64,000 nucleotides of DNA, taken from positions 124,001 to 188,000 of the forward strand of contig NW_026782172.1 of the NCBI RefSeq assembly GCF_031769215.1, written 5' to 3'. This document shows, one piece after another, positions 1 through 64,000 of the stretch. The number at the start of each line of letters is the position of its first letter. Within the stretch, counting starts at the first letter, position 1. Position numbers and translations under genes: made by a program. The DNA comes from Ylistrum balloti (Eukaryota). Below the pieces are notes generated by a model. That model ran no database searches and was not told the origin of the DNA. It saw only the letters and a list, made by a program, of their open reading frames with translations.

Positions 1-1965
1 ATTTACCGGGGTGAATATACATTTTTATTATATTTTTACAAGCGAAATATACGAAATGGCAAATTTGATCATTTTGTAATTATCACTAGTGATGTTATAC
101 ATGTAACTTTTCCGATGTTGATATCACTTTTCCAGTTCCCTTTTCAATTAGTGCTTTCTAGTCACTACCTTAAACATTTTTCGATTTTTCTGGTAGGATA
201 TAATTATATTTTGAATCTTTTTCTTGCTCATTGCTGGATCTCTATAACCTGCTCTCTAAATAGTTTTGAAAACCGATTCTTACCCGATAGGAGTATAAGC
301 TGCCAGTGAAACCACGTAAACCAGCCTTTTCAAACTGGCCTTTAGACTTTACCTGCTTTAGTTAGGACTTTTCTCCGCTAAACAGTGCTCGGTCGTGGTA
401 TCATCGAGACGAAGTCTTAGCGTACAGTAGAAAAGCTACGGTAAGCAATCTAATCTATGACATCGACTTGTTGTCAAGGGTAACGTCAAAATATATGACG
501 TCAAAGAAAGACAGCTGTTTTTTCAAGAATGGTTTTTAACACCGGCCGTTTACTTTAAGTTTGGAAAAGTTTTTTCCCTATTTGTTTATGTCGTTTAGGC
601 GTCTCAGTGGTTAATTTCAATTGTGTTTCATAGAACTCTATTCCTTTCCTTGTGGTCAAAACATCGCTGGAAAATAAACTGAGTTCCTTATAGCAAGCCA
701 CAGTTGCAGTAAAGGTATTGTCTTTGGGATGTCGTCCATAAATAGTAATTGCGTGTTTGAATTAAGATTATGTTGAAAATAAATCGATATTTCGCTGTGC
801 ATAAAAATATCATTGAATTTACTGGGTCCCGAATAACACACTTATTTGGATTGGGCTTAAACTCACTCTGAAGGTTCGGAAATGTTCGTGCATGGTGCAT
901 TGGTGCATTTTACGGAATACATTTTAAGATATTTTACCCACTAACTGAAGAGGTCTTATGTAAATGGAATGTCAACCTGAACATCGTATTTCGCTCAGTG
1001 GAAGATGTAAGTTTGAAACCATCAGGAACATCTCTCATAGCTAATAGTGTTTGTTAATTTGTGATGACCAGCAACACAGTTATTGCATGGGGAAAGTTAA
1101 GAGGGGGCCATCCTTAAAGAATCGTTATTCTTAAGAGTCAACTACGTTCAACTGCTGAACCGTTTTAAAGCTTTGAATAAATGAAAACAATAGCCTAAAA
1201 AAGAAACATTATTGTGTAAAAAGACTAATTCAAAATTATTAAACGAAGTATTGATTGGGTCGGAAAACAAATATAGATATGGGAACCCTGTATTTATCTG
1301 AGAAAAGATTTAAGATTTTAACACTAATCTAAAAATCAATACTTGAAAGCCATGTAGCGCCTGCTAGCAAGAAATATTTATCACAGTGGCATCTTAGAAT
1401 ACAATTGCAGTGGAAAAAATCGATGAACAATTTGTTGATTTCATTTTTGTCAACATCGAATGCATCATTATTATGCTAATTACTATCCCTTGATATTATG
1501 TGTGGTTTTATTCATGACTTTGAAAACTCTACGAGGCTAATTTGATCGTTATGAATTAAGATTTTTACCGTATTCTACATCTCAGGTTCAGTAGATTTTT
1601 GCAGAAATGACACGATATCGGTACATGTACCAGTTGATATAATTTGGTTAGTTTTTATATTGATTAAAGTCCTATCAACGTCTATTGATGGATGACCTCC
1701 CTATTTAGGCTAGATGAAGGATGGTGTTGAGTGCGTGTGTTTGTAGGAGGCTGTAATGTGTTCGTGTTATAGTGCTACCACACTGAAGTATGTTGCAGCT
1801 GATCAGGTCATGATGCAACCATTCATTACAACACAAAATGAGAAGAGTTATGAAAAAATCAGTAATTTCCTTTTCAAAAGACACTGCTATGAGAATAGAA
1901 AATCAGGAAATTAGGGCTAGAGGATATCAGAGCTAGACAAAAGAAAATCCAAGATATCAGGGATA

Positions 1966-2156
1966 AACTCAAAGTCAGTAGAACTAGGGCAAAACATGAG
2001 CAAAAGAAAGATTAACACAGAGAAAACATTAAAAGTCTGTAGAACGAGGGCAAAACATGAACAAAATAAAGATTTACACAGAGAAACTCAAAGTTAGTAG
2101 AACTAGGACAAAACATGAACAATAGAAATATTAACACAGAGAAACTCAAAGTCATT
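1966..2156. repeat. Degenerate tandem repeat, about 3 copies of a 58-61 bp unit (agaactagggcaaaacatga...acacagagaaa)
   Basis: Unit starts read at about 1980, 2041 and 2099. Confidence 0.7.
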
Positions 2157-5066
2157 GCATAGCATGGTGTTTTTATCAAAACCAGAAACAGAGATGTGGT
2201 AAAGGATAATGTGATTATAGTCATGATATATCTGAATTTAGCCCGTAATTGACAATGTCACTGGCTACTGGTGGGGGAAATTAGACGTCACGCTTTCTAA
2301 CTAGTGATTGTACGAACATAAGAATACCATTCCACATGATTTCGTAATGTTCATATCTACAGATCCAGAAGTACTGTATGTCAGCTGATAAAAAGAGATG
2401 TTTCAAGTACAATGATACATTGTTAACGGCTGTACGACCGTCTATATAGCAATACATTACATGGAATCGATGCTGTGTCTGATGAGCGACATAGAAGTCA
2501 TTACAACGCATATTACCAGAAAATACCAGAACATAATGGAACTGCTACGTAAAATCGTGTTTTATACAATCATCTATTTATATTTAACCAAAATAATGTT
2601 GTCGTTAAAATGACCATAGCCCTCTCCAGTACATTTTTCATTTTTTATTTTACATTTCATTACAGTCAGCCATTATATGCTACCAGAATTCTGATCGGCA
2701 ATTTTCTGATGGTGACAGTATAAAAAGGTTACTAAGTAGTCATCAATATATTAATTATCAATGTCAGATCGATAGTGATTTCTAACCTTTCTGTCTCGTT
2801 CCTCACGGCTAGACACTGCCACGAAGAAGCTCTTAAGCACACTATAGAATCACATTTTGATCACATCGACGCGATGGTTATTAGATATTGATTGGTCAAT
2901 ATGTCCAGAATACTGAAACCCTATTTCACGCTACTCGTTGTTCTGGCCGTAATCACCACCAAACGTGCCAACCGCCTATCCTTCCTCTATCACAGCCGTT
3001 GCTCACCGACATTTTATGTCGAACTATTTGGTCATACATTTGCTATAAGGAATATGTAGTTTTCAAATTTTGTGTTTTCAACGACAGCAATTAATCAACG
3101 GAAAGACGATATTTACCGTCAATCATGTCAGCCGGCTGTAACGTTGTCAGTCGACACACCTTTGTTTTTGCATTTTGGCAGTGAAATATTGAGAAATATC
3201 TCATTGATAAAAGTATTATTTTTCACCATTGCGCAGATACTATTATATTTGACACATCTGTTTAATGTATTTGTTGTTACTGAAGATTATAATATCTATC
3301 ATCTTTTCATTACAATTCAGGGATTTGTGACATGTGTATTAATAGTGACATTTCTAATTATAGAAATTACAATTAAGACATAAATAAAGGCTAAAGTGAG
3401 CAGAGATGTAGATATTCTGACTGACCAGCACATGTATTCCTTCACAGTTACTGAACGGTCTAGTGAAAACTGTTGGATTCTCTGAAGCTTTAGGATAGGA
3501 AGATTCTATCCGAAAAGAAGATAGAAACAAAACAACAAATAAAATACCGAATCGCCCATAGAATTTTTAATTTAAACTAAAATAACACATATAAGATTAA
3601 CACGTATATCACTGAAAAAAGTAGGAGCGACATACGATCAGATCATTCGGAATGTAAACCGTCTGATGCTTCATAGACGACACACGCCGAAAACAACAGA
3701 ACCAGCAGACTTACGGGCATCATAAGGAAAATCGTTCAAGTGATATTGGGGCAAAGCTATTAAACATTATATCAACTGGCACAAGCAAGCATTGGATGTT
3801 GCTATTCAGAAATGTAAAATTCAGAATACGGCAAAACTGAAATCATCAAACTTATCACTCAGTGTGATGGAATGCTGTCCCTATTATTCTCATGATAAAA
3901 AACAAACGGTAGATTTAGAAGAAATTATTTCTCCTTTATTTCCAATTTTAGCAGGTACAGACAACCACGTCCTTGTTATCTAAAGAGAATCGATTTTTAA
4001 ATAAAATTAAAGGACTTATTGGTGACCGGTTTTGTTATGCACCTCGATTGATTTATCCCTATAAAACAAAACCAATTAAGGTAAGGTGGGGAGGGTGGGA
4101 GGATTTTATTTTCTTAAGAACAGTTTGATGAAACATTTTACTGCCAACCTGGACCAGAACATTATCAATAACATCTTCTAGACTTTGTCTAGGACTAGAC
4201 GGCCAAGAATCCGAGAGTAGAAATTTCAAGTCCTTTCTTAAATTAAAAAATACAATATGTATTCTGACCATTTTCCCCAATTTGTATCTAATTAGTCAAT
4301 GCTGAAAATACGAGACCCTTTAATCACACCATGTAGCTGATCAATTCTCCAACATTCAATGTCACTGAACATATCACAATCACGATGACAGTATGTACGA
4401 TGTCAATTGTTATCACCCTTCTTTAAATTCACGTTCACGACTAGCACAGCATAAAAGATGAAAAATTCAAAACTCTAAGGTAATGCTTCTACCTTTGTGT
4501 TTCTGTGATATAAAGAACGGAATGTATACATTTTTATTGTCGTATCAGGTTTTAAAAGACCATAATGAATAAAGGTATTGAACTGCAGGATATTAAGATA
4601 TTCTTTGTTGGTTTGTTACAGGTTTTTCGTCTCTGTGACCCTATTATCTCTAGGTATAAGGCGTCAGTATTCTGACGTCTATGCTGTATATCAAACATGT
4701 TTACACTGAATATCGTTCTGGTCTTATAGAATGGTTTGCCATGGGAACATGTTGACGACTGCAATGTCCCCTGAACAGAAAATGATAACTCATGTATTCA
4801 TAGGATCATGGATTTGGTTCATCCCTGCAAATAACAAGGTGTAGAACTGCTGCATTAGATGTTCGATTATTTTGGTCTGGTTGGATTTGTCTCTGGTGAT
4901 CTAAAAACCTCAGCTTCCTCCATTTTAAGTCTCGGGCCGCCGTCCATAAGAAGACTGTGCGGTATTTTAGTGTTAGCATTAAGATCAATTAAGGGCAACC
5001 GAACGGTAATGCGTTTGCTGAGAGAAACTTGTCGCATTTGATCTAAGTTTGATCTTTATCTTTCAG

Positions 5067-5150
5067 CTGATATTTGAAGCTTCTGCTAGACTTCATTACG
5101 GCAGCGATTTGGCGGTAGATGATATCACATTTGATCCCCACCCTGGCTAC
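5067..5150 (+). CDS. Candidate isolated exon encoding the C-terminal strands of a MAM domain (LIFEASARLHYGSDLAVDDITFDPHPGY)
   Basis: Polypyrimidine acceptor tttatctttcag ending 5066 and donor gtgagt at 5151. 84 nt, only one open frame. IFEA...SDLAVDDITF resembles the MAM end motif (IVFEG...DIAIDDI). No upstream exons found. Confidence 0.5.
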
Positions 5151-5879
5151 GTGAGTACCACAACCGCGTAGTACGGTCACTGAAAATAGATTACTTAATA
5201 CATAATTATATCACAACGATGGCGTTGGATTCGGATTATTGAAAGACATGATAGGTTATTTAAGATGAACAACGTAATATATTTTAATTTCATAATATCA
5301 GATGGAAGCGTTTTACTTCCATATACACTTACATTTGCTTACCCAATCTGATACACGGCGTATATTACTAATGGAACTTCATTTAACTTTTACAGTAATG
5401 GTACAGCACAATGGCAGTAGAACGTCAAACGGTTTGGACTACCGCTACATGTCATTCCAAATTATTTTCATGTCAATTCTAAATGTTGTTTAATATTTTA
5501 CTTAGAAACGACAAATACACTCAGCATTTAATCAAATGTGTTATTCAGTATTTGTGGTATGTATGCAGAATCAACAATAAAATTGTTATCCTGATTATAC
5601 GACAAAACCGTTTTCTTTTATAAATGACATTGATATATAGTAATATTTATACAACTGCTATTACTTAGTGGGTTAGAATAGTGGTAATTTGTGTGCGTCA
5701 GTAGTGTTTTTTTCGAGCTCAAATTCGGAAAAAGAACAACACTAAGATGAAATATTCCACATAAACTACTGCACATGCGCCTAAGAAAAGGATATTTCAT
5801 ACAACACGTCAACAGCATCTTAATTCCAACTCATAATAGATGATACATCGAACGACGGCAAAAAATGAACAAGAGCAGT

Positions 5880-6400
5880 ATTTGAATCGGGGGCTCCGGA
5901 AAGGTAAACGTCTTTTGCTTCATATGCTTCGTCGACGTCACCGACCATATAAATCTAAGTCAATCTAAGCAAGTAATGCCACGTTCCTAAATAAGAACAA
6001 TGTTACAAACAGCGGAACCATAAGGCATGCTAATGAACATCGAAATCGTTTCACGAAAAATCGAATAAAATGCTATAACTTTTCACGTTGTGATGACCAT
6101 GAAAAATCTATATAATATTCATCAACCTGCATCTCTTGAAACTTTTTTTGAGTTTATCTGTCAGCTTTCGAGATCTAGCATACGGCAAACTTTGATATTG
6201 GGACAAGCCCTTGACTATCGAATCAAATGTGACATGCAAACAACATTGTTTGGGGAATCTGGTTGATTCTAGAAATGGAAATTGCACAGGATCTTAATTG
6301 AAAACACCGACATTAATTGTACAGCTTCGTTTAATGTTGAAGGGACAGATCCGGGTGATATAGAGTCCGTTGTGTCCTTAATTTCAGATTATACATATGC
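5880..6400 (-). mobile_element. Degraded Penelope-like retroelement 3' fragment
   Basis: Minus-strand relic translation EIKDTTDS...NFHF...SHLIR*SRACP resembles the PLE RT thumb (NFPFL...SQLIRYARAC). It is followed by the family terminal motif (aaggtaaacgtcttttgcttca near 5901). Confidence 0.5.
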
Positions 6401-9400
6401 TATGGATATGGTCAAAGGATGTCTTGGTATTAAAGACAAGATATTATGAATATATATAAAAGTTAAACTGAAGGATTAGGAAATGTGACTGACAAAAAAA
6501 CAAAAAAAACAAAAGACTGAGATGGTAAGCATGTTCTTCCTCACTGTACAGGGTTGCTATTAAATTTTAAAAAATCCAATATAAAGGAGGGATGTCCGTT
6601 TCCGGATAACAATCTTTAAGATTGAAGGTGGAAGACACTGCTGGTGGATTTTAAGTCTTCGAGGTTTGCCGAATAGTGGCACGGTTCAGAAAATAAACTT
6701 GTACTTGACATTATTCCAAAATTATCTAAACGTGAAAATTACGAAATTTATCTAATTGTGGGGCTGCTGCACCTCCCGATCTAGAATTTGACTTTTCTTT
6801 TGATCACTTTGCGTTTTCCTTAGTGGCCTCCTAGCTTGCTTCAAATTTCAGGCATAGCCTCACTGACGACTCCCAGAAGGACTAAACAGCTGTACAATGC
6901 AGTTTAATTAATTCTGTAGCTCTACTGTATCTCATTCTCAATTATGAAATGGTGCTATTCACTTGTGTGTCTTTTGTACAGTATTTAAAATGGATATGTG
7001 AATTACTGTAAACCTGAAGCAAACTTAGTTTTTCATGTAATCATGCTAAAATGTAATGAAAACTTGTAGGATAGGGCTACCGGGAGCCTTTCTTGCATTG
7101 GCGTTATCACATAATTATTATCCAGAGTGAAGTAGTCTTCATTAGGATTAAGGAATTGATGTGTGTTTTGGTTTTATTCTAGATTTTTAAGTGATAAATC
7201 TTTTAAGAATGATAGACAGATCTGAGCGTACGGACAGTCTTAAAACTATCAGCATAGTTTCTGTCATATAAACAATAATTTATGAAGTCGCCAAATGTCT
7301 TAATACCACCAGGTACATTATAACGAATTCAACGTATTTTCAATATTATGGAAATTTGTTTATGGACTGAAAAAGTGGAACCCAATCAATTATAAACAAT
7401 GTTAACTTTTGTTGCATAATAACTTAGAATCTAATAACACCATTTTTTACAATATAGTCACAACAGACTGTGTCTGGCAATTATTGTTGTTTGATAATCT
7501 AGTTTTACTAACATTTTCGAGGCTTTTTGCCATACACTCTACCAAAGTTTTACGTATATAAGGCCTAGTGGTGTCCAAGAAACTTGTACTGAAAATTGAG
7601 GACATCAAATTACCGCTTACATTATTCAGCAGAACAAACCTTTACATATCATATGTATTTGTATTTCGTTCAGGGTGGGTTGCTCCCATGATAAGGTTAA
7701 GAAAAAAAGATCCGTTTGAACATTTGATATTTTTGTGATTGATGTTGGTCCATTTGAGGTTGACTTTATTATAATCAACATACACATTTAATTTCTGAGG
7801 GGTAATCAATTAAAGCTTACACAATTGTGAATATATCATTACATCTACATTAATGTTTTCAATAGATAACAAAACATTTTTGACCGCGTCCATAAAAAAA
7901 AAAAAAAAAAAAAACGACATGGTGTATGATTTTAAATTCCCTATTGTGAAATTTCTATTTTTGGCAGTTACATACCTGCGTCCCCATCCGACTTGTACAG
8001 TGTTTTCATATCACTGTTGATCCGATATTCACGAGCCTATTGTTATTATCACACAAGGATTCAAAAACAAAATCCTTTGCGTGGTATGAAACTGATGTTG
8101 GCCTTTACTCCTCATATCTTTCAGAGGAGTCTCCGTGTAAATATTTTGCCCTAGTTGTATTGCGTTTGAGTCTGGATTATGCTTATGTTGACATGCTGGT
8201 GCTTTTTACAGATATGTACCTCCTGCAGGCATTCAACATTATCATCCTAATTATGATTTAAACAAAGCATGTATGATTTGATTTATATCAAAATAGGATA
8301 GATGATATTAGAATCTACCTCCGTGAAAAACATAAAAGAATGTACCCATGACATAATCGGGTTCATAAGGATGGGGTTTATAACTGAACAATAGAAATCT
8401 TATGACACAACAAATAGTTCATCTAGCCGCCCGTTATTGATATGCTTCTGATGTCATGCCATCCCCTCTGGGAACCTCGATAAGATGCTTACGTTGCGTC
8501 ACCACCGCTGGTCCGTGTAAAGAGGATGACCTTACCACTAACGCTACAACGAAACTACATCCACAAGCGATCATACATCGATCTGAAGACATCGTCTTTA
8601 TTCATACACACCTTGTGACAAGATGTACAATAATGGAAGACTACTTGAAATCGTCATTATGGGGAAATTATGCTTCGTTTATTTCAAGAAATCATCTTAC
8701 TACAAATCTACTCTGAATCGATCTTAGAGTTGGTGAAATATAACTTACATAGAAACACACAGATTGAGTTGGTGCTGAGCCAGACTGTTATTTCAGTTTA
8801 TTACGTAAACGGTATCTTATCGATTTGTGGGATTTTGGAATCCTTCATGTAACTGTTGCCTAATGAAGCAGCCTGGACAACAAAAACAGGTTCATATGCA
8901 AAGACTGCATTTTACCAACAGAAAATAAGCATCTGCTCGTAGGTCAAATAGATGTTTATCTGTCAAAGTGACTAGCTTGCTGGCTTCCTGTGATACTCGT
9001 GACATTTGTGTAAAGGGTGTAACAGGGAATATATTTATCATGAGTTGGTGAGAAAACAAAAAATAAGAGAAACAAAACACTAGGAGACATGCATTCCTTT
9101 ACGTCATCTGCTGTCGTACATTACTTAAATGTCAACATATGATGAGTAGCAAATTATATATGTTTTGTCTATGATAGGGATTGCTATAAGGTTCGGTCTG
9201 GAAGACCTGACGCTACTTGCTGTGTTTGTGAAGATCTTTTGGTTACTCATTACAGATACTAAAGAACAAAACTTGAAATTGACATTATTTAATCTCTACA
9301 AAAAGTTGGAAATAATGAGCATTGTAAAAGTCATTATACCCGTTATCCTTCATTTTGTGCGCATTGGTTGGATTGTCGAATCTATACTGTAATACCTGAC

Positions 9401-9428
9401 ATTTGTTAATTCGTGCAGGGTTTACTGT

Positions 9429-9459
9429 GGGCGGGGAACATTGACAATCTGAGTCAGCA
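9429..9459 (+). promoter_or_regulatory. GC box (gggcgggg) plus AP-1/MARE-like TGAGTCAGCA upstream of the Hv start codon
   Basis: Motifs read at 9429-9436 and 9450-9459, about 390 bp upstream of ATG 9846. Function is inferred only. Confidence 0.3.
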
Positions 9460-9845
9460 GTCCACAAACACTTTCAAGAGCAACGGCCTTTCTTGATCAA
9501 CCAGCGCACTAACAACAAGAGTTGAGGAGAGGAAACGCGCCAACATGCTCCCGATTCATTTCGAATGCAGTGTCAATGCCAAATCTATATCTAATGAATT
9601 GAATCGTGTTCGAAATTGTTAAAGTTTACAACAACTTTTCATATAAGATGATACGTGTCAAAACACTAAATACATGGATACTAATCGATGAAAGTCAGTG
9701 AGTTTTATTTGTGAATGGAAACTGATATCACACTATATTTGTTTTAAACTTAAGTCAGTGATTTATCTCTGCATCCTCAATATCAACACTGTTAAGATTT
9801 CAGCTCAGGTTTGTTGTTTGTTTTAATATCTATTGACACTGTAAG

Positions 9846-9931
9846 ATGGCTCTAGTTATGGAGGATAAGGAATCGATTGAAAAACTTTCTCTGGCTGCTG
9901 AGCATGGAAGTTCAGAACCAGAGATGAAAAG
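9846..9931 (+). CDS. HVCN1: Hv coding exon 1 (MALVMEDKESIEKLSLAAEHGSSEPEMK)
   Basis: ATG at 9846, donor gtgagt at 9932, phase 2 matches exon 2. A further upstream exon cannot be excluded. Confidence 0.7.
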
Positions 9932-12900
9932 GTGAGTTTCATTTTCTGTTTAATCATTCTGTTCTCTAAGATATTATTCTTAAACTGCTATGGTATTGTA
10001 TTTTGATATCATTAAACGATTTTATCACTTTATCACTTATTTTCACTATGGACGGGGTGCCTTTTAAATTAGTGTTAGTGTTCGCATGTGTATGTTTGTT
10101 GTTTGAATAAGATCAAGCCTTAGTTTGGATTGGGAATGATTTTAATTACCCATTCGCTCCCCTAAAACAGCCAAGGTCATATGAAGACGGTAGTATAGAT
10201 AATATTGACAGATCTGTCGCCTCTTTTAATTATTTACTCCATCTATTAGTGTAATCTGAATGAAAAAAAAAACAAAACGAAATCAACATGAACATATTCA
10301 TACCATGTTTATCGAGAGGCGTGCTATCCCTGCATCCCAACCTATGGTTTTATATGTTCTATTTGAGGAATAACCAATTACTGTATTTGAAAAGAATGAT
10401 CGAACCTTTTTCCTATACGTGTTGTATACATTGTTTTCATTTAAGAACATGGCGGTACTTTCTTGGATTGATCAAGGTTGGTGGGTGAGATAATGCGGAT
10501 AAATGTAATTTTTCCATATTAGTTACAAATTGAAACATATGTTCTTATTACACAGCCAAGGGATTAATTGTGACGTTCCAATACCCACAAGGTCACCTTC
10601 ATTAGACAAATGAGCAGCATGAAGTGAAATGTTTTAGCACTGCCGTATGAAACTTACGAAATTGAATTGAAACGACAGACTTTCGCGGTTGCACTGTACA
10701 CCTATGTACACTAGTGACTATATATAAAACTATAAAGAACGAACCGTACACTAGATGGTAACAATTTAGTGTAGTCGCTTCGGACACGCTTTGTTTAACA
10801 CTGAATGACAGTATGTGTCCTCTCGTTCCTGTTTAGTATGACTCGCTGTGGCGTATCCAGATGGATTCTTTGAACACAATTGTTTTCCTTATCGACTAAT
10901 CGGGAATTTTCGCATTAAATGCTATTATGCTGCTGTTTTGAATGATATGAAAGTGTTGATTTATTGAGCGTGGGCTGAGATAGCCTTAGAGCTGATTTGT
11001 TGAATCCGATCTTGTATACATGATTCTTGGATGTTCTTAAAATGAACTAAACTATCCTTGAGAGTCTTGTGAGGAGTGGAGGTTATTACCGTGGTCATGG
11101 TCCGACGTACCCTTGATATAAAATATGACTTCTTTTATTTTTCCCTAGTGCTTGGTTTCTTGGTCTTTTCTTAATTTTCTTAAATTCTTTGTTCACTTTC
11201 TGGATATCTCAACCGGGATGTCTACATGTTTTCGATGCGTTGTTTGTGAGTTTATTCCCGCTTCTTATTTTGTTCTTCTGTGATAATATTGTCACATCTG
11301 TTGATCACATATCGTGCAACACCTAACCTCTGGTGTAAGGAGTGGTGCGAGTCTTCGTCCGTGTGTGTTTGTCCTATATATCAAAGCGTGCTACCTTTGA
11401 TTTCTTCCTCACATGCGAATTCGTTTCTGTTGATGATATCTCTTCTATTGCTAAGTACAGTTGTATCATTTTGAGGCCATTTCATGACTAGTTGAACTGT
11501 TTGCACATCTATGAGCAAGTGCTACCCAATCGACTACACAACATTTCGACCAACTTTGTACGTTTTTTCTCTATACATTTCCACCATCGTCCAACTATTT
11601 TCTACCGAAACTGTCGGTCGATTCCGTGCCATTTCGCACACTACGTACATTAGTGTTTATACAATTCACATTGGTCATTTGTACTATGTAGTCATCAGAA
11701 GAACGTCACACTCTAATCTTCTACTGGTTGTGTTATAAGATGAAGGTGACCGTGTAGTCATCGAAACGTCACACTCTAATCTTCTACTGGTTGTGTTATA
11801 AGATGAAGGTGACCATGTAGTTATCGAAACGTCACACTCTGATCTTCTACTGCTTGTGTTATAAGATGAAAGTGACCGTGTTGTTATCGAAACGTCACAC
11901 TCTAATCTTCTACTGGTTGTGTTATAAGATGAAGGGTGACCGTGTAGTTATCGAAACGTCACACTCTAATCTTCTACTGATTGTGTTATAAGATGACGTT
12001 GACCGTAAAGTCATCAAAACGTCTCACTCTAATCTTCTACTGGTTGTGTTATAAGATGAAGGTGACCATGTAGTTATCGAAACGTCACACTCTGATCTTC
12101 TACTGCTTGTGTTATAAGATGAAAGTGACCGTGTTGTTATCGAAACGTCACACTCTAATCTTCTACTGGTTGTGTTATAAGATGAAGGGTGACCGTGTAG
12201 TTATCGAAACGTCACACTCTAATCTTCTACTGATTGTGTTATAAGATGACGTTGACCGTAAAGTCATCAAAACGTCTCACTCTAATCTTCTACTGGTTGT
12301 GTTATAAGATGAAGGTGACAGTGTAGTCATCGAAACGTCACACTCTAATCTTCTACTGGTTGTGTTATAAGATGAAGGTGACAGTGTAGTCATGGAAACG
12401 TCACACTCTAATCTTCTACTGGTTGTGTTATAAGTTTAAGGTGACCATGTAGTCAATAAAACGTCGCACTCAGATCTTCTACTGGTTGTGTTATAAGATG
12501 AAGGTGACCAGGTAGTCACCAAAACGTCACATTTTAATCTTCTACTGGTTGAGTTATAAGATGAAGGTGACCATGCAGTCATCGGAACGTCATCTTAGTA
12601 TTCAATTGATTATGTTATAACAACATCTTATATATTGAAATTATCATCCTGAAGAAAATGTTTTAAAATATCCTAACAAAGTGCTAGATAAACAAGGGTA
12701 GATAACGAAAGTAACATGTAGAATAACCCAAAGCAGAATTCCCTTTTTTTACCTTTGTTGAATTTAACACCCTATCATTATCTTTATCTGCAGTTACCCT
12801 AAATTTATTGCAAAACCTGCAGAGCAAACATATTACTCTTCAATTATGTCCGCGTGGCCTATTCTTGTTCTACAGAAATCAGATTGCATCAATAAAATCA

Positions 12901-15900
12901 GACTTGGTCTAACAATGACTCTTCATGACGAAAATAACTTCTTCTGACAGAGATGAATTCATTTTGGTGACCTGAACATTATCGATCAACAGAGAAACAA
13001 AACTATCGCCGGCGTGTAATCTGTTTATTTGTATGGTCTATTGGCAAGTTTGTTTTAATGGATGAGGCACAAAAACAGCTTGTACAACAAACACAAAAGT
13101 GAATAGCGTCTTTTAATACAATTTAAAGTAAGATAAGATTCAAACACCGAATTAAACTGCATTATACAGCTGCATCGTCCTTCTAGGACTCGTCAATGAT
13201 GCCAAGGGCCTAAATGTTAAACCTACGTGGCGACTGAAGAAAATCCATTCAGTTTCTATGATGAATCATATAAGAATAATTCTATCGTACTCCGTGTTAT
13301 TATTTGTATAGATAACTAGTTTACATCTTATATTCATTTCATAATATTTGTGTTTCCCTAAATACATATAAAATACATATATATGAAATCAAATTACATT
13401 TGGAAGAAAAAACGTTTGCGTAGTATAAAATGGCCGTTATATGGAATATTGATATGAACGGTGTATTATCGGAAATTGTTTCCGATTTCAGTTGTTTGAG
13501 AAATTATGGACCAATCATCGCATGACGTCAAATTTGTATTGATCACGTAATTTGCCTGTTATTTTCTTATTCAACCCGTACATCAGAAGAGAAAGAACAT
13601 ATGTACGGTCACTTCCCGAATTGGATGTAATATATGCGATGTCCTCTGCTTTTTGTACATTGGGAAGAAACCCAGTAATAAGACCTGATGTAAATACATG
13701 CGATATGATATATGTGGTGTTTTTCTCTGCTGGAATTTCACTCGTGTTCATTGGCTGACATTAAACTCCAATCAGAAGGTTCTCTTTTTTAACTTGATGC
13801 CTGATAAATCCTGTGTCGATTGCAAACTTTATCTCAAATAACGATGAATGTTACAGACAATGTAACATGATGTATATGAGTCAAAAGTCAAACCTCCATT
13901 GTGTGTATTCAAATCAATGGCGAGGCTATCGACATAATATTGATCATAAATAGTTTTATGGATATCTATACCTTGGAACCAAGTGTTGAACATGTGTTGA
14001 AAACTTGATAAATATTCTTCATGCTCTTTTCGGATTGGTTGTCCTTAATTCAGTTCTATCATAACATGAAATCAAATTCACGGATATCTGTGAGAAGAAA
14101 TCAGCTTTAAGCCATTGCTAACTTGACGTTTATTGATGCAAGATCAGTAACTATTTTCTGTGTCGGATATTTCAGTAGTGATCCAGCTCTCCACATTTTA
14201 TTGCTTGAGGGAATGGACTATACATAGAAGTTAACACTATCACATGGAAGTTAATCCATGTAATTTCTTTTCTTTTCAATTAAAGGATATTTCCTATGTT
14301 GCTGAATAAAAACAGCGTGTTATTACAAGCAAAGGGTGGCCACCCTTTTAATGATTTGGGAATCTAGATTTCGCAAGAAGTGTCATTAATTTCAGGATAC
14401 CCATGATAATTATATTATATGAAAGAATTTTTATGAAACTGTTTAATAACATATATAATAATATATCAACATATCATTAATATAATCTTAATTCTTTAAC
14501 CAAACTTTATCAAAATTAATTTTTTTTCAATTTAGAGATGTAATTCACTAATTAGAATTATGGAAATCTTTCTTATGAGAAATTCAATCTTCGTCGACTA
14601 TACCGCCAATAAGACCGCATTCTCCAATCTAAACTTTTGTTTTCATATACCGTATACCCCTATTATATTGAAACATCTCAATATGCATCATCTCTCATTC
14701 ATGATCAGCCTTAATAGGCAAAAAATAAAATACGAATGGAATTGGAATATATNNNNNNNNNNNNNNNNNNNNNNNNNNNNNNNNNNNNNNNNNNNNNNNN
14801 NNNNNNNNNNNNNNNNNNNNNNNNNNNNNNNNNNNNNNNNNNNNNNNNNNNNNNNNNNNNNNNNNNNNNNNNNNNNNNNNNNNNNNNNNNNNNNNNNNNN
14901 TTTGTTTTATTTCGTGTTTTTTTTTAACCATTTCGGCGTTTGTGTGATTGCAGGCACCATGCGATGAGGAAATGTTATGCATGAATGGATCAGACAAAGT
15001 AATCGACAAGTTGTGTGTGTCATCAAAAACCGACCAGATGGAATAATCTATTTGTAAATGGCAAAAGTGATGCATAACATTACATAAAAGTTAGGCCTTA
15101 ATGAATAAAATTAATACTGATAACGTTAAATCAGCAGTATTGGGGAACAGGCGTACGGATGGAAATGAAAGAAATGTCTCCTCAAGACAAAGTTTCAGTT
15201 CTGAATACTGCTGCTGAAAATATTAATGTCATTGAGATTCGTTTATCAAAACATAGATTAAAGATTTCATATCTGCCTTAGTAGTTATCCGACCGGAATA
15301 GAACGATTTTTTTTACAGCTGCTTCTATTAGTTTGTGGATATGTAGCCGGGTGTTCTCCCGCCACAAAAATTGCACTTGTTTCCGGAATATTTGTCAATG
15401 TGATGGAACTTTAAATGTGTTCTCCCTAATTCTGTCATCAGTAGACAGTATCTCAATGGCTTTGGCTGTTCATGTCTCCTCAGAAACCTATCCCGATATA
15501 ACCCTTTGAGAAGAAAAGTTTAACTGAAAGCTAATTTGTTGAAACAATACAACAATATCACATTTATTTTCCACCCAGTACTGAGAAAACGTAAAATTAA
15601 ACATGGCTGAAGAAGCAGGAAGTCGCTTAGTCTAATTCTCAATCAACTTTCTTGGAAATATTCCATGTCGAATATTCATAATTTCGAGAAAATAATAAGT
15701 TGACCATTACCAAATAGAAGCTGTTCTGCCTCTTACAACTAGGACATTTAACATCTCAATCCAGTACTGAGCGTTTCCTGGAGTCACCTCGATAAATTAA
15801 GAAATCAGGGGAAGTACAGGGGCATGGCTAAAACACACTGAATTCTATCATTGACAGTATCCATGCTGTCATTTCACTGTTAATAAGGTCCTTTAATGAA

Positions 15901-18900
15901 AAGTGTCTGGCTAGCAAATAACGCTTTTGGTCCTGAACACTTGCTACACCAGGTTACGTGTAGTGAGTTTTACTACATTAAGAAATAATATGTCATTTTT
16001 TCATGTGTAATCTTAAACCACTGGCAGGTCGTGTAATTAAAACTTTCATGTTGCCATTTTGATACGAGAAAGTTTTCATTTCAATTTCACACAGGCTTGT
16101 TAATATCGCTGACACAGTCACGTCTTTTCAGAATTTAAAGAAAACATACATCTTCATTGTTGACCTTGACCTTTTACTGGCCAAGCAAACCAACACCAGT
16201 TCGGGGCAAACACACGTAACAGATACACAACTAAAATACACACATAATTAATTTTTTTTAAACTTTCAGTTTTTCAAAGCACCTTATGTTCTCATATCAG
16301 AGATAAAAAGCATCCTCTCTCGGCATCGCACATGTCATGCTTCAGTATATATTTTATACATTCATACTCACTTCGGCGCGATAAACAACATTTTTGTCAT
16401 TCATGTAACGAATATTTTGATTGGTCTACGACTATACTGATCGACTACGCAGTTTTTTCTTTATTTATAAGTTTGTCGTCTCAGTGTGCCATTGAGGAGA
16501 AGATGGATTCATTCATGCCACGGATCAGTGTCCATGAATCACGTGACCGTCGCTGTTGTCGTATCGATATGACGAGATTGTAGATGCCATGACCCACGAC
16601 ATTAGTCATTAATGACACATTTGATACGATTAGTATGAAGCTCTTAAAAACAGACGTCTTTGCGGGAGTCATACAAAGCAAAACCACATTAGCCATAGCA
16701 ATAGATGCATATCAATGAGTTATTGCTATTTACAAAAAACATGTGAAAAATACAATAAGTCAATTATTACTAAAAGGTTAAGAGAATCATAATCCAAAAC
16801 TAGGTCAAAGAACCAAAAAAAGAAGGATTTACATGGTGACTCCTGAAAATGTACAAGGCGAATAGGACCAGGTGTTCCTGAAGAATACAGTGTAAACGTC
16901 TTCTGCTTCATCCACATCATCCGCCATGTAAACCTTGATCAATGTAAGTTGGTAGTCAGACGAGTGAGGGCAAAGTATACAACAACGAAGCTAACATGCA
17001 AACTCAGGATAATCAACGCGTCCAGCTTTATCACATAAATCTCAATGAGATAACGAACATCAATCTTTCGACATTATATTCATCAACATACATCTATCGA
17101 AACGAAATATGATTTTGTCAGTTGACATCTTGAAAAAAATCAGGAAATCAGGAAAAGACCCTTAGGTAATGAATCAGTTTGTAAACACCAAAGTTCAGGA
17201 ATATTGCTATCAAGAAAAAGGAAAATTTCAATGATTAGGCTTATTATACAGTTTGGTGGAAAGATCTGCCTATTGGTTCATTATAGGAAAAGGCCTCGGT
17301 AAAGGGCTGATTTAGGAGAATCTGTCGTGTTTTTTAATTCTGGTGGACATTACCGATGGACGTGATCGTTATTTTAAGAGAAGATGTTATCAATATGTCT
17401 GACATTGAAAGGTCTTTGTGACCTGTTCTGATAAACTCTTCGATAAGAGGTAATGGGATGATAAATACTGTATAAAATGGTTACTGTGCTAAGATTTTAC
17501 AAATCCACACAATAGAACCTTCCAATACAAAGTAAGTAATAAACAGCATCTTACAACTGTTTCGTTCTAGTAGTGATATTGAATAATAAGTTGTTGAAAC
17601 CTCTGTGTCGACTGAGAAAAAGTCAAATCAACACCAGATGGAGACCGACAATATCCCCAAAGTATATCTGTATATTTCCGATTTTAATTACTGCTTATAC
17701 ATGTGGTTCAAACGAACTGATCCATACATGCACTCGTGGATTCTGTTGTTTTACTAATTTTAGCAGAAAATCAAAGAAATATAGATTTCAGCATTTTTAT
17801 ATTTCCAACACGCATTTTCCCTTTCGATATTAGTATTGGTCCCTTCATAGTTGCTACACTTAAAGTTATTTTGTTAATTTTCTCTTAGAAATTTATCCTG
17901 AAAAACCATCCATAATATACTTCTGTATTTCAACAAAAATCAATGGTTTATTTTTAGTAAAATTTCATTTCTTACATAACGGTGTTTCAGTGGCAGGAAT
18001 TCTAATTAATTAATCAGTGCACTTGTGACTATGAAGCCAGCCGACATGCGTCGATTTTACGTTTTAGGGTTCGAACCTTACACAGAAAAAAGAGTAGTTT
18101 AAAATGTTTTTTCTTTTACGTTAATTACCAATAATTTGCTCTCACGTACTTGCTTTATCATAAAATCATTTTTACATGTACATACAAATACAGAACAAAA
18201 ACACGAGTGAATAGTATATTTCAAAACAGATATAGGATTATAAACATTAGAACCAAAGGACTGCATAGTACATTCGGATCGTCTTTGTAGAACTCGTGTA
18301 TATTTGTGTTCTGAACTAGGAGAGTATCAATTCAGGCTAACTTACCCACATCTTTAATAGCATATATGTGTTCCTTTTTGTTTCAGTACTCGAGAGAAGT
18401 TGGCTGAATTAATGAAGAGCAACCTTATACAATACGGTATCATCTCCTTGGTTGTACTTGACAGCGTCATCATCCTACTCGAATTTCTCATCGACCTTGA
18501 AATGATACATAGTAAGTGTTGTAATTCTAAAACCGATAATTAAGATTTGTTTAATGTGTAGTTAATCCGCAGTGTTAGAGGGAAATCGTCATGCTATAAT
18601 ACTCATATTTTGTATTTTACTAATAATGCAATGTATTTATTTAACACACTATTACTGTAATGCATTTACGTTACAATAATTGTTTTGATATTTAATTTAC
18701 AGAATCATATATAACAACTAACAAATGTCAATCGACAGTACACGTAAAACACATCAATCATTTACCCTGGTGAGTACAGGTGACTTGTGTAAGACATGTC
18801 TAAAATGCAGACGCAAAAAGTGTCTTAATTTGTCTAGGGCTTTTATCTTCCTGGTTACAGTTTGTAAGCTTTAATGCCTTTTCCTTTGCTAACTTTCTGA

Positions 18901-21900
18901 AAAATCGTTTACCATAGACTGTCGCAGTACGAGAGTTTTGAACGCGTCAAAATAATTATGAATCCGATCTCAGTGATCATGATGACTGATAAAGGGTGGA
19001 AAAGTCTAGCAAGGATTGAATGTGTACATCAAACGTTTGTGCTGTTGACTGTATGGTACAGGTTATCAATGCAATAACTACATTACTTGTGTAATGTGCT
19101 TTTGATTGCAATTACGTCATGCTGCAGTGAATTAGAACCTTCCGTAGATGACTAAATACATGTAATATAGCAAATCTACCACAAAATCATGTTTACAAAA
19201 CCCAAAAGAAAAGAAACAAGTGCTGGAACCAAAGTTTTATACAGATGCGTTCAGTGAAATATCGAATCAAGAAAATATCAAAATGTCAATATAATCATAG
19301 TTCAATGAAACAAGAGAATGATTTTAAAAAAAAGATTAATACAGAAACTCCTGAAAAAAGGACGAGGAGAATTAGACGAGATGTTCCGTAAGCGTCTTCT
19401 GCTTCATCGCCGATTCACGCCATGTAAACCTAGGTCAATGCAAATAAGTAATGCCACGGTCTCAAATAAGAACAAGGTATATAACGATGGAGCCAACATT
19501 TAACGTGCATCCTAACGGTTTCTACAGCTGTAACTGTCTGGATAGTGTGGACATAATCTGCTGGTATATGCGAGAAAGAAGGCGATTAAATGTATCTTTG
19601 TGATTAAACTGTAACTTCAGGTCATCATGCTAAATGTTTGCAAGTCAGGTTCTAGATGGGGATATGCAGTAGCTCTAATATTCAAAATAATCTCACGAGA
19701 ATAGTTCTACGCGCCACCATTTTAAATTAAGGTAAATTAAAACGTGACTTACAGTTTACGGCTTTTTGAAAAAAAATCTTCTGATGGATTTAAAATAAAT
19801 ATTTCATTTTTGAGATATCAATTATTTAGTCTAATCCTGGACTGGGTTTTCGGGCTTGAACAGAGACCAAGACCAAGCAACGATGACATTAAACAAAGAT
19901 GGCAGTTTGTGTTTAAGGTCGTAAGCACCTTGATGTTAATATGGAATTTCTACAACGTAGAAAGACGTAACATCATCGATGAACATTCTCTGTGGACTCA
20001 GTCTAAGGTATATACCGATACGAGCGTAGTTTTTGAGATATCAATACATTTACTGAAGTACTCGTTAGAGACGACAAATAAATGTCTACCTAGACAATTA
20101 TTCAATACTCTTTGGAAAGTTGAAAGGATTATCTTAAAGGTAGTGTGTTAGATCTACGGCCATGACACGTATATGTGGATCAAGGATTCCTGTATTTTCC
20201 GCCTCAAAACGACCCCGTTTTGCAACGCAACAATTAAAAAACGCTTCCCTCGACGACTTCAAACTGCTCCTTCTGCCACTGTAAAGACAAAATCGAGACA
20301 GAAAACACTGTTCCATTGTCGTAAGGCCTAAAGATACAGATACGATGATTATTACAGGTTTGTCAGAATTGGTTCAGAGAAGGACTTTCCCTCGGTAGGC
20401 TTTCAGCCTGTTGCGGACAGACAGACAATGTCCCAACAATGCTCTTGATCCGAGGTTACGAATCGATTGCGAAAATGTAATGGACATCCTTAGCGGTTGT
20501 GTTTTGTCACTACAATCAAAATACCATGTTAATCGACGCCGAGACTTTCCGATCTGCACCGTGCTTTAGCCATTTCCCTCTGTATTTGTGACAGACGGGT
20601 AATAATACTACAGTGGATAGATAGCTAGATGATGTGAATTTCAAGTCCTGAAAATGGAAGGAACATCTGTTAGTCGTGGAGATTTTCCGTCATATATATC
20701 TTCTGTGTTGAATTATTTTGGTAACCTCCCTGTGTTCGATAACGTAAATTCTTACCATGTTCTTACATGACAAAAAACGTCTTTTCGTGTATTTATTCAT
20801 CTAATTCTGAATCCATGCGTCTTAATAACATTTCAGTATTTACTCATTAATTGAAAATGACATTTGGATTTAAAAAACTCCAAAGAGCTTTTGACCAATC
20901 TTCGGCGCCCACTCCTAAAAACAGGGTTTTTTGTCTTTCTTTAAAAATCATTTTGAATGTTCCACTTTTTACACCTCCATATCCCAACATGAAGAAGTTC
21001 TCTTTTTGTGAGAGCTTTCGTTTCCACGATGGTACAACTATATTTGAACTGTGTTGGGACATATTTTGTAAAATTACGTCCGAATCAAAAAAAGAAAGAT
21101 ACGAAGGCAGACAGCGTATAACAGTTCCAGTAGATTATAGATGTAGTCTCGTCGACTTTGGTGGTAAGATCTTTCAACAGACTATTGATATACCTATATT
21201 AACACATTGTGTCCCTCGATTTGCTGTGTAGTTCGTATGTTTACACACTGCTGAATTTACTAATGAACTTATCAAAAGAGCCACTTATTTCTTTTGCGGA
21301 TATGTTGATGAGGCTTGTTGACCATGTCCATCATATATACGCATTAGAATCTGAAATCAAAGGCACATACTTTGTGAATGTAATTCAATTTTCCTATTGT
21401 ATTTTTTTCATTTCTGGATATCAGCACCTCTTCACCAACAACTTACATGACACACAGGTTCCACGTGCAATGTGTTTGATGTTAGATGATGCTCGTTAGT
21501 ATATCAGTTTGTTTCGTTCTTGATAATCATGTTTCTCATTTGAGAACGTTACTCGTGTTACTCAGATTTACATGGCGGGTGCCGTCGATGGAGCAGAAGA
21601 CGCTTACCACTCCGGAGTCCAAGTGTAAATGTTTCTCTTGTTTTTCTTTTGTCACAGTGTCATGGATTCTGCTTTTTAATTAAAATTCTGTTAACAGGTC
21701 GGTATAACCTTTGTTATTTGATAATATTCAATATTTTGATTACTTTTTTTTTATATCTGTTCACTGCTTCATTATGCTTGCCCTTTAAGGATTGCGTTGT
21801 CACCAGTTATAATTGTGAAAGGTCGGTTGGGTGGCGCAGTGGTAACGCACTCGCCTTTCACCTAGCTGACCGAGGTTCGATTCCCGGAATGCATGTGAAA

Positions 21901-24900
21901 AGGTTTGGGTCACCTGCCCGACCACGTGGGTTTTCCCCGGGTACTCTGGTTTCCTACCACACCAAGGCCCTTCGCGCCCTTCCATCTGAGCAAACAAGGG
22001 TGATTAATATCAGTTGGAGTAATTTGCTTCGCAATTGTTGTAAAATAAATAAAGTTTATAATTACTAGTAATGTCATATTGACAGGTGACACAGTGACTT
22101 TAAATAAATAGCTACTAGACAACCTTACTTTGTAGTAGAACAATACATGTACCTGATGTGATGTCAAGTTTTATCAGATTCCATACAGATCTACACATCG
22201 TCTGTGAAAGGAACGGGATTCGGATCCATTTTCATGATAACGTTGTTTCCTGTGTGATGTCTGGTAAAGTCAGAACTGAACTGTTTTCATTACGGATAAC
22301 TCATCATTGCTACATTTTACTGTCTGGACGGTCGGTATTGGTGAATTCAAACAGAAGGTTAGATCTGCCACCGTATAGGCGCTGTCACTTGGTTGGTTAC
22401 ATGTACTTTTGATACATGTTTAATTGAAATAACGAAATGTTACAGGACCTTTAACATCTTCTTGTTGTGACGTAAGTCATACAAATTCCATAAATAACCG
22501 TGTCGATATTTTCTGCTGATGTATATCGAACGTTCGTATTGATTTGATTCAGTGGTAAAATCATTGGATAAGTTCATGTCGCCATCATTTACAGAATATA
22601 AAACAAATAAGACCGAGATTCTTAATCTTAATCTAGACTCAATTTAAATAAAATTATTAAACAAAAGAATGATTAGCACAAAGAATCCTGGAAACCTCCA
22701 CGGAGAATAAGACCATGTAATACAGAAGAGTAAGCGTCTTCTGCTTCATCGAGGAGACCCGTCATGTAAATCTTGATCGATCCTTGTTGATACTGTGATG
22801 GCCTCAAATGTAAACAAGGTTTACCAATCAGAAACAACACGTCCAGCTTTATATCGCGATCGCACAAACAAATTAAACATTTCTAAATCAGATCACTATG
22901 AAGATAGTAAACAAATCCCCATAATTTTTTATCAGCATATATTGTTTTAACTTGTGTTAGGAGATTGTCCGTCAGTTGACAACTTCTTGCACGATAATTG
23001 TGGTAAAGGGAACAGAGTGTTGAACATCGGGTCCACTGAGACATGTAAACACCATAGATTGGGGATGCAGAGATTGCTTAATGCTGGTAGTATACACTTT
23101 ACATTCGGTTGGTGACAGTGGTAAAGACCTCGATGAAAAGTATACCAAACCTAACAACAACGATAAACGAAATTGCGATAAGGAAAATGAACGTCGTGTT
23201 TAAAATGATTTTCTCGGCGAAAGATTAGTGATTGTACACCAAGCGAAGGCTCTCAAATTGTAATTTTATAAATTATTTCTCATGTGTGATCTACATTTCA
23301 TTAACATTTGGGTATCATTACGGTTTTGTTAAGACGTCGGGCCTTTTGTTGATGTTGTAAATGTAATACTGTGTTATTATTCAGTTCCAGAGAATGATGT
23401 CAATGGATTGCATTCTCCGATGTTCAACAGTAGTATTAATCACACAGCAGAGCAGTATACAGAACTGCTATCAACGTCTCATCCTTTGAAAGCCCATGAT
23501 TCTGATGCTCACATTGAGCACAGCTCCCACGCAGTCCATCATGATAACCATATAGGAGAGGATCATAATATGACTGATGTCAATCACAATCACACGTTGT
23601 TAGGTCATGCTCACCACCATACCAACAAGGAATTTGCTGAACACGTACTTCATTATGCCAGTCTTACAATACTATCAATATTTGTCGTAGAGGTACGTTT
23701 TGGGGTTCTTTTGGGGTACATTTTTTACTTAAGCAATTTAAAACATGTATATTACTTTCTACGAAACACTGAGATGTAAGAAGTTTTCAGTCAAGCGGAA
23801 ACCGTAAATTGATAAAACGTTTTATTCTAACGAATATAACTACGGAACAAGACATTGATGGTTCGGTGCGGTATGGCGTGATGGTGTGGTGTGGTATGGT
23901 GTGATTGTTTGGCGTGACGCGTTATGGGTTGATGATGTGGTGTGGCGCGGTTTGATGTGGGTGTGTGGTGTTAGCGGTATGGCATGATGGTGTGGCGTGG
24001 CGCGGTATGGTGTAATGGTGTGGGTGTGGTATGGTTCGGTATGGCGTGATGGTGTGGTGTGGCGTGGTGCGGTATGGTGTGTTTGTGTTGTATTAGCGGT
24101 ATGGCGTGATGGTGTGGCGCGGTATGGTGTTTGTGCGTGGTGCCGCGCGGTATGGCGTGATTGTTTCGCGTGGCGCGTTATGGTGTGATGGTGTGGTGAG
24201 GTATGGTGTGGATGTATGGTTCGGTGCGGTATGGCGTGATGGTGTTGTGTCGCACGGTATGGTGTGATGTTGTGTAGTGTGGTGCGGTATGGCGTGCTTG
24301 GGTTGTGTTAGCGATATGGCGTGATTGTGTGGCGTGGCGCGGTATTGTGTGATGGTGTGGTGTGGTGCGGTGCGGTATGGTGTGGGTGTGGTATGGTGCG
24401 GTATGGCGTGATGGTGTGGCATGGCGCGATATGGTTGTGATGGTGTGGTGTGTTGCGGTATGGTGTGGGTGTGTGTTGTGATGCGGTATGGCGTGATGGT
24501 GTGGTGTGGTGTGGTGCGGTGCGGTATGGCGTGATGGTGTTGTGTCGCACGGTATGGTGTGATGTTGTGTAGTGTGGTGCAGTATGGTGTGTTTGGGTTG
24601 TGTTAGCGATATGGCGTGATTGTGTGGCGTGGCGCTGTATGGTGTGATGGTGTGGTGTGGTGCGGTGCGGTATGGTGTGGGTGTGGTATGGTGCGGTATG
24701 GCGTGATGGTGTGGCATGGCGCGGTATGGTGTGATGGTGTGGTGTGTTGCGGTATGGTGTGGGTGTGTGTTGTGGTGCGGTATGGCGTGATCGTGTGGTG
24801 TGGTGTGGTGCGGTGCGGTATGGTGTGATGGTGTGGTTTCGTGCGGTATGGTGTGGGTGTGGTATTGTGCGGTATGACGTGATGGTGTGGCGTGGCGCGG

Positions 24901-27527
24901 TATGGTGTGATGGTGTGGTGTGGTGCGGTATGGTGCGGGTGTGTGGTGCGGTGCGGTATGGCGTGATGGTGTGGTGCGGTGTGGTATGGTGTGGGTGTGT
25001 GGTATGGTGCGGTATGGCGTGGTGGTGTGGTGTGGAGCGGTATGGTGTATTTTAGTTGTGTTAGTGGTATGGCGTGGTGGTGTGGTTTGGCGCGGTATGT
25101 AGTGGGTGTGTGGTGTGGCGCGATATGGTGTGGGTGTGTGGTGTGGCGCGGTATGGTATATTGGTGTGGTGTGGCGCGGTATGGTGTGGGTGTGTGGTGT
25201 GACGCGGTATGGTGTGGGTGTGTGGTGTGGTGTGGGTGTGTGGTGCGATGCGGTGCGATGTGGGTGTGTGGTATGGTGCGGTATGGCGTGGTGGTGTGGT
25301 GTGGACCGGTATGGTGTATTTAAGTTGTGTTAGCGGTATGGCGTGGTGGTGTGGTTTGGCGCGGTATGGTGTGATGGTGTGGTGCGGTGCGGTATGGAGT
25401 GGGTGTGTGGTGTGGCGCGATATGGTGTGGGTGTGTGGTGTGGCGCGGTATGGTATATTGGTGTGGTGTGGCGCGGTATGGTGTGGGTGTGTGGTGTGAC
25501 GCGGTATGGTGTGGGTGTGTCGTGTGGCGCGGTATGGTATGATGGTGTGGTGTGGCGCGGTATGGTATGATGGTGTGGTGTGACGCGGTATGGTGTGGGT
25601 GTGTGGTGTGGCGCGGTGTGGTGTGGCGAGGTATGGTGTGATTGTGTTTAGAATAAGGAAACGTAGGACTGTATGTTTTATTATATCGTCTTTTTTTAGA
25701 AAGACATCACACTTACAAATGAAATATTAGATACCTTATTGTTTTTAATGGTCAACTAATTACAGATCGTTCTTTTTGTTTTCATTATAATAGAAATAAT
25801 TGTCGTAAGGTGATTTCAAACAATTAACCTTCAGTTTCTTTTAAGAAAAATACGTTAATCGATACTGCGATAAAAACATGTATACTTTGTTTTATCAAAG
25901 ACATCATGTTTCAAACATGTGGTATTGCAAATATCGTATATGAAGGAAAACTTATTTTCGTTAATCAATTAGCGGAGCAATTACGATGTAAAATTTGTTT
26001 TTATGTTTCCAAACTATTGACGTTATAGCGTTTTTTTTTATTTCAAATTTACAGGTTGCAGCCAAAATATATGCCGAAGGTACCCACTTACTAAAGCATA
26101 AAGCAGAGGTAAGACGAGTTCTGATGCTTGCTCACTTTCAGTAAAAGAACACGCAGAGATAGCTCATCATGTACAACATCAAACTTATCATCCTCCGAAG
26201 ATTCAAGCCATATGGTTCGATTCCACCATGGGATGGTCTGTGTTTCTAGGGAGACTATATTGTTCTTCACTGTTTTAGTTACCCTGTGGCACGACACTTT
26301 ACCACTGTTTTAGTTACCCTGTGGCAAGACACTTAACCACTGTTTTAGTTACCCTGTGGCACTACACTTTACCACTGTTTTATTTACCCTGGGGCACGAC
26401 ACTTTACCACTGTTTTAGTTATCCTGTGGCACGACACTTTACCACTGTTTTAGTTACCCTGTGGCACGACACTTTACCACTGTTTTAGTTACCCTGTGGC
26501 ACGACATTTGACCACTGTTTTAGTTACCCTGTGGCACGACACTTTACCACTGTTTTAGTTACCCTGTGGCACGACACTTTACCACTGTTTTAGTTACCCT
26601 GTGGCACGACACTTTACCACATTTTTTTTTCTGTTGGGCTGTCAATAGTTCCACAGTGAGATAGTCACTGACTAGTACAGGAAGGTTCCGCCTAAAATTG
26701 ATCTTGACTGTTCAAAGTGGCGATTGCCAGACACGGCTGCTTGACATTGCTCTCATTTACATCGATCTTCGAAATTCGCTAATACCCTAAGATTAAATCG
26801 GTCTATATTTTATGTTGTAGGTATTTGACGCCATTGTTGTGTTGGTCTCCTTTACATTGGATATAATTTTCTCTTTCGTCAACGTAACTGATGCAGCTAG
26901 GGACGCCGCTGGTCTCATGGTTATCCTCCGTCTATGGCGAATCACAAGGATCATCAACGGTAAAATATACTGTTTATCATTATCGAATCAATGCAGTCAT
27001 ATAAAGGCCATATTGTGTTTGTATATAGATCACACCACAAGTATAGACTACTTATGTTTTTCCGGTATTTGTCACTGATTTTTATAGAACGCCGTCGGAT
27101 AAAAATTTAGGTAATAGAGCGTTTCCATGGTAACAAATATTGCATTTAGGGAATGAAAGCAGCTGCCTGAATGTGAAGTTTTTAGAATGATGATTTTTAC
27201 ATCTTAATTCAAGCCCGAATATCTAGATACTGTTCACGAAAAGAAAATATCTCTCGAGAGAAATGAGTAATACAGATATTTCATGCTGGTAAAGGCAAAT
27301 TGGTAAAATAGACAAAATAGTAACCAATATTGCTACATAATTTTCAGGGGTGATCATATCTGTTAAAATGGTTACCAATATCGCTACATAATTTTCAGGT
27401 GTGATCATATCTGTTAAAATGGACGCAGATAAGAAAATCGAAGAACAGAAAGCAGCGCGCAGCAGAGCAGAGGAAGAAGTAGAGAAGTTGAAAAACCAAG
27501 TGACATCGTTAGAGGTGAAATAACTTT

Positions 27528-27589
<62 letters not shown>

Positions 27590-30500
27590 TACATAAACAC
27601 TTCTTAAATCATTATGAAATGTAAATGGAGCAGGCTTAGTTTGTTTTATAGTCAGGATTAGGGTTAGGGTTCACGACACTCTCGATATAGCCAATAAGAT
27701 CAAAGCTGTTAGGGTAAGGGTTCACGATGCTCTCGGTATAGCCAATAAGATCAAAGCTGTTAGGGTAAGGGTTCACGACGCTCTCGATATAGCCAATAAG
27801 ATCAAAGCTGTTAGCGTTCACGACGCTCTCCGCATAGACAATAAGATCAAAGCTGTTAGGGTTCACGACACTCTCGATATAGCCAATAAGATCAAAGCTG
27901 TTAGGGTAACGGTTCACGATGCTCTCGGTATAGCCAATAAGATCAAAGCTGTTAGGGTTAGGGTTCACGATGCTCTCGGTATAGCCAATAAGATCAAAGC
28001 TATCAGGGTTAGGGTTCACGACACTCTCGGTATAGCCAATAAGATCAAAGCTGTTAGGGTTCACGTTACTCTCGATATAGCCAATAAGATAAAATCTGCT
28101 AGGGTTAGAGTTCATGATGCGCTCGATATAGCCAATAAGATCAAAGCTGTTAGGGTTCACGACACTCTCAGTATAGCCAATAAGATCAAAGCTGTTAGGG
28201 TTCACTACGCTCTCGATAAAGCCAATAAGATCAAAGCTGTTAGGGTAAGGGTTCACGACACTCTCGGTATAGCCAATAAGATCAAAGCTGTTAGGGTTAG
28301 GGTTCACGACACTCTCGGTATAGCCATTAAGATCAAAGCTGTTAGGGTTCACGACGCTCTCGTTATAGCTAATAAGATCAAAGCTGTTAGGGTTCACGAC
28401 GCTCTCGGTATAGCCAATAAGATCAAGGCTGCTAGGGTTAGGGTTCACGACACTCTCGGTAGATCCAATAAGACCAAAGCTATCAGGGTTAGGGTTCCCG
28501 ACGCTATCCGTATAGCCAATAAGATCAAAGCTGTTAGGGTTCACGACGCTCTCGATATAGCCAATAAGATCAAAGCTGTTAGGGTTCACGACGCTCTCCG
28601 CATAGACAATAAGATCAAAGCTGTTAGGGTTCACGACGCTTATGATATAGCCAATAAGATCAAAGCTGCTAGGTTTAGGGTTCACGACACTCTCGGTATA
28701 GCCAATAAGATCAAAGATGTTAGGGTTAGGGTTCACGACACTCTCGGTATAGCCAATAAGATCAAAGCTGTTAGGGTAAGGGTTCACGACACTCTCGATA
28801 TAGCCAATAAGATCAAAGCTGTTAGGGTAAGGGTTCACGACACTCTCGGTATAGCCAATAAGATCAAAGCTATCAGGGTTAGGGTTCACGACACTCTCGA
28901 TATAGCCAATAAGATCAAAGATGTTAGGGTTAGGGTTCACGACACTCTCGGTATAGCCAATAAGATCAAAGCTGTTAGGGTTCACGACGCTCTCGATATA
29001 GTCAATAAGATCAAAGCTGTTAGGGTTCACGACGCTCTCGATATAGCCAATAAGATCAAAGCTGTTAGGGTTCACGACACTCTCGGTATAGCCAATAAGA
29101 TCAAAGCTGTCAGGGTAAGGGTTCACGATGCTCTCGGTATAGCCAATAAGATCAAAGCTGTCAGGGTTAGGGTTCACGATGCTCTCGGTATAGCCAATAA
29201 GATCAAAGCTGTTAGTGTTCACGACGCTCTCCGCATAGACAATAAGATCAAAGCTGTTAGGCTTCACGACACTCTCGATATAGCCAATAAGATCAAAGCT
29301 GCTAGGGTTAGGGTTCACGATGCACTTGGTATAGCCAATAAGATCAAAGCTATCAGGGTTAGGGTTCACGACACTCTCGGTATAGCCAATAAGATCAAAG
29401 CTGTTAGGGTAAGGGTTCACGACACTCTCGGTATAGCCAATAAGATCAAAGCTGTTAGGGTTCACGACGCTCTCGATATAGCCAATAAGATCAAAGCTGT
29501 TAGGGTTCACGACGCTCTCCGTATAGCCAATAAGATCAAAGCTGTTAGGGTTCACGACGCTCTCGATATAGCCAATAAGATCAAAGCTGTTACGTTTCAC
29601 GACGCTCTCGGTAAAGCCAATAAGATCAAAGCTGTTAGGGTTAGGGTTCACGACACTCTCGGTATAGCCAATAAGATCAAAGCTGTTAGGGTAAGGGTTC
29701 ACGACACTCTCGATATAGCCAATAAGATCAAAGCTGTCAGGGTTAGGGTTCACGTTGCTCTCGGTATAGCCAATCAGATCAAAGCTGTTAGGGTTAGGGT
29801 TCACGACACCCTCGGTATAGCCAATAAGATCAAAGCTGTTAGGGTTCACGACGCTCTCGATATAGCCAATAAGATCAAAGCTGTTAGTGTTCACGACGCT
29901 CTCCGCATAGACAATAAGATCAAAGCTGTTAGGGTTCACGACACTCTCGATATAACCAATAAGATCAAAGCTGTTAGGGTAAGGGTTCACGACACTCTCG
30001 GTATAGCCAATAAGATCAAAGCTGTTAGGGTTAGGGTTCACGATGCTCTTGGTATAGCCAATAAGATCAAAGCTGTTAGGGTTAGGGTTCACGACACTCT
30101 CGGTATAGCCAATAAGATCAAAGCTGTTAGGGTTCACGACACTCTCGATATAGCCAATAAGATCAAAGCTGTTAGGGTTCACGACGCTCTCCGTATAGCC
30201 AATAAGATCAAAGCTGTTAGGGTTCACGACGCTCTCGATATAGCCAATAAGATCAAAGCTGCTAGGGTTAGGGTTCACGATGCACTTGGTATAGCCAATA
30301 AGATCAGAGATGTCAGGGTTAGGGTTCACGATGCTCTCGGTATAGCCAATAAGATCAAAACTGTTAGCACTACCAGCATCTCTTTTTTAATAACACGTGA
30401 TCCTTATCGAAAGTAATTGTCAGTAGATTGTCTACATGTGAATATCGATGTTTCTGTGAGTTGATACGACAAAAATGACATTTGTTAAGTTTAATTTAAA

Positions 30501-32966
30501 CATATTTTATTGCAATATGATTAGGTACAAGCGTTTATAAAGCCCTTTCAGAATATATTACTACACACACATTATCTCTACAAGATGGCAGTATGGTACA
30601 ATAACAAACAATTATAAACAAGTTGAGAGGGGGAAGGGGGAGGAAGGAGAGAGTAGGAGAGAGAGTAGGAGATAGAGAGAGAGAAGGAGAGAGTGAAAGA
30701 AGAGAGTGAGAGAAGAGAGAGAGAGAGAAAGGGGGGGTGCGAGAGAGGAGGGAGGGGAGGTGTTTAACATTGTATATATGTAGATCATGCATCTGCTCCT
30801 TTTCCACGTAAGCGACACAGATGATACACTGTCCACATGCCCCAAACGCACATCTTGTCAATATTCATCACTTCACGTGCTTTGTATACTTCCACCTTGC
30901 CACTCATTGCTCTCTCGAATATCCGTTTCCATTTGTTCGCTTACACAGAGAATCAACGGGTACATGGTGCATATATACAAATGTTTTCCCATTATAATAA
31001 TTATATTAACTTTAGACGTTAACATCACATTTCTCTCATAAAAAATATCTTCAGATGAGTGAGGAAGAGCGGGACAGAGAAATTCAAAGACGTGCTTGTT
31101 AGAATCTGTTTGTTTCTTGGATATATTGCTGAATATGCAAAATATAGCTTGAGTTTCTTGTTAAAATGTATCATTAGCCATGCAAAAATAGTGTTCATCT
31201 AGTCACATAGATAAAGGTAGGGTTGTAAGACAAATAAATAAGAGTATGAATATTAGGTATATTTCGGTGTCAGCTATAATATGTATTCTATGCCATCTTT
31301 TTGATGAAATGCTCTTAAAATATATCGTTATGTAAACTTAAACAATTTAAATTTTCTGTAAAATAAATATATATATGATACAGGTAAATGGTAAATACAA
31401 ATAATTAGTAGATAATTAAGAATGAACCTTGTCCATGAAAACAGTAATAGGTAAAAGATAAAAGTTGTATAACTGAACAATGATAACAGTATTGTCTCCC
31501 TTTGTACTAGTTATTGTAACCATGGTATATGGTTAAGTTAAAAATAAAACATTGTTGATTGTGGCAAAGCTTGTAAGCTAAGATATATATATCTATATCC
31601 CATCTGGTGTTATATCGATTTTTGGTGTATATACCAACATAGACTCATTAACATGTATGCTTTAATATCGTATCTCACACATAAATTCCTTAAAACATGT
31701 CTAACTTTGTATGGCAACAATATCCAATTTCACCCTATCAATTTTGTATTCAGTTGTAGCTACATAGGTGTACAATAAAATTTTCTTTTTAAATCAACAG
31801 AAAATCTATTAAAAACAAGCCACAAAGCGAGGCGTTATCCCCCGCACCCAACTGTTGATGTGAAACGCACATATAATATATGTACAGGTATAACAATTTG
31901 TGACGTCACTCACTGATGTACTGCTACCATTACCTGAAGATCTAATACAGTAAAAGCACTATTGCAAAATGTAACGTCTTCTTTTGTTAATTATCAATTA
32001 AATGTCCTTACGTCTCCTCAATTTCAACATATATCTTACATATAAACCTTATAGTAAGAGTTTATATCTTGAGGTAGATCCTGTGGGTTTAACTGTTGAT
32101 ATTTGAATATAACTTTGTATTGTCCATGAACAAATTTATGCAAAATTCTCTAAGCTCTGGGGTAATAGAAGAAGTCAAAAGAAATCGAAAAAATCGTTGG
32201 TAACAGAACAAAGATAAATGATAAAATGTCCTAAATAAAAAGGCAAAACTAGGGCACAAACTTAATATATACAGAAAGTTTAGTTGAGTTAGGTGGATTG
32301 GCTTCAAAGTTGTAGCCCGGCAAGGAAAGTTAACGGTAATTTTGTGTTTTTGACTATGGTAACAACAAAAATATCAAAAAAATATAAACAGCACAAGGCA
32401 CAACTAGAGCACTAACCTATCATATACAGAAAGCTTTGTTGAGTTGAGCGTAGTTGTAACCTGGACAACAAAGTAAACACTTATTTTGTTTTATTTTTTT
32501 GTTTGAATTTTTCTTTTTCTTTTTTTGGTTTTTGGCCTTGTTCCATGGTAACACAAATCTTTACAAAATGACGTCAATAACAAAAGGAAAAACTACAGCA
32601 CTAACCTAATATGTGCAGCAAGTTTTGTGAAGTTGAGTTAAAAGGTTTTGAAGTTATAGTCCGGAAAAGCCCTCGGACGGACGGGCGGACGGACCGTGCC
32701 CAAATTAATATCCCCCTCGAACGCGTTTCGCGGGGTATTATAAAAGACATGATGACCTTCAGGCTGTAGTCTGTTATAAAATAAATAACGTGGACGATTG
32801 AAATTATGTATTGATACAGAGATATTACTGTTTCTGAGACCTAGCAGAAATATCCAGTTGTTATTTTATGTGTTCACAGGCAGAACTTGAAAGACTACAG
32901 GAGCATCTAAGATTGCTGGAGGAGGGCAAATCAGGTCCGAAATTAGACGAAAATATCAACGAGTGA
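9846..32966 (+). CDS. HVCN1: Voltage-gated proton channel (Hv1/HVCN1 family), 304 aa; join(9846..9931,18387..18511,23385..23692,26055..26108,26821..26959,27399..27514,32880..32966)
   Basis: Phases 2,1,0,0,1,0 all match and the total of 915 nt ends in TGA. S1 LVVLD (selectivity Asp), S2 HYASLTILSIFVVE, S3 FDAIVVLVSFTLD, S4 RLWRITRIING (RxWRxxR signature). C-terminal heptads VEKLKNQ-VTSLEAE-LERLQEH-LRLLEEG align colinearly with the human coiled coil. Paralogue identity within molluscan Hv genes not determined. Confidence 0.93.
10567..10610 (-). ncRNA. Degenerate minimal type-I hammerhead ribozyme motif of the Penelope-like element
   Basis: Minus strand reads TTGT CTAATGA A GGTGACC ttgtg GGTAT T GGAAC GTC ACAA. 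Stem I is TTGT/ACAA. The core is one substitution from CTGATGA and GGAAC is one substitution from GAAAC. Likely inactive. Confidence 0.55.
10567..11480 (-). mobile_element. Degraded Penelope-like element (RT thumb plus GIY-YIG C-terminus) with a hammerhead relic at its 3' end
   Basis: Relic peptides INRCDNIITEEQNKKRE, PHKTLKDSLVHFKN and KESIWIR...LNRNER, interrupted by stops and deletions. Hammerhead-like motif at 10567-10610. Confidence 0.6.
11686..12591 (+). repeat. 63-bp minisatellite, about 14 units, hammerhead-derived, with a 4-unit higher-order repeat
   Basis: Unit gtgaccgtgtagtcatcgaaacgtcacactctaatcttctactggttgtgttataagatgaag. A block of four variant units recurs at 253 bp spacing (11809 and 12062). 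Confidence 0.95.
14753..14900. other. Assembly gap (148 N)
   Basis: Run of N. Confidence 1.
16860..17460 (-). mobile_element. Degraded Penelope-like RT 3' fragment with terminal motif
   Basis: Minus relics RHIDNIFS and IFLFLDSNIP, then gtaaacgtcttctgcttcatc...ccgccatgtaaac at about 16891-16935. Confidence 0.45.
18387..18511 (+). CDS. HVCN1: Hv exon 2 (S0-S1: TREKLAELMKSNLIQYGIISLVVLDSVIILLEFLIDLEMIH)
   Basis: Acceptor tttgtttcag, donor gtaagt at 18512, LVVLD motif. Confidence 0.95.
19370..20150 (-). mobile_element. Highly degraded Penelope-like fragment with terminal motif
   Basis: Terminal motif taagcgtcttctgcttcatcg...gccatgtaaacc at 19389-19431. The internal similarity is weak. Confidence 0.3.
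20850..21640 (+). mobile_element. Degraded Penelope-like RT fragment, plus strand
   Basis: Relic FGGKIFQQTIDIPILTHCVP resembles FQQTIGIPMGTNCAP, and IYALESEIKGT resembles IYPxELEIKDT. Ends in catggcgggtgccgtcgatggagcagaagacgcttacc near 21571. Confidence 0.65.
21821..22065 (+). mobile_element. tRNA-derived SINE with a V/Meta-like central domain
   Basis: A box TGGCGCAGTGG (21832), B box GGTTCGATTCC (21874), core gggttttccccgggtactctggtttcctaccac, A/T-rich tail. A related copy lies at the window end. Confidence 0.85.
22700..22860 (-). mobile_element. Terminal fragment of the same Penelope-like family
   Basis: agaagagtaagcgtcttctgcttcatcgaggagacccgtcatgtaaa is the reverse complement of the 21571 motif. 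Confidence 0.5.
23385..23692 (+). CDS. HVCN1: Hv exon 3 (His-rich S1-S2 loop plus S2)
   Basis: Acceptor tattcag at 23384 (alternative in-frame ccag at 23390), donor gtacgt at 23693. Ends EFAEHVLHYASLTILSIFVVE. Confidence 0.92.
23859..25648 (+). repeat. Degenerate pentamer satellite (GGTGT/GGTAT/GGCGT/GGTGC)n, 1.8 kb, in Hv intron 3
   Basis: Strong G/T strand bias. An internal duplication of about 295 bp (gtcgcacggtatgg block near 24249 and 24544). Confidence 0.95.
26055..26108 (+). CDS. HVCN1: Hv exon 4 (VAAKIYAEGTHLLKHKAE)
   Basis: Acceptor tttacag, donor gtaaga, 54 nt, phase 0/0; S2-S3 linker. Confidence 0.9.
26268..26620. repeat. 35-bp minisatellite, about 10 copies (ccactgttttagttaccctgtggcacgacacttta)
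   Basis: Direct reading; near-identical units. Confidence 0.95.
26821..26959 (+). CDS. HVCN1: Hv exon 5 (S3-S4: VFDAIVVLVSFTLDIIFSFVNVTDAARDAAGLMVILRLWRITRIIN)
   Basis: Acceptor tgttgtag, donor gtaaaa at 26960, RxWRxxR signature. Confidence 0.96.
27399..27514 (+). CDS. HVCN1: Hv exon 6 (GVIISVKMDADKKIEEQKAARSRAEEEVEKLKNQVTSLE)
   Basis: Acceptor ttttcag at 27398, donor gtgaaa at 27515. A duplicate acceptor lies 51 bp upstream. Confidence 0.9.
27528..27589. repeat. (ATC)n microsatellite, about 20 copies
   Basis: Direct reading, 13 bp after the exon-6 donor. Confidence 0.95.
27652..30367. repeat. 45/51-bp minisatellite, roughly 55-57 units, containing TTAGGG/TAAGGG hexamers
   Basis: Unit gttagggttcacgacactctcgatatagccaataagatcaaagct, with or without one extra hexamer. 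It is the source of the 897-aa minus-strand ORF. Confidence 0.97.
30626..30760. repeat. Polypurine (GA-rich) tract
   Basis: About 135 bp almost entirely G/A on the + strand. Confidence 0.85.
31814..32740 (+). mobile_element. Helentron-associated non-autonomous element (HINE-like)
   Basis: Starts aacaag. Subterminal IR ttatcccccgc (31835) / gcggggtatta (32730), (GGAC)n near 32676, and 3' hairpin cccctcgaacgcgtttcgcgggg. Confidence 0.65.
32880..32966 (+). CDS. HVCN1: Hv terminal exon 7 (AELERLQEHLRLLEEGKSGPKLDENINE*)
   Basis: Acceptor tttatgtgttcacag, phase 0. Continues the heptad register and aligns with human QEIERLNKLLR. Confidence 0.85.
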   Translation, partial: AELERLQEHLRLLEEGKSGPKLDENINE

Positions 32967-33087
32967 AAGATATGAGGCCAAAATGTTTGTAAATAGTTCA
33001 AACTTTTAAAACAGGAATGGAATCTGAGTAAACATTGGAATCTTTCTGGACAAAATGTAACCGTATCAATGGTATGGTGTTTTGTAT

Positions 33088-33356
33088 TGTGACGTGCACC
33101 CTTATGGTAGCGTGCGTGCACGCCGGGCTCTTAATTTATACGGAGCTACCTGCTCCAGAGGCGATCGGGATACCTCGGCTACCTGGCCGAACAGTTGAAC
33201 AAAATAACACAAACAATATATCAGTATACACTACAATAGGAGGGACAGTACCCCTGTCCTCCCTACACCGTCGCCTGGACGTAGATCACACCACAAGGCT
33301 ACAACACACAACACTCAACAGCCTGCCAGCAGCGCAAATTGAATAAAATCATCACA
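33088..33356. mobile_element. Solo LTR, 269 bp, Gypsy-like
   Basis: TG...CA ends, imperfect terminal IR tgtgacg/catcaca, 4-bp TSD GTAT (33084-33087 and 33357-33360), CpG-rich body. Confidence 0.7.
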
Positions 33357-34053
33357 GTATTAAAGGGAGCAGTAATATAATTTACGATATAAATAGAAAA
33401 GAAACATTTGTTTCATAAATGATTTTAACTTGGTGTGTGTAATGAGTAAAAATACGGAAGCGTGTAGGGGCCACACTCACACATAATGTACTATACTTTC
33501 CTGTAAAACTCTCCTTCACGGACATAATCGTCGCCATCTCGGGATAAACAAGGCTTCATTGTACAGATTACATATAACTGTTTGATAATATAATTAAAGT
33601 GCACTGGCCGGTACTGTAAGCTTATCATCTTAAAAAACCGAAACAAGTGGATATACAGGAATGTTGCCTGGTACAGTCAAAGTCCATAACCATTAGTGTT
33701 TTGTGTTGAGAAAACAAAATAAAATACAAAACAGGCACCAAACTGTGTTTCTAGCTATGTTCTCCTTTGTCATTTAACGTTATTAATCTCGATTTAATTG
33801 ATGTTCGATCAAATAACGTTACTGTTACTTCCATGTGACTCCTAATGAAAAACATTTATTTGACTAAAACTCAGTCATATGAGATTACATCTATCTTATT
33901 ACATGCACGAGTCCTGTTGATTTGCTATAAGTGTCTATTGTGGGGTAGGGTTTATTTACCAACTATATAGTTAAGAGTTCAACTAAGTATATTTTCTAAT
34001 TAAGCCACAAATTTGTAGGTTGGACATGTTAATTTATCAGATACTGGCTGAAT

Positions 34054-34513
34054 AGTGATATAAAAGTTTAAAATGTTTACAAAGTACCACATGTGATGTA
34101 AAAGTTTAAAATGTTTACAAAGTACCACAAGTGATGTAAAAGTTTAAAATGTTTACAAAGTACCACATGTGATGTAAAAGTTTAAAATGTTTACAAAGTA
34201 CCAGAAAGAACATTTTATGTAAAAGTTTAAAATGTTTAGAAAGAACATTTTATGTAAAAGTCTTAAAATGTTACCTTACAAAGAACATTTTATGTAAACC
34301 CTCTCTAAAATGTTTAGAAAGAACATTGTATCACCCTCTCTAAAATATCATACCTTCAGAAAGAACATTTTATTTAGATTACCCTCTCTAAAATATCATA
34401 CCTTCAGAAAGAACATTTTATTTAGATTACCCTCTCTAAAATATCATACCTTCAGAAAGAACATTTTATTTAGATTACCCTCTCTAAAATATCATACCTT
34501 CAGAAAGAACATT
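34054..34513. repeat. Compound minisatellite: 38-bp units grading into 48-bp units
   Basis: 38-bp period (34093, 34131), hybrid units at 34204-34330, 48-bp period (34357, 34405, 34453). Confidence 0.9.
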
Positions 34514-36711
34514 GTATTTTCATTGCTTCTGTATTTCTCTTGTAAAAAAAGTATATATATACTCATGTAAATATTAAGTGCTGTGTTTGTAACTTTGGAG
34601 GCCTTAATCGGTATGGATCCGGACCTACCACGTATATACCAGTATACGGGTATTTTCTGTCGCCCGGGGCGCACCACTCGTCACTCTGTGAGGTTTGAAA
34701 CTATACGATAAGACTGATTAATGAAGGGCCAATACTCTGTTATAAACACCGGTAATACGCACGTGAATGCCATTTTGCAAAAACTACACAAGTTTTCTGT
34801 TTTGATTTCAATCCGTAATTTAAGCCAACCATTTTCAACAAACCGCATAAAATATGCGATCCTTCCGTACAATTGTACACTAGGTATTGTATAGTGTGTG
34901 TGTGTCCGCGGACGATATGCGCACGCAGGTTTTGGTGAGTTGTGCGTTAACACAACTATACCGACGACAGGATGACATTAACAAATCAAAGTACAGAAAG
35001 TACTGAGAGGCTAAACGTATTGAAAAATGTTCACAAATAACCTCTAAGCTATATTACTTTCCCCATACTCCTACACTTTGGAATGCAAAAATTACTAAAA
35101 TAAGAGAACCAGAGGCTATTTTCTTAATTTTAAGCGATTTTATATCTTCTTTAATTCTTATTTCAAATTTGACGACAATAATGTGAACAAATCAAAGCAG
35201 ATCTGCCGTCCAGAAAGATAGCTAAGTTTGTCAATACAATAGATTAATAGGATTAGTAAATATCACCGCTGATCACCGACTTACAGTTACAAATTATCAG
35301 TGTGCCTTCATAATTTACACCCAGTCTACAAGATGTTATTGATAAAATTAATCTTTCACCGATGTAGTCAGATTACTGACTTGTGTATCTTAAAATACAC
35401 TGATATTGAAATCACATTTTGTAACATTTTGTTTGAAGGAATATTTTCATTTCAAGGAACTTTGATACACATTAACAAACATAGAGAAATCAGCACAATC
35501 AACCTTCATCAAATAAAACTAAAAGACAAAAAATATAAGTTATAACAAAGTCAACATCATGATCAGTACAGTATTAAAATATATATTATTCATAAATCAT
35601 GAGCACTAATTGTACCTTGTCTACGAAGCGCAAACTTTTTATCAAACCAAGCCCTCAGACTAGCTTCTTATCATGGCGCCAACTCGCATGTACAGTGTTC
35701 TGTACGCTTACGTCATGTCGAGAAGGATTCATAAGCCGCCATACAGTAAATACACTGTAAATCAAGTTACGCAGTCACAATAAACTTTGAAGATACAAGA
35801 AACCAGTTTTTGCTTACTTACGGCAGAGACGTATCTCTGCTTACGGTTAATATGGTTGTTTTCTAGAAATATTCACAGCAGGCGATAAGAATCACGTCAG
35901 CTCGATCTTCTTCAACAGCAAAGGTCGGGGATGTCCGTGAGCAAATTCCGTTAAATATATTGTTCAAAATTTATCAATAGTTCAACCACACTGTGCTTCT
36001 TTTTTGAAATATATAGTAATCGTATTGTTATTTAAAAAATAAACTTATTGTGGATGCTTTTAAAATAGCGATTTAAAAGATAGCGGCATTATTTACGCAG
36101 AAAATTGCCGCTAGAGGGCTCTAACTCTTTTCGATATTTCAGCCAATGAGAAGGCCAGGATCGGTGAATTTTGTCTGAAAGGCCGTCGTAATAGGCTGTA
36201 CGTACTGAGTACGTTTAGCCTAAAAAGATCTTTACCAATCAATAAAACAATTAAATTATAAATTCAATTGAAGTGCTCCGATGCCACGTTCTATATATAA
36301 GGACCATGCTTGATCAACGCGGCATCGCTATTTCCTTAATCCAAAATTAAGTTTAAGCCTTGATTCTGCCTGCTTTCATAGCAAAGTAAAGGATACCGAT
36401 ATAAGCTATACAAACATACCAGGGATAGAGCTGGTTAACACCCCTTTATCTGGTAGTACGAGAACAAGGTTAAATAAGTAAATACTACAAGCAAAGTGAT
36501 TCAATCTTATGATTTTTTTTTCAACGCTTGATAAACCAAATTTTCATCAAATTTACATGTACGTTGTGTTCATGTAATATGCTTAGATAATTAATTTTTC
36601 TATGCTGTTGTTTCACCGCCAATTCTGTTGTTATATTCCGCATCCGTATAATGAACGAAATAACAAAAATTCTCAATTCATCAATGGAGCGCTGATTGAT
36701 ATCGGAAGCAA

Positions 36712-36946
36712 TTAAAAAGGAAAAGTAGTCGTGGAGAATTCCTGGCATTCTTTCGGCATTCCTATCCAGGTCCCATACCCCTTGCGATGAAGAATTCCAT
36801 AGGTATCTTCCTTGCTGCTCTGATATCTTGTAGATGCTTTTTTAGTTTCCCAATAATTGCCTTTGACCATGTGCAGTAATTGGAAATATTTACAGACCTT
36901 TTTGTAGTGTTGAAGAAGCTGTAGTTTACATAATCTTGATTTTGTC
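36712..36946 (-). CDS. ADAR: ADAR-like exon 9 ([14 protein letters not shown]...[22 protein letters not shown])
   Basis: Acceptor atatttcag, phase 2, stop TAA at 36714-36712. Confidence 0.9.
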
Positions 36947-39900
36947 CTGAAATATCAGTGTCAAAAGTAGCACATCACTTCAAATGTAGCCTTTGTTTCA
37001 TCTTATAAAGAACAACACGACAATATCGACACAAGTTAGATATTTACTTAATGAAGAAAAGTAAAGTGAACATATTGTGCGTATAGAATACTAGAGAAAT
37101 AAAAGTCGGACTCCGATGTCAATTATTTACATCTATTTGTTTTGATTGTGTTGGTCATTCCTATAAAAAGTTTAATTGGAGTCTTCTGATTCCGATGTCA
37201 ATGTTTTACATCTATTTGTTTTGATTGTGAAGTGAGTAGTGAGTATTTCTACTGCTTTATGACAAGAACAAACTTAAAACAACAGGTTATATAAATATCA
37301 AATGCGGAATTTCGAAATAAAAGCCAAAAATATCTTACTTTGTTCCACTATATCCACCGCTGTGTGTTAGACCTGTGTTGCCGTTCGTCATTTCTGGTAT
37401 AATATCCGAGATGTTCCAGTTGATACTATAAGGAGTACATATCTTGATGCTTTGTCTAGGGTGATCCTTGCGAGATACAACACCAAGCAAGGGATGATTG
37501 ACTTTGTAACCATCTCGAAATGTTACGTTGTCATTCTCTAGTCTGCAGCACATCGCTCGCGCCATGTGTCCGTGATTGTAGAAAGTTCCTTTCAACCACA
37601 AGGAAATACATAGTTAAAGAATATATAACATTCATTCTTAAGATAAGAAACTACATAAAGGGAATGTACAGTCTTATCATATAACATCTATGGGAAATTT
37701 GTTTTGTGTGATATTAATCAATATTGTGACCATTCGATGTAAACTAAAACTCCAAAGGAACTCCTATTTTATAAGACAATACCAAATTACAGAATAAATA
37801 CTTAGCAGTCCATTTCAATGAAGACATGTTGTACATAATGACCAAAGGATAATATCGAGAATGAAAAACATATTGTCCTCTAGTCCTCATGATTATATCT
37901 TAAAATAAATGATAAGAGAGGACAATCGGGAATATGCACTGGAAAACATTCTGCTATCCAGAAAATGAAGGAAATCTCAGTTGTCGAAGAAATGAGCATT
38001 TTTTCGTATGTGTGTATGTGTATGTGTGTGTGTGTTTTTTTTCGGCGTTAACAGTCATGTTAATGAGGTATCTCTACCTATTGTAATGGAGCTGAAGTAT
38101 ACAGGCTTCATTAGACTGGCCAGTAGTGCCCCCTGCATTCCCAACATGTTCCACTTGCAAATCTTGTCACTGCAGGACATGACGAGCAGTCCCTCTCTGC
38201 CTCTCACTGCATCCATGGCCTGGCAATGGTGACTCACGTGCATCTTATTGGTCGGAATCTGTTCACCTTCAAGAAAAGGCAATTGTCTCTCATATCAACT
38301 TATGTGAAATAATTTTTTCGTAACAGGACCAAAAGCAGTTATAATTTTATAGCACAATATCCTAAATATTGCAATATACCAATCAACATCAGGGTAAAAA
38401 TCAGATAAAATAAAAACTTTTTACAATTGTTCCTATTGTCTTAATTAGGATGTCTTTAACTAGAAATAAGAATATCAGCATTCAATAAAAGTCTTAATTT
38501 GATTTTTTGTACTGATGTCATTTTATATAAAAAAGAGTTTTACAATTGTTAGATAATGTAAAGACATTTAATACAATGACGATGTTTGTCAACATGAAAC
38601 AATAATACAGAATGCTGTGTATTAGTCGGACCAGAATTTTTGTTAATAGGATTTTAGTATTCAAAGTCGTAAATTTGTCCCTCCACATTCACATAAAATG
38701 TATTTCGACAGTGAGGCAGTAAGGATGTGTTTGAGTGAGTTACCTTTCGTCCTCAGTCGCCCTTGTTTCTTACCGACAAATGACGGATTATGCTTTTTTA
38801 CATACAAACTGTCCGGCTCTTCTTCTGATTGGCCTGTACTGAATGTGCATGCATATATTATGAGGCAAATTCTTATTTGAGATACAAGTCAAATGATATT
38901 TTCACTATTCACTGTAAAGGCTATATTCATATAAACACAAAAATGTAAAGTTTATGAGACCCAGCAAATGATTTAAAATATGAAGAAAACAAACGTCAGA
39001 CGAAAATGATATGATTCGCATGTAATTACCTGCAGGTAAAAACTGCCCCATCACCACATGGCGCGGTTGATATGTACAGGTGAAACTTGATATCTGGAAC
39101 TACTTCTACCTTCCCCGCCTCATGTCGTTGGAGGACATAAGACTTTTCCCCTCTACTGAGTTTTGATAATTGGTCATAAAGAAACCTGTAAGTGTAAGTT
39201 TTGTAATTCAATAAAGCTATACAATAATATAATAGTAGATAGTAGCGAGCAGGCCCGGGCTTTTCTTACTTACCCGGGCTACTAAGGTATTACACCACCG
39301 TTAGGTCTGTTCTATACGTTTTTTTACTTACCCGGGCTACTAAGGTATTACACCACCGTTAGGTCTGTTCTACACGTTTTTTTACTTACCCGGGCTACTA
39401 AGGTATTACACCACCGTTAAGTCTGTTCTACACGTTTTTTTACTTACCCGGGCTACTAAGGTATTACACTGTTCTACACGTTTTTTTACTTACCCGGGCT
39501 ACTAAGTTATTACAACACGATTAGGTCTGTTCTACACGTTTTTTTACTTACCCGGGCTACTAAGGTATTACAACACCGTTAAGTCTGTTCTACACGTTTT
39601 TTTACTTACCCGGGCTACTAAGGTATTACAACACCGTTAAGTCTGTTCTACACGTTTTTTTACTTACCCGGGCTACTAAGTTATTACACCACCGCTAGGT
39701 CTGTTCTACACGTTTTTTTACTTACCCGGGCTACTAAGTTATTACAACACGATTAGGTCTGTTCTACACGTTTTTTTACTTACCCGGGCTACTAAGTTAT
39801 TACAACACGATTAGGTCTGTTCTACACGTTTTTTTACTTACCCGGGCTACTAAGGTATTACACTGTTCTACACGTTTTTTTACTTACCCGGGCTACTAAG

Positions 39901-42900
39901 GTATTACACTGTTCTACACGTTTTTTTACTTACCCGGGCTACTAAGTTATTACAACACGATTAGGTCTGTTTTACACTTTTTTTACTCACCCGGGCTACT
40001 AAGGTATTACAACACCGCTAGGTCTGTTCTATACGTTTTTTTACTTACCCGGGCTACTAATGTATTACACTGTTCTACACGTTTTTTTACTTACCCGGGC
40101 TACTAAGGTATTACAACACCGTTAGGTCTGTTCTACACGTTTTTTTACTTACCCGGGCTACTAAGGTATTACACTGTTCTACACGTTTTTTTACTTACCC
40201 GGGCTACTAAGGTTCTACACGTTTTTTACTTACCCTGGCTACTAAGTTATTACAACACGATTTTTTTTTACTTACCCGGGCTACTAACCCGGGCTACTAA
40301 CTGGTATTACAACACGATTAGGTCTGTTCTACACGTTTTTTTTACTTACCCGGGCTACTAAGGTATTACAACACGATTAGGTCTGTTCTACACGTTTTTT
40401 TTACTTACCCGGGCTACTAAGGTATTACAACACGATTAGGTCTGTTCTACACGTTTTTTTTACTTACCCGGGCTACTAAGTTATTACAACACGATTAGGT
40501 CTGTTCTACACGTTTTTTTTACTTACCCGGGCTACTAAGGTATTACAACACGATTAGGTCTGTTCTACACGGTTTTTTACTTACCCGGGCTACTACGTTA
40601 TTACACTATTCTATACGTAAAAGAAAGACATCATTAGAATTGTTAATGTTCGAACTGATTGAAAGTGGAGCAAATAATCGAAATTCATACAAAGGATAAC
40701 AAGGAAAACAGGATGATAAAAACTAGCGAATCGCACTAGTAGAGTGAGGTAAATGATGGGGAATTGATAAGAACAACTGGCCACCTGAAGAAATACAACT
40801 TGATAAGTTAAAACTAATATGGTTTGACAACAAGACTTCAACTTTTGGATACGTCAATTATGGAGGATAAATCAAACACCTGAGATTGTTAGGTGTGTTT
40901 AAAGAAAGAGTAATCGTCTATGAAAATGTATCCAAATAGACAAAAGATTGTAATACCACCGTCAACATTTCGAGATTGAACTATTACAAGATGGAAGTTT
41001 ACAGATGATGTTAATTTTATTCTAAGTGACAAATAAGAAAGCGGTTTTTTTTAGCTTACAAAATACTAGTTTAAATGGAAATGTAAGCATTGGATTTATA
41101 CTTATATTTATCAAAATACTGATGTCGGTAAATTACAGAACAACGGGAATTAACAGAAGATTGATATGGTGCCCCGTGTCATCAACATGCTTAAGGTATA
41201 TAATCCGACATTTCAGTTATTTTCATATAAAAGTAAGATTATACGTATATACGAAATTTATTTAAATATGGGACATGTGCATCTCCTCAGGTTGACTTTT
41301 ACATTTTTGCTTTTGATCACTTCTGATTTTCCAAAATCGCCTTCTGGGCTTCATGATTTTGACCATTAGCAACATTGACGATTCAAACAAGAAACAACAA
41401 CACAATACCACAACCTTAACAAAATCATAAACAATGGCAAAATGTATACAAAAGAAAGATTTACACAGAGACCCTTGAAAAATTACATGGAGAATAAGAC
41501 CAAATGTTCCGGAAGAGTAAGCGTCTCTGCACCATCGCTTACAATCGCCATGTAAACATTGTCCAATCCAAGAAAGTAATGTCGTGTTCTCAAGTGAGAA
41601 CAAGGTGTAAAATTTCAATGTCCCAATTGTGGGTCCTTGATATGAAGCGCTTATTAGACCACATCTGGAAGAGAAGGACCTATTGCACAAATATACACTT
41701 CGACATTAGCTGGGGATCATAAATGGCAGTATGAAAATTATAATAGAAATAGTTCCTTTTGAAAAAATAAACCTTGTCGTAATCCTTGCGGAATCTCTTT
41801 TTGTTTATCGAACGATGTGATACCAAGCGATACACTTAACGATACGATTGGTTAATGAGTTCTTGATTGAAAGTTTGCGTTGCCACCTTAAGCAGCGTTT
41901 GGAGGTCTATTTCTAGTAAACCATAATGCTTACGAGAATCACTGGTCTGTCAGTCAGCGAAAGAGTACAGAAAAAGAGGACAGACTTCTGAGTAGACACA
42001 CGTAAGGTTCTACATTCACCACTTCCACACATTCAGCAATGCCTACAGGCTCAGGGAACAGTGGAACATCAACGTTCAACTGACAATTGAACAATAGGCG
42101 ACATTGCTTCCGTCGACCAGTTAACGTCCTCTGTCGACTTGAAGGCGCAAACAAGCGAGATCGCAATGGGTACCTGATCGCCGGACATAGAAAATATCAG
42201 GTCTTAGCGAAGAGTCCACTGGTCTGTTTTTAACTTATTCCGACAAATAACAAGGTCCATATTTTGAGACCAAGAAATACGGTATAATATATGAATCACA
42301 TTCTGGGCACAACAGCACTGTTTTGGGATGCTTGTCTCTAATCTGTAAGCTTCGCCTGTTTAAATGGGCATACCGTGATCAGATCCTTCGACCTGCACTT
42401 GCCCAGCTTGTGATGCCCATCTATTGGGAGATTATAAGACTCTTTCATATGCGTGTATGTAGGATAGAGATATTCCACCCGAGGGTCACAAAATATGGTG
42501 AAACCCGAGGCTCTGCCGGAGTTACAAAATATGGTAAAACCCGAGGCAGAGCCTCGGGTTTCACCATATTTTGTGACCCTCGGGTGGAATATCTCTATCC
42601 TACATACACGCATATGAAAGAGTCTTTTTCTCTCATATCTTTACCAAAATTTTGGGAAAAGGACAGTCTGCCGGCCATTATCTTCATTTTTTTCATTTTT
42701 TTCATCCGAGGTTTTATAAAAAACGAACTGGATATTCTTAACGATCCTACCCATGTCAAATTTCAAACCATTTTTCTGTATATTGTAGGATGAATATATT
42801 ATTCGTAGATGAAAAAAAAAAAAAAAAAATGATCTCTGTGTGATTATATAGTATGTGTAAGTAAACATCCGCGAAAAGAAATTGTTCCGTCAAATACTTC

Positions 42901-45900
42901 AAAGAAATAAACATGGAACGGTTTTTTATAATTCAACATTTGATCATTTTAAGAAATATATCAATGTATCTTTTTACTGTTTTTACATTTTTTCAAAATA
43001 CTGTGACTCTGACGTAACATCACAATAGTCAAAGGAATACCATTCATAAATTCAAGGCGTGACGTCACACGATCTCCGATTCCGAGACGCTGTCGCTCTC
43101 GATCACCATGATTCGACGACGTTTGGGTGGTGGAACATTTGTGGTGATATTTACGGTGATTTGGCAATTTTCAATGTGAGAACCAACAAACAAGGATTCG
43201 ATACGAGTTTCAGATTGTTTCTGTGATACAGGATTGTAGGTGTTAACCGTATTTTCTTGTTGTGATGACGATGGTAAGCACACTGTGACATCAGATGTTG
43301 GCCTAGTAACTGTTGAATTTGATGAAATGGTGGCAGAGGATGGTGTTCGGTTTGATGGAATTTATTCGGAGTTTTTTTGTGTTTGACAACATATTGGAAA
43401 ACATGTATTTCTGTCTGTCATTCAGTGCTCTGTAATTATTCAGCGACTGTGTGACATAAACCTGCAATGTATCGGGTACATGGTTGTCGGTCATTTTTTG
43501 TACAAGGGATTTTCGGACGCTGTAAGAATTGTCTCCCCTGAACACAGATTACTCCGCGCACGTGTTTGCCCATGTAAGATAGAATTTTCTTACATAGCTA
43601 TCTTACATGGGCAAACTCTATCCAATATGGCGGGATATGAGAGAAAAGTATATGCTAATGGATGACCATGCTAAAGCGAGTCCGACATGTGCATGACTAT
43701 TTTCAACAAAAATTGAAAGAGACTCTCCCATAGCCTGCAACTCACCAAACATGAACCGATTTGAGCATTTGGGTGTATATCTAGTTTCTGCTTCTGGTTA
43801 ATGGTTACCAGAAGTGTGGTGGCTTTTTCAGTTATTGATCATTGTCTTACCAAATAGAACTTGTTGATTAGTCATAAGTAAATACCTGGACTGCCTTATC
43901 ATGAGACGTTATGCAGTAACGTAAATTTCTAACGAACTGTGTTTAAAGTTGTTCTGAATACCACCTTCTCATTCCTCGTGACGCTAAGATCTCAGCGTGC
44001 GAATCCATCAGCGCTTGTCCGTCTGTTCTCAGGTTTCCTTTTCTGATAGAGCGGTTCCCTTCAAAACAAATTAAATTGCGATGCATATCGTGAGACGGCC
44101 AAACTGATTAAATACCCGGATCATTCTCGATGAATCATATAAAACTACCGCTAGAGAATTTCAGACGAAAAATGAACGAAATGCCTTTCCATATCTACAG
44201 TATCTACATGATGTTTTCTAATCGTATGTTTACCCTTGTAATTACGTAATCACCAGACCAGTTTAAAAACATAACAATGATAATGATAGTCAGTACATTC
44301 GTGAGTAATGCAGGTTCTAACTGAACAAAAGTTTCAGCATAAGAATTCCAAACACTGTCAGAAATACAAGAATATAAATGTCTATTACGTGATTTATCAA
44401 AGAATGAAACTTAGTATGATGCTACCTACATTTAGCAGTCCTTTTCAGATACCAGTTGCATACAATATTTATCCTTTAATAACTAAATGTGACGCTTTTC
44501 AACGGAGAGAAAATTAATTTGTTTTGGAATGTGAAATTAAATAAAAAGACTTGTATTCTAAATCTTATCTAGAAAATAAAGCTACATATACCTGTATCCT
44601 GATAATCGGGACCTATGTCTATGATAAATTTTCAACAACCTGACAAAGACACTAATCTGAAACTTGTTTTTCATATAAGTTGCCTTTTGCAATGGATCGA
44701 AAACAGATGTCATGGTATTTTATGATCATAAATCTGTTACCCCTAAACATTTCCGGTCTTCTGAGTAGATTGTTTGAAGCGACGTCATTTTAAGTATCAA
44801 TGTATTCTTCTACTTTTAATAGGTGATGTAACGATGGAAATAAAAAGAAGAAAAAACATGTCAGCTTGTTGTAAGTTACAATCAATCCCCAAAAATGATT
44901 TAGGAGTTTAAACAAGGCTCCATGGTATTATCGTACACCCTATCATCTCGTAGGCTCATTCATTAAAAAGGTCTGACAAGCTTTCATTACGATCTATTAT
45001 AAGAACATTATAATAATAGTAATTCTGGACGCAGGCTTTTAAAGCCTATATATATCCAGATCTGAGTTATCAAGTTTCCCGAAGAAGAATAAGTTTGTTT
45101 TTGTCTATTTCATGATTGTAAATGCAATCGGAATTACTCCAATGTATATCCAATCGGAATTCAAATGTTTTGACTGTTGGTGACGTGACAACGACATCAG
45201 GAAGGGAGTTCCGGAAGTTAACCATCCGCTCACTGAAGGAGTACTTTCTCAAATTCAGTCTGCTTCTCCTTTTTAATAAAGAAAGACTGTGTCCTCGTGT
45301 TATTTTGTTAATGTTCGGGACCAGTTAACCCTCAGAGACAGCACTATCATATCCTCAATTGTTAGCTTGTATACTTGGATCATGTCTCCTCTCAATCTTC
45401 TGTGCCTCAATGATGGTAATTTAAGGATCCTCAGTCTGTTTTCATAGCTTAGGTCTTTCATTCTCGGTATTTGTTTCGTTGCTCTCCTTTGTACATTTTC
45501 CAACTCATTTATATCTTTTTGCATACAGGGATTCCATACACAGGCCCCATATTCCAGGTGCAGACGTAAAAGCGCTTTATATAATAAACAAAATGTTTTG
45601 TTGTCTAAATATGTGTACGTTCTTCGGATAGTTCCCATTATTCTATTTGCTTTGTTGACTGTAAAACAGTTGACCTTCCGTTGACGAAGCCGTATTGGTG
45701 CTTACTTAACAAATCATTATTTTCTAGATGGGTCATTATTCTTGCCCTGACGATTTTCTCCAATGCTTTACTTAGTACACTTGTTAAACTAACTGGCCTG
45801 TAGTTTCCTGGTGCCTTCGTATCCCCCTTTTTGTGTATGGCAGTTATCTGACCCTCCTTCCAGCTTTCGGGAAGTTCTCCAGATCTTAGAGAAGAGTTAA

Positions 45901-48900
45901 AGATATCACATAAGGGTGTTTTTAGTATATCAGCGGTTTCTTTAAGTACTTTGGATGAATATTTTGTTGGGTTCAATTATTTTAAAATGTTATATACTTG
46001 CAGTTCTGATATTTCAGTTTTGACGCACGGAATGTTTACGGTAAAATTGTTCAGAACTGGGATGTGGCCTTGCGGTTCAACAGTAAATTCACTCGAGAAA
46101 AAATCTGCCAATGCATTCGCCTTCTCCTTATCATTTTGAGCAACAACGGTTTCGTTTCCACGCTTGATGTGCAGATCCGGAATTCCAGATCTCGTTTTTG
46201 TTTTGGAGCTTGTATATCTTCAAAACTTCTTTGGATTTGTTTTTACTGTCTGTGCAATCTCCTGCTCCAAAATTCTTTTACATTTCCTTACTAAAGCCTT
46301 TACTTTATTTCTAACGCGGACATATTCTCTGTATTTCACACTTTCTCTTGTTTCAATGTATCTCTGCCAGCTCCTGTGTTTCCGTTTAATCGCCTTTACA
46401 GTTTGGTCATCTAGAGGATACTGTCTTTTGTTTGGTTCTCCAATGCGTCTAGGTATATGAAAAATCGCAAAAATATAGTACCGTGATCACATTTACCTAG
46501 TCCGATTCGTATTTCAATATTACTTATCATATCTTGTTCGTTTGAAAACAACAAATCTAAAATACTAGTCTCGTTATTCGCCCTTATTCTGGTTGGATTT
46601 TTGATATGCTGAAACAAATACAAAGTCTTTCACCGCTTCTAGAAATTTATATTCGTTATCCATTGGTGCCAGTCTATATTTTTAAAATTGAAGTCCCCCA
46701 TTATTAATAAATGGGATGTTTTTATTTCCCCTACATTGCTAAGAAGCGTACATAAATTAATATTATTTTCATCTGCGCTGTTAGGACTCCTGTAGAGACA
46801 TCCGATTATTAAGGCATTTCCTTTATCCAAATTGATTTTTATCCACAACTGCTCGTCAAACTTTCTCATAACTGATATTTCCGTAGGTCTTAGATTTTGT
46901 GCCGTGTATATGACGATTCCTCTCGAACCTTGGTCTTGTTTTATTTCCACTTCTATACATAATTCAGACTTGTTTATTTGGTACCTAGAGTTTTTAGGGA
47001 AAGCCTCGACTATTCCAACAATATCCAACCTCTCCTGTTTAATGATAGCTTTTAGTCCTTCAGTTTTGTTTGTAAGTGTGTCCGCGATTGTAAACATACA
47101 TCGGAGTTTATCGGCGCGTTTTATTCAGCATTTTTCACTGCCAGCCGTACGATCTTCCTGTTCCACGGCGGACCCCGTACCCGGTGTACGTATTCCCCCG
47201 TACGATCTTCCTGTTCCACGGCGGACCCCGTACCCGGTGTACGTATTCCCCAGACTCGTTCCTTTCTCTTGATTTTGCCTCCTCTCTTAAGGTAGTTTCA
47301 TCTTCCCGTTCCTTTTTAGTAAGATCGTTGCTGATCCAGATGCTGCTATATTTCTCATTGCCCTTAAGAGCAGATATATTCCTAAACAGAATTTTCTTTT
47401 TCTCTGGTGATGAAAAAGAAACCAAGATTGGCCTAAATTTGTTCTTGGATTTATCGTACTTGCCAAGTCTTATTACTTTTGCAACATTGTCCTCATATTT
47501 AACTTTGCATGTCTCTAACATCTCCCGTATTTCCTTCTCATCTGCCATTTTCCTTGCCTTTCCATCGGTATCGTTCTGTTCCTTTATGCCGAATACAACA
47601 ATGTTAGATTCCCTTGTTTTCCTCTCGTTGAGTTCTGAGATCACATCTTGCTGTGTATCTTTATCAGCAGTATTGTGCTTGGCATGCACAGATTTTCCAT
47701 CCGCTTCTTTCTTACCTCTTGTATGATGATTTCCTTAACCTGTTCCTCCTTACACTTGCTCTGTATAAGTTTCTCCAGAGATTTGATTCTTTCCTCGAAC
47801 ATCTCCGTGCACATTTTTGCTCGATTTGTATATCCGTTTGGAAATTCTTCTCCACGGTCGTAAGACAAGGAGGACAAAACCACATAGAGTCTGCTGATTT
47901 TGTAAATACGGCGTGCTTATTTTCATCCTTATTTACACATTTATTGCAGTATTGAAGGCTACATCTACGACACTTCAACGCTTTTGTTTTCGAGTCCGGT
48001 ATAACTGAGCAAACCCTGCAGCAATCTCCATCCCACGGAAGAGAGAATGGGTTTCCGGTGGCCGCTTTAGCTCCAGTCCTGCTAGAGGATCTTGTCGCGC
48101 GGGCCGCTGTGTCCTTATCCTGTTGTTTGTTTACGTCGCCATGTTTGCCGGCTAGTTGCGGCATGTTGATTTCGGCGTGTGTTGGCAATTTCATTGCTTC
48201 GAATCTAGTGAAATTTTAACCGTTGGTCGGTAGTGCCTATTGGCACGTCCCTGCCAATTTTGACTGGAATCTGTCCTTGTTTAAAGCGTTACTTTTTAAT
48301 ATTATACTCAGTGCCAAGCGGAGCTCGAGACAATCACGTCCGTTGCCATTGATGACGTCACAAAATCATATAGAAGAAACTAATCTATGTTTAGTATAAC
48401 ATTTTTCATTGTGAAATAGACAAGTTTATCTATCAAAACCAAGCATTCTGCAAACCGGAAGTATGATGAGATAACAAAGTATTTCCGGGTATAGAAATTA
48501 ATCACGAAAACGATTCCGGATATGGCTCACTTGAAAAGCCATCATTGCTTCACCATAAAGCCATGAACATGAAGGAACAAGTTTTATCATTCTGAGATAG
48601 TTAATTACACGCAGAATACATATGAATTGGTGATGTTGTCCCAAATAATGCCAGTAAATTTTTGTCCGAACATAGCACTTGTCATAAACAAGAGATTTAT
48701 ACACGAAAGTATACGTGTAATTGTGTAAAGTATTTATTTAACATTCGAACGATATGATTCAATTAAATGGATTGAATATTGAAATAACAAATAATATACA
48801 ATGGTCTGGGATACATACCAGAAGCTAGGCTGATGATTTCAAAAGTCCTGGTAATTGTAGATTCCATGACAATGCCTGCTATCACTACAGGGCCGTCAAG

Positions 48901-50731
48901 GTTTACGGATATGTCGGCTATTAAACTGTCAAACTTCTCATGACAAAGCTTTGCCATTTTATCATGGAACGTCAGTGACCCGCTTATCATGCACTACAAT
49001 AAAAGCAAGTATAGATGTCTCATATGCTGCCACAGAATTGCCTCCCTTTAAATCTGTCATGCCGGCAGTAGGGATTATATATTTTATAATACAGATGCTG
49101 CTACATTTGAGATACAATCTGTTTCAAAGCAATTATTATTTCTCTTGCTGTTTCATATTCTTGTTTTTTTATGATGTACTTTTTCGGTGTATTTCAGCTT
49201 TTGGCACTGTGACAATGGTGACGGATGCTATTCTTTGATCAAGACATACTCCATCTTTAACGTCGTGTATTGTGTAAGTATAACGACTGTTTTGTCGTTT
49301 GTCAGTGACAAGGTGGGGTGTCCTGCATTTGGTTCAGTTTTTACAGCTCGATGTGGTAGCACTACACAGGCTTACATGAACATATTCCAGCCTTCCGAAA
49401 GCGCACGCACTGACATTGTGACCATAAATATAAATAGTTTCTTAAGATCAATGTCAGTGTTCGAAGATTACTCTCGGCACGCAGATAACAAACATTAAAC
49501 ATAAAGTAAGCCATTAAATGATGAAACTATAAAACTATCAGTAATACAATTATCAATGAAAGAATACCGTCGAAAACCTTGATCCACAGCCGAAAAGTTT
49601 GTTCCGTTCTAACTCCTTCCATGCTTTTCGAGACGCTTCTTGTTTTGCCTCATTGATCGAAATGCCCGATGCCCATTCAAAGTGCATATTTGCTAGCACT
49701 GCACGGACAGCAAAGCTACCAATATACAAAACAAATAATTTACATGAAGGGCGTTTCCGGTGATATGAACACATGCCGGATCGCCTTTACTTACTCGCTG
49801 TATTTCCCGTATAAATATTTCTTTTGATCTTATTTTTGCCTTATTTTCATCAAATTTGGTTTTCAATTATAATTGTGTTGACATGTCGATATTTATTTTT
49901 GTTGTTGTAGTTTTTTTCCAATAAATGCAATACTTGAATTACATCTTGGGAATAATATGCTTAATTTTGATACATATACATGTAATTAGCTCATGAATTT
50001 TGGTTTTAACATGAGACAGTTTTATATAACGTGAGTCTAAATGTGTTGTAATTTTTGGAATCAACAAAAAAATTGTTCCCAGCGGTCTTTCATACCATCT
50101 TAACCAATCAAAACGCGCCTTTCAACTATTGCTGATGTAGAATTTCGGCCTATATTCCACTTCAGTAGTCGACAGATTCGGGTGAGGATGTAGGTCGAGG
50201 CAAATGAAAAGGCTTTAAACATTTCTCTTTTTGGATAATATGTTTAAATTATTGTTTTATTAATTCCGTGCGTACATACCCAGAATTTGTCATGTCTAGC
50301 TATGAATAGTAAATATATCTCTTTACTAGCAAAGACCGAGAAAGTAACGGATATCTTTGAGATGCATCACTGTACTTTCCGATTTACATATTTGATGACA
50401 TATTTGAGCTTTTCGTAATAATTTGATGTCGATCATTTCCTTCAACATTACAATTTACCGTCATCTTCGGGCTTAGCGTCAGACTTTAGGCTTGTATCGA
50501 GAATTTAAGCATAGCAATTATACGTAATTGATATAACCATTATTTAACATAAAACAATTGCTATGAACTCATGTATCAAAAGACACATTTTGTAATGTTT
50601 TTAACTTACATGCTTTCATGATCTGTTCCAGCTACAGAAAATAGTAGTTGTAAACCTCTTTCCTGTGCAAAGTTGTTCAGAATACCGATTGGGCTGGCCC
50701 TATCAGCACGTACAGTAGCACTCATTGCCAT
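36712..50731 (-). CDS. ADAR: ADAR1-like dsRNA adenosine deaminase with a single dsRBD, 487 aa; complement(join(50731..50610,49715..49568,48993..48819,44058..43965,39185..39030,38838..38744,38266..38078,37588..37339,36946..36712))
   Basis: All introns are GT-AG, phases match, and 1464 nt end in TAA. Motifs: [75 protein letters not shown] and RAxCCR are ADAR1-type rather than ADAR2-type. Additional 5' exons cannot be excluded. Confidence 0.9.
37339..37588 (-). CDS. ADAR: ADAR-like exon 8 ([15 protein letters not shown]...VNHP...SINW)
   Basis: Acceptor ttgaaag, donor gtaaga, phase 1/2. Confidence 0.92.
38078..38266 (-). CDS. ADAR: ADAR-like exon 7 (EQIPT...[20 protein letters not shown]...SSITI)
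   Basis: Acceptor ccttttcttgaag, donor gtagag, phase 1/1. Confidence 0.9.
38744..38838 (-). CDS. ADAR: ADAR-like exon 6 ([31 protein letters not shown])
   Basis: Acceptor cacattcag, donor gtaact, phase 2/1. Confidence 0.88.
39030..39185 (-). CDS. ADAR: ADAR-like exon 5 (FLYDQL...[18 protein letters not shown])
   Basis: Acceptor acttacag, donor gtaatt, phase 2/2. Confidence 0.93.
39262..40610. repeat. Minisatellite, 25 units of about 45-59 bp (ttttttacttacccgggctactaaggtattacaccaccgttaggtctgttctacacg)
   Basis: 25 (ac)ttacccggg-type cores counted. Confidence 0.95.
41440..41720 (-). mobile_element. Terminal fragment of the Penelope-like dispersed family
   Basis: ccggaagagtaagcgtct...cgccatgtaaac...gagaacaagg matches the 19389 and 22726 copies. 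Confidence 0.45.
42436..42626. repeat. Perfect 82-bp inverted repeat with a 27-nt spacer
   Basis: Arms 42436-42517 and 42545-42626, checked base by base as exact reverse complements. Confidence 0.97.
42436..43616 (-). mobile_element. Crypton-like (tyrosine recombinase) transposon relic bounded by two palindromes
   Basis: Minus relic [19 protein letters not shown]...[13 protein letters not shown]...SNMLS resembles the Crypton/DUF3504 catalytic end (NHSxRK...GH...NNY) with the GH segment deleted. [14 protein letters not shown] tail follows. A second perfect 19-bp IR lies at 43564-43582/43598-43616. Confidence 0.55.
43965..44058 (-). CDS. ADAR: ADAR-like exon 4 ([30 protein letters not shown]), catalytic HAE
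   Basis: Acceptor tttgttttgaag, donor gtggta, phase 1/2. Not in the ORF track. Confidence 0.92.
45010..48350 (-). mobile_element. CR1-group LINE, near full length but with the RT core deleted; in ADAR intron 3, same orientation as the gene
   Basis: ORF1 has a PHD finger (47712-48194) and an [11 protein letters not shown]...RLGK...RPILV region (47135-47689). ORF2 has APE (CLYRSP, MGDFN), RT N-terminus ([13 protein letters not shown]) and C-terminus ([16 protein letters not shown]). Confidence 0.9.
45070..47097 (-). pseudogene. CR1 ORF2 (APE-RT), frameshifted and internally deleted
   Basis: Fragments in several frames. STVLQ joins directly to VNKANRIMG at about 45655, so there is no YADD region. 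Confidence 0.85.
48819..48993 (-). CDS. ADAR: ADAR-like exon 3 ([21 protein letters not shown]...VIAGIVM...IISLAS)
   Basis: Acceptor cttttattgtag, donor gtatgt, phase 0/1; start of the deaminase domain. Confidence 0.92.
49568..49715 (-). CDS. ADAR: ADAR-like exon 2 (dsRBD C-half: [35 protein letters not shown])
   Basis: Acceptor tattggtag, donor gtattc, phase 2/0. Confidence 0.85.
50610..50731 (-). CDS. ADAR: ADAR-like first visible coding exon ([40 protein letters not shown])
   Basis: dsRBD helix 1 pattern [10 protein letters not shown], donor gtaagt, phase 2. In-frame TAG at 50755-50753 may be a stop or an acceptor. Confidence 0.8.
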
Positions 50732-51626
50732 CAATGCTAACGAAGGTAAGGGCTATACAAGTCCAAATATTGTATCTCAGTAGCTCCCTCTCCAGGTTCC
50801 TGTTAATGTCCATAAAACACGAACATATATATACAAGGATTGGTCAGATGATATTATCCTATTCAGTACAAATATCATTTTAAGTATATTCAGGGCAAAT
50901 ATTTTTTTTTTTTTAATTTTTTATTTTCTTTAAAACAAATGCACATCCCCATCCCCTCAAGTTTTTTTATAGACTTTTGAAAAAGGAATAAAATCTTCAG
51001 CGAGTGTTATTTGTAACCTTTGACAAATAATAATGAAAGGGATACCATATACAACAAGTATGAATGTGTATGACCTGTTTCTACCACCAGCTATTCCGAC
51101 CTGTAATGCACCAACATATATTTTGTACACGAAATCAGTGTGGGTGCATTTCTTTTACCTAAAGCGAAAATTAAAGTTTTATGCAGAAATATTGCTATAA
51201 ACGTGTAGTACAAACGTTTGTTTATACAACTTCTTAGAAATTGAAAAACGTCCATCTATAATTGTAGAAACCTTCATAATTGATATTCCACACATAAAGA
51301 CAATATAACAAGGTTAACAACTGCCAAATATATACTACTACATGTATTTGAGATTTTAATGACCGAGAGGTTACCCTGTCCACAATAGGCACAACAAGTA
51401 CAAACAGTCAATATTCTATTCTGACTGGGTATGGTTACAGTTCTGAGCAGCTTTTTACAAAAAAAACTTACGATTTTGTTCCGTTTCACGAAAAAAATTA
51501 TCGTAACTTTACGAGTGCTTGACCCCTATCGTAAGTTTCATCGTAAGTGTAAAACTTTGTCGTAAGTGTAAAACTTTGTCGTAAGTGTAAAACTTTGAAA
51601 AATTGTCGTAAGAAAAGCAAACAAAC

Positions 51627-53248
51627 ATGGCTGCGGCATTAGTATTATTATTTGAGAATGACAGAGCGATGCGACGAGAGAGAGTTTTTCGCGATAGGTT
51701 GAACATTCTAGGTACTCTTACTGACGGCGAATTGATAGCAAGGTATCGATTTCCGAGGACAAGTATCCTGGATTCTGTTTGTTCAGCTTTTTGTTATAAA
51801 CTTGACAACATCAAATGATGATCTGAACAGAGTCAAAGATGGATTTTATAAAATAACCAGCTTCCCTAATGTTGTGGGGTCCATTGATGGTACGCTGATA
51901 CCTATCCAAGGAATGTCTGGGGAAGAAGAACCAAACTTCATCTGCCGTAAAGGATTCCCAGCTATCAATGTGCAGGGAGTTGTGAATGCCAATCTTCGGT
52001 AAGTTGTTTTTTGGTCACCTGAGATGAAATCACCTTATGTCCAGTGTCCGACTGTTGTGCATCATAAACTTTCTACATTTTACACTTCTTCTCAAAAAAC
52101 ATTGCACCAATTTTGATTAAATATTACAAAAACCTTCCTTAGGCAAAGGTCCACCAAAATTGGGAATTATATGCTCCTCATCCCACAGATATTCAGTAGT
52201 GGGGACTAAAGGGGTAAAGTTTGACCATACATGAATCTAATTTAGTAATACACTGTGTTAAATTTAGTACTTTTTTACAGTTTTACCAACATTGTGGTTA
52301 GGTGGCCTTTAGCAACCCATGACGCTTTCATTTTATCAAACTCTGGTCTACCAAATATAATGGAAAACATGAATGGTTGGCTCTTGGGAGACTCAGGGTA
52401 TTCTTTAAAAAGATGGTTGTTGACTCCATTTGGTGCCCCAGGGAATCCACAGGAAGAGAGATACAACAAAGCTCACTGCTCTACTAGGAACACTATGGAG
52501 AGAGCCTTTGGAGTGCTTAAGAGCAGGTTCAGGTATATTCAGGATAAGAAATACAATTCTATGGAATAAATTATGCAAAAAAATAATGGTTAAGTGTCAG
52601 GGAGCTAATGTCGTGGTGCGGCATCTGTCCAACTTTTCCATTCAAATGATTTCTTCTCAATCACCTAAAGATATTGGGTGTGTGTTACAGTAAGCATTAT
52701 AAAGGTTTACCAAGTTTGCTCAAATGAATGACCTTCGCCCACTTTCAAGGTCACATAGGTCAAATATGTATGAAATCTTAAAAACTTTGATAACAGAGTG
52801 AAGTTTATCCAGTACATTCAAGTTACTCTACACTCTTAACAAAAATGTTTCCTTTTGAGCTTACCGTAATTAAAAGTGCAGATGAGCGATACAGACCCAT
52901 TGAGCCTCTTTTCCTTTGTGTCCTTTATTGCTTTGAAGAATGTTCAGCTGTACAATGACTTTAAACTTCTTTAAAGCAAGATAGCATTAAATGATTCACC
53001 AGAAGTCATACTTTTCATACCCGTATGAAATTGATATTTTTTTTACAGGAGGATGCCTGCAATTTAAGCCAGCAAAGAGCATCAGGATCATTGAGTGCTG
53101 CTTTAGACTGCACAATAAAGCCATCAACGAAAGAATCCATTTGGGTGCAGATGAGCCAGTAGTACACCTGTACAACAACAACATTGCATACCAAAGAAGG
53201 GAAAATGATGGGTTAACAACACGACAAAGACTTCTTCAGAGATTTTGA
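51627..53248 (+). pseudogene. Harbinger (HARBI1-like) DDE transposase pseudogene, exons about 51627-51998, 52281-52532, 53049-53248
   Basis: RERVFRDR, RYRF, IDGT, RKGF, LGDSGY, ERAFGVLKSRFR, LHN. The HTH region between TSIL and DSVC is deleted and there is a frameshift near 51815. Confidence 0.88.
52590..52910 (-). mobile_element. Degenerate HINE-like insertion in Harbinger intron 2
   Basis: gatgagcgatacagacccattgagcctctt end motif and tgacct...tcaaggtca core. Confidence 0.4.
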
Positions 53249-53409
53249 AGAATATCTGCCAAAGTTGAAAGTCAAAGTTTAAAACAAATGATTTTTTTGT
53301 TTGTGTTTTTATTTTATTATCAGTTGATACTCCTATTAAATTGGATAGCCATATAAAACAAGAGCTGTTGCACAATGGAGAATAACTCCATCAAAAAGGG
53401 ATGAATCTG

Positions 53410-56400
53410 AATGTGAAGTTACAGATTTCTCTGCTGATGATAACCCAACCGCTGCTTCGGTTAGGCACTGATGACATGGAGCTCTGGAGCCTTCTGTTGT
53501 CAGCATCGTCAGGTGGATTCCAACCATCATCGGCCGTTTCGACCCCTATTCCACGACGTCCTCTGGTTGGCGGGTCAGCAGTGGTGATCATTCACTGCTT
53601 GCTGTTGTCTGGGCTCCAGTTTGGCTCATCTCGTCTACACCAAAGCCAGCATGATGATCTCTCAGCCCTTTCAGCCAAGGTCTTAATAGCTGCTTTCCTC
53701 TTTGCTCCTGTCAGTCCCAATTTCTGGAACATCCTCCATACTGACTGTGCAGGGAATCCTCTGGCACCGACCTCTACTGGAAACAGCCATGTGTTCCATC
53801 CCTTATGTCTGCACAGCTCTGCAAGCTCTTGGTATTTGCCAGCTTTCTTCTCATGTGCCTCATCACACCCTTCTTCCCATGGAACCGTCAGCTCCACCAA
53901 GATGACCTTCTGGCGCTGTTGTGACCATATCACAATGTCTGGTCTCAGAGTGGTTTGCACTAAATCAGGAAAGACGAGACGCCTGTTGAGGTCTACTCCC
54001 AGGATGGTGCTTGGCTGAGTACATTCACATGATATGCAGTAGTAGTTGGTGGTCCCTTCTCTCCAGCTCTCACAAACTGTATGTGAGGTTTACGAGGTTC
54101 TATCAGTGACCTCTTATGACGCCGCTCCTTTTCCAGAATATCTGCTAGGGCAGCTAGAACCTGGTCATGACGCCATCTGTACCGTCCCTGCTGGAGGGCT
54201 ACTCTACAGCCTGATAGGATATGTGCAATTGTGCCTCTTCCACCGCACAAGGAACAAGCTGGATCTTCCAGAAGACCCCACCTACACAAGTTGCTTGGCA
54301 GTGTGTCATACACAGACCTGAGCATGAAGGATATCCTGAGAGGTTCCATTTTCCACAAGTCTGTCCATGGAATCTTGCGTTCCGGAAGATTCCACCGCGT
54401 CCATGATCCTTGCTGTCCTAACTCAACTGCTCTACTTTTGCGTTGCTGTTCCTCCTCTGATCTCACCACAGATACAATTCTGTCTCTCTTTTCCTTTCCT
54501 TCTGCTATGCTCCACTGCTGGAAGTGATCGACTCCCAATCCTCGTCTACAAACACAGATGTTTCCCACGATGTCTTGTAACTCCAGCGTATTTTCAGCTT
54601 TGCTAACTGTAGCACCAGCTGACCATTTCCGGCCTGTCCTTGTGACCACTCCAGCTTTCTGTACCTTGATGTCTTTGGAGTCCTTCAGGGTCATAACCAA
54701 TCTACACTTGGCCACCTTGAATTCTTCCACCATGGAGGACAATGGTTACTGCAGCTGAGATGTCTTGATGTACAGGCCAACTGCCGTGAAACTAGGTGGT
54801 ACTCCCAGCCATGATCGTAACTTCCTGCTGGTACATCTCTCCAAGGTTTCAACTGTTGTCAGTAGTAGCTCATACAGAATCAGGTTCCAAGACAGTCTAG
54901 GAAGAACACCATGTTGATATAACCAAGCCTTGAATTTCCCTGGTAGTCCTGACTTGTCGATCCTCTTCAGCCATTCAGTTACTTGCTCCTCCACCTTTCT
55001 CACATTCTTCTTGTCAGACAGGGTGTCGTCGTACCATCTCCCTCGACATTTCACTGGGTTGTCAATGATTGATAGTATCTCCTCCCCCTGGACCCGAAGG
55101 ATGAACTGCTTTGACAACCGGCCATTCTTGATGATCATACACCGGGATTTCTTCGGTTTAAATCTCATACGGGCCCAGTTGACCACTTCGTCTAGTGCCG
55201 ACAGTGTCCAACGTGCCTGAACATTGGTTGTTGTTGTGATCGTCAGGTCATCCATAAACCCTCTGTTTGATGGTTGATCAATTCCTGAGTTCATTTTCGG
55301 CCCTCTAGTCTCTCTCTCAGCAGCTTTCATGATGATGTTCATTCCCATCACAAACAGGATAGGTGATACTGTGCATCCGGTCACTATTCCCTTCTCCAAG
55401 TCCTGCCAGGTTGTGGTGAAGTTGTTTGTGGTAAACCTAAGCTGCATACCATCAATATATTTCTTCAGGATACTGATGACATGTTCTGGGATGTGATAGT
55501 GATGCAAAGCTACCTCAATCAGCTTGTGGGGGATACCTCCATAGGCATTTGCCAAGTCAAGCCAAACCACTGTCAAGTCGCTCTTGTCAGCCTTTGCCTC
55601 GCGAATCATCTGACTCAGAACGCTGGTGTGTTCTACTCATCCCGAGAAACCAGGTATCGCTCCCTTCTGGGCTGACGTGTCGATGTAATGATTGCTTAAC
55701 ATGTAATCTGTTAGCCGCCTTGCCATCACAGAGAAGAAGATCTTACATTCAACACTGAGCAAGGAGATGGTTCTAAACTGCTCTACTGATGTCAAATCCT
55801 TCTCTTTTGGAACAAAACAACCTTCTGCTCGCTTCCATTTGTCAGGAACTGATCCTTTCTTCCATATTCCTTTCAGGAGCATCCACAATCGTCTCAATAA
55901 CTTGGGGCACTTCTTATACACACCATATGTCAGTCCACTTGAGCCAGGTGCTGACTTCGATCTCGCTTTCCTAACTACTTCCTGCACCTCCTTCCACGAG
56001 GGTTCTCCCACTTTAAATGGGGTACTTGGTGGATCCTCTTCTATATCCCTTGGGCAGTCTCCTAATAGTGTTGCTCTCTCTTCGTCACAGTGCGTATTCC
56101 GCAGATGATGTTCTGTCTCTGTCTTTGAGCTTTCCAGTTGGCCTGAGTGCTCTTCTCCCAACAGGTCTTTCGTAAATTTGAAAGGATCCTTGACAAACTG
56201 TGCTCTTTTCCTAGCCCTGGTCTTCCTGCCAGCCCGTAGTCTTTCAGCCTTTCTTAGCCTCCTAAGTTTATTCCTGGTAGTATCTCTTAGCTGCTGGATT
56301 CCCATCCTTTCTTCCTCTGGGGCTCTTCTAAATCTACGCTTAAGCGTATTCAGTTCCCTCCTCAAACTTCTTATTTCTCCTTCTCTTCTGTTCTGTTTGT

Positions 56401-57170
56401 TCAGTTCTTTGCGTTTTTTTCTCTACAATCCCAAATCTCTTTTTCCCCAAGTTATATGTAATGGTTGTAAGGGTGTTCAGCTTCTTTTCTACACTTCCCT
56501 GCATCGTTGTCTCTGATATGCCCTCCAGGTCTTCCTCAAATATCTTCCATTCTTTATCATCCGACATTCTCGGCCACTTGACCCTCGCTTTCCGTGGTGT
56601 TATATCTTCAGTAGCATGAACTTCCTGGTCTTCCTCCACACCATTCAATGCAGAGCTATTGCTATGAAGTGACTCATTAGCAAAGAGATCTCCAGTACTG
56701 TGGTTTGTCTCCTGACTGGTAACCTCCTCCGTCTCATGAAAAGAGTCTTTTGTGCGTTGCTTCTGGGAACCTGCAGAGCAACTGCTTGACCTTGCCTGGT
56801 AAATTCGGAGTCCCCGAACATTCTTGCAAACTTTTCCACAAGGGCATGTTGTAGTAGAGACACCTCTTGTAAGTTTTAACTGCAACATCCGGCTTTGTGA
56901 TCTTGTCCGTGTTCCTGCCAAATCCGTTTCCGATATGTCCGTCCGAGTGAGCCTCTCATCCTCCCTCCCTCTCGGGAGACTCTGGGGGTGTTGTTCATGT
57001 CGTTGTGTTGTAGCTGTATGCTGGTGTCCTTTCACAAGAACTGCATGGTGGGGTGCTAGCCCAAACATGTCCAGATACCAGTCTATTCCTGGTTGCCATC
57101 TGTCTCTCAGGCGTCACAGGTCTTCCCCTGTTTCCATCCAGACTTTCCTGGAAGTGACTGGTTTCCAAGA
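53410..57170 (-). mobile_element. HERO-like (R2/NeSL group, RLE-type) non-LTR retrotransposon, near full length, inactivated
   Basis: N-terminal CPCGKVCKNVRGL finger, RT (APG, FRTISLL, WLDLANAYG, FMDD), CSLC...HILSGC knuckle, RHD, PDIV...VELTVPWE and KY/VEVG RLE motifs. Nonsense codons at 55637 and 54743-54745, plus frameshifts. Confidence 0.88.
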
Positions 57171-57775
57171 TGTGCAATGTGAACTTACAGATTTCTCTGC
57201 TGATGATAACCCAACCGCTGCTTCGGTTAGGCACTGATGACATGGAGCTCTGGAGCCTTCTGTTGTCAGCATCGTCAGGTGGATTCCAACCATCATCGGC
57301 CGTTTCGACCCCTATTCCACGACGTCCTCTGGTTGGCGGGTCAGCAGTGGTGATCAATCACTGCTTGCTGTTGTCTGGGCTCCAGTTTGGCTCATCTCGT
57401 CTACACCAAAGCCAGCATGATGATCTCTCAGCCCTTTCAGCCAAGGTCTTAATAGCTGCTTTCCTCTTTGCTCCTGTCAGTCCCAATTTCTGGAACATCC
57501 TCCATACTGACTGTGCAGGGAATCCTCTGGCACCGACCTCTACTGGAAACAGCCATGTGTTCCATCCCTTATGTCTGCACAGCTCTGCAAGCTCTTGGTA
57601 TGTGCCAGCTTTCTTCTCATGTGCCTCATCACACCCTTCTTCCCATGGAACCGTCAGCTCCACCAAGATGTCTGGTCTCAGAGTGGTTTGCACTAAATCA
57701 GGAAAGACGAGACGCTTGTTGAGGTCTACTCTCATTTCCCAGGATGGTGCTTGGCTGAGTACATTCACATGATAT
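57171..57775 (-). mobile_element. Second HERO-like copy, 3' part (RLE plus 3' UTR), joined head-to-tail to copy 1
   Basis: Near-identical to 53410-54035, with private indels. Confidence 0.9.
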
Positions 57776-60744
57776 TAGAGCTGTCCGGTTAACCGAAAAG
57801 GCAACTCGATATCGGTAGTCTCAAAAAACCGGAAATACGAACCGAGCATGCGCACAAATAACCGTACTTTCGGTATCAACAGTAACAACGTGGTTATGGC
57901 GGGCAGCGTCAAGCAAAGCAGTCCTGTGTGGCTATATTTCGAGAAACTAAGAAAAAATGAAACATTCGCTAAATGTAAATTATGCCCGGGAGGTAAAAAG
58001 GTTGCAGCACGTTATGGTAATACCAGCAATCTCACGCGACATATCGAAACTTCGCATAAAACCGAAGCAGTACAGCTGAAAAAAGCTCTCGAAGAGAAGG
58101 CATCGCTGAAGCGTAAATTGAAGGTAAGTTTCTAAGAAAAAAAAAACAGTCGTGTGTTCAACTCAAGTTACCTAATAATACAGACTTTCGGGCAATGTTT
58201 CTTGCAGTCTAAAGTACACGGGGCCGTTTTCGTTTTTCAAATGGATTATATGAACGATCAAATGCATGCGGAAATAAAAGCTTTCTTTTGAGAGATCGTT
58301 TCGAAATGGCCACACTTTTAAAGAGACGTACCCAGACATGAATAATATATGGGAATAATAATCACGATCCCTAATAAAGTAAGATAAATAGATAAAAAAA
58401 AAAGATAAAAATATTTGGAAAATGAATTAAATTAAAAGATTTATGAATGAATGATAGCTTGGGAGAGTAAATAGATGGATTGTTTGAATTTAAATTTGAA
58501 TTCATATTTCAAATATATTATAGGCCCTACCTATAATTGGGAATATTCTGCTCGTTCCAGGATGAAGCAGTCCCCAGCGAATCCCCAGGAACATCAAGTA
58601 AACAAACAAAAATGGTGCCTTTCCTACAGGACAAAAAGTGGGGCTCTCAGGACAAGAGACAGAGAGATTGTAATAAAAAATTAACTGAAATGATATGTAT
58701 TGACCTTCAGCCTGTCAGCATCGTAAATGACCAGGGTTTTCGTGAATTCATTCATTGCCTTCAGCCAGCTTACAATATCCCAAATCGCAAGGTCATAAGA
58801 GACTCATTAAGTCCAAAGGCATATATGGAGCAATCGTCAGTGATAAAATCAAAACTGAAGGATTGTGTGTCCTTGGGCATTACTCTAGATCATTGGACCT
58901 CAGTAGCACAAGATGCCTACATGGCAGTGACCGCTCACTTCTTATCAGATAACTTCACCATCAGTGACTACTGCTTAAATGTTGCACATATGCCTGAATC
59001 ACACACAGCAGTGAACATATCTGAAGCTCTACTTTCCTGCCTCGACGTATGGATCCCAGATTATAACGAAAGGACATTGAAGATCTATGTTGTGACAGAT
59101 AATGCATCAAATGTGCAAGCAGCTATGAGACAACTTCCATCTTCTAAGTTCGTTCCTCTCAATTGCTTTGCTCATACATTACAACTTGCTGTGAACGATG
59201 CAGTCAAGAAATTCTTCGGGCTTGAAAAAGTAATTGCGAAGGCTAAAGTTATCACTAAACATTTTCATGCAAGCGCAAAGGATACACACAGCCTTGCTGA
59301 GAAGCAGAAATCATTGGGTGTGCCTGTGCATCGTCTGAAGAGTGAATGCCCAACAAGGTGGAATTCATTGTATTATTTACTGGAGAGACTAGTCGAGCAA
59401 AGAGAATCAGTAACCGCTGTATTAGCTACGAACGATAAGATAAATGATCTTAAAAAATCTGAGTGGAAGATCGCTGCAAGTTATGTAAGTGCCCTGAAAC
59501 CATTTGAGGATGCAACAAACATGATGTCTGCGTCTAGATATGCTACAAGCTCAATGATAATCCCAGTCCTGCACGTTTTGAATGAGCAGATGAAAGACGT
59601 TGAAATGAATGACTTTGGAAAGCAGATACATGCCAACATCAATGCCAGATGGCCTGAATATGAGATGAAGCTTGAGTTTGCAATACCCACATACCTCGAT
59701 CCCAGGTTCAAGAATTATGGGTTCAATGATGACACAGCCAGAGACCGGACAGCAAAAGAAATAGTGCAGCTGATGTTAGACAATGCTAAAAATCCTCAAG
59801 TTATCGAAACTCCGAGTGCATGTGAATCTGACATCAAAAAGCAGTCTGCTAGTGCGACTGAGTCATCAGAGACTGCTACGACGTCAAAGAAGACTGTGTG
59901 GGAAATATTCAAGAAAATGGTAGATAAGAAGAAGCAGACTGCTTCCGAGCACTCAACTGATAATCTACGGGAAAAGATGGAACATGAACTTCAGTTGTTT
60001 TGTAGTGAGGAACTTTTGGAACCTGAGAAATCTCCATTCGACTGGTGGAAAACAAACAAGACTAGGTACTCAAACCTTGCAAAGTTGGCACAGGTTTTTC
60101 TTTCGATACCAGCCACCTCTGTTCCTAGCGAGCGCATGTTCAGCAAATCTGGTCTCATCATCTCCAATCGAAGATCCTGTCTTGAGCCATTTTTTGCTGA
60201 GCAACTTACCTTTCTCGGACATAACCTGCGACAGTGAACTGTGGTACTGACTTGGTTGAGAAGGAAAATTAACACCCTGATGTGTTCAAAAAATCAGTTT
60301 TGTTCAATACTCATTCATGGCACAAGAAGTGTTAGTCAGTCTAGTCTTGCCTATGTTATTATTGTTACTGTTTTCTTTGAACCATATTGCACACTTGCAG
60401 CTCCATAACAAGTTTCGAATTTTGAAACTCCAGACTGTGTTATAACATATTCATTATAGCTGAAACCAAACCTGTTATATTTTCTATTATTTTTTTCTGT
60501 CTTGTTACTGTTGATAGGTTTGTGCATTCTTGTTGAAATACCAGGTGGTATATTTTTTGTTTCTCTTTCATGTTTGAGTTGGAATATCATATTTTGTTAT
60601 TTATTTTATTGTCTCACGAGTTGTGAACCAGTTATAGATCTATTGTTGAATAAAACCGAAAACCGAAACCGAGAATCAACTTTTAATCAAGTAACCGAAT
60701 CGAAACCGAAACCGAAGGTCAATTCCCATAACCGGACAGCTCTA
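57776..60744 (+). mobile_element. Complete hAT DNA transposon, 2969 bp
   Basis: Perfect 16-bp TIR TAGAGCTGTCCGGTTA, 8-bp TSD CATGATAT (57768-57775 and 60745-60752; single in HERO copy 1), subterminal AACCGAAA repeats. Confidence 0.97.
57896..60237 (+). CDS. hAT transposase, about 634 aa; join(57896..58123,58561..60237)
   Basis: BED finger (VWLYF...CKLC...HIETSH), donor gtaagt and acceptor gttccag in phase 0. TLDHW, TDNA, CFAHTLQL, TRWNS, SVPSERMFS motifs; no stops. Confidence 0.92.
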
Positions 60745-61123
60745 CATGATATGCAGTAGTAGTTGGTGGTCCCTTCTCTCCAGCTCTCACAAACTGTATG
60801 TGAGGTTTACGAGGTTCTATCAGTGACCTCTTATGACGCCGCTCCTTTTCCAGAATATCTGCTAGGGCAGCTAGAACCTGGTCATGACGCCATCTGTACC
60901 GTCCCTGCTGGAGGGCTACTCTACAGCCTGATAGGATATGTGCAAGTGTGCCTCTTCCACCGCACAAGGAACAAGCTGGATCTTCCAGAAGACCCCACCT
61001 ACACAAGTTGCTTGGAGTTGGCAGTGTGTCATACACAGACCTGAGCATGAAGGATATCCTGAGAGGTTCCATTTTCCACAAGTCTGTCCATGTAATCTTG
61101 CGTTCCGGAAGATTCCATCGCGT
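60745..61123 (-). mobile_element. Second HERO-like copy, 5'-truncated part beyond the hAT insertion
   Basis: Matches about 54028-54396. It retains LPTPSNLC where copy 1 has LPSNLC. Confidence 0.9.
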
Positions 61124-61953
61124 GGACAGATTCCATTATAACCCCCCCCCCCCCTCCCCAATTGTATTTTGGAAAGGGCTAATGTAAGAAGAAATAACTT
61201 GCAAATATTTGCAATAAAATATGTTAAATTCAAAATTCAGAGATCAATGAGAGATCTTGGCACCCACCATGGTTTGATCATTATTTGTTCTTAAAAAGTT
61301 ACATCTTTTTTCTCTTTTTTCCTTAAATAGCAATTATCTAATTCTCTAATCTAAGATATGGTTTCCTGTCAGCCACCATAATTGTTTTCCTTTAAAATGC
61401 CACAATCAAAAGGGCACATGTAAAGACTAAGAGGAATTTGAAAAATTTAGATTGGAATCCTCACAAGAAAAAAACAATAACATCAAACTGTCAAACTCGA
61501 AAATGGCTGGGTGTCAGGTTTTTTTAAACATTCTTTCAATTGGATAATTCACATGAATTTTGAAAATGATACATCCTGTACTTTCCAGTAGTGGTAACAT
61601 ACTAATAATGTCAAAATCCAAGATGGCAACCTGTCCGCCATCCTGTTATTGTATCCGTCCAAAAAGGTACAATGTACAACTAATATCCAAGAAGAACCTA
61701 CATATGAAAACTGAGATCCCAGAAATAGCAATAACAAACTTTTACTTTCAAAATTCAAGATGGCTTGCTGTCAGCAAAAAAGTAAAATGCACAACTAAAG
61801 ACCAAGGGGAACCTGTATATGAATTTGAGAAAGATTCAAGTCGAAATAGTGGTAGCGGGAATTAATTAAGGACTTATGGACGATGGACCATGGACGTAAG
61901 GCGATATTTATTGAATAGCCAACTATCTGCAAAAAAATACTATAACAATTTTC

Positions 61954-62219
61954 TCATTTGCCCAAACCAATAACAGGGGAAACTGAAAATGGGGACATGG
62001 ATGATTGAAAATCAAATGACTGTCCAGGCTGAATTTTCACATCTAGTAATTCAAGTGCAGTTGTAGATTTCCTCTGTAGCTGTAGCATCTCCTCCTGCTG
62101 CTCCAGTAATTTCTCCTGCAGCTTGATTTTCTTTTCTTTATACTCTTTCAAATACTTGAACTTCTCTTTCTCAAGAAGATAAAAATCTTCCTGCAAGTTA
62201 CCTGTACTTTCACTGTTAT
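61954..62219 (-). CDS. Candidate last exon of the Harbinger second (Myb/SANT-type) gene; coiled-coil-like
   Basis: Acceptor tatttacag, open frame EKEKFKYLKEYKEKKIKLQEKLLEQQEEMLQLQRK, convergent to the transposase as expected for Harbingers. The Myb domain itself was not seen. Confidence 0.35.
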
Positions 62220-62351
62220 CTGTAAATATAGTTGTTAATTTCATTGTACTTATTGCTCTTATTCTGATATATACATTTAAATCTGTAGAGATGTTATAGT
62301 AGCTTACCTAGACAAATGTTGGCATCAAACTACTCCATATTGACAAAATAC

Positions 62352-62642
62352 AACAAGCCGAAGCAATACATGTCCCCTACCGGCCCCCCAAAATTCTTTA
62401 GATGCAATTTTCCAAAAATAGTAACAGTGACCTTGACCTTGACCCCATGACTTTGAAACTCAAACTTGTCCAAGATATTTCAATTCTGTACATGTGTGTG
62501 AAGTTTGATGGAAATCCATATAAGAACAATGCCACTAGAGTGCTGACAAGCTTCAGCGGACAGACAAGACAGACAGACGGATGGACAGCGAGGAAAACTA
62601 TAGCCCCACCCCCCTCCAGTTTCACCAGTAGGGGACTAATAA
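62352..62642 (+). mobile_element. HINE (Helentron-associated non-autonomous element)
   Basis: aacaag start, subterminal IR gtcccctaccgg / ccagtaggggac (11/12), tgaccttgaccttgacc core, (GACA)n and 3' hairpin. Confidence 0.8.
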
Positions 62643-63571
62643 TTAAACAATGTAAGTATGTTACAAAAATGTCAATGTAGAAAATGGCAGGAAAAAACTT
62701 AATACATTTTATCCCTTCTTTGGAACTACATTTCAAATCAGCAATCATTAAGAATCATGGCTGCATATACAGAGATATACACAATCCAAGCTCTCTATCC
62801 TTTAAGAATGTATAGGCATACTATACTTACATAGAGATATTTTTCTATTCTTCTTGAACTGAAGAATTGGCTTGGTTTTGGTTGAAGCGTCTTCCACTGA
62901 AATGATTTTTTGCAATTAAATATTTGCATTAAACACAATCTTAGATAAGAACTGTTAAAGACACTGTCTTGTCTCAAGATGTGTCTGAGTGTTATATAAG
63001 TTTTATTATTTAAAGACAAAAGGGAAATCAAAGTCTAGAATTTAGAAACATATCCATCAACATATTACTGTCCTATCGTCAGTACTGGTAAGAGGGAATA
63101 GTTACACTTATATTGTACTTGAACCCTGTCAGCTTAACAAGAACTGTGCCATTCTCTTGGCTATCAGTGTTATGGTCTTTTTGCAATTACACTGACCTTG
63201 ACCCAATTACCTTTTTAACCCCTACCGAGTCTACATATAAATGTACCGCAGCATACATGTATATGTATGGCCATGTTGGACAGATGGGCACTCTGCTTAT
63301 TTTAGGACACCCAAAGCTCAAATGTAAGAGACCAGTTAAGCTTCAACAAAAGCCTGCTGACTGATTAGAAAGTTTAGAAAAAATGCACAACAATATGTCT
63401 AACAATGGAGAAAAAGATATTTAAGTTATTTAGTTCCCTAGAAAGCTAAAAAGCAGGCTTTGTTGCCTGAGCAATTGCTCACTGATGCTTCTTCTGCTGT
63501 ACATGTAGTTACATGCATGTTGGAGCTTGTGCTTGTATTATCTGAAGGAAATAAATACATTTAAAGATTAC

Positions 63572-63604
<33 letters not shown>

Positions 63605-63869
63605 CCAATACCATCCCCCACCACTGCAGTCAGTGACTGCAGTGAATGTGATAAAATAGATTTTTCTTTTTTTGATGATGCAATACAAATGTTATTAAAA
63701 GTGTTGTCTCTTTTAGAGAGTATATGTATTTGAAAATGTAAACAAGTAGTAGTATTATTATAAACATGCACTTGAAATAGCAAACTTGTACAGATAACCT
63801 TTAATAATAATATAAATTTAACACAAACTTTATTTATCAAAGTTGTGAAAAAATTTTTCAACTTTAATC

Positions 63870-64000
63870 ACTCTTGTTGGCCTGTATGAAAGCACCCAAA
63901 TGGTCTTACTCTGGGGGAAATCGGAGTACCTGGGGAAAACCCTCGTGGCAAGGCAGGTGATCCCATACCTTTTCACGTCCATTCTGGGAATCAAACCTGG
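63870..64000 (-). mobile_element. SINE of the same family as 21821-22065, cut by the window end
   Basis: Reverse complement gives ggtttgattccc (B box)...gtgaaaagg...cacctgcc...gggttttccccaggtactccgatttcc. Confidence 0.8.

Follow-up and report, generated by a model that had tools for sequence, protein, structure and literature searches.

The closest described relative of the gene treated here is AcHV2, a voltage-gated proton channel of Aplysia californica (Chaves et al., FEBS J 2023; PMC10911540). AcHV2 is 339 amino acids long and has Asp in S1, RxWRxxR in S4 and the S2 His, together with a 79-residue S1-S2 loop that contains 14 His and showed no tertiary structure in molecular dynamics. In patch-clamp recordings it is proton-selective and opens at a very negative threshold with inward H+ currents, which its authors modelled through altered deactivation kinetics, and its expression is very strong in gut and gills (PMC10911540). 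The dependence of its gating on external pH (pHo) is identical to that of the short-loop AcHV1, at 44 mV per pH unit, and Zn2+ affects all three Aplysia channels, more weakly than mammalian Hv1 (PMC10911540). A long His-rich S1-S2 loop is the published hallmark of HV2 and not a trait of a single species; its purpose is the question that the AcHV2 paper left open.

Other Hv channels offer partial parallels. The S1-S2 loop of the coccolithophore channel EhHv1 is extended and contains ten His, of which two are required for Zn2+ block, and the organism provides an experimental link between the channel and pH homeostasis during calcification (Taylor et al., PLoS Biol 2011; PMC3119654). Zn2+ block of insect and Ciona channels comes mostly from the single S2 His, although their loops have other His. 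Up to eleven Hv channels have been counted in a scallop, and RxWRxxK in S4 is the published mark of the minimal HV4 channels, which are specific to bivalves.

Here, we describe an Hv gene of the scallop Ylistrum balloti that lies in a window of 64,000 nucleotides (the whole stretch of DNA that was analysed, from contig NW_026782172.1). We regard it as nearly certain that the gene is the scallop orthologue of HV2 and that its S1-S2 loop is coding. Apart from the question of the loop, this finding is routine annotation.

Results

Gene structure

The gene model was built by mapping the Argopecten irradians orthologue (P0126) onto the window and then reading the junctions (Table 1). It has seven exons and encodes 304 aa, a length that fits the RefSeq-predicted scallop proteins (304-308 aa); all introns are GT-AG, with consistent phases, and exon 1 is 89% identical to P0126 by tblastn. 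Because exon 2 ends in phase 1 and two bases from exon 3 complete the ATT codon of Ile71, reading is continuous, and the frame in which exon 3 was first read is the one that the splice sites demand. The exon 3 frame runs on from exon 2 and into exon 4 without a stop.

Table 1. Exons and loop features of the window HV2 gene (window coordinates).
Feature	Position	Strand	Content
Exon 1	9846..9931	+	ATG at 9846, 28 codons and 2 bases (MALVMEDKES...); GT donor at 9932
Exon 2	18387..18511	+	Cytoplasmic lead-in and S1 with D54 in VVLDSV; AG acceptor, GT donor; ends in phase 1
Exon 3	23385..23692	+	Entire S1-S2 loop (residues 71-159) and outer half of S2; AG 23383-84, GT 23693-94
Sequons N85-S-S and N89-H-T	23426..23446	+	Same positions in all four scallop orthologues
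Sequons N132-M-T and N139-H-T	23567..23596	+	Same positions in all four scallop orthologues
Juxtamembrane block HAHHHTNKEFAEHVLH	23606..23653	+	Ends in the S2 His, H160 (codon 23651-23653)
Exon 4	26055..26108	+	Inner half of S2 and S2-S3 linker (VAAKIYAEGTHLLKHKAE)
Exon 5	26821..26959	+	S3, short His-free S3-S4 linker, S4 with RLWRITRIIN
Exon 6	27399..27514	+	Post-S4 helix, start of coiled coil
Exon 7	32880..32966	+	End of coiled coil and stop codon

The product has the makeup of a proton channel, as the preliminary description had it. The acidic selectivity-filter residue of S1 (D54) occupies a column kept in at least 90% of a 25-protein alignment, the S2 His is present in the context LHY, and S4 carries the RxWRxxR signature as RLWRITR (26929-26949), with the R, W and R columns invariant in the alignment. 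Exon 5 matches solved Hv1 chains (human 5oqk_A, E = 6e-7; mouse, E = 1e-5). The model stops after the coiled coil, with no S5-S6 pore domain. Pfam searches of single exons gave no Ion_trans match because the pieces are too short; the orthologues carry precomputed PF00520.

Searches of sequencing runs that used exon 3, or exon 7 together with the sequence downstream of it, returned run X1 as the sole match. Its contigs span introns at an even depth of about 10, so X1 is DNA and uninformative on splicing. We infer splicing in this animal from its orthologues together with the reading frame and the splice signals. X1 departs from the window at 18435 in exon 2 (C>T, synonymous) and at 23601 inside the loop, where T>C turns Leu143 into Ser, the residue also found in Pecten.

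The introns hold several repeats. Intron 1 contains 148 N (assembly gap or mask) at 14753-14900, intron 3 a GT-rich minisatellite of 1.7 kb with periods of 28, 56 and 84 bases (23882-25626), and intron 4 a 35-bp array of 10 copies at 94% identity (26268-26620). In intron 6, a (CAT)n run (27530-27590) begins about 15 bases past the exon 6 donor; after it, 51-bp units form a 2.7-kb array (56 copies, 86% matches; 27658-30367) that creates a spurious open frame of 932 codons. A duplication of about 51 bp at 27323-27422 supplies an extra upstream copy of the exon 6 acceptor and first codons; since reading from this copy (near 27346) meets TAA after 14 codons, it would act as a decoy or truncating acceptor.

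The S1-S2 loop

Exon 3 encodes a 102-residue peptide with 19 His (18 in the loop and the S2 His) and four N-x-S/T sequons. From the end of S1 to H160 there are 89 residues (I71 to L159), and H160 follows D54 at a distance of 106 residues; the corresponding distance in human Hv1, from D112 to H140, is 28. The charge-bearing residues of the loop are 18 His, 13 Asp or Glu and 2 Lys or Arg. At the His frequency of the remaining protein (6/215), the probability of at least 18 His in 89 residues is about 5e-11, and chance is excluded as the origin of the His richness. A microsatellite origin of the His run was considered and rejected: Tandem Repeats Finder (TRF) finds nothing in 23300-23800, so the loop DNA is not a microsatellite or tandem repeat. 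By Hv topology the loop, lying between S1 and S2, is extracellular.

No His occurs in the S3-S4 linker (FVNVTDAARDAAG), and in alignments human H193 falls opposite a gap or residues other than His. The linker carries an NVT sequon (26881-26889) that is specific to scallops, the rest of the clade described below having SVT, HVS, TVT or SVS. Glycosylation at this NVT is unlikely, as it lies few residues from S3 and oligosaccharyltransferase needs a minimal distance. The preliminary description was accurate on all these features: the gap of about 90 residues before the S2 His, the 19 His and four sequons of exon 3 (the strings it quoted are present), the retained S2 His, and the missing S3-S4 His with an NVT in its linker. 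Its two statements of background, that coccolithophore channels have long His-rich S1-S2 loops and that molluscs have several Hv paralogues, agree with the EhHv1 loop with its ten His (PMC3119654) and, for the paralogues, with the literature and the further loci found in this genome.

Placement among molluscan Hv channels

A word search from the canonical paralogue of this genome found one long-loop relative, in the snail Gigantopelta, with 50% identity over 246 residues, loop included. With the Gigantopelta protein as query, matches were obtained in Pecten maximus (308 aa), Argopecten irradians (304 aa) and Mizuhopecten yessoensis (308 aa), and further in two species of Haliotis, Pomacea, Physella, the chiton Liolophura and Aplysia californica (339 aa). 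The bivalve matches of the word search are scallops only, which is not a census of oysters, mussels and clams.

The preliminary description had proposed a phylogeny against molluscan Hv paralogues. In a maximum-likelihood tree, the window protein falls in a clade of 11 molluscan long-loop proteins (support 100/99) made up of four scallops, gastropods and a chiton and including the 339-aa Aplysia protein; its nearest neighbour is that of Pecten maximus, at 91% identity. This HV2 clade stands apart from the HV1 clade, to which the genome's own short-loop gene (L002, contig C197) belongs. The clade of 11 is still recovered at SH-aLRT 99 when the loop is excised from the sequences. We equate AcHV2 with the Aplysia protein (P0128) by species, by its length of 339 aa and by the description of its loop, which by the boundaries used here has 77 residues with 15 His, and not by accession match. 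Membership in a clade with an Aplysia protein that fits the description of AcHV2 makes the window gene the scallop HV2 orthologue. The window protein also has the HV2 trait of an enlarged His-rich S1-S2 loop (89 residues, 18 His) in an otherwise small, conventional channel.

Two other Hv classes were rejected. The unconventional HV3 channels have xPWRxxR and large intracellular domains, and the window protein has RLWRITR and short termini; the minimal bivalve HV4 channels have RxWRxxK, and the window protein has Arg at the third position of the signature.

The genome contains at least nine Hv-type S3-S4 exons (HV1, HV2, an HV4-like locus and L004-L009), in line with the published scallop count. 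The HV4-like exon (L003; G000:C315:99480-99611, minus strand) encodes RLWRFFK and lies about 51 kb upstream of HV2, on the same contig but outside the window and on the opposite strand to HV2. This linkage might reflect an origin of HV4 through local duplication. The six exons L004-L009 (contigs C438, C44 and C339) carry the HV3 signature xPWRxxR, except that L008 has LPWG instead.

Conservation and predicted structure of the loop

All 11 loops of the clade are 70-101 aa long, with 16.7-20.4% His, more acidic than basic residues and 3-6 sequons, and their calculated pI lies between 5.9 and 6.5 in 11/11 with generic pKa values. For the window protein, the same generic values give a net charge of -10.7 at pH 8.1, +1.2 at pH 6.0 and +5.1 at pH 5.5. 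Among the four scallops, the loop core is 45-68% identical, against 90-95% for the remaining protein. Within these diverging scallop loops, the His positions of the window protein are kept in 33/42 comparisons against 90/174 for other loop residues (Fisher p = 0.0017), and all four sequons stand at identical alignment columns in 4/4 species.

At both its ends the loop is fixed throughout the clade. It starts with PE[ND] after S1 (PEA in Physella), and it enters S2 through NK[EH]xxEHxLH in all 11 members; HV1 proteins have Pro at position i-4 of the S2 His in 52 of the 59 scored. The EHxLH block is, on the sequences compared, specific to HV2. To what was known of HV2, the comparison adds that the length class, His fraction, acidity, pI near 6 and sequons of the loop are kept as its sequence diverges fast, a pattern that reads as a signature of selection on composition.

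AlphaFold2 was run on the Pecten maximus protein (P0124), a 91% identical stand-in for the window protein, with a 25-sequence alignment. The model has helices at 41-65, 155-191, 193-215 and 221-294, which form a confident four-helix domain and a long helix running from S4 into the coiled coil. At residues 66-154 the pLDDT stays below 50 and no secondary structure is modelled, which predicts a disordered loop, low pLDDT not being proof of disorder. The S2 helix begins at Pecten residue 155, the equivalent of N151 in the window protein, so that in the model the conserved block prolongs S2 outward.

Discussion

Taken as a whole, the observations are probably best explained by a scallop HV2 channel in which a four-helix voltage-sensing domain itself conducts H+ and is joined to a dimerising coiled coil, and in which exon 3 supplies the HV2-specific loop. 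A proton-selective conductance gated by voltage and the pH gradient has been shown by patch clamp for the Aplysia orthologue only, and the very negative threshold with inward H+ current is likewise published for AcHV2 only; by analogy, the scallop protein may share both. Under this explanation, the loop would form a tether outside the cell, intrinsically disordered, N-glycosylated and rich in His, Asp and Glu; with generic pKa values, its calculated net charge is about -11 at the pH of sea water, about +1 at pH 6 and positive below that. It could act over the external mouth as a titratable buffer that binds protons and metals (a proton antenna or a metal decoy) and so favour the inward H+ conduction that sets HV2 apart; fixing the pH dependence of gating would not be its task. 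The helical NKExxEHxLH block atop S2 may offer Glu, His and His as ligands for a modest Zn2+ sensitivity, in place of the missing S3-S4 His.

The antenna or buffer role taken by itself is a possibility that we put forward tentatively. The inward current can be explained without it, through the altered deactivation kinetics used by the authors of the AcHV2 study (PMC10911540), and the literature searched reports no deletion or dissection of the loop. A stronger form, in which a disordered, glycosylated polyampholyte with a pI near 6 has been selected throughout mollusc history as a charge-switching antenna that serves the inward H+ current, seems to us somewhat unlikely. If it were true, the antenna would concentrate protons at the channel mouth and might also trap Zn, Cu or Cd there, so that in gill and gut epithelia HV2 could draw H+ inward from sea water that is alkaline and poorly buffered; the part that the S3-S4 His plays as a Zn2+ site in vertebrates would pass to the HV2-specific E-H-x-x-H turn atop S2.

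The preliminary description had presented the loop as unusual and had read it as a sensing appendage for external metal or pH, with a possible link to calcification or metal handling. The unusualness falls away, as such a loop was already published as a defining trait of molluscan HV2 (PMC10911540). A regulatory sensor of this kind that sets channel gating we consider unlikely. It could appeal to the external His that mediate Zn2+ block in Hv1, to the two loop His that EhHv1 needs, to the response of all AcHV paralogues to Zn2+, and to the 18 His, 13 acidic residues and conserved pI near 6 of the loop itself; but AcHV2 has the same pHo dependence as AcHV1, its Zn2+ inhibition is below that of mammalian Hv1, and in insect and Ciona channels the S2 His dominates the block, so the loop is unlikely to be the main pH or Zn2+ sensor of gating. 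As for calcification, nothing links AcHV2 to it: expression is strongest in gut and gill, and the presence of the family in a chiton and many gastropods means that it is not tied to one shell type. What stands of the preliminary interpretation is the paralogue, the extracellular acidic His-rich loop and the conserved sequons.

The loop might also be a tolerated low-complexity spacer without specific function, its His kept by mutational or compositional inertia. The rapid divergence of its core among scallops relative to the rest of the protein, the Leu-to-Ser difference of X1, the absence of predicted structure and the published gating parameters, which are not obviously loop-dependent, would all fit such a spacer; we nevertheless judge it very unlikely, given a length class, His fraction, net acidity, pI and sequons that are kept across bivalves, gastropods and a chiton, His positions that are retained above other residues, four sequons fixed in four scallops, and DNA that is not a repeat. 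Exceedingly improbable is the remaining alternative, that an internal in-frame acceptor removes or shortens the loop in the mRNA, for example an AG before 23604 that would leave HAHHHTNKEFAEHVLHY and a short-loop channel. Exon 3 does contain nine in-frame AG dinucleotides, but these have weak polypyrimidine tracts and none is supported, the frame is open across the loop in 11 species with conserved ends and sequons, and the Aplysia cDNA that was cloned and expressed includes the loop. For the HV2 channel with a candidate buffer loop, which we prefer, two experimental targets are indicated, the disordered core and the E-H-x-x-H turn.

Comparison with known proton channels

AcHV2 and the window protein share the S1 Asp, RxWRxxR in S4, the S2 His, the lack of a His in S3-S4 and a C-terminal coiled coil, and both have paired or clustered His in loops that end in HHHTNKExAEHxLH. 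They differ in loop size (77-79 aa with 14-15 His in AcHV2, 89 aa with 18 His in the scallop), and the overall identity of AcHV2 to the scallop orthologues is about 45%; outside their ends, the loop cores cannot be aligned. AcHV2 has about 40 residues more at its N-terminus than the scallop protein, the S2 context is LHY in the scallop and LHA in Aplysia, and the S3-S4 NVT sequon is found in scallops only and not in AcHV2.

Hv1 channels (human HVCN1 and molluscan HV1, including the C197 copy) resemble the window protein in the four-helix voltage-sensing domain, the selectivity Asp, the S2 His, RLWRxxRIxNG in S4 and the coiled coil. Unlike the window protein, HV1 has a loop of about 12-17 residues and a Pro four positions before the S2 His, and the second Zn2+-binding His of vertebrate Hv1 (H193, in the S3-S4 linker) is absent from the window protein. 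HV3 channels of the AcHV3 type, of which this genome has several copies (L004-L009), also have a very long S1-S2 loop that contains His, but they differ in xPWRxxR (no R1, and Pro before Trp), large intracellular domains and leak-like gating, whereas the window protein is small and has the full RLWRITR signature. EhHv1 is like the window protein in its long, His-holding S1-S2 loop; it belongs to a distant lineage, shares 19% identity with human Hv1, has no counterpart of the animal S2 His and extended its loop independently.

What the first reader, a model, noticed from the sequence alone, without database searches (positions are those of the whole stretch)
36712..50731. Minimal ADAR1-type enzyme: one dsRBD, no Z-alpha, intact catalytic core
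Seen: 487 aa with a single dsRBD almost directly joined to the deaminase. HAE, PCG, SCSDK and RTK are intact, as are the equivalents of the ADAR1 second Zn site (FHLY His, CC, NHP His). Known: ADAR1 normally has Z-alpha domains and several dsRBDs, single-dsRBD ADAD proteins in vertebrates lack catalytic residues, and ADAR1 expansions are reported in bivalves. Inference: a divergent paralogue with possibly distinct substrates, such as viral or TE RNA.
Basis: partly seen in the sequence, partly recalled or inferred. Interest (0 to 1): 0.75.

Follow-up and report, generated by a model that had tools for sequence, protein, structure and literature searches.

The report
Truncated fast-evolving scallop ADAR1 duplicate
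This saucer-scallop gene is a shortened, fast-changing extra copy of an RNA-editing enzyme gene that keeps its metal-binding centre but has lost the loop that flips the target base out, so it is more likely a weakened or inactive offshoot than a streamlined enzyme.

Summary
The 487-aa, 9-exon minus-strand reading frame (50731..36712) is real. Residues 51-487 are identical to an NCBI protein of Ylistrum balloti (437 aa, 'dsRNA-specific adenosine deaminase-like'), so the locus is already annotated. Exon 1, which completes the dsRBD, is not in that model, and no RNA data were available.

The gene lies in the ADAR1 clade, in the bivalve-only subclade that holds the virus-induced oyster ADAR1v. All scored members have several dsRBDs and no Z-alpha. 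A canonical Z-alpha ADAR1 lies elsewhere in this genome.

It is the Hv-channel-adjacent member of a scallop tandem cluster and sister to a 757-aa, 3-dsRBD paralogue (dS 0.44). Its exons 1-9 match that gene's exons 5-13. Its exon 1 is a former internal exon whose phase-0 acceptor is kept. No further dsRBD exons occur in the 13 kb upstream, which is full of transposons.

HAE, PCG, SCSDK, RTK and the second zinc site are intact, though the fourth ligand is the His of KKHNPSF, not FHLY. The GEG base-flipping loop is cut by four residues and the R510-equivalent arginine is lost. Its branch is 3.7 times longer than its sister's (omega about 0.45 versus 0.17).

Verdict: a truncated, relaxed duplicate, probably editing-weak or inactive. 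Interest is modest.

The parts
50610..50731 (-). Coding exon 1 as read from the ATG (aa 1-40; first half of the only dsRBD). It is homologous to internal exon 5 of paralogue P0152.
   Evidence: tblastn of P0152 residues 244-292 aligns to 50752-50615. Profile HMM hit of 24 bits. Not included in NCBI model P0157.
50732..50754 (-). Kept ancestral acceptor (AG at 50754-50753) plus 21 nt of open frame (PLPSLAL) upstream of the ATG. The exon could still be spliced to an upstream exon in phase 0.
   Evidence: Sequence read. Exons 1-4 of P0152 sum to 729 nt, which gives phase 0. Homology starts exactly at 50752.
49568..49715 (-). Exon 2 (148 nt, the same length as P0152 exon 6). It holds the second half of the dsRBD. 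NCBI's start codon M51 lies at 49687.
   Evidence: HMM hit of 37 bits.
48819..48993 (-). Exon 3 (175 nt, equal to P0152 exon 7). Linker and start of the deaminase domain. Contains GPVVIAG, where relatives have GRKVIAG.
43965..44058 (-). Exon 4 (94 nt). Holds the HAE motif: zinc ligand H169 and catalytic E171.
39030..39185 (-). Exon 5 (156 nt). Holds FHLY and PCGDG (zinc ligand C224).
38744..38838 (-). Exon 6 (95 nt; the sister's is 104 nt). Holds KKHNPSF, whose H248 aligns with the loop His of human ADAR1 'SRHYPVF' (second-zinc ligand H988 by my numbering), and RTK. A 9-nt deletion at its 3' end removes the three codons that encode IEQ in the sister.
   Evidence: Read contig record 5 spans it without gaps.
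38078..38266 (-). Exon 7 (189 nt; the sister's is 192 nt). A 3-nt deletion removes the second Gly of GEG. Holds REGLLV (R510-equivalent lost) and SCSDK (zinc ligand C295). 94% identical to the sister's exon, including 26 nt of intron.
37339..37588 (-). Exon 8 (250 nt). Holds MCCR and VNHP, the remaining ligands of the ADAR1-type second zinc site.
36712..36946 (-). Exon 9 (235 nt, including the stop). C-terminal part of the deaminase domain with GYGTW.
44900..48215 (-). Retrotransposon (endonuclease and reverse-transcriptase ORF fragments) inserted in intron 3.
   Evidence: ORF translations. Approximate limits; not searched against family libraries.
50755..64000 (.). 13.2 kb upstream of exon 1, filled with transposon ORFs: DDE_Tnp_4 at about 51.6-53.2 kb (+), a retroelement at 53.4-57.8 kb (-), and a hAT/zf-BED element at 57.8-60.2 kb (+). 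No ADAR-related exon is present.
   Evidence: gene calls, tblastn, profile HMM.

Best explanation
Origin. This is the Hv-channel-adjacent member of a scallop (Pectinidae) tandem cluster of ADAR1v-type genes, the bivalve-specific ADAR1 subclade with several dsRBDs and no Z-alpha. It arose by duplication of, or was later homogenised by gene conversion with, the neighbouring 3-dsRBD gene of Ylistrum balloti (P0152).

Structure. Only the equivalents of that gene's exons 5-13 are present in the sequence I could see. The product is therefore at most the last dsRBD plus the deaminase domain: 487 aa, or 437 aa in NCBI's model.

What is shown. The frame has been kept open by selection, but constraint is relaxed. 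The catalytic zinc site, the catalytic Glu, the RTK lysine and the ADAR1-type second zinc site are retained. Two in-frame deletions have removed four residues of the GEG base-flipping loop. The arginine that holds the orphan-strand phosphate (ADAR2 R510) is gone. The dsRBD has also lost conserved residues.

What is inferred. The protein can still fold and may bind dsRNA weakly. It is a poor or inactive editor, either a decaying duplicate or an ADAR3/ADR-1-like non-editing derivative, and not a streamlined active enzyme.
For: Gene model and identity with NCBI protein.

Synteny. In P. maximus the order is PWWP, ADAR, ADAR (P0150), short ADAR (P0258), Hv channel. In Y. balloti it is PWWP, P0152 at a contig end, then this gene, then Hv.

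Exon-for-exon match, with homology starting at the conserved phase-0 acceptor.

Tree: sister to P0152 at 100/100; scallop cluster 100/100; ADAR1v subclade 100/97; ADAR1 clade 100/100. The subclade is tied to Rosani's ADAR1v.

Divergence: dS 0.44 to P0152 against 1.2-1.7 to P. maximus genes.

Selection:
- End branch 0.35 against 0.095 for the sister.
- Polarised changes are 38 N / 25 S (omega 0.45, p=0.0018 against neutrality) versus 10 N / 17 S (omega 0.17) in the sister.
- Only 0.5% of simulated neutral copies (25 of 5,000) keep the frame open at 0.1 substitutions per site.
- All indels are in frame.

Functional residues. The flipping-loop deletions sit at unchanged splice sites and are confirmed in read contigs. 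Eleven of 74 near-invariant positions are changed, against 0 in the sister. The roles of GEG and R510, and ADAR3's Q549, are from PMC11120146. The dsRBD scores 27 bits against 44 bits for the sister's dsRBD3.
Against: - No RNA evidence of any kind. Only one run, not on record as RNA, holds the locus.
- Upstream exons could lie in the 7.7 kb of contig beyond the window or in the gap to the next contig. The kept acceptor is compatible with that.
- Loss of activity is inferred from sequence alone. Gly-Glu is still present in the shortened loop, and an Arg sits two residues upstream of the lost one, so some activity or a changed specificity cannot be excluded.
- An omega of 0.45 could also reflect a mix of purifying and positive selection.
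Confidence: 0.55

Rival explanations
1. The gene is full length (3 dsRBDs). Its first four exons lie beyond the window or contig end, behind a transposon-swollen intron. On this reading the 'minimal' architecture is an artefact of the window and a fragmented assembly.
For: Exon 1 keeps the ancestral phase-0 acceptor and an open frame up to it. The contig ends only about 21 kb upstream of exon 1. Introns of 4.7-4.8 kb with TE insertions exist in this gene, and one of 15.8 kb exists in an A. irradians member. The P. maximus Hv-adjacent copy still has dsRBD1 exon homologues upstream.
Against: No dsRBD or linker exon is found in 13.2 kb by tblastn or by a family profile HMM; nothing scores above 2 bits. 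The same intron is 430 bp in the sister and 357 bp in P0150. NCBI's model has no such exons. Keeping two acceptor bases and seven codons open is not unlikely by chance.
Confidence: 0.22
2. It is an unexpressed relic: a promoter-less partial duplicate that has recently begun to decay and makes no protein.
For: No 5' exons or promoter region were identified. Evolution is accelerated and invariant residues are lost. All three exonic differences between the read contigs and the assembly are non-synonymous: C377W, Q432K, and G466E in the conserved GYGTW. No RNA run holds the exons.
Against: The 487-codon frame is intact, with eight canonical introns and only in-frame indels, after about 0.2 substitutions per site on its branch. 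Neutral simulation leaves 0.5% of frames open at 0.1 per site (25 of 5,000) and none of 5,000 at 0.15 or 0.22. The N/S ratio is significantly below neutral.
Confidence: 0.15
3. One reading: an active, streamlined ADAR1-type editor with its own substrate range, for example viral or TE dsRNA.
For: Both zinc sites, the catalytic Glu and RTK are intact. It belongs to the subclade of the virus-induced oyster ADAR1v. The frame is under purifying selection. Isolated ADAR deaminase domains can edit (PMC11120146).
Against: The GEG loop is shortened by four residues and the R510-equivalent is lost. R510Q/A lowers the ADAR2 rate about tenfold, and Q at this site is one of the five positions whose change restores activity to ADAR3. 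The K preceding the V351-equivalent and two conserved dsRBD residues are also changed. No expression data exist.
Confidence: 0.08

Closest known systems
Ylistrum balloti paralogue P0152 (NCBI 'double-stranded RNA-specific adenosine deaminase-like', 757 aa)
   Same: Same species and same cluster. Sister in the tree at 100/100. 67% identical in protein. Exon lengths match (148/175/94/156 nt) and splice sites are the same. Same ADAR1-type second zinc site.
   Different: P0152 has four more 5' exons encoding dsRBD1 and dsRBD2, an intact GEG loop, the R510-equivalent, and no departures at the 74 near-invariant sites. Its branch is 3.7 times shorter.
Oyster ADAR1v (C. gigas EKC29721; Rosani et al. 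2019, PMC6651903)
   Same: Same bivalve-specific ADAR1 subclade (100/97; identifiers mapped). No Z-alpha.
   Different: ADAR1v-type proteins have 3 dsRBDs (P0165 and P0176). Oyster ADAR1v is shown to be induced by OsHV-1; nothing is known of this gene's expression. The scallop cluster sits on a long stem (0.9) and is tandemly multiplied.
Canonical ADAR1 (human p150/p110; Y. balloti P0285, 1161 aa)
   Same: Deaminase domain of ADAR1 type. Best PDB match is human ADAR1 9b83 at 248 bits. The four residues aligning with the second-zinc ligands are conserved. P0285 also has one dsRBD.
   Different: No Z-alpha. About 35% identity to non-scallop canonical ADAR1s (34-37%). Flipping loop shortened. R1032 (the ADAR2 R510 equivalent) is lost.
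Editing-inactive ADAR relatives that keep the catalytic motifs (vertebrate ADAR3; C. elegans ADR-1)
   Same: Zinc ligands and the catalytic Glu are kept while RNA-engaging residues are changed. ADAR3 has Q at the R510 position.
   Different: Independent origin inside the ADAR1 clade. Inactivity here is only inferred. ADAR3 keeps the full-length flipping loop.
C. elegans ADR-2 (one dsRBD plus deaminase, 495 aa; PDB 8zen)
   Same: Similar size and one-dsRBD architecture. It was a hit in the PDB search.
   Different: A much weaker match (141 bits, against 248 for human ADAR1). From my own knowledge, ADR-2 is an active editor that needs the partner ADBP-1.

Membership tests
ADAR family (dsRBD + A_deamin editase) | Adenosine-deaminase (editase) domain, Pfam PF02137 | tested here: met
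   P0157 (identical to residues 51-487) scores 274.5 bits over profile positions 1-327 of 329. Exon-wise hits.
ADAR family (dsRBD + A_deamin editase) | Catalytic zinc ligands and proton-shuttle Glu (H..E, PCG Cys, SCSDK Cys) | tested here: met
   H169/E171, C224 and C295 are present and align to human ADAR1 and ADAR2.
ADAR family (dsRBD + A_deamin editase) | At least one dsRBD | tested here: inconclusive
   dsrm scores 27.3 bits (cutoff 23) only if exon 1 is part of the mRNA. NCBI's model starts inside the domain, and Pfam finds no dsrm in it. The sister's dsRBD3 scores 43.8 bits.
ADAR family (dsRBD + A_deamin editase) | Base-flipping loop Gly-Glu-Gly (ADAR2 487-489) | tested here: not met
   RTK-IEQ-GEG-QIP in the sister and all long paralogues becomes RTK-GE-QIP here, through 9-nt and 3-nt deletions. 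Confirmed in read contigs. Loop definition from PMC11120146.
ADAR family (dsRBD + A_deamin editase) | Arginine contacting the orphan-strand phosphate (ADAR2 R510 / ADAR1 R1032) | tested here: not met
   The column holds R in at least 93% of 46 ADARs and G here: REGLLV against GERLLV.
ADAR family (dsRBD + A_deamin editase) | A-to-I editing activity on dsRNA | not testable with these tools
   Needs an enzyme assay.
ADAR1 clade | Deaminase domain groups with ADAR1, not ADAR2 | tested here: met
   All 43 non-outgroup rows are separated from four ADAR2-type rows at 100/100. The PDB search gives ADAR1 248 bits and ADAR2 192 bits. ADAD and ADAT1 were not in the tree.
ADAR1 clade | Second zinc site (H988, C1081, C1082, H1103 of human ADAR1) | tested here: met
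   H248, C340, C341 and H358 align with the loop His of 'SRHYPVF', the CC of 'AICCR' and the His of 'VNHP' in 9b83. Ligand set from PMC7550611; the human residue numbers for these motifs are from memory. Metal binding itself was not tested.
ADAR1 clade | Z-alpha domain(s) | tested here: not met
   None in the window. Also absent from every ADAR1v-subclade member scored.
Bivalve ADAR1v subclade | Phylogenetic placement with oyster ADAR1v-type proteins | tested here: met
   The 20-row clade has 100/97 support. P0176 is C. virginica LOC111130123, and the CgADAR1v peptide occurs in P0165.
Bivalve ADAR1v subclade | Several dsRBDs (three or four where all stretches are counted) | tested here: not met
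   Only the dsRBD3 equivalent is present in the available sequence.
Bivalve ADAR1v subclade | Induction by virus or dsRNA | not testable with these tools
   No RNA run of this species was available.
ADAD (testis-type, catalytically dead) | Loss of catalytic Glu or zinc ligands | tested here: not met
   All are retained, so it is not an ADAD.

The most novel reading that the evidence does not exclude
Scallop ADAR1v clusters may repeatedly spin off shortened copies whose base-flipping triad is altered. The triad is GE- here, SEG in P. maximus P0258 and M. yessoensis P0264, and ATG in A. irradians P0260, while every long copy keeps GEG. If these copies are expressed, they would be independently evolved non-editing dsRNA binders. 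They could then compete with or tune the antiviral editor next door, as an invertebrate counterpart of ADAR3 or ADR-1 arising inside an immune gene cluster.
Probability: 0.2. Interest if true: 0.55.

Novelty: new member of a known kind. Interest (0 to 1): 0.3.

Why it matters
The protein is already in NCBI as an ADAR-like prediction, and the bivalve ADAR1v lineage is published, so the gene itself is not a discovery.

What I did not find in the literature searched is the following. In scallops this virus-linked ADAR1 lineage is a tandem cluster of 2 to 4 or more genes between a PWWP-domain gene and the Hv channel gene. The cluster shows signs of gene conversion. It also contains fast-evolving, shortened copies whose base-flipping loops are altered.

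If those copies are expressed, they offer a natural experiment on what the GEG loop and the R510 contact contribute to editing. They would also be a possible example of an immune-related editor giving rise to non-editing regulators. For annotation, the finding warns that 'all catalytic motifs present' does not mean an ADAR is active.

Tried and rejected
- RNA evidence. The look-up of sequencing runs (kind rna) returned a single run not on record as RNA, so expression, the 5' end and splicing could not be tested. The one read-laying run was used on that run. It confirms the DNA sequence of exons 5-9 only.
- An alternative exon 2/3 junction (model B, 480 aa) was rejected, because NCBI's protein matches model A exactly.
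- I suspected that the shortened flipping loop was a mis-chosen acceptor. This was rejected: the donor and acceptor are the same as in the sister gene, and the loss is due to 9-nt and 3-nt deletions in the exons.
- A PDB search with exon 6 alone gave nothing. The alignment of the whole of P0157 was used instead.
- The look-up of encoding contigs had no record for P0156 or P0002.
- The M. yessoensis locus (P0264) is a 50-kb model that is probably chimeric, so it was of no use for synteny.
- The 7.7 kb of contig beyond the window could not be fetched with any tool.
P0157 (residues 51-487) stood in for it. No structure prediction was run, since the tool returns no coordinates from which the loop could be judged.
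- ADAD and ADAT1 sequences were not included in the tree.
Full report
**1. What is in the sequence**

On the minus strand, nine open segments with canonical GT-AG borders join into 1,464 nt.

The exons are 50731-50610, 49715-49568, 48993-48819, 44058-43965, 39185-39030, 38838-38744, 38266-38078, 37588-37339 and 36946-36712.

Pfam finds one dsRBD across exons 1+2 (27.3 bits, cutoff 23). It finds the editase domain on six of the seven remaining exon pieces; the exon 3 and exon 6 pieces gave no hit on their own.

Residues 51-487 are 100% identical to P0157, an NCBI protein named 'double-stranded RNA-specific adenosine deaminase-like [Ylistrum balloti]'. The window is therefore saucer-scallop DNA: GCA_031769215.1, contig JAUZWB010000200.1, with window coordinate equal to record coordinate minus 124,000. 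NCBI's model uses the same eight downstream exons but starts at M51 inside exon 2. It lacks exon 1, and with it the first half of the dsRBD.

**2. Family placement**

The best solved relative is human ADAR1 (9b83, 248 bits), ahead of ADAR2 (192 bits).

I built a tree of 47 deaminase domains (IQ-TREE, LG+C20). It gives:
- all 43 non-outgroup rows (ADAR1-type) separated from an ADAR2-type outgroup (100/100);
- within it, a bivalve-only subclade (100/97);
- within that, a clade of 11 scallop proteins on a long stem (100/100).

The bivalve subclade is the one Rosani et al. 2019 called the second bivalve ADAR1 lineage. Its oyster member ADAR1v (EKC29721) is induced by OsHV-1 (PMC6651903). I tied it to my tree as follows:
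- Their C. virginica LOC111130123 is my P0176.
- The CgADAR1v peptide occurs in P0165.
- Their M. yessoensis PYT14984 is P0158.

Members I scored with Pfam have several dsRBD stretches and no Z-alpha.

The canonical ADAR1 of Y. balloti lies elsewhere. It is P0285, 1161 aa, with two Z-alpha stretches, one dsRBD and the deaminase domain.

So 'no Z-alpha' is a property of the whole subclade, and 'one dsRBD' is not unusual for an invertebrate ADAR1.

**3. Genomic context**

In Pecten maximus the order on chromosome LR736846.1 is:
- a PWWP-domain gene;
- an ADAR split into two gene models (281 aa with dsrm, plus P0153);
- P0150 (760 aa, 3 dsRBDs);
- P0258 (506 aa);
- an Ion_trans gene, the Hv channel, on the other strand.

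In Y. balloti the same Hv gene lies just downstream of our gene. The PWWP gene and the 757-aa paralogue P0152 sit at the very end of another contig, pointing outward. The two contigs probably abut.

A. irradians has at least four cluster members.

The literature searches I ran did not turn up a description of this cluster. Rosani et al. counted only four ADARs in M. yessoensis.

**4. Origin of the single-dsRBD architecture**

Exact spliced alignment of the annotated proteins to their loci shows that our exons 1-9 correspond to P0152 exons 5-13. The next four exons have identical lengths (148, 175, 94, 156 nt).

- P0152 exons 1-4 sum to 729 nt, so its exon 5 starts in phase 0.
- tblastn aligns P0152 from residue 244, the first codon of exon 5, to window 50752. 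That is the first base after an AG at 50754-50753.
- Our exon 1 is thus a former internal exon. Its acceptor and frame are kept, and the ATG lies seven codons in.
- Upstream, the 13.2 kb inside the window carry only transposon ORFs.
- Neither tblastn with ten relatives' N-termini nor a profile HMM of the cluster's N-terminal region finds anything but exons 1 and 2.
- Only 7.7 kb of contig remain beyond the window, and I could not read them.

The P. maximus positional counterpart P0258 is shortened in a different way. It keeps dsRBD2, has unannotated dsRBD1 exon homologues upstream, and has no dsRBD3 exons.

**5. Age and mode of evolution**

- Our gene is sister to P0152 (100/100). P0258 is sister to P0150 (92/92).
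- dS is 0.44 between the Y. balloti pair and 0.28 between the P. maximus pair. Between species it is 1.2-1.7.
- Either the short copies arose separately in each lineage, or old copies are homogenised by gene conversion.
- Two observations favour some conversion. dS is uneven along the gene, 0.24-0.29 in exons 4-7 against 0.58-0.87 at the ends. One exon is 94% identical to the sister's, including 26 nt of intron.
- Our end branch is 0.35, against 0.095 for the sister.
- I polarised single-nucleotide changes with three P. maximus outgroups. The counts are 38 non-synonymous and 25 synonymous on our branch (omega about 0.45, p=0.0018 against neutrality). On the sister's branch they are 10 and 17 (omega about 0.17). 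The contrast between the two branches has a Fisher p of 0.064.
- Only 0.5% of simulated neutral copies keep the frame open at 0.1 substitutions per site. All indels relative to the sister are in frame.

The frame has therefore been under selection for most of its history, but that selection is clearly relaxed.

**6. The 'intact catalytic core'**

Intact:
- H169/E171, C224 and C295;
- RTK;
- the ADAR1-type second zinc site.

The ligands of that second site in human ADAR1 are H988, C1081, C1082 and H1103 (PMC7550611). The CC of 'AICCR' and the His of 'VNHP' pair with C340/C341 and H358. Matching those motifs to the residue numbers H988, C1081/C1082 and H1103 rests on my memory of the human sequence.

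Not intact:
- The base-flipping loop is Gly-Glu-Gly at ADAR2 487-489 (PMC11120146). It reads RTK-IEQ-GEG-QIP in the sister and in all long paralogues, and RTK-GE-QIP here.
- The cause is a 9-nt deletion at the end of exon 6 and a 3-nt deletion at the start of exon 7. Donor and acceptor are unchanged.
- A contig from an independent read set spans both sites without gaps.
- The arginine equivalent to ADAR2 R510 / ADAR1 R1032 is replaced: REGLLV instead of GERLLV. R510Q/A lowers the ADAR2 rate about tenfold, and Q at this position is one of five residues whose change restores activity to ADAR3.
- In all, 11 of 74 positions that are at least 93% conserved among 46 other ADARs are changed here. The sister has none changed, and the canonical ADAR1s have 0-1.
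- The dsRBD has a 3-residue deletion. It has also lost two residues conserved in its paralogues: NEY to NNF in helix 1, and KEAK to NEAK before helix 2. It scores 27 bits against 44 for the sister's dsRBD3.
- The read contigs differ from the assembly at three exonic sites. All three are non-synonymous: C377W, Q432K, and G466E in the conserved GYGTW. The numbers are too small to weigh heavily.

**7. Reading**

Most likely (0.55): a 5'-truncated, relaxed tandem duplicate of an ADAR1v-type gene. Its product, if made, folds like an ADAR1 deaminase domain with one weak dsRBD but flips and holds its substrate poorly. It would then be an editing-weak or editing-dead derivative.

Rivals:
- The gene is full length, with exons beyond the contig end (0.22).
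- It is an unexpressed relic (0.15).

Shown here: the gene model, identity with the NCBI protein, the phylogeny, the synteny, the exon homology, the deletions and the substitution counts.

Inferred: expression, the true 5' end, and loss of activity.

**8. Novelty and score**

This is a new member of a known kind. The lineage (bivalve ADAR1v) is published and the protein is already predicted. I did not find the scallop tandem cluster and its shortened copies with altered flipping loops described in the papers searched.

Other derived copies also alter the triad. It is SEG in P0258 and P0264 and ATG in P0260, while all long copies keep GEG. This allows the more interesting possibility of recurrent non-editing offshoots (probability about 0.2).

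Interest is 0.3.

Another note of this scan on the same window (s1-238067) had already flagged the four-residue shortening of the loop. I confirm it at the DNA level.

Noticed in passing
window 38071-38292 versus L002 28381-28605: Exon 7 (SCSDK exon) plus 26 nt of the preceding intron is 94% identical to the sister gene's exon 11, while other exons are 74-88% identical. dS is 0.24-0.29 in exons 4-7 against 0.58-0.87 at the gene's ends. This suggests gene conversion between the two Y. balloti copies.
   Followed up: partly
window 32858-32970 and 31890-31999; L004 23306-23373; L002 32491-32605; L005 21761-21862: Sequence at the 3' end of the Hv channel gene (its last coding exon and nearby) has partial copies a few kb downstream of the internal ADAR copies in both P. 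maximus and Y. balloti. The duplicated unit seems to have included part of the Hv 3' end.
   Followed up: partly
L005 8702-8836, 9228-9371 and 9788-10186 (P. maximus): Homologues of the dsRBD1 exons and linker lie unannotated just upstream of the annotated start of P0258 (506 aa). No dsRBD3 exons exist between its exons 2 and 3. The P. maximus Hv-adjacent copy is therefore shortened differently from the Y. balloti one.
   Followed up: partly
L003 7874-14053 (P. maximus): One ADAR of the cluster is split into two adjacent gene models on the same strand: a 281-aa dsrm protein and the 415-aa deaminase P0153. This is probably a single gene.
   Followed up: no
L007 (M. yessoensis NEDP02076735.1): The model for P0264 spans 50 kb and nests a separate 213-aa A_deamin gene. 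It is probably a chimeric prediction across two cluster members.
   Followed up: no
window 36779, 36882, 37437: Read contigs of run X1 differ from the assembly at three exonic sites. All three are non-synonymous: G466E in the conserved GYGTW, Q432K and C377W. Five differences fall in the surrounding introns.
   Followed up: partly
window 53394-54089 and 57160-57774 (minus strand): Two near-identical coding segments of about 0.6-0.7 kb flank a retroelement with reverse-transcriptase ORFs (54.7-56.4 kb). A related fragment lies at 60.7-61.2 kb. A hAT/zf-BED transposase ORF of 566 aa lies at 58537-60234 (+), and a DDE_Tnp_4 gene at about 51.6-53.2 kb (+).
   Followed up: no
window 44900-48215 (minus strand): A retrotransposon with endonuclease and reverse-transcriptase ORF fragments sits in intron 3 of the ADAR gene, in the same orientation as the gene.
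   Followed up: no
alignment (P0258, P0264, P0260): The derived or short cluster members of other scallops also alter the flipping triad. P. maximus P0258 and M. yessoensis P0264 share SEG and a D-to-N change. A. irradians P0260 has ATG and KMK instead of RTK. All long copies keep GEG.
   Followed up: partly
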